From: a virus
Lineage: Duplodnaviria; Caudoviricetes
DNA length: 53,965 nucleotides
Virus record (IMG/VR): IMGVR_UViG_3300025669_001165
Location: 1-53,965 of that record
Reading direction: 5' to 3' (one strand)
The position numbers and the translations under genes are program-made. The notes beneath the pieces are model-generated. The model was not told the origin of the DNA. It did not search any database and saw only the letters and a program-made list of their open reading frames with translations. Below, piece by piece: positions 1 to 53,965 of this stretch (within the stretch, counting starts at the first letter, position 1; each line of letters opens with the position of its first letter).

Positions 1-220
1 CTGTCGACACATCCCACTCTGCCTCGTTCGCAGGTGCTCCTATTGCTCGATGAGTATCCATTTCCCGCATCTCTTCTCTCGAAAAGATGTAGTACTTGTC
101 ACTTTCTTTAACGACCTTTACAACGGGAAGTAGCATCTCAGCAACGAACGCGAGGTTACGATACTTAATCGCAAGATTGGTGAGTGGCGTGCTTACATGA
201 ACGTTTGCTCTTTTAGGCAT
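1..220 (-). CDS. Major capsid protein, N-terminal part (runs off the window start)
   Basis: Not in the ORF track. ATG at 220 with a GGAGGTG RBS translates to MPKRANVHVSTPLTNLAIKYRNLAFVAEMLLPVVKVVKESDKYYIF..., a typical MCP N-terminus. It follows the protease and decoration genes. Confidence 0.85.
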   Translation of the reverse strand, partial: MPKRANVHVSTPLTNLAIKYRNLAFVAEMLLPVVKVVKESDKYYIFSREEMREMDTHRAIGAPANEAEWDVST

Positions 221-236
221 GGCCTAACACCTCCCT

Positions 237-644
237 TTAGATTTTTTCCTCACGGATGTTTACATAGGCGGTAACTATATCACCACTAGCTGTAGGTGCT
301 TCTTCATAATGGCCAACAACGCCATCTCCAGAAGTCCAAGCCGTAGGTGTAGATACCTGACCGGTCGCATCATGAATGTGCAACATGTCACCGATAGAAC
401 CTGCAATCGCTGCGCGAACGTAGCTCTTACCTATCTGCATAACATTTACAACATCACCTGATGCTGCTGCGTCATCCTGAACGATACCGGCTATGAGATT
501 GTCACCACTGGCGGCGGCATTAGTAACATGCCCTTCCTGACCAGCTGCGCCACTCCCACTGTAAACAACAACCGAGTACTGAGTTAAAGCCTCATCAGCA
601 ATAAAAGAGTCTGCAAGTACTGGTCTATAACCTCTACTTGACAT
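237..644 (-). CDS. Capsid decoration/cement protein (DUF2190-like)
   Basis: 135 aa, Ala/Gly/Val-rich beta-type protein between the protease and MCP genes. Contains 4 SGD motifs. Confidence 0.7.
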   Translation of the reverse strand: MSSRGYRPVLADSFIADEALTQYSVVVYSGSGAAGQEGHVTNAAASGDNLIAGIVQDDAAASGDVVNVMQIGKSYVRAAIAGSIGDMLHIHDATGQVSTPTAWTSGDGVVGHYEEAPTASGDIVTAYVNIREEKI

Positions 645-729
645 ATAACCCTCCTTTATTTACTAACATTAGACTACATTTAATTAATAACACTACTAAC
701 CGCTTTCCTTTTGTAAAGCACTAACATTA

Positions 730-2277
730 TTAGTCCTCATCGGAAAGTCCCTGCTCCTTGTCCTCTTCTTTGAACGCGGCGCTAACATGTACCAATGCAT
801 CTGTATAAGATACATCCTCATGCTCTTTCATATATTTCTGAACTTCCACTTCTAACTCACCATCAGTAAGTTTGTAAGTGTCGTCCCCTACCTTAACCTC
901 ATCTTTCAATTCACCCTCTCCCTCTTTACCATTAGGAGAAGCTTCCTTAAAGTCAACGAGTTTAGGAAGTTTACTGAGTAGATTCTGGAACGCTTCAAAC
1001 TGAGATAACTCAGTCTCAATACTCTTCCCATCATCGCCTTTCTTCGTAAACGTGCCCAACTTATCCTCTTCATTTAGCTGCAAGAGAATAGCTTTTGCCT
1101 CTGCTTCGAACGCTGGTAGAACTTTACCAGATGTCTTCAGGTCTTTGAGAAAACTCTCAACCTTACTTTCTTTAGCCTGAGCGTGAAGTTTTACGTTCTC
1201 TTTCTCGGCTTCATCAAGTGAAGTTTTCATCTTCTCATAGTCTGTCTTCATCGTCTTAAGACCATCCAACTCTTTCTTGTAAGTATCCAGGTCTCCCTGA
1301 ATCTTAGCCTTAGTTGTCTCGTCCTGTTCCTTAGCGAACTTCGCTTCTGCATCAGACTGCTTCTGCGCTATACCTTCTATAGCACTTGACAGAGTAGCCA
1401 GTTTTTCAACTATGTCTTTGATTTCCATACTTTCACCTCCTTCTTTGGATTTGTCTTTTCCAACCATCTTTGTCCCGCATTTAGGGCAACTCACTTCAGA
1501 ACAAGGAGTTCCTTTATCATGTTCCTTTTGAAAACTACAACTAGGACAAACACAAACGCTAGAACCCCCATCACCTTGAGAAGGTCCCCCTTGTCCTTTA
1601 CCATCCCCTCTTGCGAAAGAATTTTCAAACTTCATATCCTCTTCACCCTCTAGCGCATAAGTTATTCCTACTAATTCCTTGGTATCCAACAAGTTATCTT
1701 CCTTTGATAACTTAATGGGTTCCATACCTGCAACAGCGGGAATTTCATGCCCTAAGAGAGACACCGCAATGATTACGTCTTTGTATACCGTATCATCTAC
1801 CTTGAAGCCGAGACGCAGTTCAATACTTCTTTCAGCAAATCTCTTATCTCGTATCCACTCTGCTACCTTACTAGGAACGAAATCGACATCTGCAAAGAGT
1901 CTTAAACTACCTCTCGTCTCTCTTGCTTCTATATTAACGATATCACCAAAGGATGCTAATCCTGCTAAAGACTCTTGGTCAGTTCTATGAGTTATCTTTA
2001 GCTTCGGAACAACTTGTTCCTTTAGTGCTTTGAAGTTACTCGCCATTCTCTTTATATCTTCTTCCGTGAACTTACGACCATTCCAGGTACCCACTCGAAA
2101 GATTTCCATTCCCCGAATGTTTACTAATGGCCCATCAAGGAAAGACGCGAGATTGAAATCCTTAACTGCTTTCGTAGCAGCTTCCGGAGATTCGCTATTA
2201 GCTACCTCTACCCAACGTTTCTTTTCTACTGGTGATAGTTTCTTAACGAACTTCTCTACATCGGCAATCTTCCACAT
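730..2277 (-). CDS. Prohead protease/scaffold protein (Mu gpI-like) with a Cys-rich insert
   Basis: EIFRVGTW, KITH, ERSIE and VSLLGHEIPAV protease motifs, then a coiled-coil scaffold C-terminus ending VSYTDALVHV. Lies upstream of the decoration and MCP genes. Confidence 0.8.
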   Translation of the reverse strand: MWKIADVEKFVKKLSPVEKKRWVEVANSESPEAATKAVKDFNLASFLDGPLVNIRGMEIFRVGTWNGRKFTEEDIKRMASNFKALKEQVVPKLKITHRTDQESLAGLASFGDIVNIEARETRGSLRLFADVDFVPSKVAEWIRDKRFAERSIELRLGFKVDDTVYKDVIIAVSLLGHEIPAVAGMEPIKLSKEDNLLDTKELVGITYALEGEEDMKFENSFARGDGKGQGGPSQGDGGSSVCVCPSCSFQKEHDKGTPCSEVSCPKCGTKMVGKDKSKEGGESMEIKDIVEKLATLSSAIEGIAQKQSDAEAKFAKEQDETTKAKIQGDLDTYKKELDGLKTMKTDYEKMKTSLDEAEKENVKLHAQAKESKVESFLKDLKTSGKVLPAFEAEAKAILLQLNEEDKLGTFTKKGDDGKSIETELSQFEAFQNLLSKLPKLVDFKEASPNGKEGEGELKDEVKVGDDTYKLTDGELEVEVQKYMKEHEDVSYTDALVHVSAAFKEEDKEQGLSDED

Positions 2278-2286
2278 GTGTACCTC

Positions 2287-3069
2287 CTATTCTGGTTTTT
2301 CTTTCTTTTCTGGTTTTTCTTTCTTTTCCGGTGTTGGTTCATCATCTACAACAAACTCTACTAGATGTGCAACATCATATGCACTTAAGGTACATTTCTC
2401 AAGTGCTGACTGAGGAATCAGTTCTACTGTCAGTTCTATCTCTTCCTCTGTAAACTCTTTCCACATTGCTCCAAACTCTCCTACCTTCTCTTTAGGAATC
2501 TTGAAAGAACCGTTCTCCCCTTCTTCCCCGTGTTTCTTAATCATCTCGTTTCTCGTATTCTCGATATGCTTCATCTCTGCTGTTATCTTTGCTGCCAACT
2601 TAGATAACCGATACGATAACTTGGACGGTAACTCTTTCGCTAGAACCTTATCTAACGCTTCCTTCTTCTCTAGTAACGCTGCAATCTTTATCTTCATACC
2701 TCTTCCTCCTTGCCCCTTTGGGGTCCGTTTGTGTACTTCCTTTTTACTTGGGTATCCATAATGACCGACTTCATATCCGCCATAAGCCTCTACAGGCCAG
2801 CCGGGATTGTTCATCCAAATCGTATCCTTCCCGACTAACCACTCTTTCTTCTCGTCATAATACTTTACCCACATATGTTTGCTAGGCTCGTGATGGTTGT
2901 TGCCCCACCAGCCATGACCGTAGCGGATAGACAGACCCTTGTTCTGGTATCGTTCTCCCCAGAGCAGGGCGTTGTCAACACAAAGACCATTAGCTTCCTT
3001 AAGCTTGCCTCCCGTAAGAAGCAAGCCTATAAGGATTAAGGTTATGAGTATGATGTATCGTTTCTTCAT
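2287..3069 (-). CDS. Membrane-anchored transglutaminase-like domain in frame with a DUF1617-like protein (internal start at 2697)
   Basis: MKKRYIILITLILIGLLL signal/TM segment, GLCVDNA and HMWV Cys/His motifs. An AGGAGG RBS precedes MKIKIAALL at 2697. Confidence 0.5.
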   Translation of the reverse strand: MKKRYIILITLILIGLLLTGGKLKEANGLCVDNALLWGERYQNKGLSIRYGHGWWGNNHHEPSKHMWVKYYDEKKEWLVGKDTIWMNNPGWPVEAYGGYEVGHYGYPSKKEVHKRTPKGQGGRGMKIKIAALLEKKEALDKVLAKELPSKLSYRLSKLAAKITAEMKHIENTRNEMIKKHGEEGENGSFKIPKEKVGEFGAMWKEFTEEEIELTVELIPQSALEKCTLSAYDVAHLVEFVVDDEPTPEKKEKPEKKEKPE

Positions 3070-3082
3070 TATACTCCGATGT

Positions 3083-5266
3083 TTACATGTTGTAGTAGCC
3101 ACGGGTCTTGGAATATAACTGCCAGACCTGTGCCGCACTCAGTTCTTCTGCCGTTACGAATAGTCTGCCTAGGTCACCTTGGAAATATGCCGTAGAAGTT
3201 TGTTGTTTTCCTATCATTGGAGTTGCAGCAAGATTTTCCATAGCCACATAAGAAGCATCGTTTGTAGCAGTTGATGCTACTGCGACTCCATCTACATAAA
3301 ATGTTATTCCATCGGCAGCTGTTGCTCCACCCGTAGAATCATAAACCATTACTATATGATGCCACCCCTCAGATAAAGCAGCATCCGAAAGACAACTTGG
3401 GTTTTTACTAACACTCTGGTCGTATAATCCTATCCATAACTTTTCATCAGCACCTATGTGAAATAAATATTCTAAGTTACTTGAGTTCCACTTTCCAAGG
3501 ATAGTCTGATTAGTAGCCCCTGCTACAACCTCTACCCATGCACCTATGCTAAACGGATTAGTACCACTATCATCAAAGCTCATGTCGTCTGTATCTGGTG
3601 TAGTTAAATACCCGCCAGCTGTTGCGTTTGGACTATATACATAAGCATTACCTTGAGTAGTCTTACTAGGTGCGTTAGTAGAAGCATAAGTCCATACCCT
3701 ACCAGCACCATTCTCTAATCCTAGTTCAGTCTGTGCCGCTGCCATAGTTGCGTTAGTAAACCCTACAATGGCTACTGGTGCTGTAAGTATGCCTAGAAGG
3801 TCACCTGCTTCGGAATGTGTATTATCAGTAGCATTAAGAGCTGTTGATTTACCCCCAACTATCGAGGCTGTACCGTCACTTATCGTGCCACTAGACATTG
3901 AAGCTGTGCCGTCTGAGAAAGCATCACTAACCACCGTCCCACCATAAGTAATAGTACCACTTGTAGTGTTGTTTACTAGGGTTGTGTCGTAGAGGGTGAC
4001 TACTCCAGATGTTGCTTGCAATACATCATAAGTTGCACCACTCAATACAGTATTATATGTGTTCACTATACAATGTACTGCACCTATACATAACAATGAA
4101 TCTCTTGTTGCCTCTATATTGCTGTTGTATATATTAGTAGTAAAATCTGTGTTGGCAGCAACCCTGCGTATATCTATACCGTCAGAACTTCCAGTACCAG
4201 CATTTTCTATAACAACGTTGCTTATAGTGCCACCAGCGTCATAGAGCGTCATGCCTATAATAGTTGCACCAGTAGCTCCTGTTATCTTAACATTGTCAAC
4301 TATAAGTCCTGAGAGTGGTGTTCCTGCACCAGTAGATACTATACCAATATCAGAAGCTCCAGTCATAGCTATCGTAAGGTTAGCTATACGGACATCATCA
4401 ACTGTTATATCAAACACATTCTTACTAGCAGTAGCACAGGCTATAGTAGTATGACCAATACCCTGACCAACAACATTAATAGATTGAGCTATATCTATAT
4501 CATCAGAGATAACATAGGTATCCGTACCAGCACCAGATGTGTTATCTCCACCCGCAAGAACAACAGTATCACCAGCTGTTGCTGCAGTAATGTAACTTTC
4601 TATAAGTAAGTGGTCATCTGTCCCACTTCCAGCAGGAACATACCATACGTTACCCGTAGTCCAGTTTATTGCTCCAACGGGAGAGAAAACTAAGTTAGTG
4701 GGTGATACTAATACTATGTCTCCTGTATCAGCAGTTATACTAAAGTCTCCTTGGTCATCCGCACTTAAGGCTAGCTCTACTTGAGGGTCTCCTGTATAGG
4801 CACCCTTTATCATACGAAACACATTACAATTACTTGATGCTGAACCCATCTGAAGAACCTGAGCACCATTTACATATACTCCTGCTCCAGAATCGAAGTT
4901 TACTATACCATTAGTTTCTCCGGGTCTTAAATACATATCTCCATTAGCACCATACGCAAGAAAACCTGCTACACTTCCTGCTTGCCATCCCACATTAGAA
5001 TCTGCTGGAGCATTAAATTGAATGGCTCCTAATGCTGTTACTGTAATAGCATCTTCAAACAGTATTCTACTTGAGTCTGAAGCCTTCCCAATAATCTCTC
5101 CATCTGATAATAGTATGTCTCCACTTGCACCTCTTACGAATGTATTCAAACCACTCATAAGGATGTCCTTTGCTGCCCAACTACTACTCTGGTCAGCTAT
5201 CAATAACTTATCCACCGGTAATGGAGTTATTATTGTCTCGGTTGGAAAGTTTATAGTTGTAGCCAC
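3083..5266 (-). CDS. Fibre/spike-like virion protein with a pectin-lyase-like beta-helix and a C-terminal LamG/ConA domain
   Basis: AATAGDTVVLAGG and INVVGQGIGHTTI beta-helix start. FSIGAWV, WHHIVMVYD, FYVDGV and FQGDLG...LSAAQVWQLY are LamG signatures. Confidence 0.75.
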   Translation of the reverse strand: MATTINFPTETIITPLPVDKLLIADQSSSWAAKDILMSGLNTFVRGASGDILLSDGEIIGKASDSSRILFEDAITVTALGAIQFNAPADSNVGWQAGSVAGFLAYGANGDMYLRPGETNGIVNFDSGAGVYVNGAQVLQMGSASSNCNVFRMIKGAYTGDPQVELALSADDQGDFSITADTGDIVLVSPTNLVFSPVGAINWTTGNVWYVPAGSGTDDHLLIESYITAATAGDTVVLAGGDNTSGAGTDTYVISDDIDIAQSINVVGQGIGHTTIACATASKNVFDITVDDVRIANLTIAMTGASDIGIVSTGAGTPLSGLIVDNVKITGATGATIIGMTLYDAGGTISNVVIENAGTGSSDGIDIRRVAANTDFTTNIYNSNIEATRDSLLCIGAVHCIVNTYNTVLSGATYDVLQATSGVVTLYDTTLVNNTTSGTITYGGTVVSDAFSDGTASMSSGTISDGTASIVGGKSTALNATDNTHSEAGDLLGILTAPVAIVGFTNATMAAAQTELGLENGAGRVWTYASTNAPSKTTQGNAYVYSPNATAGGYLTTPDTDDMSFDDSGTNPFSIGAWVEVVAGATNQTILGKWNSSNLEYLFHIGADEKLWIGLYDQSVSKNPSCLSDAALSEGWHHIVMVYDSTGGATAADGITFYVDGVAVASTATNDASYVAMENLAATPMIGKQQTSTAYFQGDLGRLFVTAEELSAAQVWQLYSKTRGYYNM

Positions 5267-5278
5267 TCTAACACCTCC

Positions 5279-5551
5279 TTAAGTCTTCCAAAAATGCATT
5301 GCAACTGCTGTTAGTATTGCTGTTAATATAATCCCCATTAGAAACCATTGTTTGTTAACTGCTCCTACTATGGTTTCGACTTTACCTTTTAATCCTGGAG
5401 TTCCATTTCCAAATATTACCTTATGTACCATATCCTTAAACTCTATCATAGTATCCATCTTAGTATCGATGCTCTCCATCTTTACCTTTATTGCATTCAC
5501 TTCAGTAAATGTCCTGTCCATTACTTCATCATGTTTTGCACATTTATCCAT
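5279..5551 (-). CDS. Small coiled-coil protein with a C-terminal TM helix (XhlA/holin-like)
   Basis: Coiled coil, IFGNGTPGLK, then the hydrophobic WFLMGIILTAILTAVAM. Confidence 0.5.
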   Translation of the reverse strand: MDKCAKHDEVMDRTFTEVNAIKVKMESIDTKMDTMIEFKDMVHKVIFGNGTPGLKGKVETIVGAVNKQWFLMGIILTAILTAVAMHFWKT

Positions 5552-5643
5552 TTACTTCTCCTTATCTTACTTCCACCTTAGCTCCGGCACCAACTCTCAA
5601 GTACAATAAACCAGATAAATCATCATTAATAGTAAGTGTCATC

Positions 5644-8394
5644 TTATCCCCAATACCCTGTTAGTACTGTTTGTCTTATCCATTCTTCTTTACCTGGTTC
5701 GAATATGAATAGAACTCCATACTGCGTAACCCTGAACTTCGTTTTACAACTAAGACACAAGAATGTTCTAGTCCCTAATGTGTCAGATAGTTCTATGATG
5801 TCTGTATCACCGCATTGTGCAATAGGACATCTCACTATAGGGTTCATATCCTGGTCATCAATAGGTTCTGTCCTTTGTGCATATGTTGTTATCTTGTTTA
5901 ACCAATCTAATCCAAAGCCTGTTGCTCTTCCTAACTTAGTACTCTCTTTAGCAAAGTCACTTACTTCAACTCCACCCTTCTCTTCTATCTCTGGTTTAGA
6001 TACTGCTGTGACTGAAGACCTACAACTGAAGTGAGCCGGAGGTGGTTCTATCTCGCCTGTCTTGAATATCTTAGCATCCATCCCTTCACAATAGGGACTT
6101 GTACGATTATCCAATACAGAAGTCCACATTAGGTATGGGACAAACTCTTTAACGTCGGGTGATTGAAACATTCTCATTCTACCTTCATTCAATGCTTCAT
6201 TTACATTCGTTCTTACTATAGTCTCTAATCTTGCAGCGTTGAGTAACTTACCGTTCTTTATCTCCCCCTCTGCAATGTACTTCTGAAACAACGTATGAAG
6301 ACTCTTCTGTGTATCCTTTAACAATCCATCTCTTATACCTTTCTCAATAATCAGTTTAGACTGACCTAGTACATACTCACTCTCTATACCAGATATGGTA
6401 AATGCTCTCTTATCATAGTAGTTCATCTCTATACTCTTAGCCAAAGGTATATTCTTCTTTGCTTTACCTTGAGGGTTATACGTTACTATCACTTTCCTGT
6501 TAAAGAAGTCTAATGCCTCTGACGGCGGGATTGGGTCCCATGGTTCGACTGCAAAGTCTACCTTTGAGAGTAATCCGAACTTACGTTTGATGGTTGCTGG
6601 GTAACCTACTGATATGATTTCTTCCATTGCATGTAGCTTCGAATCCAAGAATGTCTTTACTAGTACATCACGCAACTCCGTCTTGAACTCACCTACGTAC
6701 CTTAACTGAAGTTTGTTTACTCCATTGATGTCTTTCTCCCGTACTAACTTATCTGCTTTCTTCATGATGTCATCTCTCCACTTGATACATATGGGAGTTA
6801 ATGCATCTCTCAAAGCACTCTCTAAGAATAGCATCTCTTCTAAGAGTTCATCGTAGTCTGTTTTCTCTTCAAAGGAAGTCAACTCTCTACTAAGTGCCAT
6901 CTTCTTAGGTTCCGCTTCTTCCTCATTAGGTATCTTTCTTCCTGGCTTACCTCCTGGGAGTTTACCTTTACCCTTCTTCTTAGGAAGTTCTTTAGGTTCA
7001 TCTCCTGTCTTACCATCTGCTCCAATAGGTTTACCTGTTATTGGGTCAAACCCTTTATGTGGTAGTATTGGGTCTGGTGCTTTATCAACTTCACCTATTG
7101 CATTCTGATGTGGATACTTCTCTAAGTCTCTTTCTGGTAAGTTCATATATTCTCTTACCCATTCTTCTCTCTTATCTATCAATCCACCATCTGCAAGTAT
7201 CTTTACTACTTTACTTCTTGCATCTGATTGGTCATCCTCTAAACTCTCAAACTTGAACTTCGGTAACAAGTCAATGTCTACCTCTCCAAAGTTCATTGCT
7301 ATAAGAGGTCTTATGATTTGTTCTCCTACTACCATCTCTTCTAAGTCTCTACCCATCATCTCAAGTACAAACATGAATACATCGAAGTGCTTCTTACCTA
7401 ATGCATAACTCCCTACCTCTTGCTGGTCTTGAAACCCTAACAGATTAGGTACTAATACTGCTCTTGCTATCATCCCGTCAAATCTGTTTATGGCTTCTCC
7501 ATATGAGACCTTTCCATTTCTTGTTGCTTCTAACAACTCAAATGTGATGTTATCCGGCGTTCTAAAGCCAGATTTGGCTTGCAGGTTCTTCAGTATGCTG
7601 TCTATTTCATCAATGGCCGTCTTATTCAATCCTTTACCCTTTGCAGGATACTTAGCCATTACTGTAGGCATTCCAAACCTCTCATTGAAGATGTTCCACC
7701 ATTTGATGTTTAACTTCTTACTCCACCAAGCAGCATAGGCGGCCCTTAAGTCAGATGTACCATAAGGATTACCATGTTCACTATTGTACGAGTATATAAC
7801 AAACTTCTCTGGGGGAAATGGATTCTCAGATGACCCGAGGGCTTTACTATCTAATGTTGCTCCCATGTTCTCAAAGACAACTCCTATTACGTTGTTATGA
7901 TTATCACACTTGAAGTCATAACCATATGGTTGTCTACTACCTAACTTCATAAGACCTATCTTACCTTTGTGCTCTCCTTCTTCGTATATACCAAATACCT
8001 TTTCAGATAGAGAATATCCAAACTCTACTGCAGTCAGCAGATTCAACAAGTCATTCTCAAACGTACCTTTCATCTTCTTGAATACATACTCAACAAAGTC
8101 TGCCATCTTTACGCTTTGGTCATTAGTCTCATCACCAGGATGTATTGCCCAACCTGTACTAAGTCTAGCAAACTTCTTAATCGTAAGAGATGCTTTGACT
8201 TGGTCATCAGTCTTCATATCCTGATATATCCTAAGTCCTTTCTTCCCTACTAGACTATCTGGGTTATACTTCTTAAGCATAAATGAAGAGTTCACATTGT
8301 CTTCACTGCTACTAATCTCTTTCCTTAGCTGTCCATCTGTAGCAGGAATCCTCTTAGTAGCAAAAAGGTTCTTAATTGTGTTTACGATTTCCAT
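5644..8394 (-). CDS. Portal protein (DUF935) fused to a MuF/SPP1 gp7-like head morphogenesis domain and a C-terminal Zn ribbon
   Basis: Portal motifs GNPYGTSDL, WNIFNERFGMP and GSYALGKKH. MuF motifs RLETIVRTN, LDNRTSPYC and PPAHFSCRS. C-terminal CPIAQC...CLSC. Confidence 0.85.
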   Translation of the reverse strand: MEIVNTIKNLFATKRIPATDGQLRKEISSSEDNVNSSFMLKKYNPDSLVGKKGLRIYQDMKTDDQVKASLTIKKFARLSTGWAIHPGDETNDQSVKMADFVEYVFKKMKGTFENDLLNLLTAVEFGYSLSEKVFGIYEEGEHKGKIGLMKLGSRQPYGYDFKCDNHNNVIGVVFENMGATLDSKALGSSENPFPPEKFVIYSYNSEHGNPYGTSDLRAAYAAWWSKKLNIKWWNIFNERFGMPTVMAKYPAKGKGLNKTAIDEIDSILKNLQAKSGFRTPDNITFELLEATRNGKVSYGEAINRFDGMIARAVLVPNLLGFQDQQEVGSYALGKKHFDVFMFVLEMMGRDLEEMVVGEQIIRPLIAMNFGEVDIDLLPKFKFESLEDDQSDARSKVVKILADGGLIDKREEWVREYMNLPERDLEKYPHQNAIGEVDKAPDPILPHKGFDPITGKPIGADGKTGDEPKELPKKKGKGKLPGGKPGRKIPNEEEAEPKKMALSRELTSFEEKTDYDELLEEMLFLESALRDALTPICIKWRDDIMKKADKLVREKDINGVNKLQLRYVGEFKTELRDVLVKTFLDSKLHAMEEIISVGYPATIKRKFGLLSKVDFAVEPWDPIPPSEALDFFNRKVIVTYNPQGKAKKNIPLAKSIEMNYYDKRAFTISGIESEYVLGQSKLIIEKGIRDGLLKDTQKSLHTLFQKYIAEGEIKNGKLLNAARLETIVRTNVNEALNEGRMRMFQSPDVKEFVPYLMWTSVLDNRTSPYCEGMDAKIFKTGEIEPPPAHFSCRSSVTAVSKPEIEEKGGVEVSDFAKESTKLGRATGFGLDWLNKITTYAQRTEPIDDQDMNPIVRCPIAQCGDTDIIELSDTLGTRTFLCLSCKTKFRVTQYGVLFIFEPGKEEWIRQTVLTGYWG

Positions 8395-8612
8395 AGTTTC
8401 TCCAAGTCCTCTACAGTTTTGAATTCATTGGTTACATTAGTATGTGGCTTATGTTTAATCCCTGAAAGCTTTTCTTTTCTTCTTAAGTCCGCCTGTAGAT
8501 GCTTATACACTAGTCTACCCACCGTAAGGATATCACCAATACTATAAGCATGGAACAACTCTCTCCATCTTCTTTCTGGCATCCTTATAAGTAGTAAAGC
8601 AACATCCACCAT
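8382..8612 (-). CDS. Hypothetical protein
   Basis: 76-aa ORF overlapping the portal start within a co-oriented operon. Confidence 0.5.
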   Translation of the reverse strand: MVDVALLLIRMPERRWRELFHAYSIGDILTVGRLVYKHLQADLRRKEKLSGIKHKPHTNVTNEFKTVEDLEKLWKS

Positions 8613-8624
8613 TATATTATTCCT

Positions 8625-9038
8625 TTATATAGTACGTTCCCTAACAAATGTAGTCTTATGACATCTTCCACAAGGCGGTAATCTATCACTCTTATCATCT
8701 AGGAACAAATCTTCATTACACTCTATACATACGTATGCTCCCTTGCCTGGCTTCTTACCTGTCTTGTATAACTTCTTTCTTCCTATCATCTCTTTGGTAA
8801 ACTTAACTACGGGTCTACCTAGTTCTACTTTTCCGCTATCTTCTTTACCAGCATCCATATAAACCCCACCATCAATAATAAGAATATCATCTTTAGAACC
8901 TCTTGTATGTGTAGTGGTACTTGCATCGCCCTTCTCCTTTATATCAGTAAACATACTATCTAATATGTTACCGCACTTTAGACATCGGCAATCCTTTAAC
9001 TTACAAACTGATAAACATTGGTTACATATCTGTCTCAT
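8625..9038 (-). CDS. Zinc-ribbon protein (C-terminal DUF1451/YjzC-like domain)
   Basis: YKTGKKPGKGAYVCIEC...RLPPCGRC, plus N-terminal CxxC pairs. Confidence 0.6.
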   Translation of the reverse strand: MRQICNQCLSVCKLKDCRCLKCGNILDSMFTDIKEKGDASTTTHTRGSKDDILIIDGGVYMDAGKEDSGKVELGRPVVKFTKEMIGRKKLYKTGKKPGKGAYVCIECNEDLFLDDKSDRLPPCGRCHKTTFVRERTI

Positions 9039-9232
9039 CTCTTACCCCCTCTGGTCTTATCAAAGTTAATCATAGAAGTAAGAGTATGACTGTTTACCTC
9101 TAACTCTCTTACTACTGTTTGTCCTTGTTGTATAATCCCATCTGGATTGGCTCTTAACATTGTTTCTAACTCCTTCGGATGTAACTTATTATCTCTATCA
9201 TGTGCTATAACAAACACTTGACTTATCTTCAT
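9035..9232 (-). CDS. Hypothetical protein
   Basis: GGAGGG RBS; translationally coupled to the next ORF. Confidence 0.55.
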   Translation of the reverse strand: MKISQVFVIAHDRDNKLHPKELETMLRANPDGIIQQGQTVVRELEVNSHTLTSMINFDKTRGGKR

Positions 9233-9239
9233 ATCCCTC

Positions 9240-9635
9240 CTATTGATTAGAGGGGCTACTCCATATTATCTTGACTGGCCATGTACGTTTCATCTTATAC
9301 GTCTTACTATCCATCCCAGGGTCGACTATGAAGTTTCCCCTCATCCGAATTCTGACGTGTCTCCCATTTACCCACTTTCCTTCTTTTAGTACCTTAACTG
9401 TTCCTCTCTCATAAACGTAATCCCCTTTGGCTAACAAGGTACCTTTTTCATCAATGAGTTCACAGTCATTAATCAATCCATCTTCTTTCATCTTAGTCAC
9501 CACTATGTCTACCCTTACATCACAATCCCAACTCTCAGGATGGTTCGGTCCATCTAACCATAATGCATGCGACAGTGATTGATACTTCTTAGCAATATCT
9601 CTTAACCTTTTCTTCTCTTTAGATAGACAACACAT
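9240..9635 (-). CDS. Hypothetical protein
   Basis: 131-aa ORF coupled by a TAATG stop/start overlap. Confidence 0.55.
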   Translation of the reverse strand: MCCLSKEKKRLRDIAKKYQSLSHALWLDGPNHPESWDCDVRVDIVVTKMKEDGLINDCELIDEKGTLLAKGDYVYERGTVKVLKEGKWVNGRHVRIRMRGNFIVDPGMDSKTYKMKRTWPVKIIWSSPSNQ

Positions 9636-9793
9636 TACGCCTCATCCTTCTCTTCTGTTGTGCTCTTAATACTATTGATACTGAAGTTGTTCCTATCCTT
9701 AAACTCTTCTACTTTACCTTTATTCCATGTTTGAACGGGTCTGAAGAAACCTGTTACTCTACTGAACACTTCTACGTTACATTCTTTACCCAT
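9635..9793 (-). CDS. Stand-alone NrdD C-terminal-like peptide (52 aa)
   Basis: Not in the ORF track. MGKECNVEVFSRVTGFFRPVQTWNKGKVEEFKDR matches the RVxGY...WNxGKxxExxDR glycyl-radical terminus of class III RNR. Confidence 0.7.
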   Translation of the reverse strand: MGKECNVEVFSRVTGFFRPVQTWNKGKVEEFKDRNNFSINSIKSTTEEKDEA

Positions 9794-9969
9794 TACTTAC
9801 CCCCTGTTATCTTACCAAGTGTGGGTCCCCATAGAGCGCTCTTTGAATGCTCTTTGATATGAGTAATCATATCCCTCATTTTACTAAAGCAACCCTTCTC
9901 TTCCATATCATCTAGGATTCTATCGTGTTCTACTTTTTCTTCTTGTGCTATAGCATCTCCATTATACAT
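9793..9969 (-). CDS. Hypothetical protein (58 aa)
   Basis: Not in the ORF track. TAATG coupling at both ends; MYNGDAIAQEEKVEHDRIL... Confidence 0.5.
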   Translation of the reverse strand: MYNGDAIAQEEKVEHDRILDDMEEKGCFSKMRDMITHIKEHSKSALWGPTLGKITGGK

Positions 9970-11666
9970 TAGAAGTCCTCCATGTTTGATAGTGCAGTAT
10001 CTCTTAACCCATCATCTCTTTCTTCTCTATCATGCCTGTTCTCTGCTACAGATGAGATTGGGACTATCCTTGACATATCTCTATTTGTCCCTTGTGCACT
10101 ATCCTTGAAGAATATCATACTACCTTCTTCGTTTATCTTGTTTGCTATGAAATCGTATATGTCTGCGTGAAAGTAATGGTCAGGTTTACCAAACTCTTTA
10201 TACTTTGCTACTTCATTACCATCGGGTGCTTTCTCTACTACTCTTAGTGGGGCACACATCTGATTGAAGAACTGAGGTATGAACTCTGCATTACTTGGTA
10301 GTGTTATCTGTCTATGTTGATATTGACCTACTACATGGTCACCCGCTTGAGTCCTATTGATGTTAACTGTATCTGCTCCTTCTTCCTCATCTTCTTTTAT
10401 CTCTAGTAAGTCTTTACGTTTATCATCTGAAGGCCAATAGTATGCTAAGTATACCCTACCTATGAATCTCTGTTGGAACTCTTTACACTTCCGTGTTTCA
10501 GGGTTAGCATCTATCACACATACATCTACATTGTACGTTTCCATCAATGGGTCTAACTCTTCGAAGCTAGTCAATGTACAAATATGAACTACCCTTCTCT
10601 TGTTGTCTACCAACTCTGATATCCTAACGTTCAATACTGTTCCTACATCTACTCCCATAGTACAATGGTCTGCTGGAGTTGGGCATTGATATGTTGGGTC
10701 TACACATGCTCGTAAGTCTCCCTTTGCTAATCTGTTACCTTTAGCTGCATATGGTAAACCTAAGTCTGAATTGAAGAACTCTTGTATTTCGAACTGTGCT
10801 ATACTCTGACTGTTCTCTATCATCTTTGCTATATCAGTTCTTGCACATATGAGTTTATTGATATGATATCCATTGATACCTTTCCTCTCTGGATACTTAG
10901 CTACCCATTCTCCCATAGCTAACCTATCTATTTCTTTCTTACAATCCATACATATGACTTTACCTGTTTCACAGTTTACGTTCTTCTCCCATGTCAATGT
11001 TTGCTTTAATCCACAATGATTACAAGGTATGAACCATTGCATCTGATTACTATCATTATACAGTTTGTCTATACCATCATCAGGATACGTAGGTGTACTA
11101 ACTGCTCTACTCCATTTCAAATCACTATGACCTAATCTCTTCTCTCCTCTTGCTAATGTACCTTCTGTTAACTCATCCAACTCATCATATAACATACAAT
11201 CACTATCAATAGTCTTTAGCTTATGAGGTTTACGACTTCCTCTAAAGTATATGAATGCTTTACCTATCTTCTTTAGTCCTATGTTATCTGTTGATGTTAA
11301 TCTCTCTAGTAGATATGGGCAGTCTTGTATTGCAGGGTTTACTCTTCCATGAACAAACGAACTTAACTCAGGGTCAGCAGGTTGTACTATAGTTGAGTTC
11401 ATTCTATAGATATCTGCTAACCAGAATGCAATGTTCATCATCCATTCACTTACTCCACATTGTGCTGATTTCCTAACGACGATGTATGGATGGGTATCTT
11501 CATATATCCCTATGAGATACTTGTGACCATCAAATGATAAAGGTTTACCTCTAATCGTTCGATGCTTGGCCGACCAAAGCGCTAGATTCTCCCTTGTTCT
11601 CTCTTTCAAGAGCTTCGAGGATAACGCCGTCGACTTGCTTGAGTTCATCTTTTGTGAAGCTAACAT
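9969..11666 (-). CDS. terL: Terminase large subunit (GpA-like family)
   Basis: RKSAQCGVSE Walker A-like, LYDELD Walker B, VSTPT coupling motif, CNHC/CMDC Zn finger, MGVDVG nuclease motif and PDHYFHA. Confidence 0.9.
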   Translation of the reverse strand: MLASQKMNSSKSTALSSKLLKERTRENLALWSAKHRTIRGKPLSFDGHKYLIGIYEDTHPYIVVRKSAQCGVSEWMMNIAFWLADIYRMNSTIVQPADPELSSFVHGRVNPAIQDCPYLLERLTSTDNIGLKKIGKAFIYFRGSRKPHKLKTIDSDCMLYDELDELTEGTLARGEKRLGHSDLKWSRAVSTPTYPDDGIDKLYNDSNQMQWFIPCNHCGLKQTLTWEKNVNCETGKVICMDCKKEIDRLAMGEWVAKYPERKGINGYHINKLICARTDIAKMIENSQSIAQFEIQEFFNSDLGLPYAAKGNRLAKGDLRACVDPTYQCPTPADHCTMGVDVGTVLNVRISELVDNKRRVVHICTLTSFEELDPLMETYNVDVCVIDANPETRKCKEFQQRFIGRVYLAYYWPSDDKRKDLLEIKEDEEEGADTVNINRTQAGDHVVGQYQHRQITLPSNAEFIPQFFNQMCAPLRVVEKAPDGNEVAKYKEFGKPDHYFHADIYDFIANKINEEGSMIFFKDSAQGTNRDMSRIVPISSVAENRHDREERDDGLRDTALSNMEDF

Positions 11667-12165
11667 TCAGTTGACTCCCAATCATTGTTTGTGGATTATG
11701 AAGAATGTCACCTGTTCGGATAAGGGGTTCTTTACCTTCAAGTTCGATGCGAACGTCTTCAAGTACTTTCTTCGCATCTGTTAATTGGCCCCGGGCAATC
11801 AGTCTATTGTAGATTGCCTCGTATCTCGCTAGCCTCACAGACTTCTGTGCTATTGGTATATGCACAAAGTCATCTCCGAATATATCTTGCCGTAGTTCTG
11901 TAATCTTCTTTCGGTAAACTGTTTTGATGTTTGCTATTGTAGATTGCTTTACCGCTACCATTGCCAAGTCATATAACTTCTTCTGTATGTCAGAAGTGGT
12001 AAACCCGGCTGCATACCATTTCGCTACTGCCACCTTATGTATAGGTTTAAGTTTAAACGCCATTGTGTCTGTTGGGATGATTGCTGGCAGGGTCTCGTTT
12101 GGATGAGCCTTCTCTATCTCTTTGAGTACTTGTTCAGATATGTCTAGTGGTTGTTTATTGCTCAT
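11551..12165 (-). CDS. Probable terminase small subunit
   Basis: Directly upstream of terL. HTH-like N-terminal half and an IPIAQKSVRLARYE motif. Confidence 0.6.
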   Translation of the reverse strand: MSNKQPLDISEQVLKEIEKAHPNETLPAIIPTDTMAFKLKPIHKVAVAKWYAAGFTTSDIQKKLYDLAMVAVKQSTIANIKTVYRKKITELRQDIFGDDFVHIPIAQKSVRLARYEAIYNRLIARGQLTDAKKVLEDVRIELEGKEPLIRTGDILHNPQTMIGSQLNVSFTKDELKQVDGVILEALERENKGESSALVGQASND

Positions 12166-12171
12166 ATATAG

Positions 12172-12200
12172 ATTATATGTTATTAATACGAATAGGACTA
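12172..12200 (-). promoter_or_regulatory. Candidate promoter for a leaderless terS transcript
   Basis: TAGTCC-17nt-TATAAT with the -10 ending 6 nt before the ATG and no SD. Shares ATAACATATAAT with the two repeat promoters. Confidence 0.5.
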
Positions 12201-12306
12201 GTTAAATATTATGTATCATACCTACCAGTCATAGTTCATGTATATGTTATATGTTATAATACGTGTATTTGTTCTGTTATAACGTTCTCAAGTTTTTTAA
12301 TAATGT

Positions 12307-12567
12307 TTACTTTTTTATACTGGAAAGCGTCACTGCAAGCCATTCCTTAAACAAATCTAAGAACTCTATATCACAGTATCCTTGTTTACCTCTGTTGTAA
12401 ACTTTACCGTCTTTGGTTATCTTAATCCATTCTTTACCATGTAGACGTAATATGAAGTTACCATCTTTGTCTAACATCATAACTGCTACAGGGCCATCTG
12501 TAGTAGGTTGAAAGCTTAGTTCTAACTCTCTATTACTCTCTAGTGTGTTTTTAACATTCTCTTCCAT
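12307..12567 (-). CDS. Hypothetical protein
   Basis: GGAGGT RBS before MEENVK. Confidence 0.55.
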   Translation of the reverse strand: MEENVKNTLESNRELELSFQPTTDGPVAVMMLDKDGNFILRLHGKEWIKITKDGKVYNRGKQGYCDIEFLDLFKEWLAVTLSSIKK

Positions 12568-12578
12568 CTCTACCTCCT

Positions 12579-12722
12579 CTAAAATAAACAATCTCCATCA
12601 TACCCAAAATCATCTCTTATCTGTTCTTGCTTACAATGTTCACACATATCTGGCTCACATTCAAATAGGGCATTATCATAATCAAACTCCTCTCCGCAAG
12701 ACTTACATATGTATTTACTCAT
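12579..12722 (-). CDS. Small Zn-finger protein (47 aa)
   Basis: Not in the ORF track. MSKYICKSCGEEF...MCEHCKQ with a GGAGGAG RBS. Confidence 0.5.
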   Translation of the reverse strand: MSKYICKSCGEEFDYDNALFECEPDMCEHCKQEQIRDDFGYDGDCLF

Positions 12723-12821
12723 CATTCTCCTCCTTATCCTTTTATCCATATAATAAGCAACAACACAATTAGACTAATAATCGGGGCTACTATTCCAACC
12801 CAACTCCTAGCATAAAACATA

Positions 12822-13022
12822 TCAATCATCTTCCCCCTCCAACATCATTGTTATAAAATCTACATTAGACAGCCCAGCATACTTAAACTCTTTTATTTGT
12901 TCTTTGGTTATATACTGGAAGCTAAGGTAGTCTGAAAAATCAAGGTCATCAAACTTAGCCCTGTTAATCTTAGCCCTATACTCCAACGCTTCTCTTAGTT
13001 TCTGCTTATCTATTATCATCAT
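12822..13022 (-). CDS. Hypothetical protein
   Basis: GGAGGAG RBS; part of the small-ORF array. Confidence 0.5.
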   Translation of the reverse strand: MMIIDKQKLREALEYRAKINRAKFDDLDFSDYLSFQYITKEQIKEFKYAGLSNVDFITMMLEGEDD

Positions 13023-13105
13023 TCTCCTCCCATAGCTTTTAATAAGTCAGACCCAGTTTAATGCTCATCGCCCTCACAATGTTTCTTAGCATCCATCCTA
13101 TAATT

Positions 13106-13318
13106 TTATCCATCATTGTCCTCCCAAGTTTTAGGCTTAATAATCGGGATAGCTCCACACCCAGCGTAAGTTCCCGTATACTTGTTCTCTATCTCAAACC
13201 CATCAGCAGAACGGATTCCAGAGTCTACTAGGTGGGTTGCCTTTGCAACCATAACATCATTAACATTAGCTTTTCCTGCTAACATTTTAGCTATCTTATC
13301 TATCTCTGCCTGTCTCAT
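13106..13318 (-). CDS. Hypothetical protein
   Basis: AAGGAG RBS; part of the small-ORF array. Confidence 0.5.
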   Translation of the reverse strand: MRQAEIDKIAKMLAGKANVNDVMVAKATHLVDSGIRSADGFEIENKYTGTYAGCGAIPIIKPKTWEDNDG

Positions 13319-13475
13319 TTCTTTCTCCTTAGGTCTTTTCTTTCCAGGTACTTCTTTGCATCTGCAAGCATTTTCAGAAAGTTCTTGTGCTTTGTGTTTA
13401 AAACAAGAGTTTTCCCTATAGGATACTTCCCTACATACTCTACTATGAGATATTTCTTACTCACCTTCGGACCCC

Positions 13476-13727
13476 CTATTCTTTTATTCCAATTACGTAT
13501 ACCTTATCTTCTGGAATCCTTTCTCCTATCTTATAGTAAGAATTAGAAACAAGTTTCTTATCATTAGCCTCATAATGCACACCATTAAGATAGTATTCTT
13601 CTGAGTTACATATATCCCCTGTCTTCAAGATGAAACCTTTATCACTTTTGTACACTCTATAGTCTTCACAACCTACTAACATAACTATCATCAATAACAA
13701 TACTATTAGTGTTATCTTTCTCATCAC
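13476..13727 (-). CDS. Putative lipoprotein
   Basis: Basic N-terminus, hydrophobic stretch and lipobox-like LVGC. Confidence 0.55.
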   Translation of the reverse strand: MMRKITLIVLLLMIVMLVGCEDYRVYKSDKGFILKTGDICNSEEYYLNGVHYEANDKKLVSNSYYKIGERIPEDKVYVIGIKE

Positions 13728-14005
13728 TACCTCCTCTTAAACATTTCTCTTATCTTTACGTATATATGAACATTCTCTAAATCTTCTTCACATTCTTCTA
13801 CAGTCCACTTCCAGAAGTTCCTTGCATTCACTACCAATGCTGGAATTGCACATATGAGAATACCGTAACTTGTTTTACTAATCAGTACATATGCTATCCA
13901 ACATATCTCTGCAACTACAAACATAGCAAATCCTATTCTGTTCTTATTCCCTACTACGTATGCTGCTGTGATTGCTATAGCTGCTGCTATGTAATCAAAT
14001 CCCAT
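13727..14005 (-). CDS. Small PnuC-like membrane protein
   Basis: Three hydrophobic helices, GNKNRIGF, and a C-terminal NFWKW. Confidence 0.5.
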   Translation of the reverse strand: MGFDYIAAAIAITAAYVVGNKNRIGFAMFVVAEICWIAYVLISKTSYGILICAIPALVVNARNFWKWTVEECEEDLENVHIYVKIREMFKRR

Positions 14006-14357
14006 CTTACCTACCTCCTCTTTATTCTTGCTTGAAAGATGTTACTTATCCTAGTAGATATAGCGATTAGTTTAATAAAACTTTCCTCACTAAGATACTG
14101 AGGTTGCTGTTCTACTGTATCCTCTATGTATATCAACTCATCTTCTATGTTACCTATTCCTCTCTCTATCTTTTCACTTGGTACACCCATCCTATCCCTC
14201 CTTCTTTATTACTACTTCTATTGAACCATCTATATGAGAACCTGCTGTAGTGTGTCCCATAGGATAAGGAAATTCACCAAGTATCTCTCTATCCTCATCT
14301 GTCTCTGGATACAGTCTAATAGAAAACTCATCTGTTGTATCTATCTCTACTTTCATA

Positions 14358-14543
14358 CTACCTCCTTATGAACTTTCCTTTATGATAAATAGTTTCCTTT
14401 GGTATGTATACCATCTTACCTGTATCTAACCTATCTCCTATGAAGAAGTCTCTATTGTAATCTCCTGATATCAATACAACTCTTATCATAACCTTCTGAT
14501 ATGGGATGTCCCACATGTCTCCTACTTGAGGGTGGTTCTTCAT
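14358..14543 (-). CDS. Hypothetical protein
   Basis: 61 aa with a GGAGG RBS. Confidence 0.45.
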   Translation of the reverse strand: MKNHPQVGDMWDIPYQKVMIRVVLISGDYNRDFFIGDRLDTGKMVYIPKETIYHKGKFIRR

Positions 14544-14860
14544 TCCTTCCTCCTATATCTACTCTGTCTTTCATATTCGTATCTTCTTGTAGTTGCAATT
14601 CTCATTGCCTCTCTTATGCTTCTGATAGGAATTCCAAACTCCCTCATAGCCCTTCTAACTGATATGATACTACAGTTATGGATTTCTGCTACTCTTCTCA
14701 TTGGTAGTTGTTTGTCTACATAAAGTTCTATCAATGCTTCTTTCTTTATGAAGACTCTACGAGTTCCTTCTGGACGGCCTTGGGTTTGAATTTGAGTTTC
14801 TCCTTTGCTTCTCTTTCCATTCTTTTCTTCTCTCTCATCATATAAGCTTTCCTTATACAT
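14540..14860 (-). CDS. HTH-domain protein (start uncertain)
   Basis: LIELYVDKQLPMRRVAEIHNCSIISVRRAMREFGIPIR fits an HTH pattern. Confidence 0.5.
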   Translation of the reverse strand: MYKESLYDEREEKNGKRSKGETQIQTQGRPEGTRRVFIKKEALIELYVDKQLPMRRVAEIHNCSIISVRRAMREFGIPIRSIREAMRIATTRRYEYERQSRYRRKE

Positions 14861-15030
14861 ACCTTACATAGATATCCCAATGTCTTCTTCTCTACTACTA
14901 CTGGCATTGGAAAGTTCTTCTTAGTGAACTTGCTATTCCTATCACATCTGTAACAACTACATCTTTTCATCGAAAGGTTCTTAACTTTACCAAATGCTCC
15001 TTTAGTTCTGTGCTTTGCTTTGTTCTTCAC
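14746..15030 (-). CDS. Basic Zn-finger protein
   Basis: CYRC and CKVC pairs; Lys-rich. Confidence 0.45.
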   Translation of the reverse strand: MKNKAKHRTKGAFGKVKNLSMKRCSCYRCDRNSKFTKKNFPMPVVVEKKTLGYLCKVCIRKAYMMREKKRMEREAKEKLKFKPKAVQKELVESS

Positions 15031-15199
15031 CTAGTAACCTCCTTTTCAATGCTTTCCTTCCTTCTCTGATAAGTTGATTGCCCATTGCTATTGATACCTT
15101 TGAAGGCATACTCTCTGTATGCTTCACTGCCCCATCATAGAAAGATAGTATTACACTATTCCCCTTTGTCATTACCTCAAACTTTTTACCTTCCTTCAC
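15002..15199 (-). CDS. Hypothetical protein
   Basis: GGAGG RBS; immediately follows the GT4 gene. Confidence 0.5.
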   Translation of the reverse strand: MKEGKKFEVMTKGNSVILSFYDGAVKHTESMPSKVSIAMGNQLIREGRKALKRRLLGEEQSKAQN

Positions 15200-15200
15200 T

Positions 15201-16328
15201 TTATCCTCCTACTCTTTGTAATACCTCATGAAGTTTCTTTGCTGCATTATCCCAAGTAAACTCTGATATTGATTCTGTACACTTCTTCTCCATCCAGAGA
15301 TACTTCTCATGGTCATCTCTTATTGCTTCTAACATACTTGTTGCTTTATCTGTATCTGGTATCTTCCAACTACCTCTATCCCCCCTGAACCAGAAGTTAT
15401 CATTTGCTATCTCTTCTCTGCAACTAGGTACTTTTAACTCTTCAGGATAGTCTTGTAAGTATTCTGACATCCCTGTCCAGTCTGTTGTGATTGCAGGAGT
15501 TCCACAAGCAATGCATTCCATCAAAGGTAAGTTCCATCCTTCTGCTTTTGATAACCAAATACCAAAGTCTGCTTCTCTATACATATGTGCCATCTCTCTA
15601 AATGATAGATGCTTTGGAAAATGAGGTATTACTATTCTTGCGCTACCTCTCTCGTATACTAACTCCCCTCTGTTGTTTGCTTCTACGTGTGGTTCAAGGA
15701 ATTGTCTTGCTTCTTTATTCCAGTTTGGGTTGAAGTTGTTACCTATCCAAGCATACAATGTAGCTTTCTTTCTTGCCCCTTCGAATGCTTTAATGAATGC
15801 TGTAAGAACATCTACAGTTCCTTTTCTCTTCTCCCACTTACCTACATGTATGAATGTTAATCCTCTTTCCTCTATCCTTTGCATCTTGAAGTCTTGAGAG
15901 TAGTCTGGATAGAATAGTTCTGGGTCGTAACCTTCTGGAACTACATCTATGTTACTTTGACCTAGTTCACTTTCCAATACTCCCTTCCCCCATTTACTTG
16001 GGGTTAACAAATGGTCACAAGTTCTCATCATTGACTTGGATATCTCATCAAACCTCTCCATTTCAAATACAGGAAACCCTATTCTCTTCCTTCCAGAGAA
16101 CTGACTTAAGAAAGGTTCATTGAATATCATTACTCCCAAGTCACTACTCTGTATGTTCTTCCTATTGTCTAACCATTTCTCTACATCTGTATCTTTCCAT
16201 TGTACGTTACCAAATGGAGGTAGTATACTAACAGGCTCGTCTACGAACTGCTTGCTATACGCCTTTATAAGGTTGTAAGAATGGATGCCATATCCTAAAT
16301 AATTGATTGGAGCATAAAAGTTTATCAT
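15201..16328 (-). CDS. Glycosyltransferase, GT4/GT-B family
   Basis: FIHVGKWEKRKG and SKAEGWNLPLMECIACGTPAI (EX7E motif). Confidence 0.9.
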   Translation of the reverse strand: MINFYAPINYLGYGIHSYNLIKAYSKQFVDEPVSILPPFGNVQWKDTDVEKWLDNRKNIQSSDLGVMIFNEPFLSQFSGRKRIGFPVFEMERFDEISKSMMRTCDHLLTPSKWGKGVLESELGQSNIDVVPEGYDPELFYPDYSQDFKMQRIEERGLTFIHVGKWEKRKGTVDVLTAFIKAFEGARKKATLYAWIGNNFNPNWNKEARQFLEPHVEANNRGELVYERGSARIVIPHFPKHLSFREMAHMYREADFGIWLSKAEGWNLPLMECIACGTPAITTDWTGMSEYLQDYPEELKVPSCREEIANDNFWFRGDRGSWKIPDTDKATSMLEAIRDDHEKYLWMEKKCTESISEFTWDNAAKKLHEVLQRVGG

Positions 16329-16972
16329 TCGTCCCTCCCTGTAGGTACTACTATCCATCTATCTGTTTCGTACTGCATTCCTTTATCATCTGCAGGACGT
16401 TCCTTTATATCGTTGTTGATATTGTAGTACAACGCATTGTTGTACAACTGTCTCTTCATAGTATGTTCATGAAACATAGCATACTGCTCGGGTACTTTCA
16501 ATCCCCTCTTACCTCTATCAAAAGTAAAACCCTCATGTACCTTACCTTCCCAATGACCTCCTGTTCTGTGAAGAACTCTCCATTGAAAATCCTTTCCTAC
16601 TACTTGTCCATCGAACTTTGATATACGATGAATATGATAACCAAAACAATCTTTTGCATCAGCAATCAAAGTAGGTAACAAACCAAAGAACTCTTCTGAG
16701 AACCATTCATCAGCATCACAAAAGAGTATCCAAGGAGTCTTACATAACGTCATTGCATAGTTCCTTTGATGAGCGAAGTCATAAGCGAATGGATGAATGT
16801 CTACTCTACACCCTAACTCTTTACATATCTCTACAGTCTTATCTGTACTCCCTCCATCAACTACAATAACTTCTGCAACGTTAGGCATAAGATTCTCTAC
16901 TGCTTTCGATATGTACTTCTCTTCATTCTGTGCCATAATGATAGCACTAATTGGTATGTCTTTCTTATCCAT
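16325..16972 (-). CDS. Glycosyltransferase, GT2/GT-A family
   Basis: ISAIIMAQNEE, VVDGGSTDKT, FAHQRN and the CDADE DxD motif. Confidence 0.9.
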   Translation of the reverse strand: MDKKDIPISAIIMAQNEEKYISKAVENLMPNVAEVIVVDGGSTDKTVEICKELGCRVDIHPFAYDFAHQRNYAMTLCKTPWILFCDADEWFSEEFFGLLPTLIADAKDCFGYHIHRISKFDGQVVGKDFQWRVLHRTGGHWEGKVHEGFTFDRGKRGLKVPEQYAMFHEHTMKRQLYNNALYYNINNDIKERPADDKGMQYETDRWIVVPTGRDE

Positions 16973-17672
16973 TCCAACCTCCATATCCTAATATCTTTCC
17001 GTCACTGGAAAGTTTCATCTCGTGGTGTTCGAATAACTCTCTCATTACATTACCTAATGACTCCTCTGTGAAAGTATAGATATGTTCTGCGTTTTCACTT
17101 ATCTCCCTATGAGGAACAAACCCACAAACTACCTTCCCTACTCTACTTTGTTCTTTCAATGCTTCGTAGACTGAAGGGAGATGTTCTAAGACATGTTGAC
17201 AATACACAGTATCGAATTCCTTATCGGCATATGTCATATGCAAGGCGTCACCATGGTCGAACCTTACTCCAGTAATATCAAACTTACAAGTTAACATTCT
17301 AGCATACCCTACTAGCATCATTGAAGCATCCATTCCTACTACCATATCAAAAGCTTTTCTCTTAGCCATTGAGATATCCATATACCCTACATTACTACCT
17401 ACGTTAAGGAACTTCTGTCTTCCTTTCTTATACCAAAACGTTTCTTCTATCCATTTATAGATTTCTCCATCATGGTCTGTGTTACTACTGGGTTCTGTAA
17501 AGACATTCTCTCCCATCTTTGTCCAATCATCTCCGTACAATCCTTTATTGTAAGTCATTACTGATTCTAAGTAACCATACCCATTCAGTTCCAACCAGTT
17601 AAGATATTCTTTTTCTGATTTGATACCATTAGGTAAGTGGTAACTCGTTTTTGATATTCCCCGTAACGTCAT
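16965..17672 (-). CDS. Class I SAM-dependent methyltransferase
   Basis: FLNVGSNVG motif I, GMDAS, GDALHM and FDTVYCQHVLEH. Confidence 0.85.
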   Translation of the reverse strand: MTLRGISKTSYHLPNGIKSEKEYLNWLELNGYGYLESVMTYNKGLYGDDWTKMGENVFTEPSSNTDHDGEIYKWIEETFWYKKGRQKFLNVGSNVGYMDISMAKRKAFDMVVGMDASMMLVGYARMLTCKFDITGVRFDHGDALHMTYADKEFDTVYCQHVLEHLPSVYEALKEQSRVGKVVCGFVPHREISENAEHIYTFTEESLGNVMRELFEHHEMKLSSDGKILGYGGWNG

Positions 17673-18342
17673 CTAATTCCTCCCATATCTTTACTGTCTC
17701 TTTCAAATGTTCTACACTCTTAGTACCAAAGACGATTACATCTGGATTGAGAACTCTTAATGCTTCTAAGCATCCTGTTACTGTATACTTAGGGAAACAT
17801 AACCCATCATTGAAAGGCTTGATTGCAAATACAGTACCTCTCTCTTTTAACTTTGCTACATCCTCTACTGTAAACCTACCTTCAATGTGTAGTGGAACCA
17901 TAAACAAGTTACAATCGGGAAACTCTTCTGCAAAGCGATGTGCTAACCTAGGCTCTTCAGTTGTGATACCTAAGTGTAATGAAGGAAAAACTTGCTTAAT
18001 AGCTTGATACATTGCCTTTCCTTTTGAGTACAACTCTTCATTATCCAAGTCTGATACCCATAGTATGTGAACTGTACCTAACAGTCTTACGCTTTTCTCA
18101 AACAATGGTTGCCATTCTGTAAACTGATAAGCAGATACTTTAGTCATCTTTATACAACCATTGAACTTACCTACTATCTCTTCTGCATTACCATATCTGT
18201 GGTGACAGTCAAAGATATTTATACCTTCTCTGATGGCGGCATCTACTAAAAGCATACCATCATCAATAGACATATCTACCATCTTTCCACCACCTAAACA
18301 TAGTTCAGATACTTCCCAACCATCAATCTTTATCTTCTTCAT
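17629..18342 (-). CDS. Aldo/keto reductase-family protein
   Basis: VSELCLG, GINIFDCHHRYGNAEEIVG, TKV and VFGTKSVEHLKE. Confidence 0.8.
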   Translation of the reverse strand: MKKIKIDGWEVSELCLGGGKMVDMSIDDGMLLVDAAIREGINIFDCHHRYGNAEEIVGKFNGCIKMTKVSAYQFTEWQPLFEKSVRLLGTVHILWVSDLDNEELYSKGKAMYQAIKQVFPSLHLGITTEEPRLAHRFAEEFPDCNLFMVPLHIEGRFTVEDVAKLKERGTVFAIKPFNDGLCFPKYTVTGCLEALRVLNPDVIVFGTKSVEHLKETVKIWEELDDVTGNIKNELPLT

Positions 18343-19558
18343 CTCTACTCCTTATCTGTGGGGCTACTGATATCCTTCCAGCCCATTCTGTTAACTGTTC
18401 TACGCTTCCTGAAGATGTTAATACAAAATCATTGCAACCTTCTAACCAATAGTCATCAGCTATAATACCTTCCTTCTTGCAAATCTCATACAAAACAGTT
18501 CCGGGATACAAGTAGGTTAACCCTACAGCGGGGAGTTCTGCCATAGTAAGCGTTTCCATAAACTCAACTGTCTCTTGTATAGTCTCTTCTGTCTCTCCTG
18601 GAAGACCTACCATCATGAATGCAAAGGTATCAATACCTACCTCATAGCATAATTCAAAACACTTCTGAATCTGTTCTTTGGTTATCCTCTTACCTAGAGT
18701 TTGCATAATAGAATCTGAACCAGTCTCTACTCCAAACCTCATTTCAGTACACCCTGCTTGCTTCATAAGTAGTAACATATCCTTTGATACTGGATGTACT
18801 CTAGCATTGCATTGCCAGGTGATATTCAAATTCCTATCTAATATCTCTTGACTTAGACTTGTTGCTCTTCCTATCGTAAAATTGAAAGTATCATCATGGA
18901 ATAGAAAATCTGATATACCGAACTCTTCCATCAAGTACTCTATCTCATCAACTACTAACTTAGCGCTTCTGAACCTTACCCTACCTCCCCAGAAAGCTCT
19001 TGAAGAACAAAAGATACAGTTACCTGGGCATCCTCTTGATGTAATCAAATGTGCTGTACCATTTTCTTCTATCCATTCCCTAGCATATGAATGGTCTGCA
19101 ATAGGTAATGAATCCATATCTACTAACCTTGAACCTACTCTTATCTTCTCTTTATTATCTAACGTTTCAAGTAGTTCTACAATTGCTATCTCTCCTTCAC
19201 CCCTGATGATGTAATCTATAGGAAAGTTATCCAGCAGTTGGTCGCACATTATAGTAGCGTGTACTCCTCCCAATACTACTACTGTGTCCTTGTTGTAATT
19301 CTTTACCATCTCTATTCCTTTATATGTACCGCATCTGTTTTGTGTAATGCAATTAAAACCTACTACGTCAGGGTTAAATCTTTCCAACACTTCTACTAAT
19401 GACTTCTCTGCTTCATCTGCTTTCATATTGAAGAAGCTAAGCATCTCTACTTCATGCCCTTCTTCCTCTATCACCGTACCCAAGAAACCTAAACTCAGCG
19501 GGTAACAGTGATGAGGGTTAGGTACCTGAGCATTCATACTACTCAGAAGTACTTTCAT
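18323..19558 (-). CDS. Cobalamin-binding radical SAM enzyme
   Basis: PLSLGFL, PDVVGF, GGVHAT and RGEGE B12-domain motifs, then SRGCPGNCIFC and GVETGS. Confidence 0.9.
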   Translation of the reverse strand: MKVLLSSMNAQVPNPHHCYPLSLGFLGTVIEEEGHEVEMLSFFNMKADEAEKSLVEVLERFNPDVVGFNCITQNRCGTYKGIEMVKNYNKDTVVVLGGVHATIMCDQLLDNFPIDYIIRGEGEIAIVELLETLDNKEKIRVGSRLVDMDSLPIADHSYAREWIEENGTAHLITSRGCPGNCIFCSSRAFWGGRVRFRSAKLVVDEIEYLMEEFGISDFLFHDDTFNFTIGRATSLSQEILDRNLNITWQCNARVHPVSKDMLLLMKQAGCTEMRFGVETGSDSIMQTLGKRITKEQIQKCFELCYEVGIDTFAFMMVGLPGETEETIQETVEFMETLTMAELPAVGLTYLYPGTVLYEICKKEGIIADDYWLEGCNDFVLTSSGSVEQLTEWAGRISVAPQIRSRDEEDKD

Positions 19559-20486
19559 ACTTGGGCCACCAGTCGGGTGCAATGAAGCTTTCCATGTAGT
19601 CACAATCTTTACAAAAGGGCAAGTTCTCTTGCTTCATAGCAAGATGCAATTGTCTAACAGTTTCGAACTTCTTACCTTGCCATATCTCTTTGACGCTTTC
19701 TGTATTGGAATCTCCTACAACTAACTTCGCTAGAACATCCTGACAACATACTACGGCTTGACCGTCCGAACAGATGCTCAAGTCTAAAAAAACTCTCCAG
19801 CAAGGGTTCTTCATATGCCCTCCTATGTACTGTCCTCCGAGTCTCATCTTCTTTGAATCTATCAATCCACCTATGTTGTTGACTCCACTTCCTCCTACAT
19901 CATCTATCCCCAATCCTTGAAACAGTTTATAGTATTCTGGAAGCGAGCGTTCATTTGTCTTACAAGGAATGAATGCAGTCTGTGTAGGAATGTTACTACC
20001 TAGTTCCTTTCTTATCTCCATAAAGGCAGCTATGTTACCTACTACTGTCTCCCACTTCAATCCCTTTCTCATAGCTTCAAACGCTTCCTTGTTGCCTCCA
20101 TCTACACTAAAGACTATCTTATCTATCTTTGATTCCAACAACTTCCGAGATACATCTCTGTTCATAAGGGAAGCATTCGTAAAGAAACATATGATAGGTG
20201 TACCAGGTAGGTTCTCTTTTGCATAATTGATTCTATATACAAATTCTCCTATTGGTAGATGTAAGGGCTCACCATTGAGATGCAGATGAAAATAATCCAA
20301 TCTCCATCCAGCTTCCTTAATCTCATCTACTATCTTGATGTATAAACTTTCCTTCATGTCTCCGTTTCTCTCCATTCCTTCTCTGGGACAAGTAATACAT
20401 CCTCCATTGCACCAAGAACTACTCTCTACATGTATTTCCTTAGGTGCCGTAAAACTACTAGCTACAAAGTCTTTCAAGTTCTCCAT
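19539..20486 (-). CDS. Radical SAM protein with a SPASM/twitch domain
   Basis: CNGGCITC, NGEP and TNA, with C-terminal PCWR...VCCQD...CKDC. Confidence 0.9.
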   Translation of the reverse strand: MENLKDFVASSFTAPKEIHVESSSWCNGGCITCPREGMERNGDMKESLYIKIVDEIKEAGWRLDYFHLHLNGEPLHLPIGEFVYRINYAKENLPGTPIICFFTNASLMNRDVSRKLLESKIDKIVFSVDGGNKEAFEAMRKGLKWETVVGNIAAFMEIRKELGSNIPTQTAFIPCKTNERSLPEYYKLFQGLGIDDVGGSGVNNIGGLIDSKKMRLGGQYIGGHMKNPCWRVFLDLSICSDGQAVVCCQDVLAKLVVGDSNTESVKEIWQGKKFETVRQLHLAMKQENLPFCKDCDYMESFIAPDWWPKYESTSE

Positions 20487-20497
20487 TGTTCCTCCTG

Positions 20498-20917
20498 TTA
20501 AGTCGTTACTCTATCTACCATAATGTCTCCATCTACAACCCAAAACTTACTCTCCATAGTACTATTATCTGGAACCATAGCCAAAGCAGCTAGTATAGGG
20601 GGATTTATTATATCAACCCTCTCCTGTATTTCACCCTCTATTATTCCGCCAGTTCTATATTCTGGTGCTACTGCATATATTCGGTTTTCTATCACCATAA
20701 AATTAATCCAGAACCCCCCATCCACTATGGCTGCTGCGTATGCGGCAGTCAATGCTCTATTACCAGGGCCTGCTGCTGCAGCTACTTCTTTCTTTTTATA
20801 CTTCTGTACCCTTACCGAAACAGGTCCTAGTTTTGTAATTACTCTACATACAAAACCCTTCCACATAACATCATACCCTACTAATAAATCACTTACCTTT
20901 GTTTGAATGTAATCCAT
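20498..20917 (-). CDS. Hypothetical protein
   Basis: AGGAGG RBS; first gene of the modification cluster. Confidence 0.55.
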   Translation of the reverse strand: MDYIQTKVSDLLVGYDVMWKGFVCRVITKLGPVSVRVQKYKKKEVAAAAGPGNRALTAAYAAAIVDGGFWINFMVIENRIYAVAPEYRTGGIIEGEIQERVDIINPPILAALAMVPDNSTMESKFWVVDGDIMVDRVTT

Positions 20918-20932
20918 AATCCTCCTTTAGTT

Positions 20933-20986
20933 ACCCAAGTGCGGGGACTTGAACCCCGCCCCCTCATGCGTGAGCTGGACTTGGGT
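20933..20986 (-). ncRNA. tRNA-like element lacking an anticodon arm
   Basis: ACCCAAGT/ACTTGGGT closing stem, D-arm-like AGCTCA-CGCA-TGAG, and T-arm GCGGGG-TTCAAGT-CCCCGC. Confidence 0.55.
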
Positions 20987-22676
20987 TTATTGTAATTGTA
21001 CTTGCTCCATTCTCTTTGCTTATATACATCTTCTCTCCTAGAGAGTCCTGTACATCTGTAGCATGAGTTATCAAGAAGCATTTCTTGAAGGAGAACATTC
21101 TAAACACTTGCTGTACTGCTAGAGCGAACTTCCTTCTGTTAACATCATCCAAGCTACCTAATCCCTCATCTATAATCAAAGTCTGCACTCGAGCATTGTG
21201 CCTGTTGCTAAGGATTACAGATAACGCTACCCTTAAACAAAAGTCTACAAGGAACTTCTCTCCCCCACTGTAACCTATATAGGGTCGTTCATAGACTCCG
21301 TTCGATATCATTATGTCTAAAGTATCTTTACTCTTACCTGACTTCAGTTCCTTCTCTGTTGCGATACTTACTTTGAACTCACCATCAGTTAGAGTACCAA
21401 GCAACATATTCGTTACCTCTTCTATCTCTGGCTTGGCGTTCTCTATGATGAATGCTGGTATTCCATTCTTCCCAAATGCTTCTACCAACTTCTCATATGT
21501 GCCTTGTCTCTTTGTCTCAATTACTAACTCTTCTGATATCTTCGCTGCTTTCTCTTTACCCTTTGCCATTTGAGCTAGTATACCTTCGTCTCTACCAATG
21601 TTCGAGTTGGCCTCTGCAATGTTAGGTAGCAGAGCTTTCTGCATCTTCTCTTTCAACTTGTTGTATGTGTTAGTAACTGCTCCGGGTGGAACACTTGCTT
21701 CCATATCTAATCTCTTCGAAGCAGCATCTGCTTGAAAGTTCTTTAGTATACCTTCCCCCTTCATCTTCCTAGCTCCTAACTCAGATAGAAGTTTCTCGAT
21801 ATGCTCCTTATTCAGTTCCTGTTGGCACGTGGGACAAGGATGACCTATCTCCAACAGCTTGTACCTAGTTATTTGTCTTTGCACATCCCCTAACCTGGTC
21901 TCTACAGGAGTTACTTTCTCTCTTGTAAAAATGTTCAAAGCCTCTTTTAACCTTACGCGTTCTGTATCATACTTTGTTATCTCCAAATCCAAATCTAATA
22001 TCTCTTTCTCCATAGCTACTCTTCTCTTCTCTTCTGCAACTATGTACTCCCTAGCTTGTTCTACTCTCTTCCTTACTACCACCTCATCCTCTTCAGAGTC
22101 AGTTGACTCTAGTATTTCTTTCTGTCCTGCAAGAGTAGATACCCTAGTGTTGATTGCTCTTAACTTCTCTTTTGCTCTATCACAAGCCTTCTCATATACT
22201 CCTAACTGTAGTAAACTTAAGAGTACTTCCTTTGCTTCCTTTGGAGTTAACTTTGAGAATGAATCGGCTCCACCTTGTTCAAAGCAAGCAGTGTTCTTGA
22301 AGACATTGTAATCCATACCTAATAATTCGTATATGTATTGCTGTGTCTCCTTCATTGTCTGTCCTTGATACTGATTGCATTCTAACTTGGTAACCTTTCC
22401 TCTTCCTCTCTTCCTGGTGAGTTCATATTCTATACCCTCATCCTCCATCTGGAAACGTATAGTTGATTCACAGGAGTCTTCTCCATCTTTGATAACTGCA
22501 TCAGGTTTGTTACCATATCGAGACTCTCCAAACAAACACCAAGTTACACCCTCTCTAAACGCCGATTTACCCACGCCATTCTTTCCGAGCAACAGATATA
22601 GTCCACTGCTTTCTAATGGTAGCTCTACCTTCTCATAACTGAACAGATTCTTAAAGCCAACGTATGTCAGATTCAT
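20964..22676 (-). CDS. sbcC: SbcC/Rad50-like SMC ATPase
   Basis: GKNGVGKS, CPTC zinc hook, YSGGE signature, IIDEGLGSLD and ITH. Confidence 0.92.
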   Translation of the reverse strand: MNLTYVGFKNLFSYEKVELPLESSGLYLLLGKNGVGKSAFREGVTWCLFGESRYGNKPDAVIKDGEDSCESTIRFQMEDEGIEYELTRKRGRGKVTKLECNQYQGQTMKETQQYIYELLGMDYNVFKNTACFEQGGADSFSKLTPKEAKEVLLSLLQLGVYEKACDRAKEKLRAINTRVSTLAGQKEILESTDSEEDEVVVRKRVEQAREYIVAEEKRRVAMEKEILDLDLEITKYDTERVRLKEALNIFTREKVTPVETRLGDVQRQITRYKLLEIGHPCPTCQQELNKEHIEKLLSELGARKMKGEGILKNFQADAASKRLDMEASVPPGAVTNTYNKLKEKMQKALLPNIAEANSNIGRDEGILAQMAKGKEKAAKISEELVIETKRQGTYEKLVEAFGKNGIPAFIIENAKPEIEEVTNMLLGTLTDGEFKVSIATEKELKSGKSKDTLDIMISNGVYERPYIGYSGGEKFLVDFCLRVALSVILSNRHNARVQTLIIDEGLGSLDDVNRRKFALAVQQVFRMFSFKKCFLITHATDVQDSLGEKMYISKENGASTITINPSPAHA

Positions 22677-23620
22677 TTTACCTCCTCGAGTATCTTCTTA
22701 CCCTCGTTTATGACTTCTGAACCAAAGTCTTCTTGTGCTGCATATTCTGCAAAGCAGTCCAGAGGAGTCTTACTCTCATTGATGCGCTCGTTTCTCTTCT
22801 TCTGGACCTCAATTACGTTGTACTCAATACCTACAAGTTCATAGGCATCCTTGAACAACTCTTGTATCTTCTTCTGGTCAACCTCTTTTAACTTCTCTCT
22901 TGTTACCTTCACTACTACCTTTACGATAGCGTCTTTCGTATCAACTTCATCGTATGGTAAGTCAGTAGTCATATCTATCACTACTTGTACCATCTTGCGT
23001 GCTGGTGTGGGAATGAATTCCCATCCCCCATCTGTAACATGTAGGAAGCCTTTCATCTCTTCTCGTTCTCCAAAGTTCTCTCGTTCTGGGGAACCTACGT
23101 AGACAACATTATCGATGACCTCTTGGAACTTATGTACGTCCCCAAGCAGGAACAGATTACAGTCTGGGTTGTTCAGTTTCAATTCCTCTGCGGTCATGCC
23201 CAAGTCGTAAACGTAGTTGATTGGGCCCATCTTTGCTCCCTTCAACATAAAGTGTCCATAGTAGATACCTTTCTCTTTGTAGCCTGAATCTACTACCTTC
23301 ACTCCTTTGAAGTCTAAGTTGTGAAACTCTCCAAAGGTATAGTACGTTCCCTTCTTCAACTTAGTCGTAACTGTATCATGATTACCTACCACCAAGAGTA
23401 CTTCCATCCCTGCATCTACTATGGACTTAACCCACTGTTGGAATATCTTTTGCTCTTCTGGTTTGGGATTCCTATACTCATATATGTCTCCTGCTACAAC
23501 TACCCTCTCAGCATGCACTTCCTTTGCATACTCTCTTGCATACTTCAACACATTGATAAGGTCCATAGGACGATTGTTCAAGTTGATTTGCAAGTCTGCT
23601 AACACTACTTCGTTTACCAT
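22673..23620 (-). CDS. sbcD: SbcD/Mre11-like metallophosphoesterase nuclease
   Basis: ADLQ, AGDIY, GNHD, LGDVH and YVGSPERENFGE. Confidence 0.9.
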   Translation of the reverse strand: MVNEVVLADLQINLNNRPMDLINVLKYAREYAKEVHAERVVVAGDIYEYRNPKPEEQKIFQQWVKSIVDAGMEVLLVVGNHDTVTTKLKKGTYYTFGEFHNLDFKGVKVVDSGYKEKGIYYGHFMLKGAKMGPINYVYDLGMTAEELKLNNPDCNLFLLGDVHKFQEVIDNVVYVGSPERENFGEREEMKGFLHVTDGGWEFIPTPARKMVQVVIDMTTDLPYDEVDTKDAIVKVVVKVTREKLKEVDQKKIQELFKDAYELVGIEYNVIEVQKKRNERINESKTPLDCFAEYAAQEDFGSEVINEGKKILEEVK

Positions 23621-24576
23621 ATCTCCTCCTGTCGTTCTGCTATATCTTCTAGTTTCTTATTCTCTCCCTTTAGTATAGCGCACTTCTCGCCATCTCTAAA
23701 GCCATCATCAAACCAGAAAGGTAAAGCAACTTCAGTTCCTTCCATAGCCGCTCGTGTGCTTCTCTTCTTGTCTAACTGAATGACGCATCTGAATCCTACT
23801 ACGGTTTCTCTCTTCTTCTCTTTTCCGTGACCATCTATATATGGGACTTGTGTCTTAGGAGCATATTCTTTAGCTCCTCTCCTTACTCTTAACCTCATAC
23901 TACAGTAATGCTTAAGAGCATTCCCCCCAGGTATCTCTTCAAAGCTTCCAAAGCTCATAGGGTCTATTCTTATTTGTGCTATAAGTATCATAGCGCATTC
24001 TGCCTTCTTAACTAACCCTACCGACACTCTAAAGAACTGAGCAATCTTTCTTGCCTGTAGTGCTATAGTATCCTTCGCCAAACTTCTTATCCCCTCTTTG
24101 TCTTTCATCTCTTTCATACTACCCAATGCAGTTATAGAATCTACTACCATTATATCTACTGCTTTACTATCTAGTAACTCTCTTACCCTATCCAGTGCAG
24201 GTTCTAAGAAAGAGTCATCCACCACGAACAACTCTTCCATATTAACTCCTTGCTTCTCCATCCACAAAGGGTCAAGTTGTCCCTCTGCATCAACAAATGC
24301 TGCTACTCCTCCTGACCTCTGAACGTTAGCAATCGCTCTTGCAACTAAGGTACTCTTGCCTCCCTTCTCTGGACCTGCTACAACACTAAACTGTCCTGCA
24401 GGGATACCACCAGTTACATCATCCAGTATAGGGATATCAAAGTAAGCCCATTTCTTAACCCCTACATCCATATCACTAGCGAAACCTATGACAGCATCCT
24501 CTCCCGCCTTGGTTGCTCTCATCTTATGCTTATTGGCTATCTTCTTTAGCAGTTCAATCTTTTCGGTCTTGTCCAT
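23614..24576 (-). CDS. recA: RecA/UvsX recombinase
   Basis: GPEKGGKST, FVDAE, VVDSI, ALQARK and PGGNALKHY. Confidence 0.92.
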   Translation of the reverse strand: MDKTEKIELLKKIANKHKMRATKAGEDAVIGFASDMDVGVKKWAYFDIPILDDVTGGIPAGQFSVVAGPEKGGKSTLVARAIANVQRSGGVAAFVDAEGQLDPLWMEKQGVNMEELFVVDDSFLEPALDRVRELLDSKAVDIMVVDSITALGSMKEMKDKEGIRSLAKDTIALQARKIAQFFRVSVGLVKKAECAMILIAQIRIDPMSFGSFEEIPGGNALKHYCSMRLRVRRGAKEYAPKTQVPYIDGHGKEKKRETVVGFRCVIQLDKKRSTRAAMEGTEVALPFWFDDGFRDGEKCAILKGENKKLEDIAERQEEIW

Positions 24577-24877
24577 GAAACCTCTCCATTAAGTATACGA
24601 AATCTTCAAAGTTCATCGTTATAGAAACTCTGCCTGTACGGTTCTTCCTAACGTATGCGGGCATCCTACCTAGTGCATAAGCACGTCTCTCTATCTTCTC
24701 CATGTGGTCTTCATCTATAGTGATGCTCTTCGTATTGAAATTCTTACACTCGATTATGTGGTCTTCGCATAGCACATCTCCATCTTCCTTAGGAGCTTTT
24801 CGGGCTGTGTTGTCATACAGTAGCACATTTTGTATGACGTGTTGCTCTAGTTCATTCCCCTTGTCCGTCGTACTCAT
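24554..24877 (-). CDS. Hjc-like PD-(D/E)xK nuclease/resolvase
   Basis: KGNELE...GDV...IIECK. Confidence 0.7.
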   Translation of the reverse strand: MSTTDKGNELEQHVIQNVLLYDNTARKAPKEDGDVLCEDHIIECKNFNTKSITIDEDHMEKIERRAYALGRMPAYVRKNRTGRVSITMNFEDFVYLMERFHGQDRKD

Positions 24878-25334
24878 GGTTCCCCTCTATCACATCTTCG
24901 TAGTACTTCATAAGTCCATACGAGTCTGCTGCGTTGTTGTTAGAAAATTCAACTCCCCACTTCTTGTATATCTTAAGGAGCATCTCTTCTTTCTTAGCGT
25001 TACCCTTTCCAACTATGTGTTTCTTAAGCGTTGATGGTGGTATAGTATGAAGGTCTATTCCTCTATCCTTAAACATTAACTTCAGTATTCCTCCTAGTTC
25101 TCCTAAGTTAAACACCGACATACCCTGTGAACCGAATGAGTACCCTTCCATTACTACCACTTGTATCTCGTACCTCTCTAATAACGCTGCTACTTCGTTT
25201 CTAATGTATTGTAATCTTGCCAACCCTATTAGCTTGCCTGACTTAAGAGTAGAAGTTTCTATACCATTCGTCTCTTCTCCTCTTACAGATATGCCTGACT
25301 CTACTAAAGATTGGTCTATTGCTAATATGTTCAT
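24852..25334 (-). CDS. RuvC-like Holliday junction resolvase
   Basis: MNILAIDQS, VVMEGYSFGS, PSTLKK..GKGNAKKE and NNAADS; AAGGAGG RBS. Confidence 0.8.
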   Translation of the reverse strand: MNILAIDQSLVESGISVRGEETNGIETSTLKSGKLIGLARLQYIRNEVAALLERYEIQVVVMEGYSFGSQGMSVFNLGELGGILKLMFKDRGIDLHTIPPSTLKKHIVGKGNAKKEEMLLKIYKKWGVEFSNNNAADSYGLMKYYEDVIEGNHEYDGQGE

Positions 25335-25344
25335 ACCCCTCCTT

Positions 25345-25437
25345 GCGGAAACGGGTGTGGAAGATTTCTTAACAGCTGTCGCCATGAGCCTCTTCAAGCC
25401 TTATTTTCCGACAGCTCGCACACCCTTCATCATCCGC
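25345..25437 (-). other. Long bulged RNA stem-loop between ssb and the RuvC-like gene
   Basis: Three nested perfect helices: GCGGA/TCCGC, GGGTGTG/CACACCC and AGCTGTCG/CGACAGCT. Confidence 0.6.
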
Positions 25438-25442
25438 TTAGT

Positions 25443-26171
25443 TTAGAACAACGTATCGTCTGCTGCATCTGCTACCGGAGCAGCTGCTTTCGCCGCTGGA
25501 GCTGCTTTCGCTACTGGTGCTGCTTTCGCCGCTGGTTCTGCCTTAGGCACTGCTGCTGGAGCTGCTCCCGCTGGGAAGAGTTCCTTCAAGGTAGTAAGGT
25601 CTGTTGGAACATAAACCTTATCCAAATCCTGAACGCCTTCCTTCACAAGTTCAACATCCTCAGGAGTCAACTCAGTAGGTTGATTAGCAATCTTGAACTC
25701 ATACTTTGTATCTATACCCGCCCCCTTTCGAGTTATCCTTATCTCGAACTTCGCAAGAGGACTGTCGGCATTAATATCATTCCTGTTTGCGATGATAGAA
25801 TGCAACTGTTGCTTCGTCTGTGGTGCAAAATCCCATTGCTTTATAGTACCATCCCTCCTATCGAGGACATTTATGTAACACCTCCACTTTGCCTTCGTGT
25901 CACTATCTCCTATGCGCTCCACATAGTCACAGATAGGACATTCTGCTTTTGGGTCATCCTGTCTTGCACATACAAGCATCTTCTTCTCTGGATGTGCGTT
26001 CCAGTGAATGAGTGTTTCCTTTCTCTTGCCCAAGAACCTTACTTGAACTGTCTCTTTGTCCACTAGCTTAAGCGAAGTGAGATTGCCTCGAGCCGACTCC
26101 TTGTCCGCTCTTGTTTCTCCCCATTCGTTCTCAGCATAGTCTGTACCAAACGCTCCTTTGTCTTCTACCAT
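25443..26171 (-). CDS. Single-stranded DNA-binding protein (gp32-like)
   Basis: VRFL, H..C..CPIC, YINVLDR and RKGAGIDTKY, then an Ala/Pro linker and acidic DDTLF tail. Confidence 0.8.
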   Translation of the reverse strand: MVEDKGAFGTDYAENEWGETRADKESARGNLTSLKLVDKETVQVRFLGKRKETLIHWNAHPEKKMLVCARQDDPKAECPICDYVERIGDSDTKAKWRCYINVLDRRDGTIKQWDFAPQTKQQLHSIIANRNDINADSPLAKFEIRITRKGAGIDTKYEFKIANQPTELTPEDVELVKEGVQDLDKVYVPTDLTTLKELFPAGAAPAAVPKAEPAAKAAPVAKAAPAAKAAAPVADAADDTLF

Positions 26172-26195
26172 TGTGTTACCTCCTGTTTAGTGTAC

Positions 26196-26639
26196 TTAAA
26201 ATTCTCCCTCTTTACTACCTTTGTATTCGTCGCTCCCTTCCCTTCTCAAGTCCTTACACATGAAGTGTCCTTCAGTTAAGTCAATCCTCTTCATGTTCAA
26301 GAACTCTTGAACTAACACTGCTGCATCATATGCTTCCACTGCTGCTTGATAACCTTCATCAGCACTTGCATACCTATTCTTACCTGCATCAGTCTTCTCC
26401 TCACACTCAGTCTTCAAGACTAAATGTATCTTCTCCATCGCTCTCTTCCTGGCAAGAGTCAAACGTTTGCTCTTGGTAATCCATTCAGATGTAGTAGACT
26501 TCATAGCCCACATCTTAGTCATTAGTATCTTGGCTGCATCGAAAGGAATGTCATAAGTATATTCCTTGACTTCCTGTTCTAATGCAGTTAGTTGACTAAC
26601 GTCTAATCCTAACTCTTCGATAACTGCTTTGGTATCCAT
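26196..26639 (-). CDS. UvsY-like recombination mediator
   Basis: Helical protein with KTDAGKNRYASADEGY, adjacent to ssb in the RecA module. Confidence 0.5.
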   Translation of the reverse strand: MDTKAVIEELGLDVSQLTALEQEVKEYTYDIPFDAAKILMTKMWAMKSTTSEWITKSKRLTLARKRAMEKIHLVLKTECEEKTDAGKNRYASADEGYQAAVEAYDAAVLVQEFLNMKRIDLTEGHFMCKDLRREGSDEYKGSKEGEF

Positions 26640-26642
26640 TTC

Positions 26643-26955
26643 TCACCTCCTCTCGTGTGCTTTAGTATTGTGGCACAAGTAACACAATACTTGTAGGTTC
26701 TCTTTTCTATTGTTTCTGGGGTTGCCGTCCTTGTGGTGAATAGCTAATCTCTTCTCCTTGGTACCACACATTTCACAATGCGTCTTCTTAACTACTCTTT
26801 CAGACCACCCTCGGGATACTCCACCCTTCCAATTCCAATGCTTCTCGCCAATATGGCCAATCTTCCGTAGAGAAGCGAGAGCCCAATCTACTATTGGGTC
26901 CTCCAGGAAGTGCTAACTCCCTCATCTTTTGTTTAAACACTTCGGTCACTGCCAT
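26643..26955 (-). pseudogene. Frameshifted HNH endonuclease
   Basis: One frame encodes GEKHWNWKGG...CEMCG...IHHKDGNPRNNRKENLQVLCYLCH but lacks an ATG. The RBS and ATG at 26955 open a different frame. Confidence 0.65.
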
Positions 26956-27322
26956 CATCATCCTCCCAGGGGAAAATAATCCATTCGTTAATAGTTCTGA
27001 CACAAAAGTCTGGTTCCACTTCTGTACCATCCTTCCTATATAGAGTAGCAATTCTTCTCTTACCATCCTTGAACGCCTTCAAAGTCTTACCAGTGTCCGA
27101 TACATCATCCACAACTATAAGATACTCCGAAGAGCAATACAAATTCCCAGCTACTGGAGCACCCAAGTGATAAGATAATCCTGCAGCAATATACAACCCT
27201 CCACGAGGAATAGGAAAGAGAGAATGATTTGTGATATCTTTTACATCATTCAGTTTATCCGCCAGTTCCTTTACATCCTTCAAATACTGCTCCCACGTAA
27301 TTATGTGTTTAGACTGTTTCAT
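26933..27322 (-). CDS. Type I purine phosphoribosyltransferase (Gpt-like)
   Basis: IITWEQY, IPRGG, VVDDVSDTGKT PRPP-binding motif and WIIFPWE. Confidence 0.85.
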   Translation of the reverse strand: MKQSKHIITWEQYLKDVKELADKLNDVKDITNHSLFPIPRGGLYIAAGLSYHLGAPVAGNLYCSSEYLIVVDDVSDTGKTLKAFKDGKRRIATLYRKDGTEVEPDFCVRTINEWIIFPWEDDDGSDRSV

Positions 27323-27752
27323 AACTCTCCTCGTGGCACTTAAAGGTATTCTCACAAAAACGACACTTATCCCTATGTATACTATCATGACATATAGTAC
27401 ACACAGCAGCAAAATTACCTTTGTTATTATTCTCCCTATTCCAATCTTTATGATGAACATATCTAGTTTTTCTCTTTTTACACACCTCACAAGTAGGGTG
27501 TGCTTCTCTATACTCCGTAATCTTTCTAGCCATGCCATCCTTATAGAAGGGGTGTTCCTCCCCTCTCCTAACATTCTTCTTTATCTTTTCTTTAACGTCT
27601 TCTCTTCTAGCTGGATTTTTATCTCCAGAAATATCTTCTCTCACTAGTCCTTTCAGAGGATTTACGTAACCTTTCTTATACTTCTTTTTCCAAGAAACGC
27701 TTAATTTCTTTCGAGTCTCCTCTGAATGTTTGTGTCCCTTAAAATAGCCCAT
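27309..27752 (-). CDS. NUMOD3-HNH homing endonuclease
   Basis: GHKHSEETRKKLS (NUMOD3), CEVC and VHHKDWNRENN...CTICHDSIH. Confidence 0.85.
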   Translation of the reverse strand: MGYFKGHKHSEETRKKLSVSWKKKYKKGYVNPLKGLVREDISGDKNPARREDVKEKIKKNVRRGEEHPFYKDGMARKITEYREAHPTCEVCKKRKTRYVHHKDWNRENNNKGNFAAVCTICHDSIHRDKCRFCENTFKCHEESYETV

Positions 27753-28420
27753 TACACCTCCTCGTAGATAAGGGGGTCAGTCATATCTGCTTTACCAAAC
27801 GCTTCTAGTCTCTCTCTACAGCTACCACATACCCCACATGCCTTCTCTTCTCCCTTGTAACACGTCCAAGTAAGCTGATAGGGAACCTTTAATGCTTTAC
27901 CCATGCACGCTATGTCTCCTTTGTCAAGTCCAACAAACGGAGCAAGTATCTGTAATTCCTTGATATCATTACCGCTAAGTACTATGTTGATATCCTCTAA
28001 AAAGTCCTGACGGCAGTCCCAATAGATTGCATGGTCACCACTATGGGCTCCATAGTAGATATGCTCTACGTACTTCAGAGTCTCTGCTAAGGCTGCTGCA
28101 AGACTAAGCATTATCATATTGCGATTAGGTACTACTGTTGCCTTCATGCTCTCTTCATCGTAGTTACCCTCTGGAACTGCTATACCCTCATCTGTCAAAG
28201 CACTTCCTCCAAAGGAAGGAAACTGTACGATATGGTGTGTTGCAGAGTCCCCACTGTAATACTTTACTAGTTCCTTCGCACATTCAATCTCTTTACTATG
28301 TCTCTGCCCATAGTCAAATGTTACACAGTGTACGAACTTCCCTTCTTCTACTAGCTTACCTAGTAGTGTGGCACTATCCATTCCGCCACTCAATACCAAT
28401 AATACTTCTTCAGGTCCCAT
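27752..28420 (-). CDS. queC: 7-cyano-7-deazaguanine synthase
   Basis: SGGMDS, FDYGQRH, VPNRN and TWTCY...CGVCGSC. Confidence 0.97.
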   Translation of the reverse strand: MGPEEVLLVLSGGMDSATLLGKLVEEGKFVHCVTFDYGQRHSKEIECAKELVKYYSGDSATHHIVQFPSFGGSALTDEGIAVPEGNYDEESMKATVVPNRNMIMLSLAAALAETLKYVEHIYYGAHSGDHAIYWDCRQDFLEDINIVLSGNDIKELQILAPFVGLDKGDIACMGKALKVPYQLTWTCYKGEEKACGVCGSCRERLEAFGKADMTDPLIYEEV

Positions 28421-28421
28421 A

Positions 28422-29024
28422 TCACACTCCTTTTTTTGTACCCCAAACATCTACATGAAGTCTAGGGGAATATCTTAGTTTTTTTCTCCAACAATAATTC
28501 CAAACCTTCTTCTTTATCATCAGGTCCTTCTTTGGATTACCAGTAGTCAAAGGCATCAGCATAGTTGCATATGGTAACATATCTGCTCCTACTGTTTCGA
28601 AGTCTGTAACTACCTTTATATCCCAAGTGGCTATTCCTTCCTTCTGCATTGCGAATACTCTTCTGGCGGTTATCAACTCCTTGGGACTTATGGAGATATG
28701 GTCAAACATCTGAAAGTCTTCTTCCATTAACAAATCTCCATTCGTCTCTATATGTACATCTGTAGTGAACACTTCCATCATATACTCTTCTACTGCTGCT
28801 CTCTGTACCAAAGGTTCTCCTCCAGTTAAGCATACGTATCCAGCATCCTGAACGAGATTGTTGAACTTACTCTTACTCAAGTACGTACCACTCGTATGGT
28901 AAGAAGTATCGCACCAAGGACAATCTCTATTACATCCTGACAGACGTATGAACTGCATAGGGACTCCTGCGAACCTTCCCTCTCCTTGTATACCTACGAA
29001 TTCCTCGTTAACTCTTAGCTTCAT
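28422..29024 (-). CDS. queE: 7-carboxy-7-deazaguanine synthase (radical SAM)
   Basis: IQGEG, FIRLSGCNRDCPWCDT, TGGEP, IETNG, SPK and PRLH. Confidence 0.95.
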   Translation of the reverse strand: MKLRVNEEFVGIQGEGRFAGVPMQFIRLSGCNRDCPWCDTSYHTSGTYLSKSKFNNLVQDAGYVCLTGGEPLVQRAAVEEYMMEVFTTDVHIETNGDLLMEEDFQMFDHISISPKELITARRVFAMQKEGIATWDIKVVTDFETVGADMLPYATMLMPLTTGNPKKDLMIKKKVWNYCWRKKLRYSPRLHVDVWGTKKGV

Positions 29025-29419
29025 CTTGCCATCCTTGCATAACTTGTTGGGGTCTCCCAAAGAGTAAGCGAGTGGAGAGAACACTTCAGTTCCAAAACCT
29101 TCGGTTCAAGAATCTCCCAAAAGGCTCTTACCATATTCTCCGCGGTACAGATACAGCCTCCAAATATCTCTACATCATTCAAAAACTGATGGTCTACCTT
29201 ATCTATGATTTGCGCATTAACAAGTTCCTTCAGGTCTACGAAGTTCATCAGCATCCCGTCATCTGTACTAACTCCACCACCTATTTCAACCCTTAACTTG
29301 TAGGTGTGCCCGTGTATGTCATTGCACTTCCCAAACATCTGTCTATTCCACGCCTCTCCGTGTTCGTGATTGAGCAACTTATGTGCGGAATCAAATACGA
29401 AATCCTTACCAATTATCAT
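29021..29419 (-). CDS. queD: 6-carboxy-5,6,7,8-tetrahydropterin synthase
   Basis: FDSAH, GKCNDIHGHTY, DHQFLN, TAEN and WETPTSYA. Confidence 0.97.
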   Translation of the reverse strand: MIIGKDFVFDSAHKLLNHEHGEAWNRQMFGKCNDIHGHTYKLRVEIGGGVSTDDGMLMNFVDLKELVNAQIIDKVDHQFLNDVEIFGGCICTAENMVRAFWEILEPKVLELKCSLHSLTLWETPTSYARMAR

Positions 29420-31734
29420 TAGAACCCTCCTTTGTTGTTATCCCCTACCCTATCATATGCTACTCTTTCCTGCTCATTACACTCTTCCACTCTTGCTAAA
29501 GAAGGGTAGAATTTGTAGTAGGTTCTTCCTTTAAACTCTGACAGTTTATTCTTCCTCGCCCACAAACCAATCACGGGCAAGACTATTCCTTCATCTGTTA
29601 CATGGTACAATTTAGTCTTCGTACTATCCTCTAACATCGTATGTTCGTTATGCAAACAGAAGACTGCATCTGCATCATAAGTTAAATCAATAGTCTCTTT
29701 GATGTCTTCTTCTGTAGGCCAAGTTAACCTATCCTGCATCTTTCTTATCTCTGCTGTTGCAACTAAAGGTACATCGTATGTATTGATTATCCTCTTCAGT
29801 CCTTCACTAATGTGAGTGAACTTATCTCTCGTTTCCTTTCCTCCAGTCTCTGTAGTCATCTTATGTAGGTTGTCGATGAAGACCACCAACTGCTTATCCT
29901 TTGCGATAGTCTTATACATTCGTATAACCTTCTCCATGTACTCAAGTGACCTACCCTCTCCTACATCTTTCACTACCCACTGGTTGGATAACCATCGTAG
30001 ATGATGTACTGCTTCATCTCTTTTCTGTTCTAACATCGCACTTTGCTCGGTTGTGATAGCATCATTGTTTCGTATCTTATGTATGGGATTCGATAAAACG
30101 TTTATCTCTATCCCTGAATGGCTGGCTAATATCCTCGGTAGCACCTTGTTCGTATTGTCATCAATACTAAAGTACAGCACGAATACCTTATCTGGGTTGT
30201 GCATTATAACGTTGTGTGCCATCTCTAAACAGAACGTAGACTTACCTATGTTTGACCTTCCTGCTACCAAATACAAAGCGTTCTGTAGTCCTTCCATCTT
30301 TGCTGTGAGTGTAGGCCAACCCATATGTAACCCTAGTAGTTCTCCTCTACTCCAAGACCATTCCTCGAATGTGTTTATGGCTGACTCCATCTTCTCCATC
30401 TCTCCTAACACATCCTCTAACAATACCCCCTTAGTCGCCTCCCCATCAAACCCATGTAACTCTTGTGTGATAGCACTCTCACTAAGATTCATCGTCTCCG
30501 ACATCCTCCTAATGAGCCTCTCTTGCGCAATCGCACTTTCCTCATTAGCGATTACATTCAGACATTCATCCTTGTAGATATCTTCATCTGGACTGTCTGC
30601 GTACTTCTCCAATTGGTATTCAAAGATGGTCTGTTCTGGTAACGCTAAGAACTTATCTTTCCCGTGCTTCTGTATGTACTCATCTGGGTCTTTAGTATCG
30701 GATAACTTCTTCACAAACACTTCTAGGTCTGTCTTCTCAGTAACCAGGGTGTGTAGTATCTTATCCAAACTTGTAAACGCTCCTGCTTCGTTATCCAAAC
30801 AGAAGACTATTTGATGTATCCCGCATTTCAATAATGCTGCGTATTGTGCTGGAGTGAAGTTCTTACCACACAGGGCTACTACATTCTTTATTCCTGCAAG
30901 GTGTAACGTAAATGCATCAGCATATCCTTCTACCAGGTACAACTTATGTCCTTCTGCTCTTGCCTTGTCTAGGTTGAACAGTATGCTTCCTTTCGTGTAC
31001 ACTGAAGAGTTTCCAAAGTTCAAATAGCGTATAGCATTCTTCTGTCCTCTGTAGTCTCTAGATGCAAAGCCTACCACTCTACCGAAGTGATTCTTTATAG
31101 GAAACACTAATCTATCATCAAATAGGAACTTTTGAAAGCCTTTCTTCTTTTGGTCCTCTCCTGCTAAAAGCCCTGCTCGTATCATTACCTCGTTTGTAAA
31201 CTTCTGTCCCCGTAGTTTGTTTATCAATTTGTCGTAACTGCACCAACCAAAGCCAAACTCATCAACGAGATGTTCCCAACCTCTCTTCTTAATGTAAGTT
31301 TTGATATCCTTAGTGACAGGGTTCTCTGCCTTCATAGTGTTGCATAGCAACTGTGCTGCGTATTCCAACACCTTATGTATCTCTGTCTTATCTTCCTCTG
31401 GTCCCTCGTTACCTACTTCTGTTTCGTACTCTATGTTATACTTGTCAGCCAGATACGCTACATTCTCCGTAATGAACTCAATACCATGCGTGGGTCTTCC
31501 CTCTATAAGCGAAACCGCTTTGAATATGTCTCCTGCTGAACTGCAAGAGAAACAATGAAAGTGTTCCTCATCTGGATAGAAACTACAACTGGGTGTTTCA
31601 TCTTCATTACTGTGTGCTTGGGAGTTGGGACACTGAAAGTGTGTACCACTTAAGTCCCTACCTTGTTCTTCTAAGTAAGTGAAGAGCATAGGTCGTATCT
31701 GAGACATGACTGTCTCAAGATTCTTTATCCTCAT
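29419..31734 (-). CDS. DnaG-like primase / DnaB-like helicase fusion
   Basis: CHC2-type Zn finger, Toprim LVEGYAD and DPDE motifs, helicase GRSNIGKS and FIDNLH. Confidence 0.92.
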   Translation of the reverse strand: MRIKNLETVMSQIRPMLFTYLEEQGRDLSGTHFQCPNSQAHSNEDETPSCSFYPDEEHFHCFSCSSAGDIFKAVSLIEGRPTHGIEFITENVAYLADKYNIEYETEVGNEGPEEDKTEIHKVLEYAAQLLCNTMKAENPVTKDIKTYIKKRGWEHLVDEFGFGWCSYDKLINKLRGQKFTNEVMIRAGLLAGEDQKKKGFQKFLFDDRLVFPIKNHFGRVVGFASRDYRGQKNAIRYLNFGNSSVYTKGSILFNLDKARAEGHKLYLVEGYADAFTLHLAGIKNVVALCGKNFTPAQYAALLKCGIHQIVFCLDNEAGAFTSLDKILHTLVTEKTDLEVFVKKLSDTKDPDEYIQKHGKDKFLALPEQTIFEYQLEKYADSPDEDIYKDECLNVIANEESAIAQERLIRRMSETMNLSESAITQELHGFDGEATKGVLLEDVLGEMEKMESAINTFEEWSWSRGELLGLHMGWPTLTAKMEGLQNALYLVAGRSNIGKSTFCLEMAHNVIMHNPDKVFVLYFSIDDNTNKVLPRILASHSGIEINVLSNPIHKIRNNDAITTEQSAMLEQKRDEAVHHLRWLSNQWVVKDVGEGRSLEYMEKVIRMYKTIAKDKQLVVFIDNLHKMTTETGGKETRDKFTHISEGLKRIINTYDVPLVATAEIRKMQDRLTWPTEEDIKETIDLTYDADAVFCLHNEHTMLEDSTKTKLYHVTDEGIVLPVIGLWARKNKLSEFKGRTYYKFYPSLARVEECNEQERVAYDRVGDNNKGGF

Positions 31735-34270
31735 AATCCTCCATCTCTGACCACCTTTTACCATAAGATATATCAATCCGCATCGGAATGTTCATCCCTG
31801 CGATTGGCCGTTCCATTTCCTCGTATAATATTTTCACGAATCTTTTTAACTCTTCATCTGGAGTCTCCCACAAACCAGCATCATGTATATCCATTAAAGT
31901 AGAAGTCTTCAGTTTCTCTTCCTTTAACCGTACCCCTACTCTTATCATAACGATTGCTAAACAATCATGTGCGAACCCTTGAATAGGAGAGTTCACTGCC
32001 TGAGCTAAAGCATGAGATTCAATTTCCGTAGAGGAGTGAAACATAAGTTGTCCTGCCTCCCCAGTAAAAGAAGTTGCTACTCCCATTGCTACTGGTATGC
32101 GTCTCTTACGACCAAAGTAGTTTACTACGTACCCATTATCAACAGCAAACTTCTTCGTCTCATCCAACCACCTCTCTCCTACTGGAAACTTATCCAGAAA
32201 ATGCCTAATTGTTTTCGTCGCTGCAAGTACAGGTATATCATATTCTTCTGCTACGCTCTTAGGTCCCCTTCCATACATGACTCCAAATACTGTCATCTTA
32301 GCTACAAACCTATCCCACTTCGTAACCTCCTCCTCTGGTTTCTTAAATAGGAAAGCTCCCATCTCTGCGTGAATGTCTTTACCAGATTTGATATACGCAA
32401 TCATATCGGGACACTGAGACATCTGTGCCCAACATCTAAACTCTGCTTGTTTAAAGTCGGCCTCTATTAACCAACTGCCTTCTGCTGCAACGAAGTAACT
32501 CCGAATGTCTTGCGCCTCTTCTCCTCTCTTTGGTTGGTTTTGAAGATTAGGGTTCGCAGAAGATAGTCTACCTGTTTCTGTACCATGTTGTTTATAAGTA
32601 GTATGTAACCTACCGTCTGCATGTATCAGCTCTGGTACGTTCTTCAAATAGGTACCATAAAACTTAGACAGAGTACCAGTACGTTGTAAATACTTCGCTC
32701 CTTCGTGTTTGGTAGAAAGGCTTTCCAAAGCATCCTTATTAGTACTCCTATCTGAATAGGGGTCTCCATATAGCAACGCTCTTTTGTGTTGTACGCTATT
32801 GGGATTGAATACTACTGGGGGTACTTCCTTGGGTGTCTTCCTTACCTCATCGCTCTTCTTCTGGGCGAGAGTAGTCATCAGTTTTTCTACTACCTTAACG
32901 CTAGGGAGTTCCTGCAACCCCACAGAAAGCTTTTCCAGTTCAGTTCCGTACTTCTCTATTAACTTCTGGAGTATGGATTGGTCTATCCTCACGCCTCTCA
33001 TCTCCATCTTCTGAAGCAGTTTGTTGTAGGGCATTACTATCTTACTGAACAGTACCCACAGACCTTCATCTATCAACCTCTGTTTGAATATGTTGTACAG
33101 TCTTATGGTAGCATCAACATCCATTCCTGCGTATTGCCAAAGTACCTCCTCGGGAATAACCGCATAGGACGTCTTTGAGTTCAATAAATACTTTTTCAGT
33201 CCCTTATCATACTGACCCATATCAGTATATTCCATTGCTAAACTCTTCAAGTCGTGTGCACCAGTTTCCTGTAACAGATGATGAGCGAGCATCGTATCGA
33301 ACTTAAAATCTACCATCTGTACATTCGCTTGCATAAGAAACTTGTTATCAAACTTACCATTCTGAGCAATCATTGTCTTACCGTACGGCTCATTGAACAT
33401 ATCTCTCAGCATCCTACAGATGAACCCAAAGTCACTCTTATCCCAGAAGGGTTCTAACTTACCATCTGTCATGTAATTCTTATTGCTATGGTAGAATGGA
33501 ATAATTGCTCCTGTTCTCTCTTTCCAAGAGAACGCAAGACACAGTACCTTATCTACACCACTCCACCCAAAACCCGACGTTTCAATATCATAAGATACCT
33601 CTTTCTCTCCTTCTATATGTTTGAACAACGTCTGAACCTTATCCAAATCAGTACAGGGTACATACTTGCAAGGTTCTGGTTTGCCTATTCCTTTACCCTC
33701 CAATGCCTGATATACTGCTTCCCACCCCTTACGAAACAAATCGTTAGCTCTGTCTCCCTGGTTCCTCAAAACATATGACGGATGAACGATTGGTATACAA
33801 ACAGCATCATATTGTTCATTCCAGAAGGGCTTTCCCGTAAGACGAATGATACCTTTGGAAAACCCCAACACCGTGTTCATAGCGACGGCCCCCAGTAGAA
33901 CTATAATCTTTGGCTTCACTTCTTCTATTTCCAAGTACAACTTGGTTTTGCATACAGCCACCTCCTTTTTAGTCGGCGCTCTATTCCCTGGGGGTCGACA
34001 CTTTACAACATTCGTAATATACATATTCTCTCTAACTAAACCCTGCATCTTAAGAAAATGGTTCATTAACTGACCTTGTTTTCCTACGAGGGGTTCCTGC
34101 TTGACTACTTCTTCGCCTCCGAGTGCTTCTCCTATTACCATTATCGAGGCATCCTTAGGTCCTACTCCCATCAATCCAGCAGTTCTACATACTAGACCTG
34201 AGTAACCGTAAGTGCTACCTTCCCATAACTTGCACTCTTTACAATTAACGACATCACAATCAAACTGCAT
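31715..34270 (-). CDS. polA: Family A DNA polymerase with an N-terminal family-4 uracil-DNA glycosylase-like domain
   Basis: UDG: GEALG, TNVVKCRPPGNR, HPS. 3'-5' exonuclease: YDIET, NGKFD, YAGMD. Polymerase: TGRLSS, ADFKQAE, RFVAKMTVFGVMYG, IHDA. Confidence 0.95.
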   Translation of the reverse strand: MQFDCDVVNCKECKLWEGSTYGYSGLVCRTAGLMGVGPKDASIMVIGEALGGEEVVKQEPLVGKQGQLMNHFLKMQGLVRENMYITNVVKCRPPGNRAPTKKEVAVCKTKLYLEIEEVKPKIIVLLGAVAMNTVLGFSKGIIRLTGKPFWNEQYDAVCIPIVHPSYVLRNQGDRANDLFRKGWEAVYQALEGKGIGKPEPCKYVPCTDLDKVQTLFKHIEGEKEVSYDIETSGFGWSGVDKVLCLAFSWKERTGAIIPFYHSNKNYMTDGKLEPFWDKSDFGFICRMLRDMFNEPYGKTMIAQNGKFDNKFLMQANVQMVDFKFDTMLAHHLLQETGAHDLKSLAMEYTDMGQYDKGLKKYLLNSKTSYAVIPEEVLWQYAGMDVDATIRLYNIFKQRLIDEGLWVLFSKIVMPYNKLLQKMEMRGVRIDQSILQKLIEKYGTELEKLSVGLQELPSVKVVEKLMTTLAQKKSDEVRKTPKEVPPVVFNPNSVQHKRALLYGDPYSDRSTNKDALESLSTKHEGAKYLQRTGTLSKFYGTYLKNVPELIHADGRLHTTYKQHGTETGRLSSANPNLQNQPKRGEEAQDIRSYFVAAEGSWLIEADFKQAEFRCWAQMSQCPDMIAYIKSGKDIHAEMGAFLFKKPEEEVTKWDRFVAKMTVFGVMYGRGPKSVAEEYDIPVLAATKTIRHFLDKFPVGERWLDETKKFAVDNGYVVNYFGRKRRIPVAMGVATSFTGEAGQLMFHSSTEIESHALAQAVNSPIQGFAHDCLAIVMIRVGVRLKEEKLKTSTLMDIHDAGLWETPDEELKRFVKILYEEMERPIAGMNIPMRIDISYGKRWSEMEDYEDKES

Positions 34271-35036
34271 TCTTGTCCCTTTTGTATAATTCGTTGTAGG
34301 TTTTACCGTTTAGGTATCTCCAATGATAGGTTTCAAAGCCTAACTTGATTCCTGTATCCTTGTACTTCTCTTTCATATACTCTCTACACTCTCTCCAATC
34401 ATCTTTACTGATGACTCTAAACTTGTTCGTCTTCCATAACTCTTCGTAGAACTGGCTACCTCTCATTGGTACATATGTGAGTGCTACTATCTCCTGCACG
34501 TAAGTCTTCCTCTCGTACAACCAATCGACCGTATGAAAGAAATCCTGGTTACCTGTAGTGAATGGTAACCCCGACATTATGTATACGAGATTGTTAACTC
34601 CCTTCTTAAACGACTGCTCTAAAACTTCTTCCATCTGGGCAACTACGATACCTTTCCCTAACCAACTCAGTATCTCATCGTCTGCTATCTCAAAGCCCCA
34701 ACTGATAGTGAGGTCGAATAGTTCTACTACTCTGGATACCTCATCCCAGTCTACCTTGTCTATCCTGTTCTCTACTCTCAGAGCAGTTACTCCATTGTCA
34801 CTTAGATAGTCATAAACGAAGTTTCTTATCTCTGGTGTTAAGTCATCATCGCTGAACCAACTACCACCATTGAATATCTTAAAGTATCTTCCTTCCTTCT
34901 TACACTTCACCAATTCCTCATCTAACATATCCTTCAAGTCTTCCCTAGTGGGCATAGCAAACTTCTGCATTTGATTGTAACCGCAGAACTTACACTTCCC
35001 CCAACTACAGGGTCCTATGTTTAAGTAAACAGACAC
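34260..35036 (-). CDS. RaSEA-like radical SAM protein (archaeosine formation; TIGR01210-like)
   Basis: CSWGKCKFCGY, KIFNGGSW, VENR, GFEIADDEI..LGKG and YIMSGLPF resemble RaSEA segments (KIFTSGSF, VESR, GLETANDEI..INKG). Coupled to the DUF5591 gene. Confidence 0.7.
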   Translation of the reverse strand: MSVYLNIGPCSWGKCKFCGYNQMQKFAMPTREDLKDMLDEELVKCKKEGRYFKIFNGGSWFSDDDLTPEIRNFVYDYLSDNGVTALRVENRIDKVDWDEVSRVVELFDLTISWGFEIADDEILSWLGKGIVVAQMEEVLEQSFKKGVNNLVYIMSGLPFTTGNQDFFHTVDWLYERKTYVQEIVALTYVPMRGSQFYEELWKTNKFRVISKDDWRECREYMKEKYKDTGIKLGFETYHWRYLNGKTYNELYKRDKNAV

Positions 35037-35818
35037 ACTTCCTCCTTTGCTTTCCTAAGCTCTTCTAGGAACATCTCCTTTGTACGTTTAAGGCCCAGCA
35101 TCCTAAACTTTAACAGACCTGTGCTACCTTTAAACCTATCTATATATTCGTCATTTATTTTTCGTATATTTTCGTCGGTAAAAACAGTGAACTTCTTCTG
35201 TTCGATAGGGCAATCGATAAGTGCATCGTAAGTTTCCCCCGGTCTAACCATGTTCACTATCGCTTTGTATTTGAACTGAGTAAACCATCTGTATATCCTA
35301 GCGCGGGTAACTGCTGTGTACTTCGCCTTTATCTCTTCTGTCTCTTCTGTTTCGTTCCATTCGTAATACCTATATGGGTAGTGCCCATCGTAATCTATTG
35401 GTATCACTCCTGGATTGGATAGTATGAAGAAGTCTACTCCCTCTTTCTGACATATGGTATAGTACTGTTTGATATACTGCTGTGTTCGGTAGGGCTTCTT
35501 ATTGGCACATAACATTACCACAGCAATGTTTGACTTGGGTTTGAAGTTCTCCTCTAAGTGTTTCCTCATAGTTGTATATGAGAAATGCTCGAGTTGCTTA
35601 CTTGTTGCTCCTACGAGCCCATCTAAGTCCCACTGGTCTCTTGGAATTACTTCATCTTCTTCTGATAGGAATGGAGCGAGTTTATCTTTGCCCCACTTGG
35701 TTATGTCTTCTCTATTCTGTTCACTATGGAGTTTCTTATATTCGGGTCCCCAACTTTGTCTCCAAGCAATAATGTTCTTCGCAACCTTGTAATACAAATC
35801 TTCGTTCGTAATCACCAC
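35021..35818 (-). CDS. ArcS-like archaeosine synthase subunit (DUF5591)
   Basis: VVMLCANKKPY...ILSNPGVIPIDYDGHYPYRYY resembles the ArcS core LLPCSxxKPY...SPxGVVPxE...YPxxxY. Confidence 0.75.
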   Translation of the reverse strand: MVITNEDLYYKVAKNIIAWRQSWGPEYKKLHSEQNREDITKWGKDKLAPFLSEEDEVIPRDQWDLDGLVGATSKQLEHFSYTTMRKHLEENFKPKSNIAVVMLCANKKPYRTQQYIKQYYTICQKEGVDFFILSNPGVIPIDYDGHYPYRYYEWNETEETEEIKAKYTAVTRARIYRWFTQFKYKAIVNMVRPGETYDALIDCPIEQKKFTVFTDENIRKINDEYIDRFKGSTGLLKFRMLGLKRTKEMFLEELRKAKEEVCLFT

Positions 35819-35825
35819 AGCCTCC

Positions 35826-36593
35826 TTATTTTACCATTTGCATAGTAACTAAAATATTTTGTAGGGCTTGTTGAAACACCTCCTTATCGTAGCCACCATC
35901 GAAGTCCAGTAGACCATCTACCTTATCCGCACATCCTTCAACTGTAAAAGCTATGTCGTTCATAGCGTACTTCACCTGCTTGGTAGTATCGTTACTACGT
36001 ATCCAAGAATACTTCTTCTGGAAGAACAATTCAAGTACGTTACCCAGTCCTAGCAGATGATGTTCCTTCTGCGGGTCCATTTTGTCTAGTAGATTTGTTA
36101 GATACACTCGGTTCGGCATCACCCCAGGCAGATTAGTCTCACTCTTAAAGCACTTTTCTACTACCCTGAACGCTAAACCTATAACATCTACTTCTGACCA
36201 TCTACATAACTCTTCATAACACTCCATATACTCTTGATAAGTACTACCTTGGGGAACCGCCTGAATCTTTAAACCTCTTGCACCATCAGAACGAGACAGT
36301 ATATCTAGTGCTGCCATAGAATCTTGTAGCGTTTTCTTCATATCGAACTTATGGTCGGGCAATACTATTTCATCGCACTCTAACCTTATTGCTTCTTCTA
36401 TTACCTGCCCGAATGGTAATGAAGAACCTAACTCATGTGCACTGTTATCCATTATCTTATACTTCTTCGTTCCTTTGAAGAAAGCGCTGTACTCAGCATC
36501 TAACTGAGACACGTGTGGAAGCAGAAGATAGAAGTCCTGCATATCATGTAGTGCTTCACAATACGACTCTGGACATATGAAAGATAGTTTCAT
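35826..36593 (-). CDS. dpdA: DpdA-like (TGT-fold) DNA base-exchange transglycosylase
   Basis: IMDNSAHE, IVLPD, AVPQG, HLLGL and SNDTT TGT-like motifs, in context with folE and the que genes. Confidence 0.72.
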   Translation of the reverse strand: MKLSFICPESYCEALHDMQDFYLLLPHVSQLDAEYSAFFKGTKKYKIMDNSAHELGSSLPFGQVIEEAIRLECDEIVLPDHKFDMKKTLQDSMAALDILSRSDGARGLKIQAVPQGSTYQEYMECYEELCRWSEVDVIGLAFRVVEKCFKSETNLPGVMPNRVYLTNLLDKMDPQKEHHLLGLGNVLELFFQKKYSWIRSNDTTKQVKYAMNDIAFTVEGCADKVDGLLDFDGGYDKEVFQQALQNILVTMQMVK

Positions 36594-36907
36594 TCGAACA
36601 GCTCCTTTTCTTTAAGTGCTTCCTCTTTAAGGTCTTCGTACTTCTGTTCCAACTTCGCTACCTCTTGGTATTGAAAAAAAGCATAGCACGCTACATCTCT
36701 TAACTCTGACCTCATCTCGAAGAAAAGGTCACTATCCTTATGCTGTTCCTCTCCATACACTTTCGCGCCTAACTTGAATCCCTCTACCATATCACTTATG
36801 AACTTTGATAATGTGGTAGGGTCTACGTCCCTTGGTAGAGATAAAAACTCTGCCAGTGTTCCTTTGTACTCTTCCTTTGGTGCTTCTTTCTTTTCTTCAT
36901 CAGCCAT
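36590..36907 (-). CDS. Small all-alpha nucleotide-modification-associated protein (MazG-like superfamily)
   Basis: GAKVYG...EMRSELRDVACYA pattern; lies between folE and dpdA. Confidence 0.45.
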   Translation of the reverse strand: MADEEKKEAPKEEYKGTLAEFLSLPRDVDPTTLSKFISDMVEGFKLGAKVYGEEQHKDSDLFFEMRSELRDVACYAFFQYQEVAKLEQKYEDLKEEALKEKELFE

Positions 36908-36909
36908 TG

Positions 36910-37743
36910 TTACCTCCTTATTAAGGTTAAGAACTCTTCTCTTGCTTGCTTGGTAGGGTCTAAAAACACTCCCCTCATTGCGGAGGTTGTCATAACACTA
37001 CTTTGTTTTCGTACTCCTCTAATAGCAGTACACATATGCTGCGCTTCGATTACAACTCCTAGTCCTTTCGGCTTGAGATGCTTTTCTATCGCGTCTGCTA
37101 TCTGTCTCGTCATCCTTTCTTGTATCTGAGGTCTCCTAGCATAAATGTCTACCACCCTAGCAAGTTTGGATACTCCTACCACCCTTCCACCATCTTCTGG
37201 AATGTAAGCCACATGCGCTTTACCCAAGAAGGGAAGAAAATGATGCGAACACATGGATTGGAATTCTATATCCTTTAGAATCACCATCTCGTTATAACCG
37301 TCAGAGGGAAACGAAGTACCTAGTACATCGTCTGCATTTTCATCCAACCCCGCGAACAACTCTATCCAAGCTCGTGCAATCCTATGTGGGGTACCTTGAA
37401 GATTTTCATCTTCCAAATCAAGCCCCCGGAACTTCTTAGAGAGCCCTCTTAACATTAGAGCAGCGCCGGTAGCTATTTCATTGACCCCCCAATTCTCTCT
37501 CTTCCAGGTTCCTAACTCGTTGTGAAGCTTCTGATGGCACTTACGACACAATATTTCCACATCCTCTTCCTTATTGAACGCAGTATTAGTAGAAACCCCA
37601 TAGGGAATATGTACCCCATTGAGGTGATGTCTTTCTATATTATCTGTGCTCCCACAGCGACTACAGCACTCATTTGGTAGTATCCCTGAGGCCTCTTTAG
37701 CCCAATCTAGCGTATCCCCCTTGGTTTTCTTGCTCTTTTCCAT
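36910..37743 (-). CDS. folE: GTP cyclohydrolase I with an N-terminal HNH domain
   Basis: [33 protein letters not shown] and [10 protein letters not shown]-terminal CSRC...RHH...LCRKCH. AAGGAG RBS before 37743. Confidence 0.93.
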
Positions 37744-37759
37744 GTATCCCCTCCTTGTT

Positions 37760-38056
37760 TTAGTCGAATAAATCATTATCCTGTATAACCACCCCAGAGC
37801 TGGAAGCAAGGGGCTGCGTCCTCACTTCCGTGGACTCGACAGGGTGTCTCGTCCGCTCTAATGACTCTGGGATAGTATTTTTCTTTCCGTACACCACCAG
37901 GATATCATTTTTCTGTAGGTTTAATTTTGTCATTGATACGAGAGCGCTAGCGTTGTCATAAGTAGCAGCAGGGAACACTTCCATTATCTTCTCTGCTATT
38001 GCTTTATGCACCAATCCCGCTCTGAATCCTTCTTTCGCTACTTCTGTCTTGTTCAT
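37760..38056 (-). CDS. Hypothetical protein
   Basis: 98-aa ORF whose 3' half overlaps a structured RNA candidate. Confidence 0.5.
37793..37871 (-). other. Three-way-junction RNA candidate upstream of folE
   Basis: CCCAGAGT/GCTCTGGG closing stem enclosing the hairpins GGAC-GA-GACA-ccc-TGTC-GA-GTCC and GGAAGTGAGG/CCTTGCTTCC. Confidence 0.5.
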
Positions 38057-38058
38057 AT

Positions 38059-38847
38059 TTACCTCACTCTTACTTGTCCATCTGCATCTCTTACGAAGCC
38101 ATCTTCGCCTGATGCAGTCCTGGGCAGTTGTGTTAAAAACAGTTCAAAATCTTCTGCCACATACTTTATCAACATTGGATGTACCATATCAAGTCTTCGT
38201 TGATACGCAAAATCTATAAAACTAAAGATACTCTGGTCATCCGCATTTCTGTCTCTCAACAGTTCTATCATCTTCATAAACTCTTTCATACTGCCTGCGT
38301 TGCAACTATACTTCGTTCTGTACTTCGCAACAAACTTCGTACAGAAGTAGTCAAGTGCTTTCTTAGCCATTGAACCTACGCTCTGGAAGTCTCCATCCTT
38401 TGCCTTGCCTTTCTCTACCGTGAACTTCTTTACCTTTGCAAGTACTGGAACATCTTTTGCATACAACCATGAATCCCATCTATAGTTAAGGCAGAAGAAA
38501 AGCTCAGCGGATACATCATATAACGCACCGTACACCGGAACATCAACGACACTCTCTAGTATTGGTATGGAGTGAAGCTTCTCCCCTGCCCGCTCTGTAA
38601 CTGCTTCGGATGCCTTAACTCTAAGGATTATGTTTTTCATAATCAAGTCATCAAGACCTTGTGATAGTTGGGCAGCTCCTAACGCAGAAAGTTTTGCAGC
38701 TTGTGCTAATGTTATCTTTGAACGTTTATTATGTTGTATATAGAATCCATGTAACTGAAAGAACACATCAAGTATTTTATTCTCTCTGGCGTTCATTCCC
38801 AAATGTGATTTTGCAATTATGAACTCTAAGTAATTTTTATCAGCCAC
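38059..38847 (-). CDS. Winged-HTH protein, possible replication initiator
   Basis: ITLAQAAKLSALGAAQLSQGLDDLIMKNIIL fits a wHTH pattern. First gene after a promoter that leads into the replication genes. Confidence 0.5.
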   Translation of the reverse strand: MADKNYLEFIIAKSHLGMNARENKILDVFFQLHGFYIQHNKRSKITLAQAAKLSALGAAQLSQGLDDLIMKNIILRVKASEAVTERAGEKLHSIPILESVVDVPVYGALYDVSAELFFCLNYRWDSWLYAKDVPVLAKVKKFTVEKGKAKDGDFQSVGSMAKKALDYFCTKFVAKYRTKYSCNAGSMKEFMKMIELLRDRNADDQSIFSFIDFAYQRRLDMVHPMLIKYVAEDFELFLTQLPRTASGEDGFVRDADGQVRVR

Positions 38848-38882
38848 AGCACTCCTAAGATTGTAATTTGTAACACTCTTTT

Positions 38883-38911
38883 ATTATATGATACTTTTCA
38901 AAATAAATCAA
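38883..38911 (-). promoter_or_regulatory. Sigma70-type promoter for the replication/modification operon
   Basis: TTGATT-17nt-TATAAT. Confidence 0.7.
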
Positions 38912-38914
38912 TGT

Positions 38915-39313
38915 TTATTTTTGTCTGTTATAACCCGTGCTCTTGTTGGGTTTCCTCAGTTCGTACTTATTACTATATGGGTTATGCTGAAGAGCACTAT
39001 CGGGACTCGCATAAACGTACTTCCCATTCATTTGATTATATTGTATTGTAGCATCATTGTCTACCAGCTCGTACTTGTTAGAGTACGGGTTGTGTTTTAT
39101 TGTTGCTGCAAATGCACTACTACATATTAACGAAATAATAATCATTGCCGCTACTCTCTTCTTACTTCTCGCTCTGCATCGTTCTTTTGCAACCGCCTTA
39201 CACTTGTCCCCACAATACCTCGAGTTGGGTGAAAGTGGTTTGTACGTCTTGCAACATATCCCACATGACCTTGGTTTGTCGTTAAACTGATAGTTCCAAC
39301 TCTTGCCTATCAT
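38915..39313 (-). CDS. Zn-finger domain plus a signal-peptide-bearing repeat domain (possible internal start at 39145)
   Basis: CGIC...YCGDKC, then MIIISLICSSAFA and HNPYSNKYE twice. Confidence 0.5.
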   Translation of the reverse strand: MIGKSWNYQFNDKPRSCGICCKTYKPLSPNSRYCGDKCKAVAKERCRARSKKRVAAMIIISLICSSAFAATIKHNPYSNKYELVDNDATIQYNQMNGKYVYASPDSALQHNPYSNKYELRKPNKSTGYNRQK

Positions 39314-39504
39314 TTCTCCTCCCTTCCTAGTTGTTTTCTTGCTTTAAATTCCAAGTCTTCCCATTCCATGTCATGATATTTCTTCCTATGTAACAACCCT
39401 ATACAGAGTAACCCTCTAATCATTCCTCCTTTACTAACCTCTCCACATAACCCATTCAGCCAATCATCTAACCATACTGGGATTAACATTTGTGTTCTGT
39501 GCAT
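39310..39504 (-). CDS. Ribbon-helix-helix-like protein
   Basis: MHRTQMLIP...L...VSKGGMIR resembles the CopG pattern. Confidence 0.45.
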   Translation of the reverse strand: MHRTQMLIPVWLDDWLNGLCGEVSKGGMIRGLLCIGLLHRKKYHDMEWEDLEFKARKQLGREEK

Positions 39505-39731
39505 TATTTCCCCTCCTTTAACAATAGGTGCCTTAATGATTTAACGGTTACTGAATCAACCTTCTTACGAAACGTACGACAGCTCATCTCATGCAACCCC
39601 GTAGCCAATCTACCACAAAAACAAAACATAGCATTTCCTTGAGACACCCTATCTTCTGTCTCTTGTCTCTTTTTAAGAAACTCAGACAAATGATTATCTT
39701 TCAAATACTCTAACTTCTCTTGTAGTTTCAT
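39504..39731 (-). CDS. Hypothetical protein
   Basis: GGAGG RBS; CFCGRLATGLH...C putative Zn site. Confidence 0.5.
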   Translation of the reverse strand: MKLQEKLEYLKDNHLSEFLKKRQETEDRVSQGNAMFCFCGRLATGLHEMSCRTFRKKVDSVTVKSLRHLLLKEGK

Positions 39732-40097
39732 TTCTCCTCCTTAATAGTTGTAGGGACAAGACTGTCTGCCCTGCCTTGTCCCGGAGTACGTTTCGAGTCA
39801 TAACGCACCTCCTTGTTTGTGTCAAATTCATCTCCCCTCCCTGAATACTATACAAGCTTGAAAATCTTCATCCTCTCTACAGAATGGGCACGTATCTTTT
39901 AATTCACATCTTTCACAAATACTCTTCACTGCGTCCCCCTATTATAATATACGTATAACAATTCATATTCTTATATAAATAGAAGCTATAAACAGCTTCT
40001 ATCATAATCATATATATCTATTTCTATAAATAGATAGGACAGGGGTTTAAAAAAAGAACGTCCCCTTGTCTTATCTGTTGTTTCATGGAGAGAGGTT

Positions 40098-40298
40098 TTA
40101 TTCAATGTTTCCCTCCAGGGTATTGCTCTTTACATAGTTTTCTAGCTGAGGGATGGTAAATAGTATCTTACGCCCGTCCCGGACACATGAGAGTCGACCT
40201 TCCTTCATTCGGGTACGAATAGTCTGGTCCGATATCTTTAGGTAGTCGGATGCTTCTTTCAGTGTCAATAACCCCTCTGTCTGTTTGTAATCTTCCAT
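40098..40298 (-). CDS. Excisionase-like HTH_17 DNA-binding protein
   Basis: LLTLKEASDYLKISDQTIR...GRL...RDGRKILF. Confidence 0.8.
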   Translation of the reverse strand: MEDYKQTEGLLTLKEASDYLKISDQTIRTRMKEGRLSCVRDGRKILFTIPQLENYVKSNTLEGNIE

Positions 40299-40569
40299 GT
40301 AGTATCTCCTCTGTTATTATAACGCCCTCAATTGATAGTGTATCTTGTTCGTAATGGTCGGCCACTACTACGAGTGCTTCAACCCTTGTTCTTCCCTCAC
40401 TTAATTCACTTAAGAACTCCCTCATTATTACTTCTGCTTGTATCATCGCAACCCCCCTCAACCTTTAGTAAACCTTTACGTAAACTGTCTGCTGTCCTGC
40501 GGGGATACCCTGTTTTCCCGTTTACTCCATCCATGGTACCAAATATCCGAAAAAGCCTCTCTCCCTGCA

Positions 40570-40986
40570 TTAGGAGACCTTCTCAACGGTTACTCTAAGT
40601 ATGCCCTTTCTTAGATTTCCTATCTTTTCGAATGCTCCTTTCGACAAATCAACTATGCGACCTTTGTTGTAAAGTTTCTTATTCGGTCCGAAATCGTTGT
40701 GTCTTACTACGACTGACTTGCCATTGTCTATATTTGTTACCTTATACACACCTCCCCAATCTCTCCTTCTCATAGCACACGTCATATCATTCTCGTCGTA
40801 ACGTTCTCCTGATGCTGTCCATACTCCTGAGGTACCTTCCCTCTTACAGCTCTCGTAAGTGTAATAAGAAGCGGTCCCTGTCCTCGTTCCAGAGTTGATT
40901 GTTTTGATAGCTGCGCTGCCTGGAAAGGCTTCCGCGGTGCTTGCAAATATGAATGCCAATACTAAAACGAGACTTAACACCTTCAT
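40570..40986 (-). CDS. RlpA-like double-psi beta-barrel lytic transglycosylase with signal peptide
   Basis: GTASYY, TASGE, VTNIDNGKSVVVRHNDFGP and RIVDLSKGAF. Confidence 0.85.
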   Translation of the reverse strand: MKVLSLVLVLAFIFASTAEAFPGSAAIKTINSGTRTGTASYYTYESCKREGTSGVWTASGERYDENDMTCAMRRRDWGGVYKVTNIDNGKSVVVRHNDFGPNKKLYNKGRIVDLSKGAFEKIGNLRKGILRVTVEKVS

Positions 40987-41053
40987 TACTCCTCCTTATT
41001 CGTTAGTAATCCAACGTATACGCACAGTTCGTACTGTACGTGTGATACTTAGG

Positions 41054-41395
41054 CTACCCTGTGTAGCTAACTCCAACTGCTCCTGATGCCCTTGCGATTA
41101 TTGTCTCAAGTCCTCCACGTTCTCTCGTTTTCTTTCCTAGTCCTGTCCATCCTCTTTTGAACCCTAACTCTTCCAATCCTACTGTGTACAGTGTTGCTCT
41201 TTTCTCGTATTTCGCTGGTAGTTCTTTGCAACCTAGTTTTGTACATCCTATACTGAAACGTAGGAAATACGCTAGCATTAGTACTGCTTCATCCTGAGTA
41301 GGTAACCCGTCTTTTATGTACCCTTCTCTTAAAGCTATCATAAAACTGTCCTCTGAATCTTTCCATCTCTGTAGCACGTTGTCTGGCAGCCCCAT
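41054..41395 (-). CDS. Hypothetical protein
   Basis: GGAGGT RBS. Confidence 0.5.
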   Translation of the reverse strand: MGLPDNVLQRWKDSEDSFMIALREGYIKDGLPTQDEAVLMLAYFLRFSIGCTKLGCKELPAKYEKRATLYTVGLEELGFKRGWTGLGKKTRERGGLETIIARASGAVGVSYTG

Positions 41396-41545
41396 CTTAA
41401 TACCTCCCTGTTTTCTTTACCCATTCAGCCTCTGTCATTCCTTCTGGTCGTGCTCCTATCTTAAACGACCTGCCCATTGCGTAAACTATCTCTGTGTGTT
41501 CCTTCATGAATGGAAACAACAACTGTCCGTTTTTGTCTACTAACA

Positions 41546-41968
41546 TTACTTCCTCCCTATGAGTTCTTTGTTTGAGTAACCTGTCACGTCTCTTAACTTC
41601 TCTGGAATAGTTCTTAATCCTCTGCGCGTGGCTTTTCTTACTGAGTACCTTAAACTGGATACCATTCTGTCCTGGACTCTCTTCTTCCATGGTATACCTA
41701 TCTCTCTGTAACACTGTCTAGCGAATGTCCAAGCTTCATACTCTTCTACACATCTTAACTTGCCGCTCTCAGCCTTATCGCAATGGCCCAGCACTATATG
41801 TCCCGCCTCATGACAGAACACTGCAAACCCCAAATAACCGAGAGACGCTGGAACAGTTATCTCCCTGGTACCAATGTATGCACATCCTGAAGCGTCGTCC
41901 CTAGTGCTTCGTACTGTACAGTTGTGCTTCCTTAACAGCTCCATTCCATATTCGTCAAATGGTTGCAT
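41546..41968 (-). CDS. HExxH zinc metallopeptidase-like protein (ImmA/IrrE-like)
   Basis: FCHEAGHIVLGH...EEYEAWTFA. Confidence 0.65.
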   Translation of the reverse strand: MQPFDEYGMELLRKHNCTVRSTRDDASGCAYIGTREITVPASLGYLGFAVFCHEAGHIVLGHCDKAESGKLRCVEEYEAWTFARQCYREIGIPWKKRVQDRMVSSLRYSVRKATRRGLRTIPEKLRDVTGYSNKELIGRK

Positions 41969-42426
41969 TAGTTTTCCTCCCGAGTGGCATTGTTCTCTTT
42001 ATCCTCAAGTGAGTCTATTCCTTCTACCTCTGCCTGCTCTTCATGCATCCTATCCTCTATCTCTTTCTCATCCATCTCTTCTACTGCTCGTTCCTTATTA
42101 TACTCTGACTTCGGATTATGAATGTCTGCAGCAGGCCCTGTAAGAACCAGCAACGCCTCTTTCTTCTTACACTCAGGACATTCCCAAAGTTCATCAGTGC
42201 GTACAACTTCGAGGCGATGACCACAGTACTCACATTTGACCTCTTCTGTTTGATACATTGCCGTCAGCGTCTCTTCTATGTTCTCTCTCACGAACTCTTT
42301 AACATCCTCTGAATCGAATCCCTCATGTCTCATATCAACTACAACACCTATCACTGCTCTCTGTATTACTTCCATTGGCTGACCTTCTATCAACCCCTCC
42401 ATCTTTTCCCTTAGTTCCTTTCTCAC
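41968..42426 (-). CDS. Acidic Zn-ribbon early protein
   Basis: CEYC/CPEC pairs; first gene behind a repeat promoter. Confidence 0.55.
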   Translation of the reverse strand: MRKELREKMEGLIEGQPMEVIQRAVIGVVVDMRHEGFDSEDVKEFVRENIEETLTAMYQTEEVKCEYCGHRLEVVRTDELWECPECKKKEALLVLTGPAADIHNPKSEYNKERAVEEMDEKEIEDRMHEEQAEVEGIDSLEDKENNATREEN

Positions 42427-42427
42427 T

Positions 42428-42602
42428 GCAGCCTCCCTTGTTATTATTTATTAGTACTATTTATATCTATAAATAAATTATATGTTATGAATCGAGTTTC
42501 GTCAAGTTTTTTTTTGGTTATTTTTATTCAGTGGTAAACGTTTACCTTCTCAGAACGTTAAACCCCGTATGTTTGTTGCACTATAACGTTATTGGAAAAG
42601 TT
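42428..42602. repeat. Imperfect direct repeat, copy 1 (hairpin + promoter + RBS module)
   Basis: Shares gcagcctcccttgtt, ctatttatatctataaataaattatatgttat, tttcgtcaag and ccccgtatgttt..cgttatt..aaaagtt with 44221-44402. Confidence 0.8.
42477..42505 (-). promoter_or_regulatory. Strong sigma70-type promoter
   Basis: TTGACG-17nt-TATAAT. Confidence 0.85.
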
Positions 42603-42767
42603 ATTACTTTTGTTACGGTACCAAAATAATTCTTGTTTTTTCATGAAGTAATATTATTTATTATAAAGTAGTAGTGCGTAATACACTGTAATAAAGGGTG
42701 TGACTAATATGCTGCTCCACTATCGAACTGGTTGTATACGAAGGATTTACCGTACCTAATATCCATG

Positions 42768-42799
42768 AAAAAGGGAGAGATTAACGATTCTCCCCCTTT
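42768..42799 (-). terminator. Rho-independent terminator after the DUF932 gene
   Basis: GC-rich hairpin (GGGGGAGA...TCTCTCCC) followed by TTTTT on the minus strand. Confidence 0.7.
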
Positions 42800-42816
42800 C
42801 TCTGTTTCTTTGTTTG

Positions 42817-43623
42817 TTATCCTTGTTTTGCAAAGCCCCAGTTGAACTTGTAGAACCTGTTAAGTATCTCTGTCTCTTTGTTCCTCTGAGCAAGTACCCT
42901 ATTCTCTGCCAGTCTTGATTTAGTCTCGTGAGTCGTATAAGCAGTCATCACATTGAAGACTCCCCACATTCCCATCTTGTCATTTTCCCTCAGCGAGGCT
43001 TCGTACAGTTTGTTCCTCGTCTTTTCACCTAAGGTATCAAGACTCTCACAGAACTCTTTCACCTTATCTTCCTTTGCTGCTTTCTCTGTCCACTCCCTCC
43101 ATATCTGAGTTACCTCTTTCGCACCTTCCATCTTCTGGAAGATTATCTCAGTTAAGGTATTCATGTTCAATCCCTCAACGTGTTTGAATGACAGTCTTGC
43201 AACTCCCCTGGGCACTGTTAACCCATTTGTGCATACGAGTCTCAATGCTCTGATTTCGAATCCTACACCGAACTCCATATTGTAACTATTGAACGCCCTT
43301 ACCTGATAGCTAACTGTATCCCCCTTTCTAACCTCTGCTAGCAACGTTTCGTTACCTTCTTGTATAGTATAGTCAGCGAACATTATCGCACCGTTCTTAC
43401 ACAGGCTTAAACGGTCTTGTTTGAGATTCGGCATTTCATCGAACGCTTCAACCACTCTATTGTGAGGCACTATCTTATAGTTGTCGCTCACTATCCCGAG
43501 AGGTTCCATCGTGTCCTCTCTCAGCACTACCTTTCTGTTAGGTACATCGAACGACTCCCCAGCGGAGTCGAATCTCAGTTGTTCCTTCTTTACCCCAAAG
43601 TCTAAATCTTTTATTGTTACCAT
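42817..43623 (-). CDS. DUF932/DUF945-family protein
   Basis: LGIVSDNYKIVPH, FNSYN, RLVCTNG, FKH and WGVFNVMT. Confidence 0.85.
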   Translation of the reverse strand: MVTIKDLDFGVKKEQLRFDSAGESFDVPNRKVVLREDTMEPLGIVSDNYKIVPHNRVVEAFDEMPNLKQDRLSLCKNGAIMFADYTIQEGNETLLAEVRKGDTVSYQVRAFNSYNMEFGVGFEIRALRLVCTNGLTVPRGVARLSFKHVEGLNMNTLTEIIFQKMEGAKEVTQIWREWTEKAAKEDKVKEFCESLDTLGEKTRNKLYEASLRENDKMGMWGVFNVMTAYTTHETKSRLAENRVLAQRNKETEILNRFYKFNWGFAKQG

Positions 43624-43679
43624 CTTGCAGCCCTCCTTGTTAGCGTGGGGGCTATTACACCCCCACAGTTTAGTTTTCC

Positions 43680-44219
43680 TTAGCAGTTTATCAACACCAT
43701 GTTCGAAAGTTTCATGTCCGTGTATTTTTTCTCGTCCGCATAGCTTTCCCTCAGTTCTTCTATCTTCTCCTTTAACGCTACCTCATTCCATCCCTCTCTT
43801 CCAATGTTCATCTGCATAAAGTTTTCTACCAGTACGTTTATGTTCCCCTGTCTCGCATCCAGTCGTGCTATTTCTTTCTCCCCCTCGTATGAGTTCACCC
43901 ATGTGATGTCTCCACTGCGATGAGTAGTAAATAAATACTTCTTCACTGAATCTAAGTTTTCCATATCACCTAAGCGACCTACGCCTATTTGACCTCCTGG
44001 CGAATCACTATTTTTATCCTTAGGATAGATTGTTATAAGACCTTTCCTCTGCAGCATCGCTAAGTATCCACTCATCTGAGCTTTTGTCATCTCTACCTTG
44101 TATGACTCTAATACTACTTCATCGCTCCAAGTAAATTGCCCACCCGTACCTTTCTCTGCCATTTGAATTACTAACCTGAGCGCTTTCTTTTCCCTATCGT
44201 TTAGTTTTACTTCTCTCAT
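43680..44219 (-). CDS. Hypothetical early protein (wHTH-like)
   Basis: MTKAQMSGYLAMLQRKGLI; first gene behind a repeat promoter. Confidence 0.55.
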   Translation of the reverse strand: MREVKLNDREKKALRLVIQMAEKGTGGQFTWSDEVVLESYKVEMTKAQMSGYLAMLQRKGLITIYPKDKNSDSPGGQIGVGRLGDMENLDSVKKYLFTTHRSGDITWVNSYEGEKEIARLDARQGNINVLVENFMQMNIGREGWNEVALKEKIEELRESYADEKKYTDMKLSNMVLINC

Positions 44220-44220
44220 C

Positions 44221-44402
44221 GCAGCCTCCCTTGTTTGTTATAACTTATTAGTTCTATTTATATCTATAAATAAATTATATGTTATAAATCCGATTTCGTC
44301 AAGAAAATAATTAAAATAATTCTACCTAAGGAAGAATTCTTTTAACAAAAAACGCTATACCCCGTATGTTTATTGAGGGATAGCGTTATTCGCAAAAGTT
44401 TT
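44221..44402. repeat. Imperfect direct repeat, copy 2 (terminator + promoter + RBS module)
   Basis: Matches copy 1. Includes an AACGCTAT/ATAGCGTT hairpin with a T-tract on the minus strand, ending the tail operon. Confidence 0.8.
44274..44302 (-). promoter_or_regulatory. Strong sigma70-type promoter
   Basis: TTGACG-17nt-TATAAT. Confidence 0.85.
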
Positions 44403-44415
44403 AACTTTTTATTCG

Positions 44416-44655
44416 TTAGTCCAAATCATTGAACTTACTCTTGAGTTTTTTATATTTTCTTTTTACCTTCTCAGGCAATGCGTTCTGATGTTCATCAATC
44501 AGTTCACAGATGTCCTCTGCTACATCCAAAGCCTTCTTCCAATTCTTCTTCAGACCCACATTGAAGTTCTTATCCTTCTTATCTGGGTCTGTAGCATTAC
44601 GAACTATCGCAAGACCTTGATGTAGTATCCCGAGAATGGCACTGATGCTAAACAT
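44416..44655 (-). CDS. Hypothetical lysis-region protein
   Basis: Amphipathic N-terminus; coupled to the holin-like gene. Confidence 0.5.
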   Translation of the reverse strand: MFSISAILGILHQGLAIVRNATDPDKKDKNFNVGLKKNWKKALDVAEDICELIDEHQNALPEKVKRKYKKLKSKFNDLD

Positions 44656-44839
44656 CTTCGTTCTTCGCTTTGCCTAAGTTTGCACCTAGGAAGTTGATAA
44701 CATCCAGTATGACCTGGAGTATCTTATCATCTACCTTATTCGGTGTCTTAGTTGCGATAAGAGCAAACGTACCTACAACTGTTAACGCTATAGGTATATA
44801 CGCTATTATCATGTCCACTATTGCTTGAATCTGTTCCAT
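44648..44839 (-). CDS. Holin-like small membrane protein
   Basis: TM helix followed by TKTPNKVDD; GGAGG RBS before MEQIQ. Confidence 0.55.
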   Translation of the reverse strand: MEQIQAIVDMIIAYIPIALTVVGTFALIATKTPNKVDDKILQVILDVINFLGANLGKAKNEDV

Positions 44840-44856
44840 CTCTACCTCCTTGTTTG

Positions 44857-45351
44857 TTATAACATATGGTGGTAGCCCCCAGCAGGGGCCCCCCAAGCTT
44901 GCATTTCATAAATATAAGCGTACCCCTGAGAAGTGCTATAGGGAATTTGCAAATCCCTACCCAGACCCACTACAATCGCTTTCATTCCTGTAACTCCTGA
45001 CCATCCAGTATCATCTGATATCCACGTTGCTGTAGTTGTCCCCTGAGTTGTTTCAACATATATTATGTCTTGCCAATCACCATTAAAGTATAATTGTATG
45101 CCCCATTGTCGATACCCCCCACTTCTTCCTCCTCCAACTGAAGTAAACTTTAGTTTCACCTCTTGTATCTTACTACGGGGAAACCAACATATTGAGGATA
45201 TAGACCCTCCAGCAGTCACCCCAAGAGCGTCCCACTTGCCCCGATAAGACGCATCGTTAGCATCATTCATATCAGCGATTGCCCCTATAGTAAAAGAACC
45301 TCCTTCTACTACTACTAGGTCTTGATTATAAACAAGGTCTTTTGAAGGCAT
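44857..45351 (-). CDS. Tail tip-associated beta-sandwich protein
   Basis: Coupled to the J-like gene; discoidin-like YIYEMQAWG C-terminus. Confidence 0.5.
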   Translation of the reverse strand: MPSKDLVYNQDLVVVEGGSFTIGAIADMNDANDASYRGKWDALGVTAGGSISSICWFPRSKIQEVKLKFTSVGGGRSGGYRQWGIQLYFNGDWQDIIYVETTQGTTTATWISDDTGWSGVTGMKAIVVGLGRDLQIPYSTSQGYAYIYEMQAWGAPAGGYHHML

Positions 45352-48300
45352 TATGCTATCTCCACGTCGAGTTGAATTGAAATATCTTCACCCTCATAGA
45401 GCGAACCTATCTGGTCTACTCCTATAGTCACTTCATCCCCGGATGCGATAGTCGTTGTATCAAATACTTCTCTGATAACCGTTTCGGGGGTTTCATCTCC
45501 TGATGGAAGTATTATTCTGTTCCACTGACTGGACGCCCAGATAGATGAACCATTAACGTCTACGTCTACTATGACTGAGTCTCCTGAAGAAGGTTTCTCT
45601 ATATAACCTCTTGCACTCTTTATAGTAGCGTCGAAAGGCATTATGAAAGTTCCACTGGCGTTGTCCCCAGACTCGGGAGACCCTGGAAGATACCAAAATA
45701 GTGACCTTCCTACTACGTCTGAAACTCCTGCTCCGTATATCGTTCCCGAGTTAATCTCTAACCCGTCTGTACCGTCTAATTTGAATCCAGTAACTCCCTC
45801 CACATAATTGTCACTTCTTATGTCTCCCGATTCGTTTATGACTATCGAGCCTGCAGCTAAGGTACCTGCTATTAGTTTCGTAACTGAAAGGTTAATGATA
45901 TGAGCGTTGTTTATGATAGCATCTCTGATTTGAGCAGACAGTGTTAGTATCTCCCCGGCATAGAGATTTCTGGCTTTTATGACTTCATCGCCAAACATGT
46001 CTGCTGTTAGCGTCTTATATTCGACGGATACAACGTTTGAAGCATCTCCGCTACCATAAGTATCCACCCCGTAAACTCTGTACCATCTCTTATCGGTCAG
46101 CAACCATTCTGAGGTAGCATCTGGATTAGTATCCCAAACAGTGTCTCCTGTTATTGTTCCTGCGACTGCATCGTATCCTATAACCTGTCTAGTTTGTCCT
46201 CTTCCAGTACCTCTTGTTATAGCTAACTGGTCTCCCTCAAACCTCCTATCTCCAGAACCTACTAACTCTGTTGCAGTTAGAGTGTCATTTGTTCCACTAT
46301 CCCCACTACCAGCAACTGGAGGGTCTCCTAGGATTGTTGCTCTGGTTCCTACTACCTTTGACTCTAACCAGTCATCCCCACTCCCCCATGTGTTATTTCT
46401 CGATACGTAGATGTCGTAACTTACAAGGTCAGGGTCTGTAACGTCTACCCAGTTTAGTTCTGCAAACCCAAACCACACTAGTGGTTCTATAACGGGCGCA
46501 GCAGGAGCAGCATTGGTAGGTGTAGTACTGGCCGAAGAGACCGAGTAGTTACCACTCCTGTCTATCGCCCTACAATAATAAGTACCAGGAGCGCGAGAAC
46601 CTGGACTTATTATTGTGTACGTATCCGCCTGACCCCTAAATACGAGATTAGAAACATCACCAGAGGCCCAAGTCACATCAGTAGTACGTATTTCATATCC
46701 CCACAGGTCTACATCTGTATTGGGAGTCCAAGCCAGTGTTATCTCGTTCGTAAATGTATTCGTAAGTCCCTGAACAACTGCTGGGGCACCTTGTTTACCT
46801 AAAGTGATGATGTTAGCAGAATACGCACCATCGGAAATATAGTCTCTCGTGGAGACTGTCTTAACTCTGATTATATAGGTTGCCTGACTTTCCACATCTG
46901 GAATAGTCATATACTCATCTTTCGTATACCCTACCACTGTATATCCATCATCTCCTGATGTCCATACATTGATGAATAAACCTAGGTTGAGGATTGGGTC
47001 ATCTTTGTAATCCTCTAACCTTGCTAATTCACTATCTCCTACCTTCCTTAACTCCACTTGGTAGTAATCGAAGTATTCAAATCCTTGCTTTATCCCATCC
47101 CAAGTAACTTCCAAATCTGAAATAGCTGCACCATCGTGATTGAAATAAACAGTCTCTTTAGCATCCACGTCTGTTGGATTTGGAAGAGGTTGCGTTTCAT
47201 AATCTGTTAATGGTAGAACTGGACGGGTGTAGTTGGATAAGTCCCCTCCATAACTGTCAGTATAGAGAGTACCATAGTGCTCCCTACATTCTATCAACCT
47301 ATTGTCATCATCCATTTCGGCTATAGACAGTATTCTGAATTGCTTCTTATCCCAATTGTAATCGGGTAAAGTTACAGATATGACATCTCCGGGTTCACAA
47401 TGTACAGCTAGGATAGACGTTTTGAATGTTAGGTTAACCCCAACGACCCGGGACATTCGCAGAAAGAAGTTTGCTACTCTGAGTGCTTGACTCTGTCTGG
47501 TGATTCCCATAAGTTGGACTTCTGTACCTACTACTCCTCGTCCTCCCTCTAAGTCGTTTCTCAAGACCTGGTCATTCAAGTCTTCTGCAATGGCGTAAAC
47601 TTTCGTATATTCATTCTCGGGGTCTAAGAAGAGAACCTTTATCCTATTGTAGAACTCATCCTTACCCGTCATTGAGAACTTCGCACTATCCTGTATGATA
47701 GTATCTTCATCAAAGTCCTGAGTTGATACTTCTTCCTTCTCTACGTTAAGAAACAGTTTACCTTGGGCCCACACTAGGAACCCTCCAAAGGTAGCAAGTA
47801 TCTCACCTAGGATATCTAACTGAGACCTCTGAGAGTCAATTACCATATCCAGTTCGAATCTATTCTCTAACCCTCCATCCCCATCTTCTACTTGACCATC
47901 ACAGTAAAGGTATGAATTGTAGAAACTGGTGAAGTCGATTACATCGTCACCCAATCCACATCCATATCTTTGATTAGTCAGAAAATCCAATACGCAAGCG
48001 GATGGATTATTGGAGTACTTTGTATTGGTCCAATTGAGTGCTGCATAAGGAGTTCGTACTTTCGTTCCCGCTACAGTTGAGGATACAACGGGGTTACCAC
48101 CTTTTAGTTTGCTCCCAGCAGTAAGAGTAACCGCTAGATAAGCGAACCTTCTCATACCGTATAACTTACCCGCGAACCTCTCATCTTGGTCTTGGGTTTC
48201 AGTTCCTAGGTACGCAGTATAGGAACAACTTCCAATATCCTCTATTGGAGTGTCGTTTACTTTAACATCTGTTATACTTGTAACTTCTCCCATACAGATA

Positions 48301-48584
48301 CAAATCGCTCTCTTTACTGAAGCACCAGGTTCACTTTGGTAAACATTGTTACCATACATCTTCAGTGTGCCGTATAGAATCGGAAGAGGTAACTCTGAAG
48401 TAGTTGTATTCTGAAGAGCACCAAATCCATATCGTGGAGAAGAACCACCCGCACCAATAAGGTTACCGCCACCAACTGCTCCAGACTTCGGAGCAGTCAT
48501 CATACCGTAAACTACAGCGGCTCCGGCAGCGACAATTACCCAACCTATAATGGCATATGTTACAGCGGTGGCTGTTACAGGCAT
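45351..48584 (-). CDS. Central tail fibre / host-specificity protein (lambda J-like, FN3 domains)
   Basis: LPILYG, NNPSACVLDFL, YNRIKV and EPGDVI, FN3-like repeats, and 11 SGD motifs in the C-terminal half. Confidence 0.85.
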   Translation of the reverse strand: MPVTATAVTYAIIGWVIVAAGAAVVYGMMTAPKSGAVGGGNLIGAGGSSPRYGFGALQNTTTSELPLPILYGTLKMYGNNVYQSEPGASVKRAICICMGEVTSITDVKVNDTPIEDIGSCSYTAYLGTETQDQDERFAGKLYGMRRFAYLAVTLTAGSKLKGGNPVVSSTVAGTKVRTPYAALNWTNTKYSNNPSACVLDFLTNQRYGCGLGDDVIDFTSFYNSYLYCDGQVEDGDGGLENRFELDMVIDSQRSQLDILGEILATFGGFLVWAQGKLFLNVEKEEVSTQDFDEDTIIQDSAKFSMTGKDEFYNRIKVLFLDPENEYTKVYAIAEDLNDQVLRNDLEGGRGVVGTEVQLMGITRQSQALRVANFFLRMSRVVGVNLTFKTSILAVHCEPGDVISVTLPDYNWDKKQFRILSIAEMDDDNRLIECREHYGTLYTDSYGGDLSNYTRPVLPLTDYETQPLPNPTDVDAKETVYFNHDGAAISDLEVTWDGIKQGFEYFDYYQVELRKVGDSELARLEDYKDDPILNLGLFINVWTSGDDGYTVVGYTKDEYMTIPDVESQATYIIRVKTVSTRDYISDGAYSANIITLGKQGAPAVVQGLTNTFTNEITLAWTPNTDVDLWGYEIRTTDVTWASGDVSNLVFRGQADTYTIISPGSRAPGTYYCRAIDRSGNYSVSSASTTPTNAAPAAPVIEPLVWFGFAELNWVDVTDPDLVSYDIYVSRNNTWGSGDDWLESKVVGTRATILGDPPVAGSGDSGTNDTLTATELVGSGDRRFEGDQLAITRGTGRGQTRQVIGYDAVAGTITGDTVWDTNPDATSEWLLTDKRWYRVYGVDTYGSGDASNVVSVEYKTLTADMFGDEVIKARNLYAGEILTLSAQIRDAIINNAHIINLSVTKLIAGTLAAGSIVINESGDIRSDNYVEGVTGFKLDGTDGLEINSGTIYGAGVSDVVGRSLFWYLPGSPESGDNASGTFIMPFDATIKSARGYIEKPSSGDSVIVDVDVNGSSIWASSQWNRIILPSGDETPETVIREVFDTTTIASGDEVTIGVDQIGSLYEGEDISIQLDVEIA

Positions 48585-49006
48585 CCTACCACCTCCAGGC
48601 CGTATCTAAACTTCCCCGTCCAATAGTCACTGAGGGAAGATATACAACTCTTTCCTACGTGAGGCATATACAAGAACTTATTATCCCCCAGATAGGCAGC
48701 GGCCAACTCTATTCTATCCTTCCCACTTATGGAGAAGAATATTAAGTCGTTTTCCTTTAGGTCTTCTATCCTATCTCTCCTATGTCCTCCGGCGGTAAGT
48801 TTTGCAATCTCATCATTGAATTTTCTTGCTGTGGTAAGTATAAAATGTCCGTCAAACTCATAATCGGGAAACTGCTCTTGTGCCTGGGTTCCCAATTCTC
48901 TATAATAGGCTATCAATAGAGTTACGCAATCCATGCCCTCCTCTAGTGTTTCCCCTTTGAGTTTATACTTAACTCCTACATACTTCTGCACTCTGTCATT
49001 TATCAT
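48575..49006 (-). CDS. NlpC/P60-like tail tip protein (His sites appear degenerate)
   Basis: YVGVKY..GMDC and DLIFF..YLGDNKFL. Confidence 0.75.
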   Translation of the reverse strand: MINDRVQKYVGVKYKLKGETLEEGMDCVTLLIAYYRELGTQAQEQFPDYEFDGHFILTTARKFNDEIAKLTAGGHRRDRIEDLKENDLIFFSISGKDRIELAAAYLGDNKFLYMPHVGKSCISSLSDYWTGKFRYGLEVVGCL

Positions 49007-49854
49007 TTTATCACCATATTCTCAGGGATGGTATGAAAGCCCCCGAAGTTTGCTTCGTTGCCATAATCGCCACTGCACATGAATAACGTCTTATCGCAAC
49101 CAGTCCGCACCGTGTATGTATCTCCCACTGCTGGTGCATAAGGCATAGGGTTGTCTAAAGTAATCTGTCCTACTATACTTGTATCTACTGTTTGTCTGTA
49201 CCCGTCATTCTGACCCGATGTGAATCTTACGTAACCTCTTCTCCAATACCTATCTGCCTCCGTTACATCAACTCCTTTAAGTTCAGTTGTAGTACAATCA
49301 GCGTCACATGTCTTACTTTTGCTGTACGCAGCATCTGCTACATTTACTCCACACTCCTCTCCCCCGAACCTCCAATTGCAAGGTAACTGATACCATATGT
49401 GAGGGGCTTTCTTCTTCAACGAACTTATCCTTGGAACTACATTTATGGATAACCATTTATCGTCTACCGCTGGAGAATCCATTAGACCATCGAATATAGT
49501 AACAGCATCTCCTGAGGACCCCAATACGTTAGTGAATACCTGTCGGATAACTATTCGTCTACCTCTGAACTCATTAGCCTGTAAGTATCCTACCAAACTC
49601 TTATCTACATTGGATATTCCTACTCTCACTCTGTCTATGTCTAATCCCAAAGAAGACTTCGCAGAACTTCTCGAACCTGGTACTGGTTGATAAACTGCAG
49701 CATCTCCCGAAGCAGCATTGAAGAAGCTAATACTCTCCGTGTTGTTAGCCACGAAGTAATATGTAGTTGTGTCCAGATAGAGGTCAATCAATTCGACTGG
49801 TCTATTGTGGTCACCTGATGCAGTTGTCTTAAAATCTTGAGTTAAGTTTCTCAT
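49003..49854 (-). CDS. Baseplate hub-like protein (DUF2163/BR0599 family)
   Basis: CNWRFGGEECGV, FTSGQNDG and GCDKTLFMC..NFGGF. Confidence 0.85.
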   Translation of the reverse strand: MRNLTQDFKTTASGDHNRPVELIDLYLDTTTYYFVANNTESISFFNAASGDAAVYQPVPGSRSSAKSSLGLDIDRVRVGISNVDKSLVGYLQANEFRGRRIVIRQVFTNVLGSSGDAVTIFDGLMDSPAVDDKWLSINVVPRISSLKKKAPHIWYQLPCNWRFGGEECGVNVADAAYSKSKTCDADCTTTELKGVDVTEADRYWRRGYVRFTSGQNDGYRQTVDTSIVGQITLDNPMPYAPAVGDTYTVRTGCDKTLFMCSGDYGNEANFGGFHTIPENMVIK

Positions 49855-50417
49855 AACACCTCTACCAAGTCAATGTCAAAATTCCAAAGTTTGTAGGCGA
49901 ATTGTTCTCGCGACAACTCATCCCCACCAAACCTAACTTGATAGTAGAATCTATAATCTGTTGCCATTACAAGTTCAGCACTTCCTGGAGCTACAGAGAA
50001 CTCTATTGCGCCCGTAGTATAGTTCACCGTATAATCAGAAGCCTCTGTTACTGGAGTACCATCTACGGTTAAATCACAATCACCACTCTTAACTGGATAC
50101 CTATCGAACTGAAAGGATTTCTCCGAACCTGTTCCAGTTCCTACATGTTCATCTCCACTTTGGGAGATAGGACTTTCATCTGTAGCCTCCCAATAGAAGC
50201 TTTCTCCCTTTCCTGACTTTCCATTGAAGAAGTTGTATAGGTAATCAGACTGCTCTGTGTTCCTTCCAGTTGCTCCCCATTTGAATCTATGTTTCGGACG
50301 AGTCCACTTAGAACGTCTTTGCTCCTTACCACTCATAAATGGAGAGACTAACGTTCGATATATCTTTGTTTTCTCATACGATAATACAATATCTCCTGTA
50401 AAGATTTCTGCACTCAT
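49851..50417 (-). CDS. Distal tail protein (DUF2460)
   Basis: SGKEQRRSKW, FF...GKGESF and GTGTGSEKSFQ. Confidence 0.8.
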   Translation of the reverse strand: MSAEIFTGDIVLSYEKTKIYRTLVSPFMSGKEQRRSKWTRPKHRFKWGATGRNTEQSDYLYNFFNGKSGKGESFYWEATDESPISQSGDEHVGTGTGSEKSFQFDRYPVKSGDCDLTVDGTPVTEASDYTVNYTTGAIEFSVAPGSAELVMATDYRFYYQVRFGGDELSREQFAYKLWNFDIDLVEVL

Positions 50418-52618
50418 TATATTAAGTTCTCCCTCATTGCACCTCTAAGCGGTGTATTGTTCATAACTGCCCTTCCAACGACTATTTCTATAGCTTCTGG
50501 ATTCGATTGAACCAGATTAGCAAAACTAGGCGCGTCTACCGCTTGGATGTAATAGTTGTGGTTCACAACATTTCCTGAACCTGCTCCTGTTGACTCCCCT
50601 CCACCTGAGGGTCCTCCTAGAGTTAAGTTTCCCGCTCTTATCGCAGATGCGAAACTCTTAGGAACTACCATCTCTCCTGGGGTTAGACTTGCAGGGACAC
50701 TATCTGTACCTGCTGCAAATCCTTGTGACATAATAGTTGCTACCTGTACTGCTCCAGCAGCTCCTGCAGATATTACGCCCATCATATTGAGAGGCCATCC
50801 AGGTGGTGCTGCTAATGCAGCAGTAACTGCAACCGCTGTATTTATTATAGCCTCTCCTACCCTGAGAGCTTTTATGACCATTGCATACTTCTTACTCTCT
50901 CCCTGGGCTATTTCAAATAGAGACGCTACTGAACCCATTGTTTGAGCAGTGGAGCTCATAATTGCTTGAGCATTCGCTAAAGCTACCTTCTTTACCATTT
51001 CCTGTTGTGCTGCTAGCAACTCCATATATCTATCACCTGCGGCCTCTCGAATTTCTTGAATCTGTGTCTCCGCCAACCAAATAGCTGCGACCTTATCCAT
51101 CTCTCCTTGAAGTATTGCTATTTTTTCTTGTTCTTTCATATACGCAGTCTTCTCATGAGCCTCTTCCATTATAGCAGCAATTGCTGTGGTTCCTTCTAAG
51201 ACTAACTCAGCTTCTTTTGTGTTCGAAACTCTTAGTATCTCAAGTTTCTTATTAGCTGCAAACTCCTCTTGACTTTGGCCCTCCCAAGGGTCCCCTCCTG
51301 AAACAATTGGAGTTGTTGGTGTTGGAGCTCCTCCAGTATCTTTTTTTACTCCACTTACTTTATCTATAGCGTTATTGACGAAAGCAACCGCTCTGCTTCC
51401 TACTTCTGCGCCTCCTGGAAAGATTGCATCTAGGATACCATCCTTAACTGATGTAAATAGTCCCCCCCTTATCATATCTGGTAACTTCCTCATAGCCAAT
51501 GCTATATTTTGCATAGCGCTAATTAAGGGAGTTTCCTTTGCGATGAACCCTCCTACTTCTATATTCATCATATGCCAAGAAGCAGCTACTTTATCCAATT
51601 TCTTCTTAGTCGTCTCCATCTGAACCTTTAACGCCTCTTCCGTGATACCCTGCCTATTCGCAAACTCTATAGCAAACTTTCTCGTCTCATTCATCTCTTT
51701 AGTTGCTGCTATCAATCCCTTCAAGGCTCTAACCCTAGGTAACATACGTCCTAATTCTTCTTTCCGTACCTTGCCCATCTCTTCTAAGATGTCTAAAAAC
51801 TTACCTTGTTTTAAGGCCTCTTGAGTAGTCATATCGAACCAATCTTGAGACTTCGCTTGTAACTCTTCGGTAGGTTTCAACAGACCCTGCATAATACCTG
51901 TCATCGCTGTAGCGGCTTCATTATAGTTACCCATCGAGACAGTCATCTTAGCATACGCGGCCATTGTATCTTCAGCAGAAATCTCTAAGTCACTTGCCAT
52001 TGGTAAAAACCTACCAGCAGCAGATGATAACTCACCTATAGTCGCTCTGGCTCTAACCTGTGCTTTAAATAACAAGTCTGCAGCGTCAGCAGCACCGTTA
52101 AGAGAACTCCCGTACGCCTCCATTAGAGTTACCAACCCCTGAGTCGTTGCTTCCATATCCGAACCACCAGCGACAGCTAGTTTAGAAGCAGCAGCTAAGA
52201 TGTTCAAAGACTCTGCAGTATTTCCTACAGCAGAATGTATGTCAAAACTAGACTTAAGGAGCGATTTAGTAGTCAGTCCATAGGTTACCGATAATTCCTT
52301 AATAGCCTTCTCAAACTGTTTCACATCTCCAGTATTACTACCCATTAGAATAGCTATGTTGGCCAATCCCTTTTCGAAGTCTGCAAAAGCATTCAATGAT
52401 TTCATAGCCGCCATAGCCACACCAGTAATAACTGCGGCTACCGCCATCCAATGAGTCTTTAGGAACTTTGCTGCTTTACCTCCGGCTCGTCCTGCTCCCC
52501 TCATAGCATTTCCTGCCCTCGTGGAGAAGTTTCGGATTGACCTCTGAGCGGAAGCTAATCCTGCTGCAGTAGCATTCCTGGCTTTGACAACTAATTCTAA
52601 CGCTCTTTGATTCAACAT
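50417..52618 (-). CDS. Tail tape measure protein (TP901-like)
   Basis: 733 aa, Ala-rich and helical, with C-terminal FAAGTDSVPASLTPGEMVVP. Follows the chaperone genes. Confidence 0.9.
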   Translation of the reverse strand: MLNQRALELVVKARNATAAGLASAQRSIRNFSTRAGNAMRGAGRAGGKAAKFLKTHWMAVAAVITGVAMAAMKSLNAFADFEKGLANIAILMGSNTGDVKQFEKAIKELSVTYGLTTKSLLKSSFDIHSAVGNTAESLNILAAASKLAVAGGSDMEATTQGLVTLMEAYGSSLNGAADAADLLFKAQVRARATIGELSSAAGRFLPMASDLEISAEDTMAAYAKMTVSMGNYNEAATAMTGIMQGLLKPTEELQAKSQDWFDMTTQEALKQGKFLDILEEMGKVRKEELGRMLPRVRALKGLIAATKEMNETRKFAIEFANRQGITEEALKVQMETTKKKLDKVAASWHMMNIEVGGFIAKETPLISAMQNIALAMRKLPDMIRGGLFTSVKDGILDAIFPGGAEVGSRAVAFVNNAIDKVSGVKKDTGGAPTPTTPIVSGGDPWEGQSQEEFAANKKLEILRVSNTKEAELVLEGTTAIAAIMEEAHEKTAYMKEQEKIAILQGEMDKVAAIWLAETQIQEIREAAGDRYMELLAAQQEMVKKVALANAQAIMSSTAQTMGSVASLFEIAQGESKKYAMVIKALRVGEAIINTAVAVTAALAAPPGWPLNMMGVISAGAAGAVQVATIMSQGFAAGTDSVPASLTPGEMVVPKSFASAIRAGNLTLGGPSGGGESTGAGSGNVVNHNYYIQAVDAPSFANLVQSNPEAIEIVVGRAVMNNTPLRGAMRENLI

Positions 52619-52620
52619 AT

Positions 52621-52911
52621 TTACAAGTCCTTCTCAGCTACAGTTACTGTCTTTATTGGTCCTTGACCACTAGGTCCTTTGTGCTTCATCGCCATCCTTT
52701 GCTTTTCGAACTCTCTACTCATGTGGTCAAATACTCTACTCTCAATTATTCGAAAGTCTACCATATCTTTTTGGTCTTGGTCATAATACCCACCCGACCT
52801 AGGTAAACATCTTAACTCTCCATCAAGTGTAGGGCTACAAAACAAGTAAGTCACTAGAGCCTGGGGAAGCTTCTTCAATTGCAACTGTTCACAAACAGCT
52901 TGAGAAGACAT
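52621..52911 (-). CDS. Tail assembly chaperone T segment (expressed by -1 frameshift)
   Basis: LPRSGGYYDQD motif. The frame is open from the slippery site to this ORF. Confidence 0.75.
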   Translation of the reverse strand: MSSQAVCEQLQLKKLPQALVTYLFCSPTLDGELRCLPRSGGYYDQDQKDMVDFRIIESRVFDHMSREFEKQRMAMKHKGPSGQGPIKTVTVAEKDL

Positions 52912-52937
52912 CCCCGACAGCAGTAACTCAGTAGCCC

Positions 52938-53312
52938 TTACGAGTTTTTTTCTTCCTCGCTCCTCTTAGATGTCTTCCGGAGACCGTTATCTTCATCAAT
53001 CCTCTTCGCGAGGAACTGTTGAACAATAGAAGGAAGAAGTTCCTTGTTAGCTGAATTACAAGTAGCATCCTTTCCTTCTACCAACTCCACGTTTCTCCAA
53101 CTTACAATGGCCAAGTCAATCTTCAACCTAGTTGCTGTTCCACCAAGATAAGCAAAAGTTTCATCTCCCCTACTGACAGTTATCTCATCATCAATAGAGT
53201 TAACTTCTCCTGCACTTAGTTTCCTCAGCATAAACACTGGTTGCTTATCCTTAGCTACATCTTTCTCCTGATACACTACCTCATATGACTCTTTTACATT
53301 TACTAACTTCAT
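52938..53312 (-). CDS. Tail assembly chaperone G
   Basis: Between the tail tube and tape measure genes; ends EEEKNS. Confidence 0.8.
   Translation of the reverse strand: MKLVNVKESYEVVYQEKDVAKDKQPVFMLRKLSAGEVNSIDDEITVSRGDETFAYLGGTATRLKIDLAIVSWRNVELVEGKDATCNSANKELLPSIVQQFLAKRIDEDNGLRKTSKRSEEEKNS
52944..52950 (-). other. Programmed -1 frameshift slippery heptamer A AAA AAC
   Basis: The -1 frame reads KLVRATELLLSG and continues into MSSQAV of 52621..52911. Confidence 0.8.
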
Positions 53313-53349
53313 ATCTCTCCTCCTGTGCGCCCTTTTAGGTTTGCGCCCG

Positions 53350-53965
53350 TTATACTACTGTCAAAGTTAACACATCGTTATCTGTGTCATCGATGTAAGC
53401 AGTAAAGTTAAATGTTTCTGCAACGTAATCTGTCTGACTAGACAACGGTGACGATGAATTGTCAAACAATACCTTGTTCATTTGGAGCTTGAATGAGCTC
53501 GAATCTCTGGAGTATGTTGCTTCCAGTTTCGTGGGAAGTTCACTTAAGAACTTATCCAACTCATCAGTATCCTGAAACAGCTTCGTAAAGCTTCCTGTTA
53601 TTACAACTTTAGTTGCTGGTATGCTTACTCTCTCTTTACCTGTGGTATAGAGGTCCGTAACGAGATTGTTGTTTATCGAAAGCGAGAACGAAGTTATATC
53701 TGTGTTCGCTACGTCATCGAATTCGAAAACAGCATCGTTATGTAGATACGGGTCATCCCCAGAAGTAAATGATGCTGAACTACCCTGAGTAAGCTTCTGA
53801 TAACCTTTACCTTCTAGTGTGGCTACACACTGGAGAGGATTAGATTGCGAAGAAGTAAACTCAAGAGAACTCACCATGTCTCCTGAAGTATAGATATCTG
53901 CTGTCTCTCTATCAACGTGTAAGACCAAAGAACTTAAAGGTCTATCCGGTGCGTAAGGAGATGCT
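53350..53965 (-). CDS. Major tail tube protein, C-terminal part (runs off the window end)
   Basis: ITSFSLSINNNL and ITGSFT motifs; upstream of the chaperone genes. Confidence 0.8.
   Translation of the reverse strand, partial: ASPYAPDRPLSSLVLHVDRETADIYTSGDMVSSLEFTSSQSNPLQCVATLEGKGYQKLTQGSSASFTSGDDPYLHNDAVFEFDDVANTDITSFSLSINNNLVTDLYTTGKERVSIPATKVVITGSFTKLFQDTDELDKFLSELPTKLEATYSRDSSSFKLQMNKVLFDNSSSPLSSQTDYVAETFNFTAYIDDTDNDVLTLTVV

What the first reader, a model, noticed from the sequence alone, without database searches (positions are those of the whole stretch)
34260..36593. Archaeal-type ArcS + RaSEA archaeosine pathway coupled to DpdA in a bacteriophage
Seen: dpdA-like, DUF5591/ArcS-like and RaSEA-like genes are consecutive, and the last overlaps polA. 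folE, queD, queE and queC are all present, while no QueF, QueF-L or Gat-QueC was seen. Established: in euryarchaeal tRNA, ArcS adds lysine to preQ0 and RaSEA cleaves it to give archaeosine; phage DpdA inserts preQ0 into DNA. Inference: this phage makes 2'-deoxyarchaeosine through a preQ0-lysine DNA intermediate using an oxygen-sensitive radical step. Phage ArcS homologues are known, but I do not recall a characterised phage ArcS+RaSEA pair acting on DNA. RlpA and sigma70 promoters point to a bacterial host.
Basis: partly seen in the sequence, partly recalled or inferred. Interest (0 to 1): 0.85.

Follow-up and report, generated by a model that had tools for sequence, protein, structure and literature searches.

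The report
Phage ArcS-core plus RaSEA-like gene pair
An uncultured phage carries, next to its DNA polymerase, a full 7-deazaguanine pathway, a DNA transglycosylase and a conserved gene pair related to the two archaeal enzymes that finish archaeosine, which suggests a radical-SAM route to archaeosine-type DNA not yet described in phages.

Summary
On the minus strand, three consecutive genes (36593-35826, 35818-35021, 35036-34260) run into polA. They encode a TGT-fold protein of the phage DpdA3 kind, a DUF5591 protein (the ArcS catalytic core, "ArcS2"), and a radical SAM protein whose best family is RaSEA (TIGR01210). folE, queD, queE and queC are in the window; no QueF or Gat-QueC is, but the record is a fragment.

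- **RaSEA is not met as an equivalog.** The radical SAM protein scores 61 bits against a cut-off of 212. On a tree its small family is a separate deep clade, sister to canonical RaSEA plus archaeal RaSEA::DUF5591 fusion proteins.
- **The pairing is conserved.** The DUF5591 gene lies just upstream of the radical SAM gene in 6 of 6 related loci, and the two domains are fused in archaeal relatives.
- **The ArcS motif is partly degenerate.** C and KPY are kept; P, S and H are lost.
- **The pair is rare in phages.** No relative of the radical SAM protein was found in 50,697 deposited phage records. Phage nt-1, the only tested ArcS2 phage, has no RaSEA.

Most likely the module makes 2'-deoxyarchaeosine, or a close amidine, in phage DNA. 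The chemistry, the lysine donor and the DNA-versus-free-base stage are inferred. I rate it a new variant of a known kind, of moderate to high interest.

The parts
36910..37809 (-). GTP cyclohydrolase I FolE (residues 129-297), with an in-frame N-terminal HNH-like stretch
   Evidence: PF01227 at 216.7 bits and TIGR00063 at 218.2 bits; HNH at 19.6 bits, below the 21.4 cut-off
36590..36907 (-). 105-aa acidic ORF of unknown function between folE and the dpdA-like gene
   Evidence: No Pfam, NCBIfam or PHROG hit; no tblastn match in loci L003-L007 or L009
35826..36593 (-). DpdA3-like DNA 7-deazaguanine transglycosylase (TGT fold, 255 aa)
   Evidence: AF2 model pLDDT 93.4. The first 50 PDB Foldseek rows are all TGT or ArcTGT, TMq 0.57-0.69. 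Best viral model is a 259-aa phiST protein, TM 0.87/0.85. tblastn gives 28.6% identity over 97% of the query to the Flavobacterium phage immuto_2-6A 'DNA guanine transglycosylase', and 27.5% to phiST CGPG_00065, which is DpdA3 in PMC10516641
35021..35818 (-). DUF5591 protein: stand-alone ArcS catalytic (C1) core of the ArcS2 type; probable start at 35815
   Evidence: PF17884 at 38.4 bits against a cut-off of 26. ArcS equivalog NF040592 only 22.9 of 440 bits. Family profile hits PDB 2q07 (AF0587) at E 1.8e-8. Motif LC-ANK-KPY-RT-Q-QY-I: C and KPY kept; P, S and H lost
34260..35036 (-). RaSEA-like radical SAM protein (258 aa) with Cx4Cx2C cluster motif CSWGKCKFC; GGAGG 4 nt before the GTG start
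   Evidence: TIGR01210 at 61 bits, E 1.1e-16, below the 212.15 cut-off. Tree places it as a sister clade to canonical RaSEA plus fusions. Radical SAM barrel model pLDDT 81.6. Start context
31715..34270 (-). Family A DNA polymerase with N-terminal family-4 uracil-DNA glycosylase and 3'-5' exonuclease domains; its start overlaps the radical SAM stop by 11 nt
   Evidence: PF00476 at 280.7, PF03167 at 102.2 and PF01612 at 70.4 bits; junction
29021..29419 (-). QueD (6-carboxytetrahydropterin synthase, PTPS family)
   Evidence: PF01242 at 116.9 bits
28422..29084 (-). QueE-like radical SAM protein (7-carboxy-7-deazaguanine synthase)
   Evidence: PF04055 at 36 bits. The five best NCBIfam hits are all QueE models, the top at 67 bits; all are below cut-off
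27752..28450 (-). QueC (preQ0 synthase), 232 aa, no amidotransferase domain
   Evidence: PF06508 at 206.3 bits; TIGR00364 at 181.2 bits, above the 150.3 cut-off

Best explanation
The window is a fragment of a tailed phage, probably of an anaerobic bacterium, whose replication module carries a DNA guanine-modification pathway.

Proposed pathway:
1. FolE, QueD, QueE and QueC make preQ0 from GTP.
2. A DpdA3-family transglycosylase exchanges guanine in phage DNA for a 7-deazaguanine base.
3. A translationally coupled pair turns the nitrile of preQ0 into the formamidine of archaeosine. The pair is a stand-alone ArcS catalytic core (DUF5591, 'ArcS2') and a RaSEA-like radical SAM enzyme.
4. By analogy with Thermococcus ArcS/RaSEA, the DUF5591 protein adds an amine (lysine in the archaeal case) to the nitrile. 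The radical SAM partner then cleaves the C-N bond of the adduct and leaves the amidine.
5. The predicted product in virion DNA is 2'-deoxyarchaeosine (dG+).

Shown here: gene content, order and coupling; TGT fold and DpdA3 homology; DUF5591 membership; radical SAM fold and cluster motif; placement of the radical SAM family in the RaSEA superclade; conservation of the pair and its fusion in archaeal relatives.

Inferred: every chemical step, the amine donor, complex formation, whether the pair acts on DNA-bound dPreQ0 or on free base or nucleotide before insertion, and the host.
For: Gene identities.
- DUF5591 is above the Pfam cut-off.
- RaSEA is the best NCBIfam family for the radical SAM protein: 61 bits, against 34.4 bits for the next family, MnmL. 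JGI names 5 of its 9 non-self homologues 'radical SAM enzyme (TIGR01210 family)'.
- The family profile scores a bona fide RaSEA (P0063, 334.8 bits to TIGR01210) at 84.7 bits. It scores queuine lyase 6p78 at 47.8 bits.

Tree. The careful IQ-TREE run of 54 rows gives a 100/100 branch of length 1.34. That branch joins the phage family (13 rows, 99/94), the canonical RaSEA clade (13 rows, 100/100; 11 of 11 tested rows are above the TIGR01210 cut-off) and the fusion clade (98/96), apart from B12-type and other radical SAM proteins.

Pairing.
- The DUF5591 gene is immediately upstream of the radical SAM gene in 5 of 5 metagenome loci and in the one genome-collection locus.
- The junctions are a 4-nt overlap (L003), an 11-nt overlap (L005), gaps of 17 and 19 nt (L006, L007), about a 10-nt overlap (L009) and a gap of about 220 nt (L004).
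- L003 and L004 also carry a DpdA-like gene, polA and queC. L003 has folE2 and L009 has folE.
- Rosetta-stone fusions of radical SAM (N-terminal) and DUF5591 (C-terminal) occur in 8 of 149 scanned representative hits, plus P0026.

Transglycosylase. DpdA3 homology and fold rest.

Literature.
- ArcS is active only in complex with RaSEA, and it accepts the preQ0 nucleoside and nucleotide (PMC11298593, passages).
- nt-1 ArcS2 with DpdA2 gives only 4-7 dG+ per 10^6 nt in E. coli (PMC10516641, passages). nt-1 has no TIGR01210 match in its whole genome.
Against: - The radical SAM protein falls far below the RaSEA equivalog cut-off (61 against 212.15 bits). Only residues 3-207 align to the model, and the conserved C-terminal 50 residues (C217, Y237, W239, R240, G244) are family-specific.
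- On the tree the phage family lies outside the clade of canonical RaSEA plus fusions (98/99 branch of length 1.0). A changed reaction is therefore possible.
- In the ArcS C1 motif PC-x3-KPY-x2-S-x2-H (as given in PMC10516641), the phage family lacks H in 11 of 11 members, S in 10 of 11 and P in 11 of 11. The archaeal fusions keep C, KPY, S and H in 9 of 9.
- The best solved structure by sequence is queuine lyase, not RaSEA, though no RaSEA structure is in the PDB copy. Fold search is not discriminating: Elp3 and MgmA rank first and queuine lyase ranks 33rd.
- Sulfolobus virus STSV-2, which encodes DpdA and ArcS, contains dCDG and no dG+ (PMC10516641). An ArcS homologue therefore does not guarantee dG+.
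- The record is a fragment (32% by CheckV). Other tailoring genes may lie outside it, and a second cluster with two more radical SAM genes, a methyltransferase and two glycosyltransferases lies at 15201-20486.
- No chemical data exist.
Confidence: 0.58

Rival explanations
1. Same module, different product. The diverged DUF5591 protein adds an amine other than lysine, or the diverged radical SAM enzyme does not simply cleave the adduct. The DNA then carries a new N-substituted amidine or another 7-deazaguanine derivative rather than plain dG+. The nearby B12-radical SAM, methyltransferase and glycosyltransferase cluster might decorate it further.
For: - The radical SAM family is a separate deep clade outside canonical RaSEA plus fusions, with its own conserved C-terminus and only 61 of 212 bits to TIGR01210.
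- The S and H of the ArcS motif are lost in the phage family but kept in 9 of 9 archaeal fusions.
- STSV-2, with DpdA and ArcS, carries dCDG and not dG+ (PMC10516641).
- Phages have repeatedly produced unforeseen 7-deazaguanine derivatives (the same paper's abstract).
- A second modification-type cluster lies at 15201-20486.
Against: - nt-1 ArcS2 also lacks the motif H (it has W) and still yields dG+.
- The strict pairing and the fusions point to the same two-step logic as ArcS/RaSEA.
- Nothing links the 15-20 kb cluster to the deazaguanine genes. It is about 8 kb away, separated by recombination genes.
Confidence: 0.25
2. The radical SAM protein is a queuine-lyase-type salvage enzyme. It frees preQ1 or preQ0-type bases from host queuine or queuosine to feed DpdA, and it works independently of the DUF5591 protein.
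For: - The best PDB sequence match is queuine lyase 6p78: E 9.9e-7 for the single protein and 1.1e-11 for the profile, with the same CxWGKCxFC motif.
- A representative hit in the same superclade (P0044) has a weak N-terminal Q_salvage match, 16.6 bits against a cut-off of 25.
Against: - The profile scores canonical RaSEA higher (84.7 against 47.8 bits), and the queuine lyase match covers only residues 3-141.
- The phage has a complete de novo preQ0 pathway, so salvage is not needed.
- The invariable DUF5591 neighbour (6 of 6 loci) and the fusions would be left unexplained.
Confidence: 0.06
3. The pair modifies RNA, making archaeosine in tRNA of the host or the phage, rather than phage DNA.
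For: ArcS and RaSEA are tRNA enzymes in archaea (PMC11298593). Members of the DUF5591 family carry MAG labels that include a methanogen (P0017).
Against: - The DUF5591 protein matches only the core region of the ArcS models (residues 86-194 to model positions 283-392 of 575) and has no other Pfam domain. It therefore carries neither a PUA nor a TGT-like N-domain.
- The genes sit between a DpdA3 homologue and polA in a replication module.
- There are no tRNA genes in the window and no canonical TGT or ArcTGT to put preQ0 into tRNA.
- Peptidoglycan-directed proteins point to a bacterial host, where tRNA carries no preQ0-15: DPBB at 40570-40986 and NlpC/P60 at 48575-49006.
Confidence: 0.04

Closest known systems
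Archaeal ArcS-RaSEA archaeosine synthase complex (Thermococcus kodakarensis; Yokogawa et al. 2019 is recalled and not in the library; PMC11298593 passages read)
   Same: It is a two-protein system: a DUF5591/C1 catalytic domain plus a TIGR01210-type radical SAM enzyme with a Cx4Cx2C cluster motif. The two are functionally dependent on each other and act on the nitrile of preQ0.
   Different: - The phage DUF5591 protein lacks the TGT-like N-domain, C2 and PUA. It has lost P, S and H of the C1 motif.
- The phage radical SAM protein is 258 aa. It scores 61 against 212 bits and forms its own clade.
- The context is a DNA transglycosylase and polA in a bacterial-type phage, not tRNA modification.
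Phage ArcS2 of Vibrio phage nt-1, with DpdA2 (PMC10516641, PMC6884629; passages read)
   Same: It is a stand-alone DUF5591 core in a phage, next to folE, queC and queD-like genes and a DpdA. It is shown to give dG+ in DNA when co-expressed with DpdA2.
   Different: - nt-1 has no TIGR01210-like gene anywhere in its 247.5 kb genome and makes only trace dG+.
- Its ArcS2 shares 29.9% identity with the window protein over 37% of the query.
- Its partner is DpdA2, not DpdA3.
- Two IMG/VR contigs (L012, L013) also carry a lone DUF5591.
DpdA3 phages (Cellulophaga phiST, Flavobacterium vB_FspM_immuto_2-6A, Campylobacter CP220; PMC10516641)
   Same: They have a short (about 255-260 aa) TGT-fold transglycosylase beside 7-deazaguanine synthesis genes. 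The paper reports that DpdA3 gives complete replacement of G.
   Different: Those phages make dDG, fdPreQ1 or dADG with DpdL, QueF plus DpdN, or QueC*. None is reported with ArcS2 or a RaSEA-like gene. Identity to the window protein is only 27.5-28.6%.
RaSEA::DUF5591 fusion proteins of DPANN and Altiarchaeota MAGs (P0026, P0053, P0059, P0060, P0061, P0119, P0121, P0122, P0168)
   Same: The same two domains occur in one polypeptide, which argues that they work together. They fall in the same RaSEA superclade.
   Different: - The domain order is radical SAM then DUF5591, opposite to the phage gene order.
- They keep the full C1 motif in 9 of 9.
- Where named, they are archaeal (Aenigmatarchaeota, Altiarchaeota; 3 of 9 clusters carry an organism name).
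- They are presumably tRNA enzymes. None is characterised as far as my searches show.
Queuine lyase (PDB 6p78, Clostridium spiroforme)
   Same: It is a small radical SAM enzyme with the CxWGKCxFC motif that cleaves a C-N bond on a 7-deazaguanine side chain. It is the best solved relative by sequence.
   Different: The relation is weaker than to RaSEA (47.8 against 84.7 bits) and covers the N-terminal half only. Queuine lyase has no DUF5591 partner.

Membership tests
RaSEA (NCBIfam TIGR01210, archaeosine biosynthesis radical SAM protein) | Score at or above the curated equivalog cut-off (212.15 bits) | tested here: not met
   61 bits, E 1.1e-16, residues 3-207 to model positions 18-228 of 313. 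It is the best-scoring family. The ten canonical rows score 273-381 bits and P0063 scores 334.8.
RaSEA (NCBIfam TIGR01210, archaeosine biosynthesis radical SAM protein) | Radical SAM barrel with an N-terminal three-cysteine [4Fe-4S] motif | tested here: met
   C10-x4-C15-x2-C18 is present in all 9 sequences that cover the N-terminus, of 10 aligned. The bona fide RaSEA P0063 has the same spacing (CSHDRCTMC). The AF2 model matches radical SAM structures at probability 1.00. The motif is shared with B12-type radical SAM proteins, so it is not diagnostic.
RaSEA (NCBIfam TIGR01210, archaeosine biosynthesis radical SAM protein) | Phylogenetic placement with RaSEA rather than with other radical SAM families | tested here: inconclusive
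   The family is inside a 100/100 superclade with canonical RaSEA and RaSEA::DUF5591 fusions, but as a separate sister clade (98/99 split).
RaSEA (NCBIfam TIGR01210, archaeosine biosynthesis radical SAM protein) | Works with, and binds, an ArcS catalytic subunit | not testable with these tools
   Genomic support only: an adjacent DUF5591 gene in the window and in 6 of 6 related loci, plus fusions in relatives. Physical binding was not established.
ArcS / ArcS2 (Pfam PF17884 DUF5591, ArcS C1 domain) | DUF5591 domain above the Pfam gathering score | tested here: met
   38.4 bits against 26 and 39.5 bits in the six-frame search. The family profile hits AF0587 (2q07) at E 1.8e-8.
ArcS / ArcS2 (Pfam PF17884 DUF5591, ArcS C1 domain) | C1 motif PC-x3-KPY-x2-S-x2-H (as quoted in PMC10516641) | tested here: not met
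   The window protein reads LC-ANK-KPY-RT-Q-QY-I. C and KPY are invariant in the family. H is absent in 11 of 11 members and S in 10 of 11. nt-1 ArcS2, which is active, is also degenerate (LC-TTT-RPY-EN-S-RK-W).
ArcS / ArcS2 (Pfam PF17884 DUF5591, ArcS C1 domain) | Full-length ArcS architecture (TGT-like N-domain, C1, C2, PUA), meaning the NCBIfam equivalogs NF040592 and NF053620 | tested here: not met
   22.9 of 440 bits and 18.1 of 600 bits, with only the core region aligned. This is the stand-alone core architecture that PMC10516641 calls ArcS2.
DpdA3 (phage DNA 7-deazaguanine transglycosylase subfamily, PMC10516641) | Homology to the founding members (phiST CGPG_00065, immuto_2-6A) | tested here: met
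   tblastn gives E 4e-14 with 28.6% identity over 97% of the query to immuto_2-6A, annotated 'DNA guanine transglycosylase'. It gives E 3e-7 with 27.5% identity to phiST, within CGPG_00065. The best BFVD model is a 259-aa phiST protein, TM 0.87/0.85, rmsd 2.8.
DpdA3 (phage DNA 7-deazaguanine transglycosylase subfamily, PMC10516641) | TGT-type TIM-barrel fold with conserved acidic active-site residues | tested here: met
   The first 50 Foldseek PDB rows are all TGT or ArcTGT at probability 1.00. D49, D80, Q115, G139-L140 and D202 are invariant in 8 of 8 family members. Their equivalence to TGT catalytic residues is recalled, not aligned residue by residue here. The Pfam TGT model itself gives no hit.
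DpdA3 (phage DNA 7-deazaguanine transglycosylase subfamily, PMC10516641) | Inserts a 7-deazaguanine base into DNA | not testable with these tools
   Context only: it lies between folE and the ArcS2/RaSEA-like pair, upstream of polA.

The most novel reading that the evidence does not exclude
A lineage of phages of anaerobic bacteria has recruited a stand-alone ArcS-core/RaSEA-like enzyme pair and coupled it to a high-efficiency DpdA3 transglycosylase. This would make it the first radical-SAM-dependent tailoring step in a phage DNA base hypermodification. It would yield DNA in which guanine is largely replaced by deoxyarchaeosine or a new amidine derivative. It would also explain why ArcS2 alone, as in nt-1, makes only traces of dG+. 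The pair may act on DNA-bound dPreQ0 without any PUA or TGT-like targeting domain.
Probability: 0.4. Interest if true: 0.78.

Novelty: new variant of a known kind. Interest (0 to 1): 0.62.

Why it matters
Phage 7-deazaguanine DNA modifications protect against restriction and CRISPR nucleases, and how ArcS homologues work in phages is stated as an open question. [quoted passage not shown] PMC10516641 reports that nt-1 ArcS2 gives only trace dG+ and that STSV-2 gives dCDG instead.

- **A testable answer.** A conserved ArcS-core/RaSEA-like pair next to a DpdA3 suggests that efficient amidine formation needs the radical SAM partner, as it does in Thermococcus.
- **Wider reach of the chemistry.** The finding extends the RaSEA-type chemistry from euryarchaeal tRNA to viruses with bacterial-type lysis genes.
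- **An uncharacterised class.** It brings to light RaSEA::DUF5591 fusion proteins in DPANN and Altiarchaeota.
- **A compact test set.** DpdA3, ArcS2 and the radical SAM gene form a three-gene cassette for installing archaeosine-type bases in DNA.
- **An ecological limit.** If correct, this defence-evasion route would depend on anoxic conditions.

Tried and rejected
Searches that found nothing.
- Megablast of 34000-37900 against 50,697 phage records gave no match.
- tblastn of the radical SAM protein against the same records gave no match at E <= 0.01.
- A pattern scan of IMG/VR with the radical SAM alignment found 25 pattern matches and no relative. The window's own record may be excluded from that scan.
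- PHROGs gave only two families of unknown function for the DpdA-like protein and nothing for the other two.
- Sequence search of the PDB with the DpdA-like protein or its profile gave nothing meaningful. The fold search was needed.

Searches that did not discriminate.
- The fold search of the radical SAM model confirms the fold only: Elp3 and MgmA rank first, queuine lyase ranks 33rd, and no RaSEA structure is available.
- P0048 and P0085 were checked as possible queuine-lyase orthologues and are not close ones. Queuine lyase is therefore missing from the trees.
- ARAGORN found no tRNA genes.

Complex prediction. The job on the DUF5591 family and radical SAM family alignments returned 'no answer' (score 0.00, controls not run). 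It counts neither for nor against binding.

Readings considered and set aside: a tRNA target, a queuine-lyase salvage role, and chance adjacency. The last is excluded by 6 of 6 conserved junctions and by the fusions.

Not done.
- I made no residue-level structural alignment of the DpdA-like active site to TGT.
- I built no tree of the DUF5591 domains.
Supplementary Data S1 of PMC10516641, the table of all phage pathway proteins, could list neighbours I could not see.
- Yokogawa et al. 2019, the RaSEA discovery paper, is not in the searchable library and is cited from recall and through PMC11298593.

Full report
WHAT IS THERE

The window is an IMG/VR virus record of 53,965 bases. It is linear and CheckV rates it 32% complete. 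Nearly all long ORFs lie on the minus strand.

It is clearly a tailed phage. The window holds:
- a Mu-type portal, a GpA-type large terminase, a tape-measure-like protein and a tail protein;
- baseplate-type proteins and an NlpC/P60 protein;
- an RlpA-type DPBB protein;
- RecA, a RuvC-like protein and an SbcC-like protein.

It has no tRNA genes. Megablast finds no near relative among 50,697 deposited phage genomes.

The gene order on the minus strand is:
1. folE (36910-37809)
2. a 105-aa unknown ORF (36590-36907)
3. gene A (35826-36593, 255 aa)
4. gene B (35021-35818, 265 aa)
5. gene C (34260-35036, 258 aa)
6. polA with an N-terminal family-4 UDG (31715-34270)
7. primase-helicase (29419-31776)
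8. queD (29021-29419)
9. a queE-like gene (28422-29084)
10. queC (27752-28450)

These assignments rest.

The junctions suggest translational coupling.
- Gene B starts 7-10 nt after the stop of gene A, behind a GGAGG.
- Gene C starts at a GTG 4 nt after an AAGGAGG and overlaps the end of gene B by 16 nt.
- The polA ATG overlaps the end of gene C by 11 nt.

GENE A: A DpdA3-TYPE TRANSGLYCOSYLASE

Gene A has no Pfam or NCBIfam hit and only two PHROGs of unknown function. The Pfam TGT model finds nothing in the window.

Eight homologues were found. Their alignment shows invariant D49, E54, D80, Q115, G139-L140, R162, H179-x-L181-G182 and D202.

The AlphaFold model built on that alignment is confident (pLDDT 93.4, pTM 0.90).
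- Against the PDB, all of the first 50 rows are bacterial TGT or archaeal ArcTGT at probability 1.00, with TMq 0.57-0.69.
- Against viral models, the best match is a 259-aa protein of Cellulophaga phage phiST (TM 0.87/0.85, rmsd 2.8, E 1.4e-19).

tblastn gives two informative matches.
- phiST: 27.5% identity. That match lies in CGPG_00065.

PMC10516641 names CGPG_00065 as the founding DpdA3. It reports that DpdA3 phages replace all their guanines (passages read). Gene A is therefore a DpdA3-family member by homology and fold. Its substrate is unknown, as it is for DpdA3 in general.

GENE B: AN ArcS CATALYTIC CORE

Gene B hits Pfam DUF5591 above cut-off (38.4 bits against 26). It reaches only 22.9 of 440 bits on the full-length ArcS equivalog, and only the core aligns.

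Its family profile of 11 sequences hits the structure of AF0587 (2q07) at E 1.8e-8. This is the stand-alone C1 architecture that PMC10516641 calls ArcS2.

That paper gives the C1 motif as PC-x3-KPY-x2-S-x2-H. The window protein reads LC-ANK-KPY-RT-Q-QY-I. Across the family, C and KPY are invariant, but H is missing in 11 of 11 members and S in 10 of 11. The active nt-1 ArcS2 is also degenerate, with RPY in place of KPY and W in place of H.

Among deposited phages, only nt-1, its relative CZ01 and Methanobacterium virus PhiF1 give any match. That is 4 records, at most 30% identity and at most 52% coverage.

GENE C: A RaSEA-LIKE RADICAL SAM ENZYME

Family scores.
- The Pfam Radical_SAM score is marginal (29.1 bits against 29.5).
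- The best NCBIfam family is TIGR01210, 'archaeosine biosynthesis radical SAM protein RaSEA'. It scores 61 bits at E 1.1e-16 and covers residues 3-207. The next family, MnmL/YtqA, scores 34.4 bits.
- The RaSEA cut-off is 212.15 bits, so gene C is not a RaSEA equivalog.

Size of the family. Only nine other homologues exist in the 5.8-billion-protein index. JGI labels five of them 'TIGR01210 family'. In the exhaustive profile search, 9,654 proteins pass E 1e-3 but only 10 pass 1e-30. Seven of those ten are family members and three are giant multi-domain radical SAM proteins.

Conserved features. The cluster motif is C10-x4-C15-x2-C18 (CSWGKCKFC), conserved in all nine N-terminally complete sequences. 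The C-terminal 50 residues carry family-specific invariant positions (C217, Y237, W239, R240, G244).

Nearest relatives outside the family. Nine of the ten nearest proteins tested have TIGR01210 as their best family. Only one of them (P0063, 334.8 bits) is above cut-off. Three also hit ArcS models.

Trees. I built trees of 54 radical SAM domains. The rows were 13 from the phage family, 9 fusions, 12 RaSEA-type, 14 other short or odd hits, and 6 B12-type proteins as outgroup. The rows were picked by hand from the 150 best hits.
- The careful tree has a 100/100 branch of length 1.34.
- On one side of it are the phage family (99/94), the canonical RaSEA clade (100/100), a clade holding all nine fusions (98/96), and P0048 and P0057.
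- On the other side are the B12-type and remaining short radical SAM proteins.
- Within the superclade, a 98/99 branch separates the phage family from all the rest.
- The quick tree agrees.
- Eleven of eleven tested rows of the RaSEA clade exceed the TIGR01210 cut-off. P0132 and P0162 were not tested.

Solved structures. By sequence, the best solved relative is queuine lyase 6p78. It scores 31.8 bits with the single protein and 47.8 bits with the profile, over residues 3-141 only. That is lower than the 84.7 bits the same profile gives canonical RaSEA P0063. No RaSEA structure exists in the PDB copy. The fold search of the model (pLDDT 81.6) confirms the radical SAM barrel but cannot tell subfamilies apart.

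THE PAIR IS A UNIT

The metagenome scan returned five loci and the genome-collection scan returned one. The latter is a 5.1-kb contig of a MAG titled 'uncultured Eubacteriales bacterium'. In 6 of 6 loci, a DUF5591 gene at 41-54% identity lies directly upstream of the radical SAM gene on the same strand.

The junctions are:
- L003: 4-nt overlap
- L005: 11-nt overlap
- L006 and L007: gaps of 17 and 19 nt
- L009: overlap of about 10 nt
- L004: gap of about 220 nt

L003 and L004 also carry a DpdA-like gene, polA and queC. The gene order in L003 is folE2, queC, two unknown genes, dpdA-like, polA, an AAA ATPase gene, one unknown gene, DUF5591, radical SAM, a pyrimidine-dimer glycosylase gene and a 5'-3' exonuclease gene. 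L009 has folE.

Fusion proteins give independent support.
- The homologue search for gene B found a 427-aa protein (P0026). It has a RaSEA-like N-terminal half and a DUF5591 C-terminal half.
- A domain scan found eight more such fusions among 149 representative hits.
- All nine keep the full C, KPY, S and H motif.
- Where the source names an organism, they come from Aenigmatarchaeota and Altiarchaeota MAGs. One cluster is named 'archaeosine synthase'.

Other viral DUF5591 genes stand alone.
- nt-1 has no TIGR01210 match in its whole genome. The control genomes of three archaea matched as expected.
- Two IMG/VR contigs (L012, L013) carry a 31%-identical DUF5591 gene. tblastn with the window's radical SAM protein, P0063, P0026, P0053 and P0048 found no RaSEA-like gene within 6 kb of it.

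HOW IT PROBABLY WORKS

Established background comes from passages of PMC11298593.
- In T. kodakarensis, ArcS transfers lysine to the nitrile of preQ0-15 in tRNA.
- ArcS is active only in complex with RaSEA.
- It accepts the preQ0 nucleoside and the 5'-phosphate nucleotide as minimal substrates.
- RaSEA then converts preQ0-Lys to G+ in an oxygen-sensitive step.

For phages (PMC10516641 and PMC6884629):
- nt-1 DpdA2 alone puts dPreQ0 into plasmid DNA, at 926-1607 per 10^6 nt.
- Adding ArcS2 gives 4-7 dG+ per 10^6 nt.

My reading of the window is as follows.
1. FolE, QueD, QueE and QueC make preQ0.
2. The DpdA3-like enzyme inserts a 7-deazaguanine base into DNA.
3. The coupled DUF5591 and radical SAM pair converts nitrile to amidine by adduct formation and radical C-N cleavage.
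4. The result is dG+ in virion DNA.

Gene content, coupling, folds, family placement and conservation of the pair are shown. Every chemical step is inferred, as are the donor, the complex and the stage at which the pair acts. Free base or nucleotide and DNA are both possible stages, because the protein has no PUA or TGT-like targeting domain.

Four radical SAM genes in 54 kb (queE, gene C, and two more at 18323-20486) fit an anoxic host. So do the Eubacteriales MAG label of L009 and the nearest polA relatives, which are in Bacillus and Clostridium phages at about 30% identity. The host is not established, and MAG labels of family members disagree (Methanogenium, Novosphingobium).

WHAT COUNTS AGAINST IT

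- The radical SAM family fails the RaSEA equivalog threshold. It branches outside canonical RaSEA plus fusions and has a different C-terminus.
- The ArcS motif has lost three of its named positions.
- STSV-2, with DpdA and ArcS, carries dCDG rather than dG+.
- The record is a fragment.
- A weak Q_salvage signal in one superclade member hints that this superclade also holds salvage lyases (P0044, 16.6 bits against a cut-off of 25).

These points keep a 'different product' rival alive at about 0.25. They make 'member of RaSEA' a weaker claim than 'works like RaSEA'.

NOVELTY

Phage 7-deazaguanine DNA modification, DpdA3 and ArcS2 are all published. A RaSEA-type partner in a virus is not, as far as I could search.
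- 'RaSEA' does not occur in the two phage papers (0 occurrences).
- 'RaSEA' together with 'archaeosine' returns four papers, none on viruses.
- 'ArcS2' and 'DUF5591' lead only to PMC10516641.
- A 2023-onward search for 7-deazaguanine, radical SAM, phage and archaeosine adds nothing relevant.

Subscription journals and supplements were not searchable. I rate the finding a new variant of a known kind, with interest 0.62.

Noticed in passing
window 15201-20486 (- strand): A second putative modification cluster. It holds a GT4 glycosyltransferase (385 aa), a GT2 glycosyltransferase (219 aa), a SAM methyltransferase (235 aa), an unknown 237-aa ORF, a B12-binding radical SAM protein (426 aa; best family TIGR04072 at 205 bits against a cut-off of 360) and a radical SAM/SPASM protein (315 aa). 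Its target (DNA, a peptide or a surface sugar) is unknown.
   Followed up: partly
window 26933-27752 (- strand): Directly after queC lies a NUMOD3/HNH-type homing-endonuclease-like ORF (27309-27752). It is followed by a short Gpt-like purine phosphoribosyltransferase whose listed 213-aa ORF is over-extended. The six-frame view suggests a protein of about 135 aa, and xanthine PRT scores 46.9 bits against a cut-off of 138. It could recycle the guanine released by DpdA, but that is speculation.
   Followed up: partly
window 36910-37809 (- strand): The FolE ORF has an in-frame N-terminal extension of about 125 aa with a sub-threshold HNH match (19.6 bits against 21.4). It may be a fused or decayed homing endonuclease.
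   Followed up: no
window 31715-34270 (- strand): The family A DNA polymerase carries an N-terminal family-4 uracil-DNA glycosylase domain (PF03167 at 102.2 bits; TIGR00758 at 141.4 bits, above cut-off). The UDG-PolA fusion is shared with Bacillus SP-10-like and Clostridium phages at about 28-30% identity.
   Followed up: no
proteins P0026, P0053, P0059, P0060, P0061, P0119, P0121, P0122, P0168: These are single-polypeptide RaSEA-like::DUF5591 fusions of 402-488 aa with the complete ArcS C1 motif. Where named, they come from Aenigmatarchaeota and Altiarchaeota MAGs. They appear to be an uncharacterised one-protein archaeosine synthase.
   Followed up: partly
protein P0044 (544 aa, representative hit): It has a RaSEA-like radical SAM domain at the C-terminus. 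Its N-terminal region has a weak Queuosine-salvage (PF10343) match, 16.6 bits against a cut-off of 25. It may be a fused queuosine hydrolase and queuine-lyase-type enzyme.
   Followed up: no
L012 6001-6792 and L013 6001-6801 (IMG/VR contigs of 91.7 and 197.5 kb): A distant DUF5591 gene (31% identity) without a RaSEA-like neighbour within 6 kb. In L012, queE-like and queD-like genes lie just upstream. These are lone-ArcS2 viruses like nt-1.
   Followed up: partly
window 38848-39100 (- strand): Two near-consensus sigma-70-like sites lie in the intergenic stretch upstream of the replication and modification module: TAGACA-17-TATAAT at 39063-39035 and TTGATT-17-TATAAT at 38911-38883. Promoter-like sites are not enriched overall.
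   Followed up: no

Follow-up and report, generated by a model that had tools for sequence, protein, structure and literature searches.

A Ser-Gly-Asp motif enriched in the virion proteins of an uncultured siphophage lineage is accompanied by a constant enzyme kit, which suggests a tag for decorating the virus particle

The tripeptide Ser-Gly-Asp (SGD) is enriched in virion proteins encoded in the window (the whole stretch of 53,965 nucleotides that was analysed), and this enrichment was confirmed to be real and not due to chance. It is specific to one lineage of uncultured tailed phages (siphophages), in which it is accompanied by a constant kit of enzymes. The combination suggests that SGD may be an inherent tag by which the virus particle is decorated. 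We give a probability of about one half to the reading of SGD as a sequon for modification at Ser, most likely by O-glycosylation. The virion proteins concerned, with and without SGD, are as follows.

45351..48584, minus strand: J-like central tail fibre/host-specificity protein, 1077 aa, 11 SGD (Pfam Phage-tail_3, 67 bits, and weak fn3)
49003..49854, minus strand: baseplate hub protein, 283 aa, 4 SGD (Pfam Phage_BR0599 and Phage_phiJL001_Gp84_N)
49851..50417, minus strand: DUF2460 distal tail protein, 188 aa, 2 SGD (Pfam PF09343, 90 bits)
53350..53964, minus strand: tail tube protein, C-terminal 204 aa, 2 SGD (Pfam Phage_tube_2, 74 bits)
237..644, minus strand: capsid cement/decoration-type protein, 135 aa, 4 SGD (sub-threshold Phage_cement_2; profile link to PF09956)
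3083..5266, minus strand: fibre-like protein with a C-terminal ConA-like lectin domain, 727 aa, 1 SGD (Pfam Laminin_G_3, 58 bits)
2..220, minus strand: major capsid protein, N-terminal 73 aa, no SGD (the full-length ORF in L001 matches PHROG 1005)
48575..49006, minus strand: NlpC/P60 tail peptidase of the tail-tip module, 143 aa, no SGD (Pfam NLPC_P60)
50417..52618, minus strand: tape measure protein, 733 aa, no SGD (Pfam PhageMin_Tail), used as internal control for the SGD counts

The hand counts of the first-pass annotation were all reproduced: 23 SGD in the first five of these proteins (1,887 aa), none in the tape measure, the portal, the 515-aa protease/scaffold and the chaperones, and 5 in all other ORFs together. 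In 5,000 within-protein shuffles the five proteins reached a mean of 1.13 SGD (sd 1.05) and a maximum of 7, and the expectation from composition was 1.23. In the minus-strand proteome SGD ranked first of all tripeptides (28 observed versus 4.57 expected, Poisson 1.2e-13), followed by VVG (2.6e-7). The remaining 63 ORFs contained 5 SGD versus 3.55 expected, and as at least 5 were reached in 29% of the shuffles, these ORFs are neutral, which agrees with the claim that the enrichment is confined to virion proteins. At the 23 sites six Ser, four Gly and two Asp codons occur, about in proportion to their overall usage. The use of all six Ser codons at such proportions indicates that the signal is not a DNA repeat and that selection acts on the protein, as had been proposed.

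All SGD motifs of the J-like protein fall within residues 543-1048. The tail tube gene is truncated at the window end; its full-length homologue in L005 has 291 aa and 2 SGD. Two earlier labels had to be corrected. The major capsid gene lies at 2-220, where it is truncated by the window start, and the 515-aa ORF at 730-2277 encodes the protease/scaffold. L001 overlaps the window at positions 1-2685 with 99.8% identity, and its 306-aa major capsid ORF matches PHROG 1005, 'major head protein', with an E value of 6.6e-56. SGD is absent from this full-length protein and from the major capsid protein of every lineage member. The gene for the 135-aa protein is positioned between the protease/scaffold and major capsid genes. 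Sub-threshold matches to Phage_cement_2 were obtained from 8 of the 18 members of its family, which reaches a bona fide PF09956 member through the profile link. PHROG 673 labels this same family as scaffolding.

The strictness of the motif was assessed in 20 SGD-carrying proteins from five genomes with 86 SGD in total; these carriers were picked for having at least 2 SGD, hence only the comparison between one-step neighbours of the motif is informative. TGD occurred 8 times versus 4.3 expected, AGD 0 versus 3.8, SGE 0 versus 2.8, SAD 1 versus 3.7, SSD 1 versus 4.4 and GSD 0 versus 4.6. The motif is thus strict, its one-step neighbours being either not enriched or depleted. Behind SGD, V and I are found at 3.2 and 2.3 times background at +2, and V and F are enriched at +3. 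In SGD-poor homologues the columns occupied by SGD contain the middle Gly in 22-40% (2.9-4.1 times background) and the third-position Asp in 23-34% (3.1-5.1 times background), and the first-position Ser in just 8-9% (1.2 times background). J, hub and cement homologues of other phages show x-G-D, x-G-x or unrelated residues at these sites, for instance VGD/IGD, GAG or DGD in cement and WGVQS, AGEE, KGTN or YGAGV in J. Ser is therefore the derived residue, and Gly and Asp were often already present.

The positions of SGD turn over between members of the lineage. In the SGD-rich hub homologues the motif occupies 18 distinct alignment columns, 4 of which are common to at least three sequences. Site variability, taken as a proxy for exposure, was weakly positive for SGD (J, p=0.002; hub, p=0.19). 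In the cement protein SGD62 and SGD120 are present in 18 of 18 homologues and SGD105 in 16 of 18. These three sites are kept down to 38% identity and could have a structural role.

The distribution of SGD over other viruses was followed from two sides. Five J homologues carry 7-11 SGD and six carry 0-1; of 150 hub representatives, 104 have none and nine have 3-7. Among 80 J-related viral loci a single one, L005, was strongly enriched (19 versus 1.5 expected); L034 was borderline (5 versus 1.6), and 78 of the 80 had at most 3. A reverse search seeded with the SPASM radical-SAM enzyme of the kit yielded 78 viral loci. Seven of the eight with a 45-49% identical SPASM enzyme (L102-L109) carried at least 4.9 times the expected SGD: 15 versus 2.5 in L102, 14 versus 2.5 in L109, 3 versus 0.6 in L103 and 12 versus about 2 in L104-107. 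Where the SPASM enzyme was at most 31% identical (69 loci), no locus exceeded 5 SGD. In whole records the numbers were 43 versus 4.35 (G009), 26 versus 4.14 (G011) and 13 versus 3.5 (G010), and SGD was the top tripeptide outlier in each, also in G009 after removal of its repetitive fibre (16 versus 3.4). Across the lineage a repeat fibre and a Gp77-like adaptor are carriers too. The SGD-rich hubs P0030-33 group in a single supported clade, outside of which P0050 falls, and the SGD-rich J proteins are all found on the same side of a supported branch. SGD enrichment and the kit each probably arose once; their co-occurrence would then represent about one evolutionary event followed by long joint retention and not many independent events.

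The kit comprises seven genes: two GT4 glycosyltransferases, a GT9, a B12 radical-SAM enzyme, a SPASM radical-SAM enzyme, an aldo-keto reductase (AKR) and a methyltransferase. Some members carry a GT2 and a third GT4 in addition. The window contains the following of these genes.

15201..16358, minus strand: GT4 glycosyltransferase (GT4c), 385 aa (Pfam Glycos_transf_1)
16325..16984, minus strand: GT2 glycosyltransferase, 219 aa (Pfam Glycos_transf_2, 76 bits)
16965..17672, minus strand: SAM-dependent methyltransferase, kit member, 235 aa (Pfam Methyltransf_11)
17629..18342, minus strand: aldo/keto-reductase-fold protein, kit member, 237 aa (structure search)
18323..19603, minus strand: B12-binding radical-SAM enzyme, 426 aa (Pfam B12-binding and Radical_SAM)
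19539..20486, minus strand: radical-SAM/SPASM enzyme, 315 aa (Pfam Radical_SAM and SPASM)

In G009, G010 and G011 GT4a, GT4b, the methyltransferase, SPASM, AKR, GT9 and the B12 radical-SAM enzyme are grouped in a single block within the virion gene module, flanked by the connector genes on one side and the tube gene on the other. In the source phage the kit is split: GT4a, GT4b, GT9 and a B12 radical-SAM enzyme keep the connector-to-tube place, just outside the window, as seen in L001. The cluster at 15.2-20.5 kb, to which the first-pass annotation had assigned the reading of SGD, is thus indeed part of the kit but only half of it. Orthologues of the SPASM enzyme, which has a CxxxCxxC motif at C26/C30/C33, are 45-70% identical in SGD-rich phages, those of the AKR 40-44% in G005, G009, G010 and G011, and those of the methyltransferase about 27% in G009, G010 and G011; GT4c is 48% identical in G005 and 33% in G010, and GT2 54% in G005. 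In an Atlas structure search the AKR-fold protein matched Aldo_ket_red clusters with a TM of 0.82-0.85. No enzyme reached the cut-off of a curated functional subfamily in NCBIfam. The best score of the B12 radical-SAM enzyme at 18323..19603 was 205 bits versus a cut-off of 360, and the best names for GT2, an arsenosugar GT and the SunS peptide S-glycosyltransferase, were far below theirs. One structural neighbour of the SPASM enzyme carries a fused cytidylyltransferase-like (nucleotidyltransferase) domain, which hints that the enzyme acts on a sugar nucleotide; this fits glycan tailoring but does not tie the enzyme to SGD.

Wherever an SGD-rich contig extends over the relevant region, it has kit orthologues. 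Of the SGD-rich fragments, L002 and L005 contain the kit genes expected, and in L099 a weak radical-SAM match (E 2.4e-5) lies upstream of the tube gene. When 10 kit proteins were searched by tblastn against 82 J- or hub-related loci (1.06 Mb in total), there were no matches. The distant relatives G013, G014 and G016, which share terminase, capsid, cement, distal tail protein, hub and J, have 4 SGD versus 4.05 expected, 5 versus 3.5 and 2 versus 2.45, respectively, and no kit orthologue, with the exception of one unrelated GT4 in the head module of the unenriched G014. G003 has five GT2 matches and likewise no enrichment. The proposal that SGD enrichment travels with phage-encoded glycosyltransferases across relatives is supported, but the presence of glycosyltransferases alone, as in G003 and G014, is no predictor of SGD. 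G008 has a 45% identical SPASM enzyme without other kit genes; as this 44-kb fragment has no structural genes it is uninformative either way. The joint trait spans phages that share only about 31-45% identity in their structural proteins.

A mechanism that would account for these observations is that this lineage has installed SGD as a sequon on turns of its outer virion proteins, i.e. the cement protein, the tail tube, the distal tail protein, the hub, the distal half of J and the head or side fibres. Ser would be the residue under selection, placed before pre-existing Gly-Asp or Gly-containing turns, and the kit would act on it in the cytoplasm while the late genes are expressed. The most likely product would be an O-linked sugar, tailored by the radical-SAM enzymes, the reductase and the methyltransferase and extended by further glycosyltransferases, so that the particle ends up with a glycan coat. 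The action of the kit on SGD proteins, the modification of Ser, the glycan nature of the product and the purpose of the coat are what we infer from the genes and residues described. Since the two radical-SAM enzymes belong to the core of the kit, the modification is possibly not purely glycan.

Taken further, the modification at SGD could be the work of the radical-SAM enzymes and not primarily a glycan, such as oxidation, C-methylation, epimerization or cross-linking at Ser, Gly or Asp, with the glycosyltransferases acting later or on another substrate. The presence of both radical-SAM enzymes in the conserved kit, the further SGD-rich phages found with the SPASM seed, and a joint need for Ser, Gly and Asp that fits a tight active-site template are in line with this. 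In NCBIfam the SPASM enzyme comes closest, below threshold, to protein or metalloenzyme maturases, but at 96 bits versus a cut-off of 380 the curated family is not reached, and no sequence resembling a leader peptide or RiPP precursor was seen. Moreover, the three to five co-inherited glycosyltransferases would have no role, AKR and methyltransferase are typical of sugar tailoring, and the nucleotidyltransferase fusion points the same way. We regard this as distinctly unlikely. Rather unlikely, too, is that SGD serves the virion itself in structure or ligand binding (as a favoured turn, as a metal site or, like RGD, in adhesion through Asp-receptor contact), with the kit as a passenger that modifies something else, e.g. 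the host envelope or DNA. The hydrophobic, beta-strand-like segments behind SGD, the ancestral x-G-D in cement, hub and J, the three invariant cement sites and a linkage by descent through a single origin would all suit such a role, and for eukaryotic systems SGD has been reported to bind integrins as a variant of the RGD type (PMC10268255). Rapid turnover of sites is, however, not expected from structural need, and the same tripeptide appears on unrelated folds (cement, tube, hub, J, Gp77-like adaptor and repeat fibre). Ser alone is selected at a first position where homologues tolerate A, T, E, V and D, the kit is located inside the virion gene module, and DNA modification has a separate gene set (QueC, a QueE-like radical-SAM enzyme, FolE and DUF5591).

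General bacterial O-glycosylation systems are extracytoplasmic, and virions assemble in the cytoplasm. This argues against a host-encoded system that reads SGD while the kit does another job, as do the neutrality of the phage's other proteins and the fact that SGD follows the phage-encoded kit across such divergent phages. None of the relatives is cultured, and modification of a phage tail protein by a host methyltransferase has been reported (PMC13445384); even so this explanation seems very improbable. A Ser-directed sequon served by the phage's own kit remains the preferred reading.

Several known systems resemble the one proposed. SdgA and SdgB are GT4 enzymes that O-glycosylate Ser-Asp repeats of staphylococcal adhesins in the cytoplasm. 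The phage kit likewise has two or three GT4, with Ser near Asp in the motif; its match to the SdgA NCBIfam model is very weak (E 0.005, 15.5 bits versus a cut-off of 800), and its candidate targets are isolated SGD turns and not long SD repeats. Eukaryotic proteoglycan xylosylation is Ser-specific and occurs at Ser-Gly flanked by acidic residues. The parallel drawn earlier with this system holds for the motif only, as none of the glycosyltransferases examined (GT4, GT2 and GT9) matched a xylosyltransferase-type family. The heptosyltransferase TibC is GT9-related. According to PMC4358343, TibC and AAH, which act on TibA and AIDA-I, are cytoplasmic GT-B heptosyltransferases that O-modify only Ser, at Ser-Gly or Ser-Ala turns; TibC is structurally likened to LPS heptosyltransferase and MurG, and its targets are many serines of a beta-rich surface protein, with Ser and not Thr modified in NSGG and TSAA. 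TibC provides a precedent for O-glycosylation of Ser alone, in the cytoplasm, at S-G turns; the kit has a GT9 and the motif is Ser-only. Unlike TibC (406 aa), the phage GT9 has 290-322 aa and is nearer the LPS heptosyltransferase WaaC (E 2.5e-4) than TibC (E 0.037), and its putative target motif needs Asp at +2.

Chloroviruses are eukaryotic giant viruses whose major capsid protein bears N-linked glycans, and their sequons lie on capsid proteins. Virus-encoded protein glycosylation with atypical sequons is reported for them in PMC9614988 and PMC5408694. The phage differs in being a bacterial siphophage with a Ser motif and a major capsid protein without sites, but shares the (putative) machinery of its own and a short non-canonical (candidate) sequon. 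Another such system is that of mycobacteriophages, whose virions are glycosylated by phage-encoded glycosyltransferases (Freeman et al., 2023, via PMC12619734), with glycans reported at the C-termini of capsid and tail tube subunits. The major capsid protein of the present lineage has no SGD sites, and the candidate sites are internal and spread over at least six protein families; the kit adds two radical-SAM enzymes, a reductase and a methyltransferase. In both cases a tailed phage has its own glycosyltransferases, and capsid-associated and tail tube proteins are the presumed targets.

The Ser-Gly-Asp tripeptide (SGD) was found to be concentrated in five virion proteins of the window, where every gene lies on the minus strand. 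Together these proteins hold 23 copies in 1,887 amino acids:

45351-48584, minus strand: J-like protein (J, the central tail fibre/host-specificity protein), 11 SGD, all within residues 543-1048
49003-49854, minus strand: hub protein, 4 SGD
49851-50417, minus strand: DUF2460 protein, 2 SGD
53350-53964, minus strand: tail tube fragment, 2 SGD
237-644, minus strand: 135-aa protein, 4 SGD

About 1.2 copies are expected in these five proteins; over 5,000 shuffles per protein the average was 1.13 and the highest count 7. Among all tripeptides of the whole minus-strand proteome SGD was the top outlier (28 versus 4.57 expected, Poisson 1.2e-13), followed by VVG (2.6e-7). The remaining 63 ORFs were neutral (5 versus 3.55 expected), and no SGD was present in the tape measure, portal, protease/scaffold, chaperones or major capsid protein. 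The motif is thus overrepresented on one class of proteins and neutral elsewhere, as a sequon should be. The saturation of virion proteins with SGD that the first-pass annotation had described was confirmed by the shuffled controls, and it is more striking than had been noted.

Composition or chance was rejected as its cause by these shuffles and by the tripeptide scan. A repeat at the DNA level was rejected as well, because the 23 sites draw on all six Ser, all four Gly and both Asp codons. This implies selection on the protein, as had been proposed from the codon usage. Repetition of FN3 domains fits only the J sites 543, 641 and 735 (W-x-SGD, about 96 aa apart) and therefore leaves the other SGD sites unexplained. 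The motif was strict. In a pool of 20 SGD-carrying proteins from five genomes, which were picked for at least two SGD so that only the comparison between neighbouring motifs is informative, TGD was not enriched (8 versus 4.3 expected), nor were AGD (0 versus 3.8), SGE (0 versus 2.8), SAD (1 versus 3.7), SSD (1 versus 4.4) and GSD (0 versus 4.6), several of which were depleted. The flanks are loose, with a small or aliphatic residue at -1, an aromatic one at -2 (Trp 7.4x) and V/I at +2, so that from sequence the setting looks like a turn running into a beta-strand. Site variability, a weak proxy for surface exposure, gave p=0.002 for J and p=0.19 for the hub.

The enrichment is confined to a lineage. 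Among 11 J homologues, five had 7-11 SGD and six had 0-1, the five rich proteins lying on the same side of a supported branch. Likewise, 104 of 150 hub representatives had zero SGD and nine had 3-7; four full-length SGD-rich hubs formed one clade (support 97), and a fifth, P0050, lay outside it, although the rich hubs may still share one origin. Of 80 J-related viral loci L005 alone was strongly SGD-rich (19 versus 1.5 expected). Cultured relatives were not found for the 135-aa protein or for the 515-aa protein encoded at 730-2277, and for J none beyond 27% identity. Across the rich hubs SGD fell in 18 alignment columns, only four of which were common to at least three sequences. This indicates that sites have been gained and lost; when hub columns and J and 135-aa protein sites are compared, positions turn over at variable places and the density of the motif is kept. 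At aligned J sites SGD-poor homologues read WGVQS, AGEE, KGTN or YGAGV where SGD-rich ones read WASGD, GSGD or YGSGD, and at the three lineage-wide sites of the 135-aa protein the homologues of SGD-poor phages have VGD/IGD, GAG and DGD. In the SGD columns of SGD-poor homologues the middle Gly (22-40%, 2.9-4.1x) and the third Asp (23-34%, 3.1-5.1x) were enriched, whereas the first-position Ser was not (8-9%, 1.2x). The lineage has therefore put Ser before older Gly-Asp turns, as would be expected if Ser is the functional atom, and this shows how a code of this type could extend across a proteome through single substitutions.

The window reads, in the order of transcription, from the tail tube gene (cut by the window end) through chaperones, tape measure, DUF2460 distal tail protein, BR0599-type hub, NlpC/P60 peptidase and J-like protein to genes for replication and recombination and the 7-deazaguanine set. 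These are followed by a cluster at 15.2-20.5 kb (GT4, GT2, methyltransferase, aldo/keto-reductase fold, B12 radical-SAM and SPASM radical-SAM) and then by terminase, portal/Mu-F-like fusion, lectin-domain fibre, protease/scaffold, the 135-aa protein and the start (73 codons) of the major capsid gene. The 515-aa ORF at 730-2277 corresponds to a protease/scaffold by PHROGs 976, 3894 and 73 and was rejected as the capsid protein. The true major capsid gene lies at 2-220, cut by the window start, and encodes 306 aa in L001, a viral locus that is 99.8% identical to the window over positions 1-2685 and runs 7.2 kb past the window start. The window is probably most of a siphophage genome with a full size of about 62 kb, given the 62,271-bp longest contig listed for its protein clusters. 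CheckV put the completeness of the record at 32%; gene content and that contig size point elsewhere and suggest a shortfall of only about 8 kb. Two fused proteins were also seen: a Mu-type portal joined to a Mu-F-like head morphogenesis domain (916 aa, 5644-8394), and a family A DNA polymerase with a 3'-5' exonuclease domain and an N-terminal uracil-DNA-glycosylase-superfamily domain (851 aa, 31715-34270).

The 135-aa protein itself matched 0 Pfam families, and the PHROG label of its family (673) is 'scaffolding'. Seven of 18 homologues matched Phage_cement, and in eight of 18 Phage_cement_2 (PF09956) was found below its gathering score (best E 3.1e-4). A profile of the family of the 135-aa protein (A1) detected ORFs in L045, L047, L049, L050 and L058 (E 4e-7 to 1e-6), and a 122-aa protein of the distant relative G014 that is linked through the profile passes PF09956 (26.4 bits, cut-off 24). 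The gene stands between the protease/scaffold and capsid genes, directly upstream of the latter. With some doubt remaining, the protein is read from these matches as a capsid surface protein of the cement/decoration type. A search of the PDB with the cement profile gave a chance match only. The three invariant SGD sites of the 135-aa protein may have a structural role.

Seven enzyme genes, here called the kit, accompany the motif: GT4a, GT4b, GT9, a B12 radical-SAM, a SPASM radical-SAM, an aldo/keto reductase (AKR) and a methyltransferase. In the long viral records G009, G010 and G011 they form one block inside the virion module, flanked by the head-tail connector genes and the tube gene. Their identities to the window-phage genes are as follows.

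Identity of kit genes in G009/G010/G011 to those of the window phage
GT4a: 36-39%
GT4b: 42-43%
Methyltransferase: about 27%
SPASM radical-SAM: 47-49%
AKR: 40-44%
GT9: about 36%
B12 radical-SAM: 35-39%

In the window phage the kit is split. GT4a, GT4b, GT9 and the B12 radical-SAM have stayed between connectors and tube, immediately outside the window, at L001 5925-9860 (GT4, 406 aa; GT4, 372 aa; GT9 heptosyltransferase-family, 313 aa; B12 radical-SAM, partial). Window 15.2-20.5 kb holds the methyltransferase, AKR and SPASM genes and, in addition, a GT2, a third GT4 and another B12 radical-SAM. The phage thus encodes GT4 and GT2 glycosyltransferases in the window and GT4, GT4 and GT9 in L001. 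The SGD-rich record G005 has GT4a, GT4b, GT4c, GT2, two methyltransferases, AKR and SPASM. Where the region is covered, the expected kit genes are also present in L002 and L005, two fragments rich in SGD, and L099, also SGD-rich, gave a weak radical-SAM match (E 2.4e-5) upstream of the tube gene. Cement and SPASM genes appear to lie on shared contigs, judging solely by identical longest-contig sizes (62,271, 64,429, 60,260, 60,222 and 27,095).

No kit member reached the cut-off of a curated functional subfamily (NCBIfam). The 313-aa L001 protein has a GT9-type GT-B heptosyltransferase domain (PF01075, 75.1 bits, cut-off 22), with homologues in L102 and L104; by phmmer against the PDB it is nearer to the LPS heptosyltransferase WaaC (E 2.5e-4) than to TibC (E 0.037-0.065). 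The SPASM enzyme matched PF04055 (46 bits) and PF13186 (44 bits), and across 40 homologues its CxxxCxxC core keeps the cysteines C26, C30 and C33. It falls outside the curated maturase subfamilies (such as anSME, PqqE and sactisynthase), the best NCBIfam score being 96 bits where 380 would be needed. One of its structural neighbours is fused to a cytidylyltransferase-like domain, a hint that the enzyme might act on a nucleotide sugar. The two GT4s of the structural module have remote solved relatives only; the AKR fold of the reductase is well supported.

The kit and the motif were found to go together. The long SGD-poor records G001-G004 are without the SPASM enzyme, whereas G005 has it at 67% identity. 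In the reverse direction, an alignment of 40 SPASM homologues led to 78 viral loci. Where the enzyme was 45-49% identical, seven of eight loci (L102-L109) were SGD-rich: L102 had 15 versus 2.5 expected, L104-L107 12 versus about 2, L109 14 versus 2.5 and L103 3 versus 0.6. The eighth, L108, belongs to G008, a 44-kb fragment without structural genes (2 versus 2.0). At 31% identity or less, 0 of 69 loci exceeded 5 SGD. Over whole records SGD was the top tripeptide outlier in G009 (43 versus 4.35), G011 (26 versus 4.14) and G010 (13 versus 3.5). L104-L107 and L109 are near-copies of a single phage type, so that few distinct SGD-rich types have been seen, namely window/L001, L002, G005 (the same as L097), L005, L099, L103, G009 and G010/G011. 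In G009 repeats do inflate the count through a 1180-aa fibre; without it SGD was still the top outlier (16 versus 3.4). This fibre (L182, 10017-13559) carries 27 SGD within repeats about 29 residues long, with units 29 or 14 residues apart, and is followed by a 108-aa Gp77-like adaptor with 3 SGD, directly upstream of a homologue of the protease/scaffold-type gene at window 730-2277.

By tblastn ten kit proteins had no match across 1.06 Mb from 82 loci related to J or the hub, and none in G001/G002; the set of 82, termed 'poor', took in L099, an SGD-rich fragment, and L034, a borderline locus. The distant relatives G013, G014 and G016 have terminase, capsid, cement, distal tail, hub and J in common with the window phage; they showed background SGD (4 versus 4.05, 5 versus 3.5 and 2 versus 2.45, respectively) and no kit orthologue. 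Searches of the phage collection with the SPASM and B12 radical-SAM enzymes gave weak matches only, single-protein scans of viral contigs no further relative, and genome-contig scans nothing; a metagenome scan returned one locus, L097, which is the same phage as G005 (99.98% identity). That any glycosyltransferase predicts SGD was rejected, since G003 (L189-L194), with five GT2 matches and SGD scored over its 22.6-kb locus L064 only, and G014, with a GT4, are not enriched. The GT4 of G014 (L199, 8277-9476) is clear and lies in the head module, and no tripeptide is an outlier in that record. The proposal that SGD is read by the phage glycosyltransferases of the 15.2-20.5 kb cluster is thus supported in part: a kit co-occurs with the motif, glycosyltransferases alone do not predict it, and the kit extends beyond that cluster. 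Enrichment and kit probably arose once, the association reflecting one event and long joint retention among phages that share only about 31-45% identity in their structural proteins.

What the kit does to SGD can be read in more than one way. The favoured reading is that the serine would be O-glycosylated with a tailored glycan, a refinement of the glycosylation sequon first suggested; the enrichment and the link with the kit support it, and the lack of SGD in the major capsid protein does not. A modification made at SGD by the radical-SAM enzymes instead of O-glycosylation is a live alternative. It is less likely that the kit modifies DNA, because it sits in the virion module and the phage has a separate 7-deazaguanine gene set, which spans window 26933-29419 and 34260-37809 and includes:

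26933-27574, minus strand: phosphoribosyltransferase
27752-28450, minus strand: QueC (206 bits)
28422-29084, minus strand: QueE-like radical-SAM
34260-35036, minus strand: additional radical-SAM
35021-35818, minus strand: DUF5591, which we take to be a TGT/DpdA-like domain
36910-37809, minus strand: GTP cyclohydrolase I

This set suggests that the phage may modify guanine in its own DNA. We give a probability of about 0.35 to a lineage of tailed phages with a self-contained putative protein-modification system and a minimal sequon of three residues, in which Ser at x would turn any exposed x-Gly-Asp turn into a site, and many different virion proteins at once would receive either a radical-SAM-tailored glycan or a new modification made by radical-SAM enzymes.

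Descriptions of phage virion glycosylation have so far concerned mycobacteriophages, where glycosyltransferases are also encoded by the phage. Attachment there is reported at the C-termini of capsid and tail tube subunits (PMC12619734), whereas the candidate sites here are internal, with 0 SGD in the major capsid protein. TibC/AAH modify autotransporters in the cytoplasm by Ser-only O-glycosylation at many Ser-Gly turns, and NSGG and TSAA are among the TibC acceptor sites (PMC4358343). As a candidate acceptor, SGD is restricted to Ser by sequence (TGD 8 versus 4.3 expected). As in these BAHT heptosyltransferases a GT9-type domain is present in the kit, yet it is closer to WaaC. No xylosyltransferase-type enzyme, as in proteoglycan-type xylosylation, was found among the kit proteins scanned, which gave GT4, GT2 and GT9 families only. 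No earlier description of a Ser-Gly-Asp motif in phages was met in the literature searched.

If the reading is true, a conserved kit rich in radical-SAM enzymes and a strict internal sequon shared by cement, tube, tail-tip and fibre proteins would be a new mode of virion decoration. A self-contained system of this kind would be the first in which a sequon for the modification of phage virions is defined, and its tagging would be portable. The exact modified serines would be predictable and could be tested directly with the 135-aa substrate and seven genes; the motif would provide a small tag, encodable in the genome, with which phage surfaces could be engineered. The reading would also go some way towards explaining why uncultured aquatic phages are so rich in glycosyltransferase and radical-SAM genes, commonly assigned to host metabolism or DNA modification. 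The approach, a genome-wide tripeptide outlier with a co-inherited enzyme kit, could reveal further viral modification codes.

In G005 (L087, 3522-5495) ConA-like lectin domains occur in two proteins (326 and 327 aa) encoded next to the SPASM gene; at the same place the window has a 139-aa ORF (20498-20917) that matches only one third of one of them. The SGD-poor phages G001 and G002 have the tail-tip module in common with the window phage, and their records yielded no gene of the GT1 or GT2 family. Long poly-serine tracts occur on several of their putative virion proteins (G001, L088-L091: 29699-30640, 36092-36997 and 46145-49066; G002, L092-L094: 644-1609, 45584-48232 and 57558-58736), including one of 973 aa with 736 overlapping SSS and a DUF2460 homologue with a poly-Ser tail. 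Such tracts may be another way of dressing the virion. TST-rich repeats were seen in L010-L012, L014 and L079.
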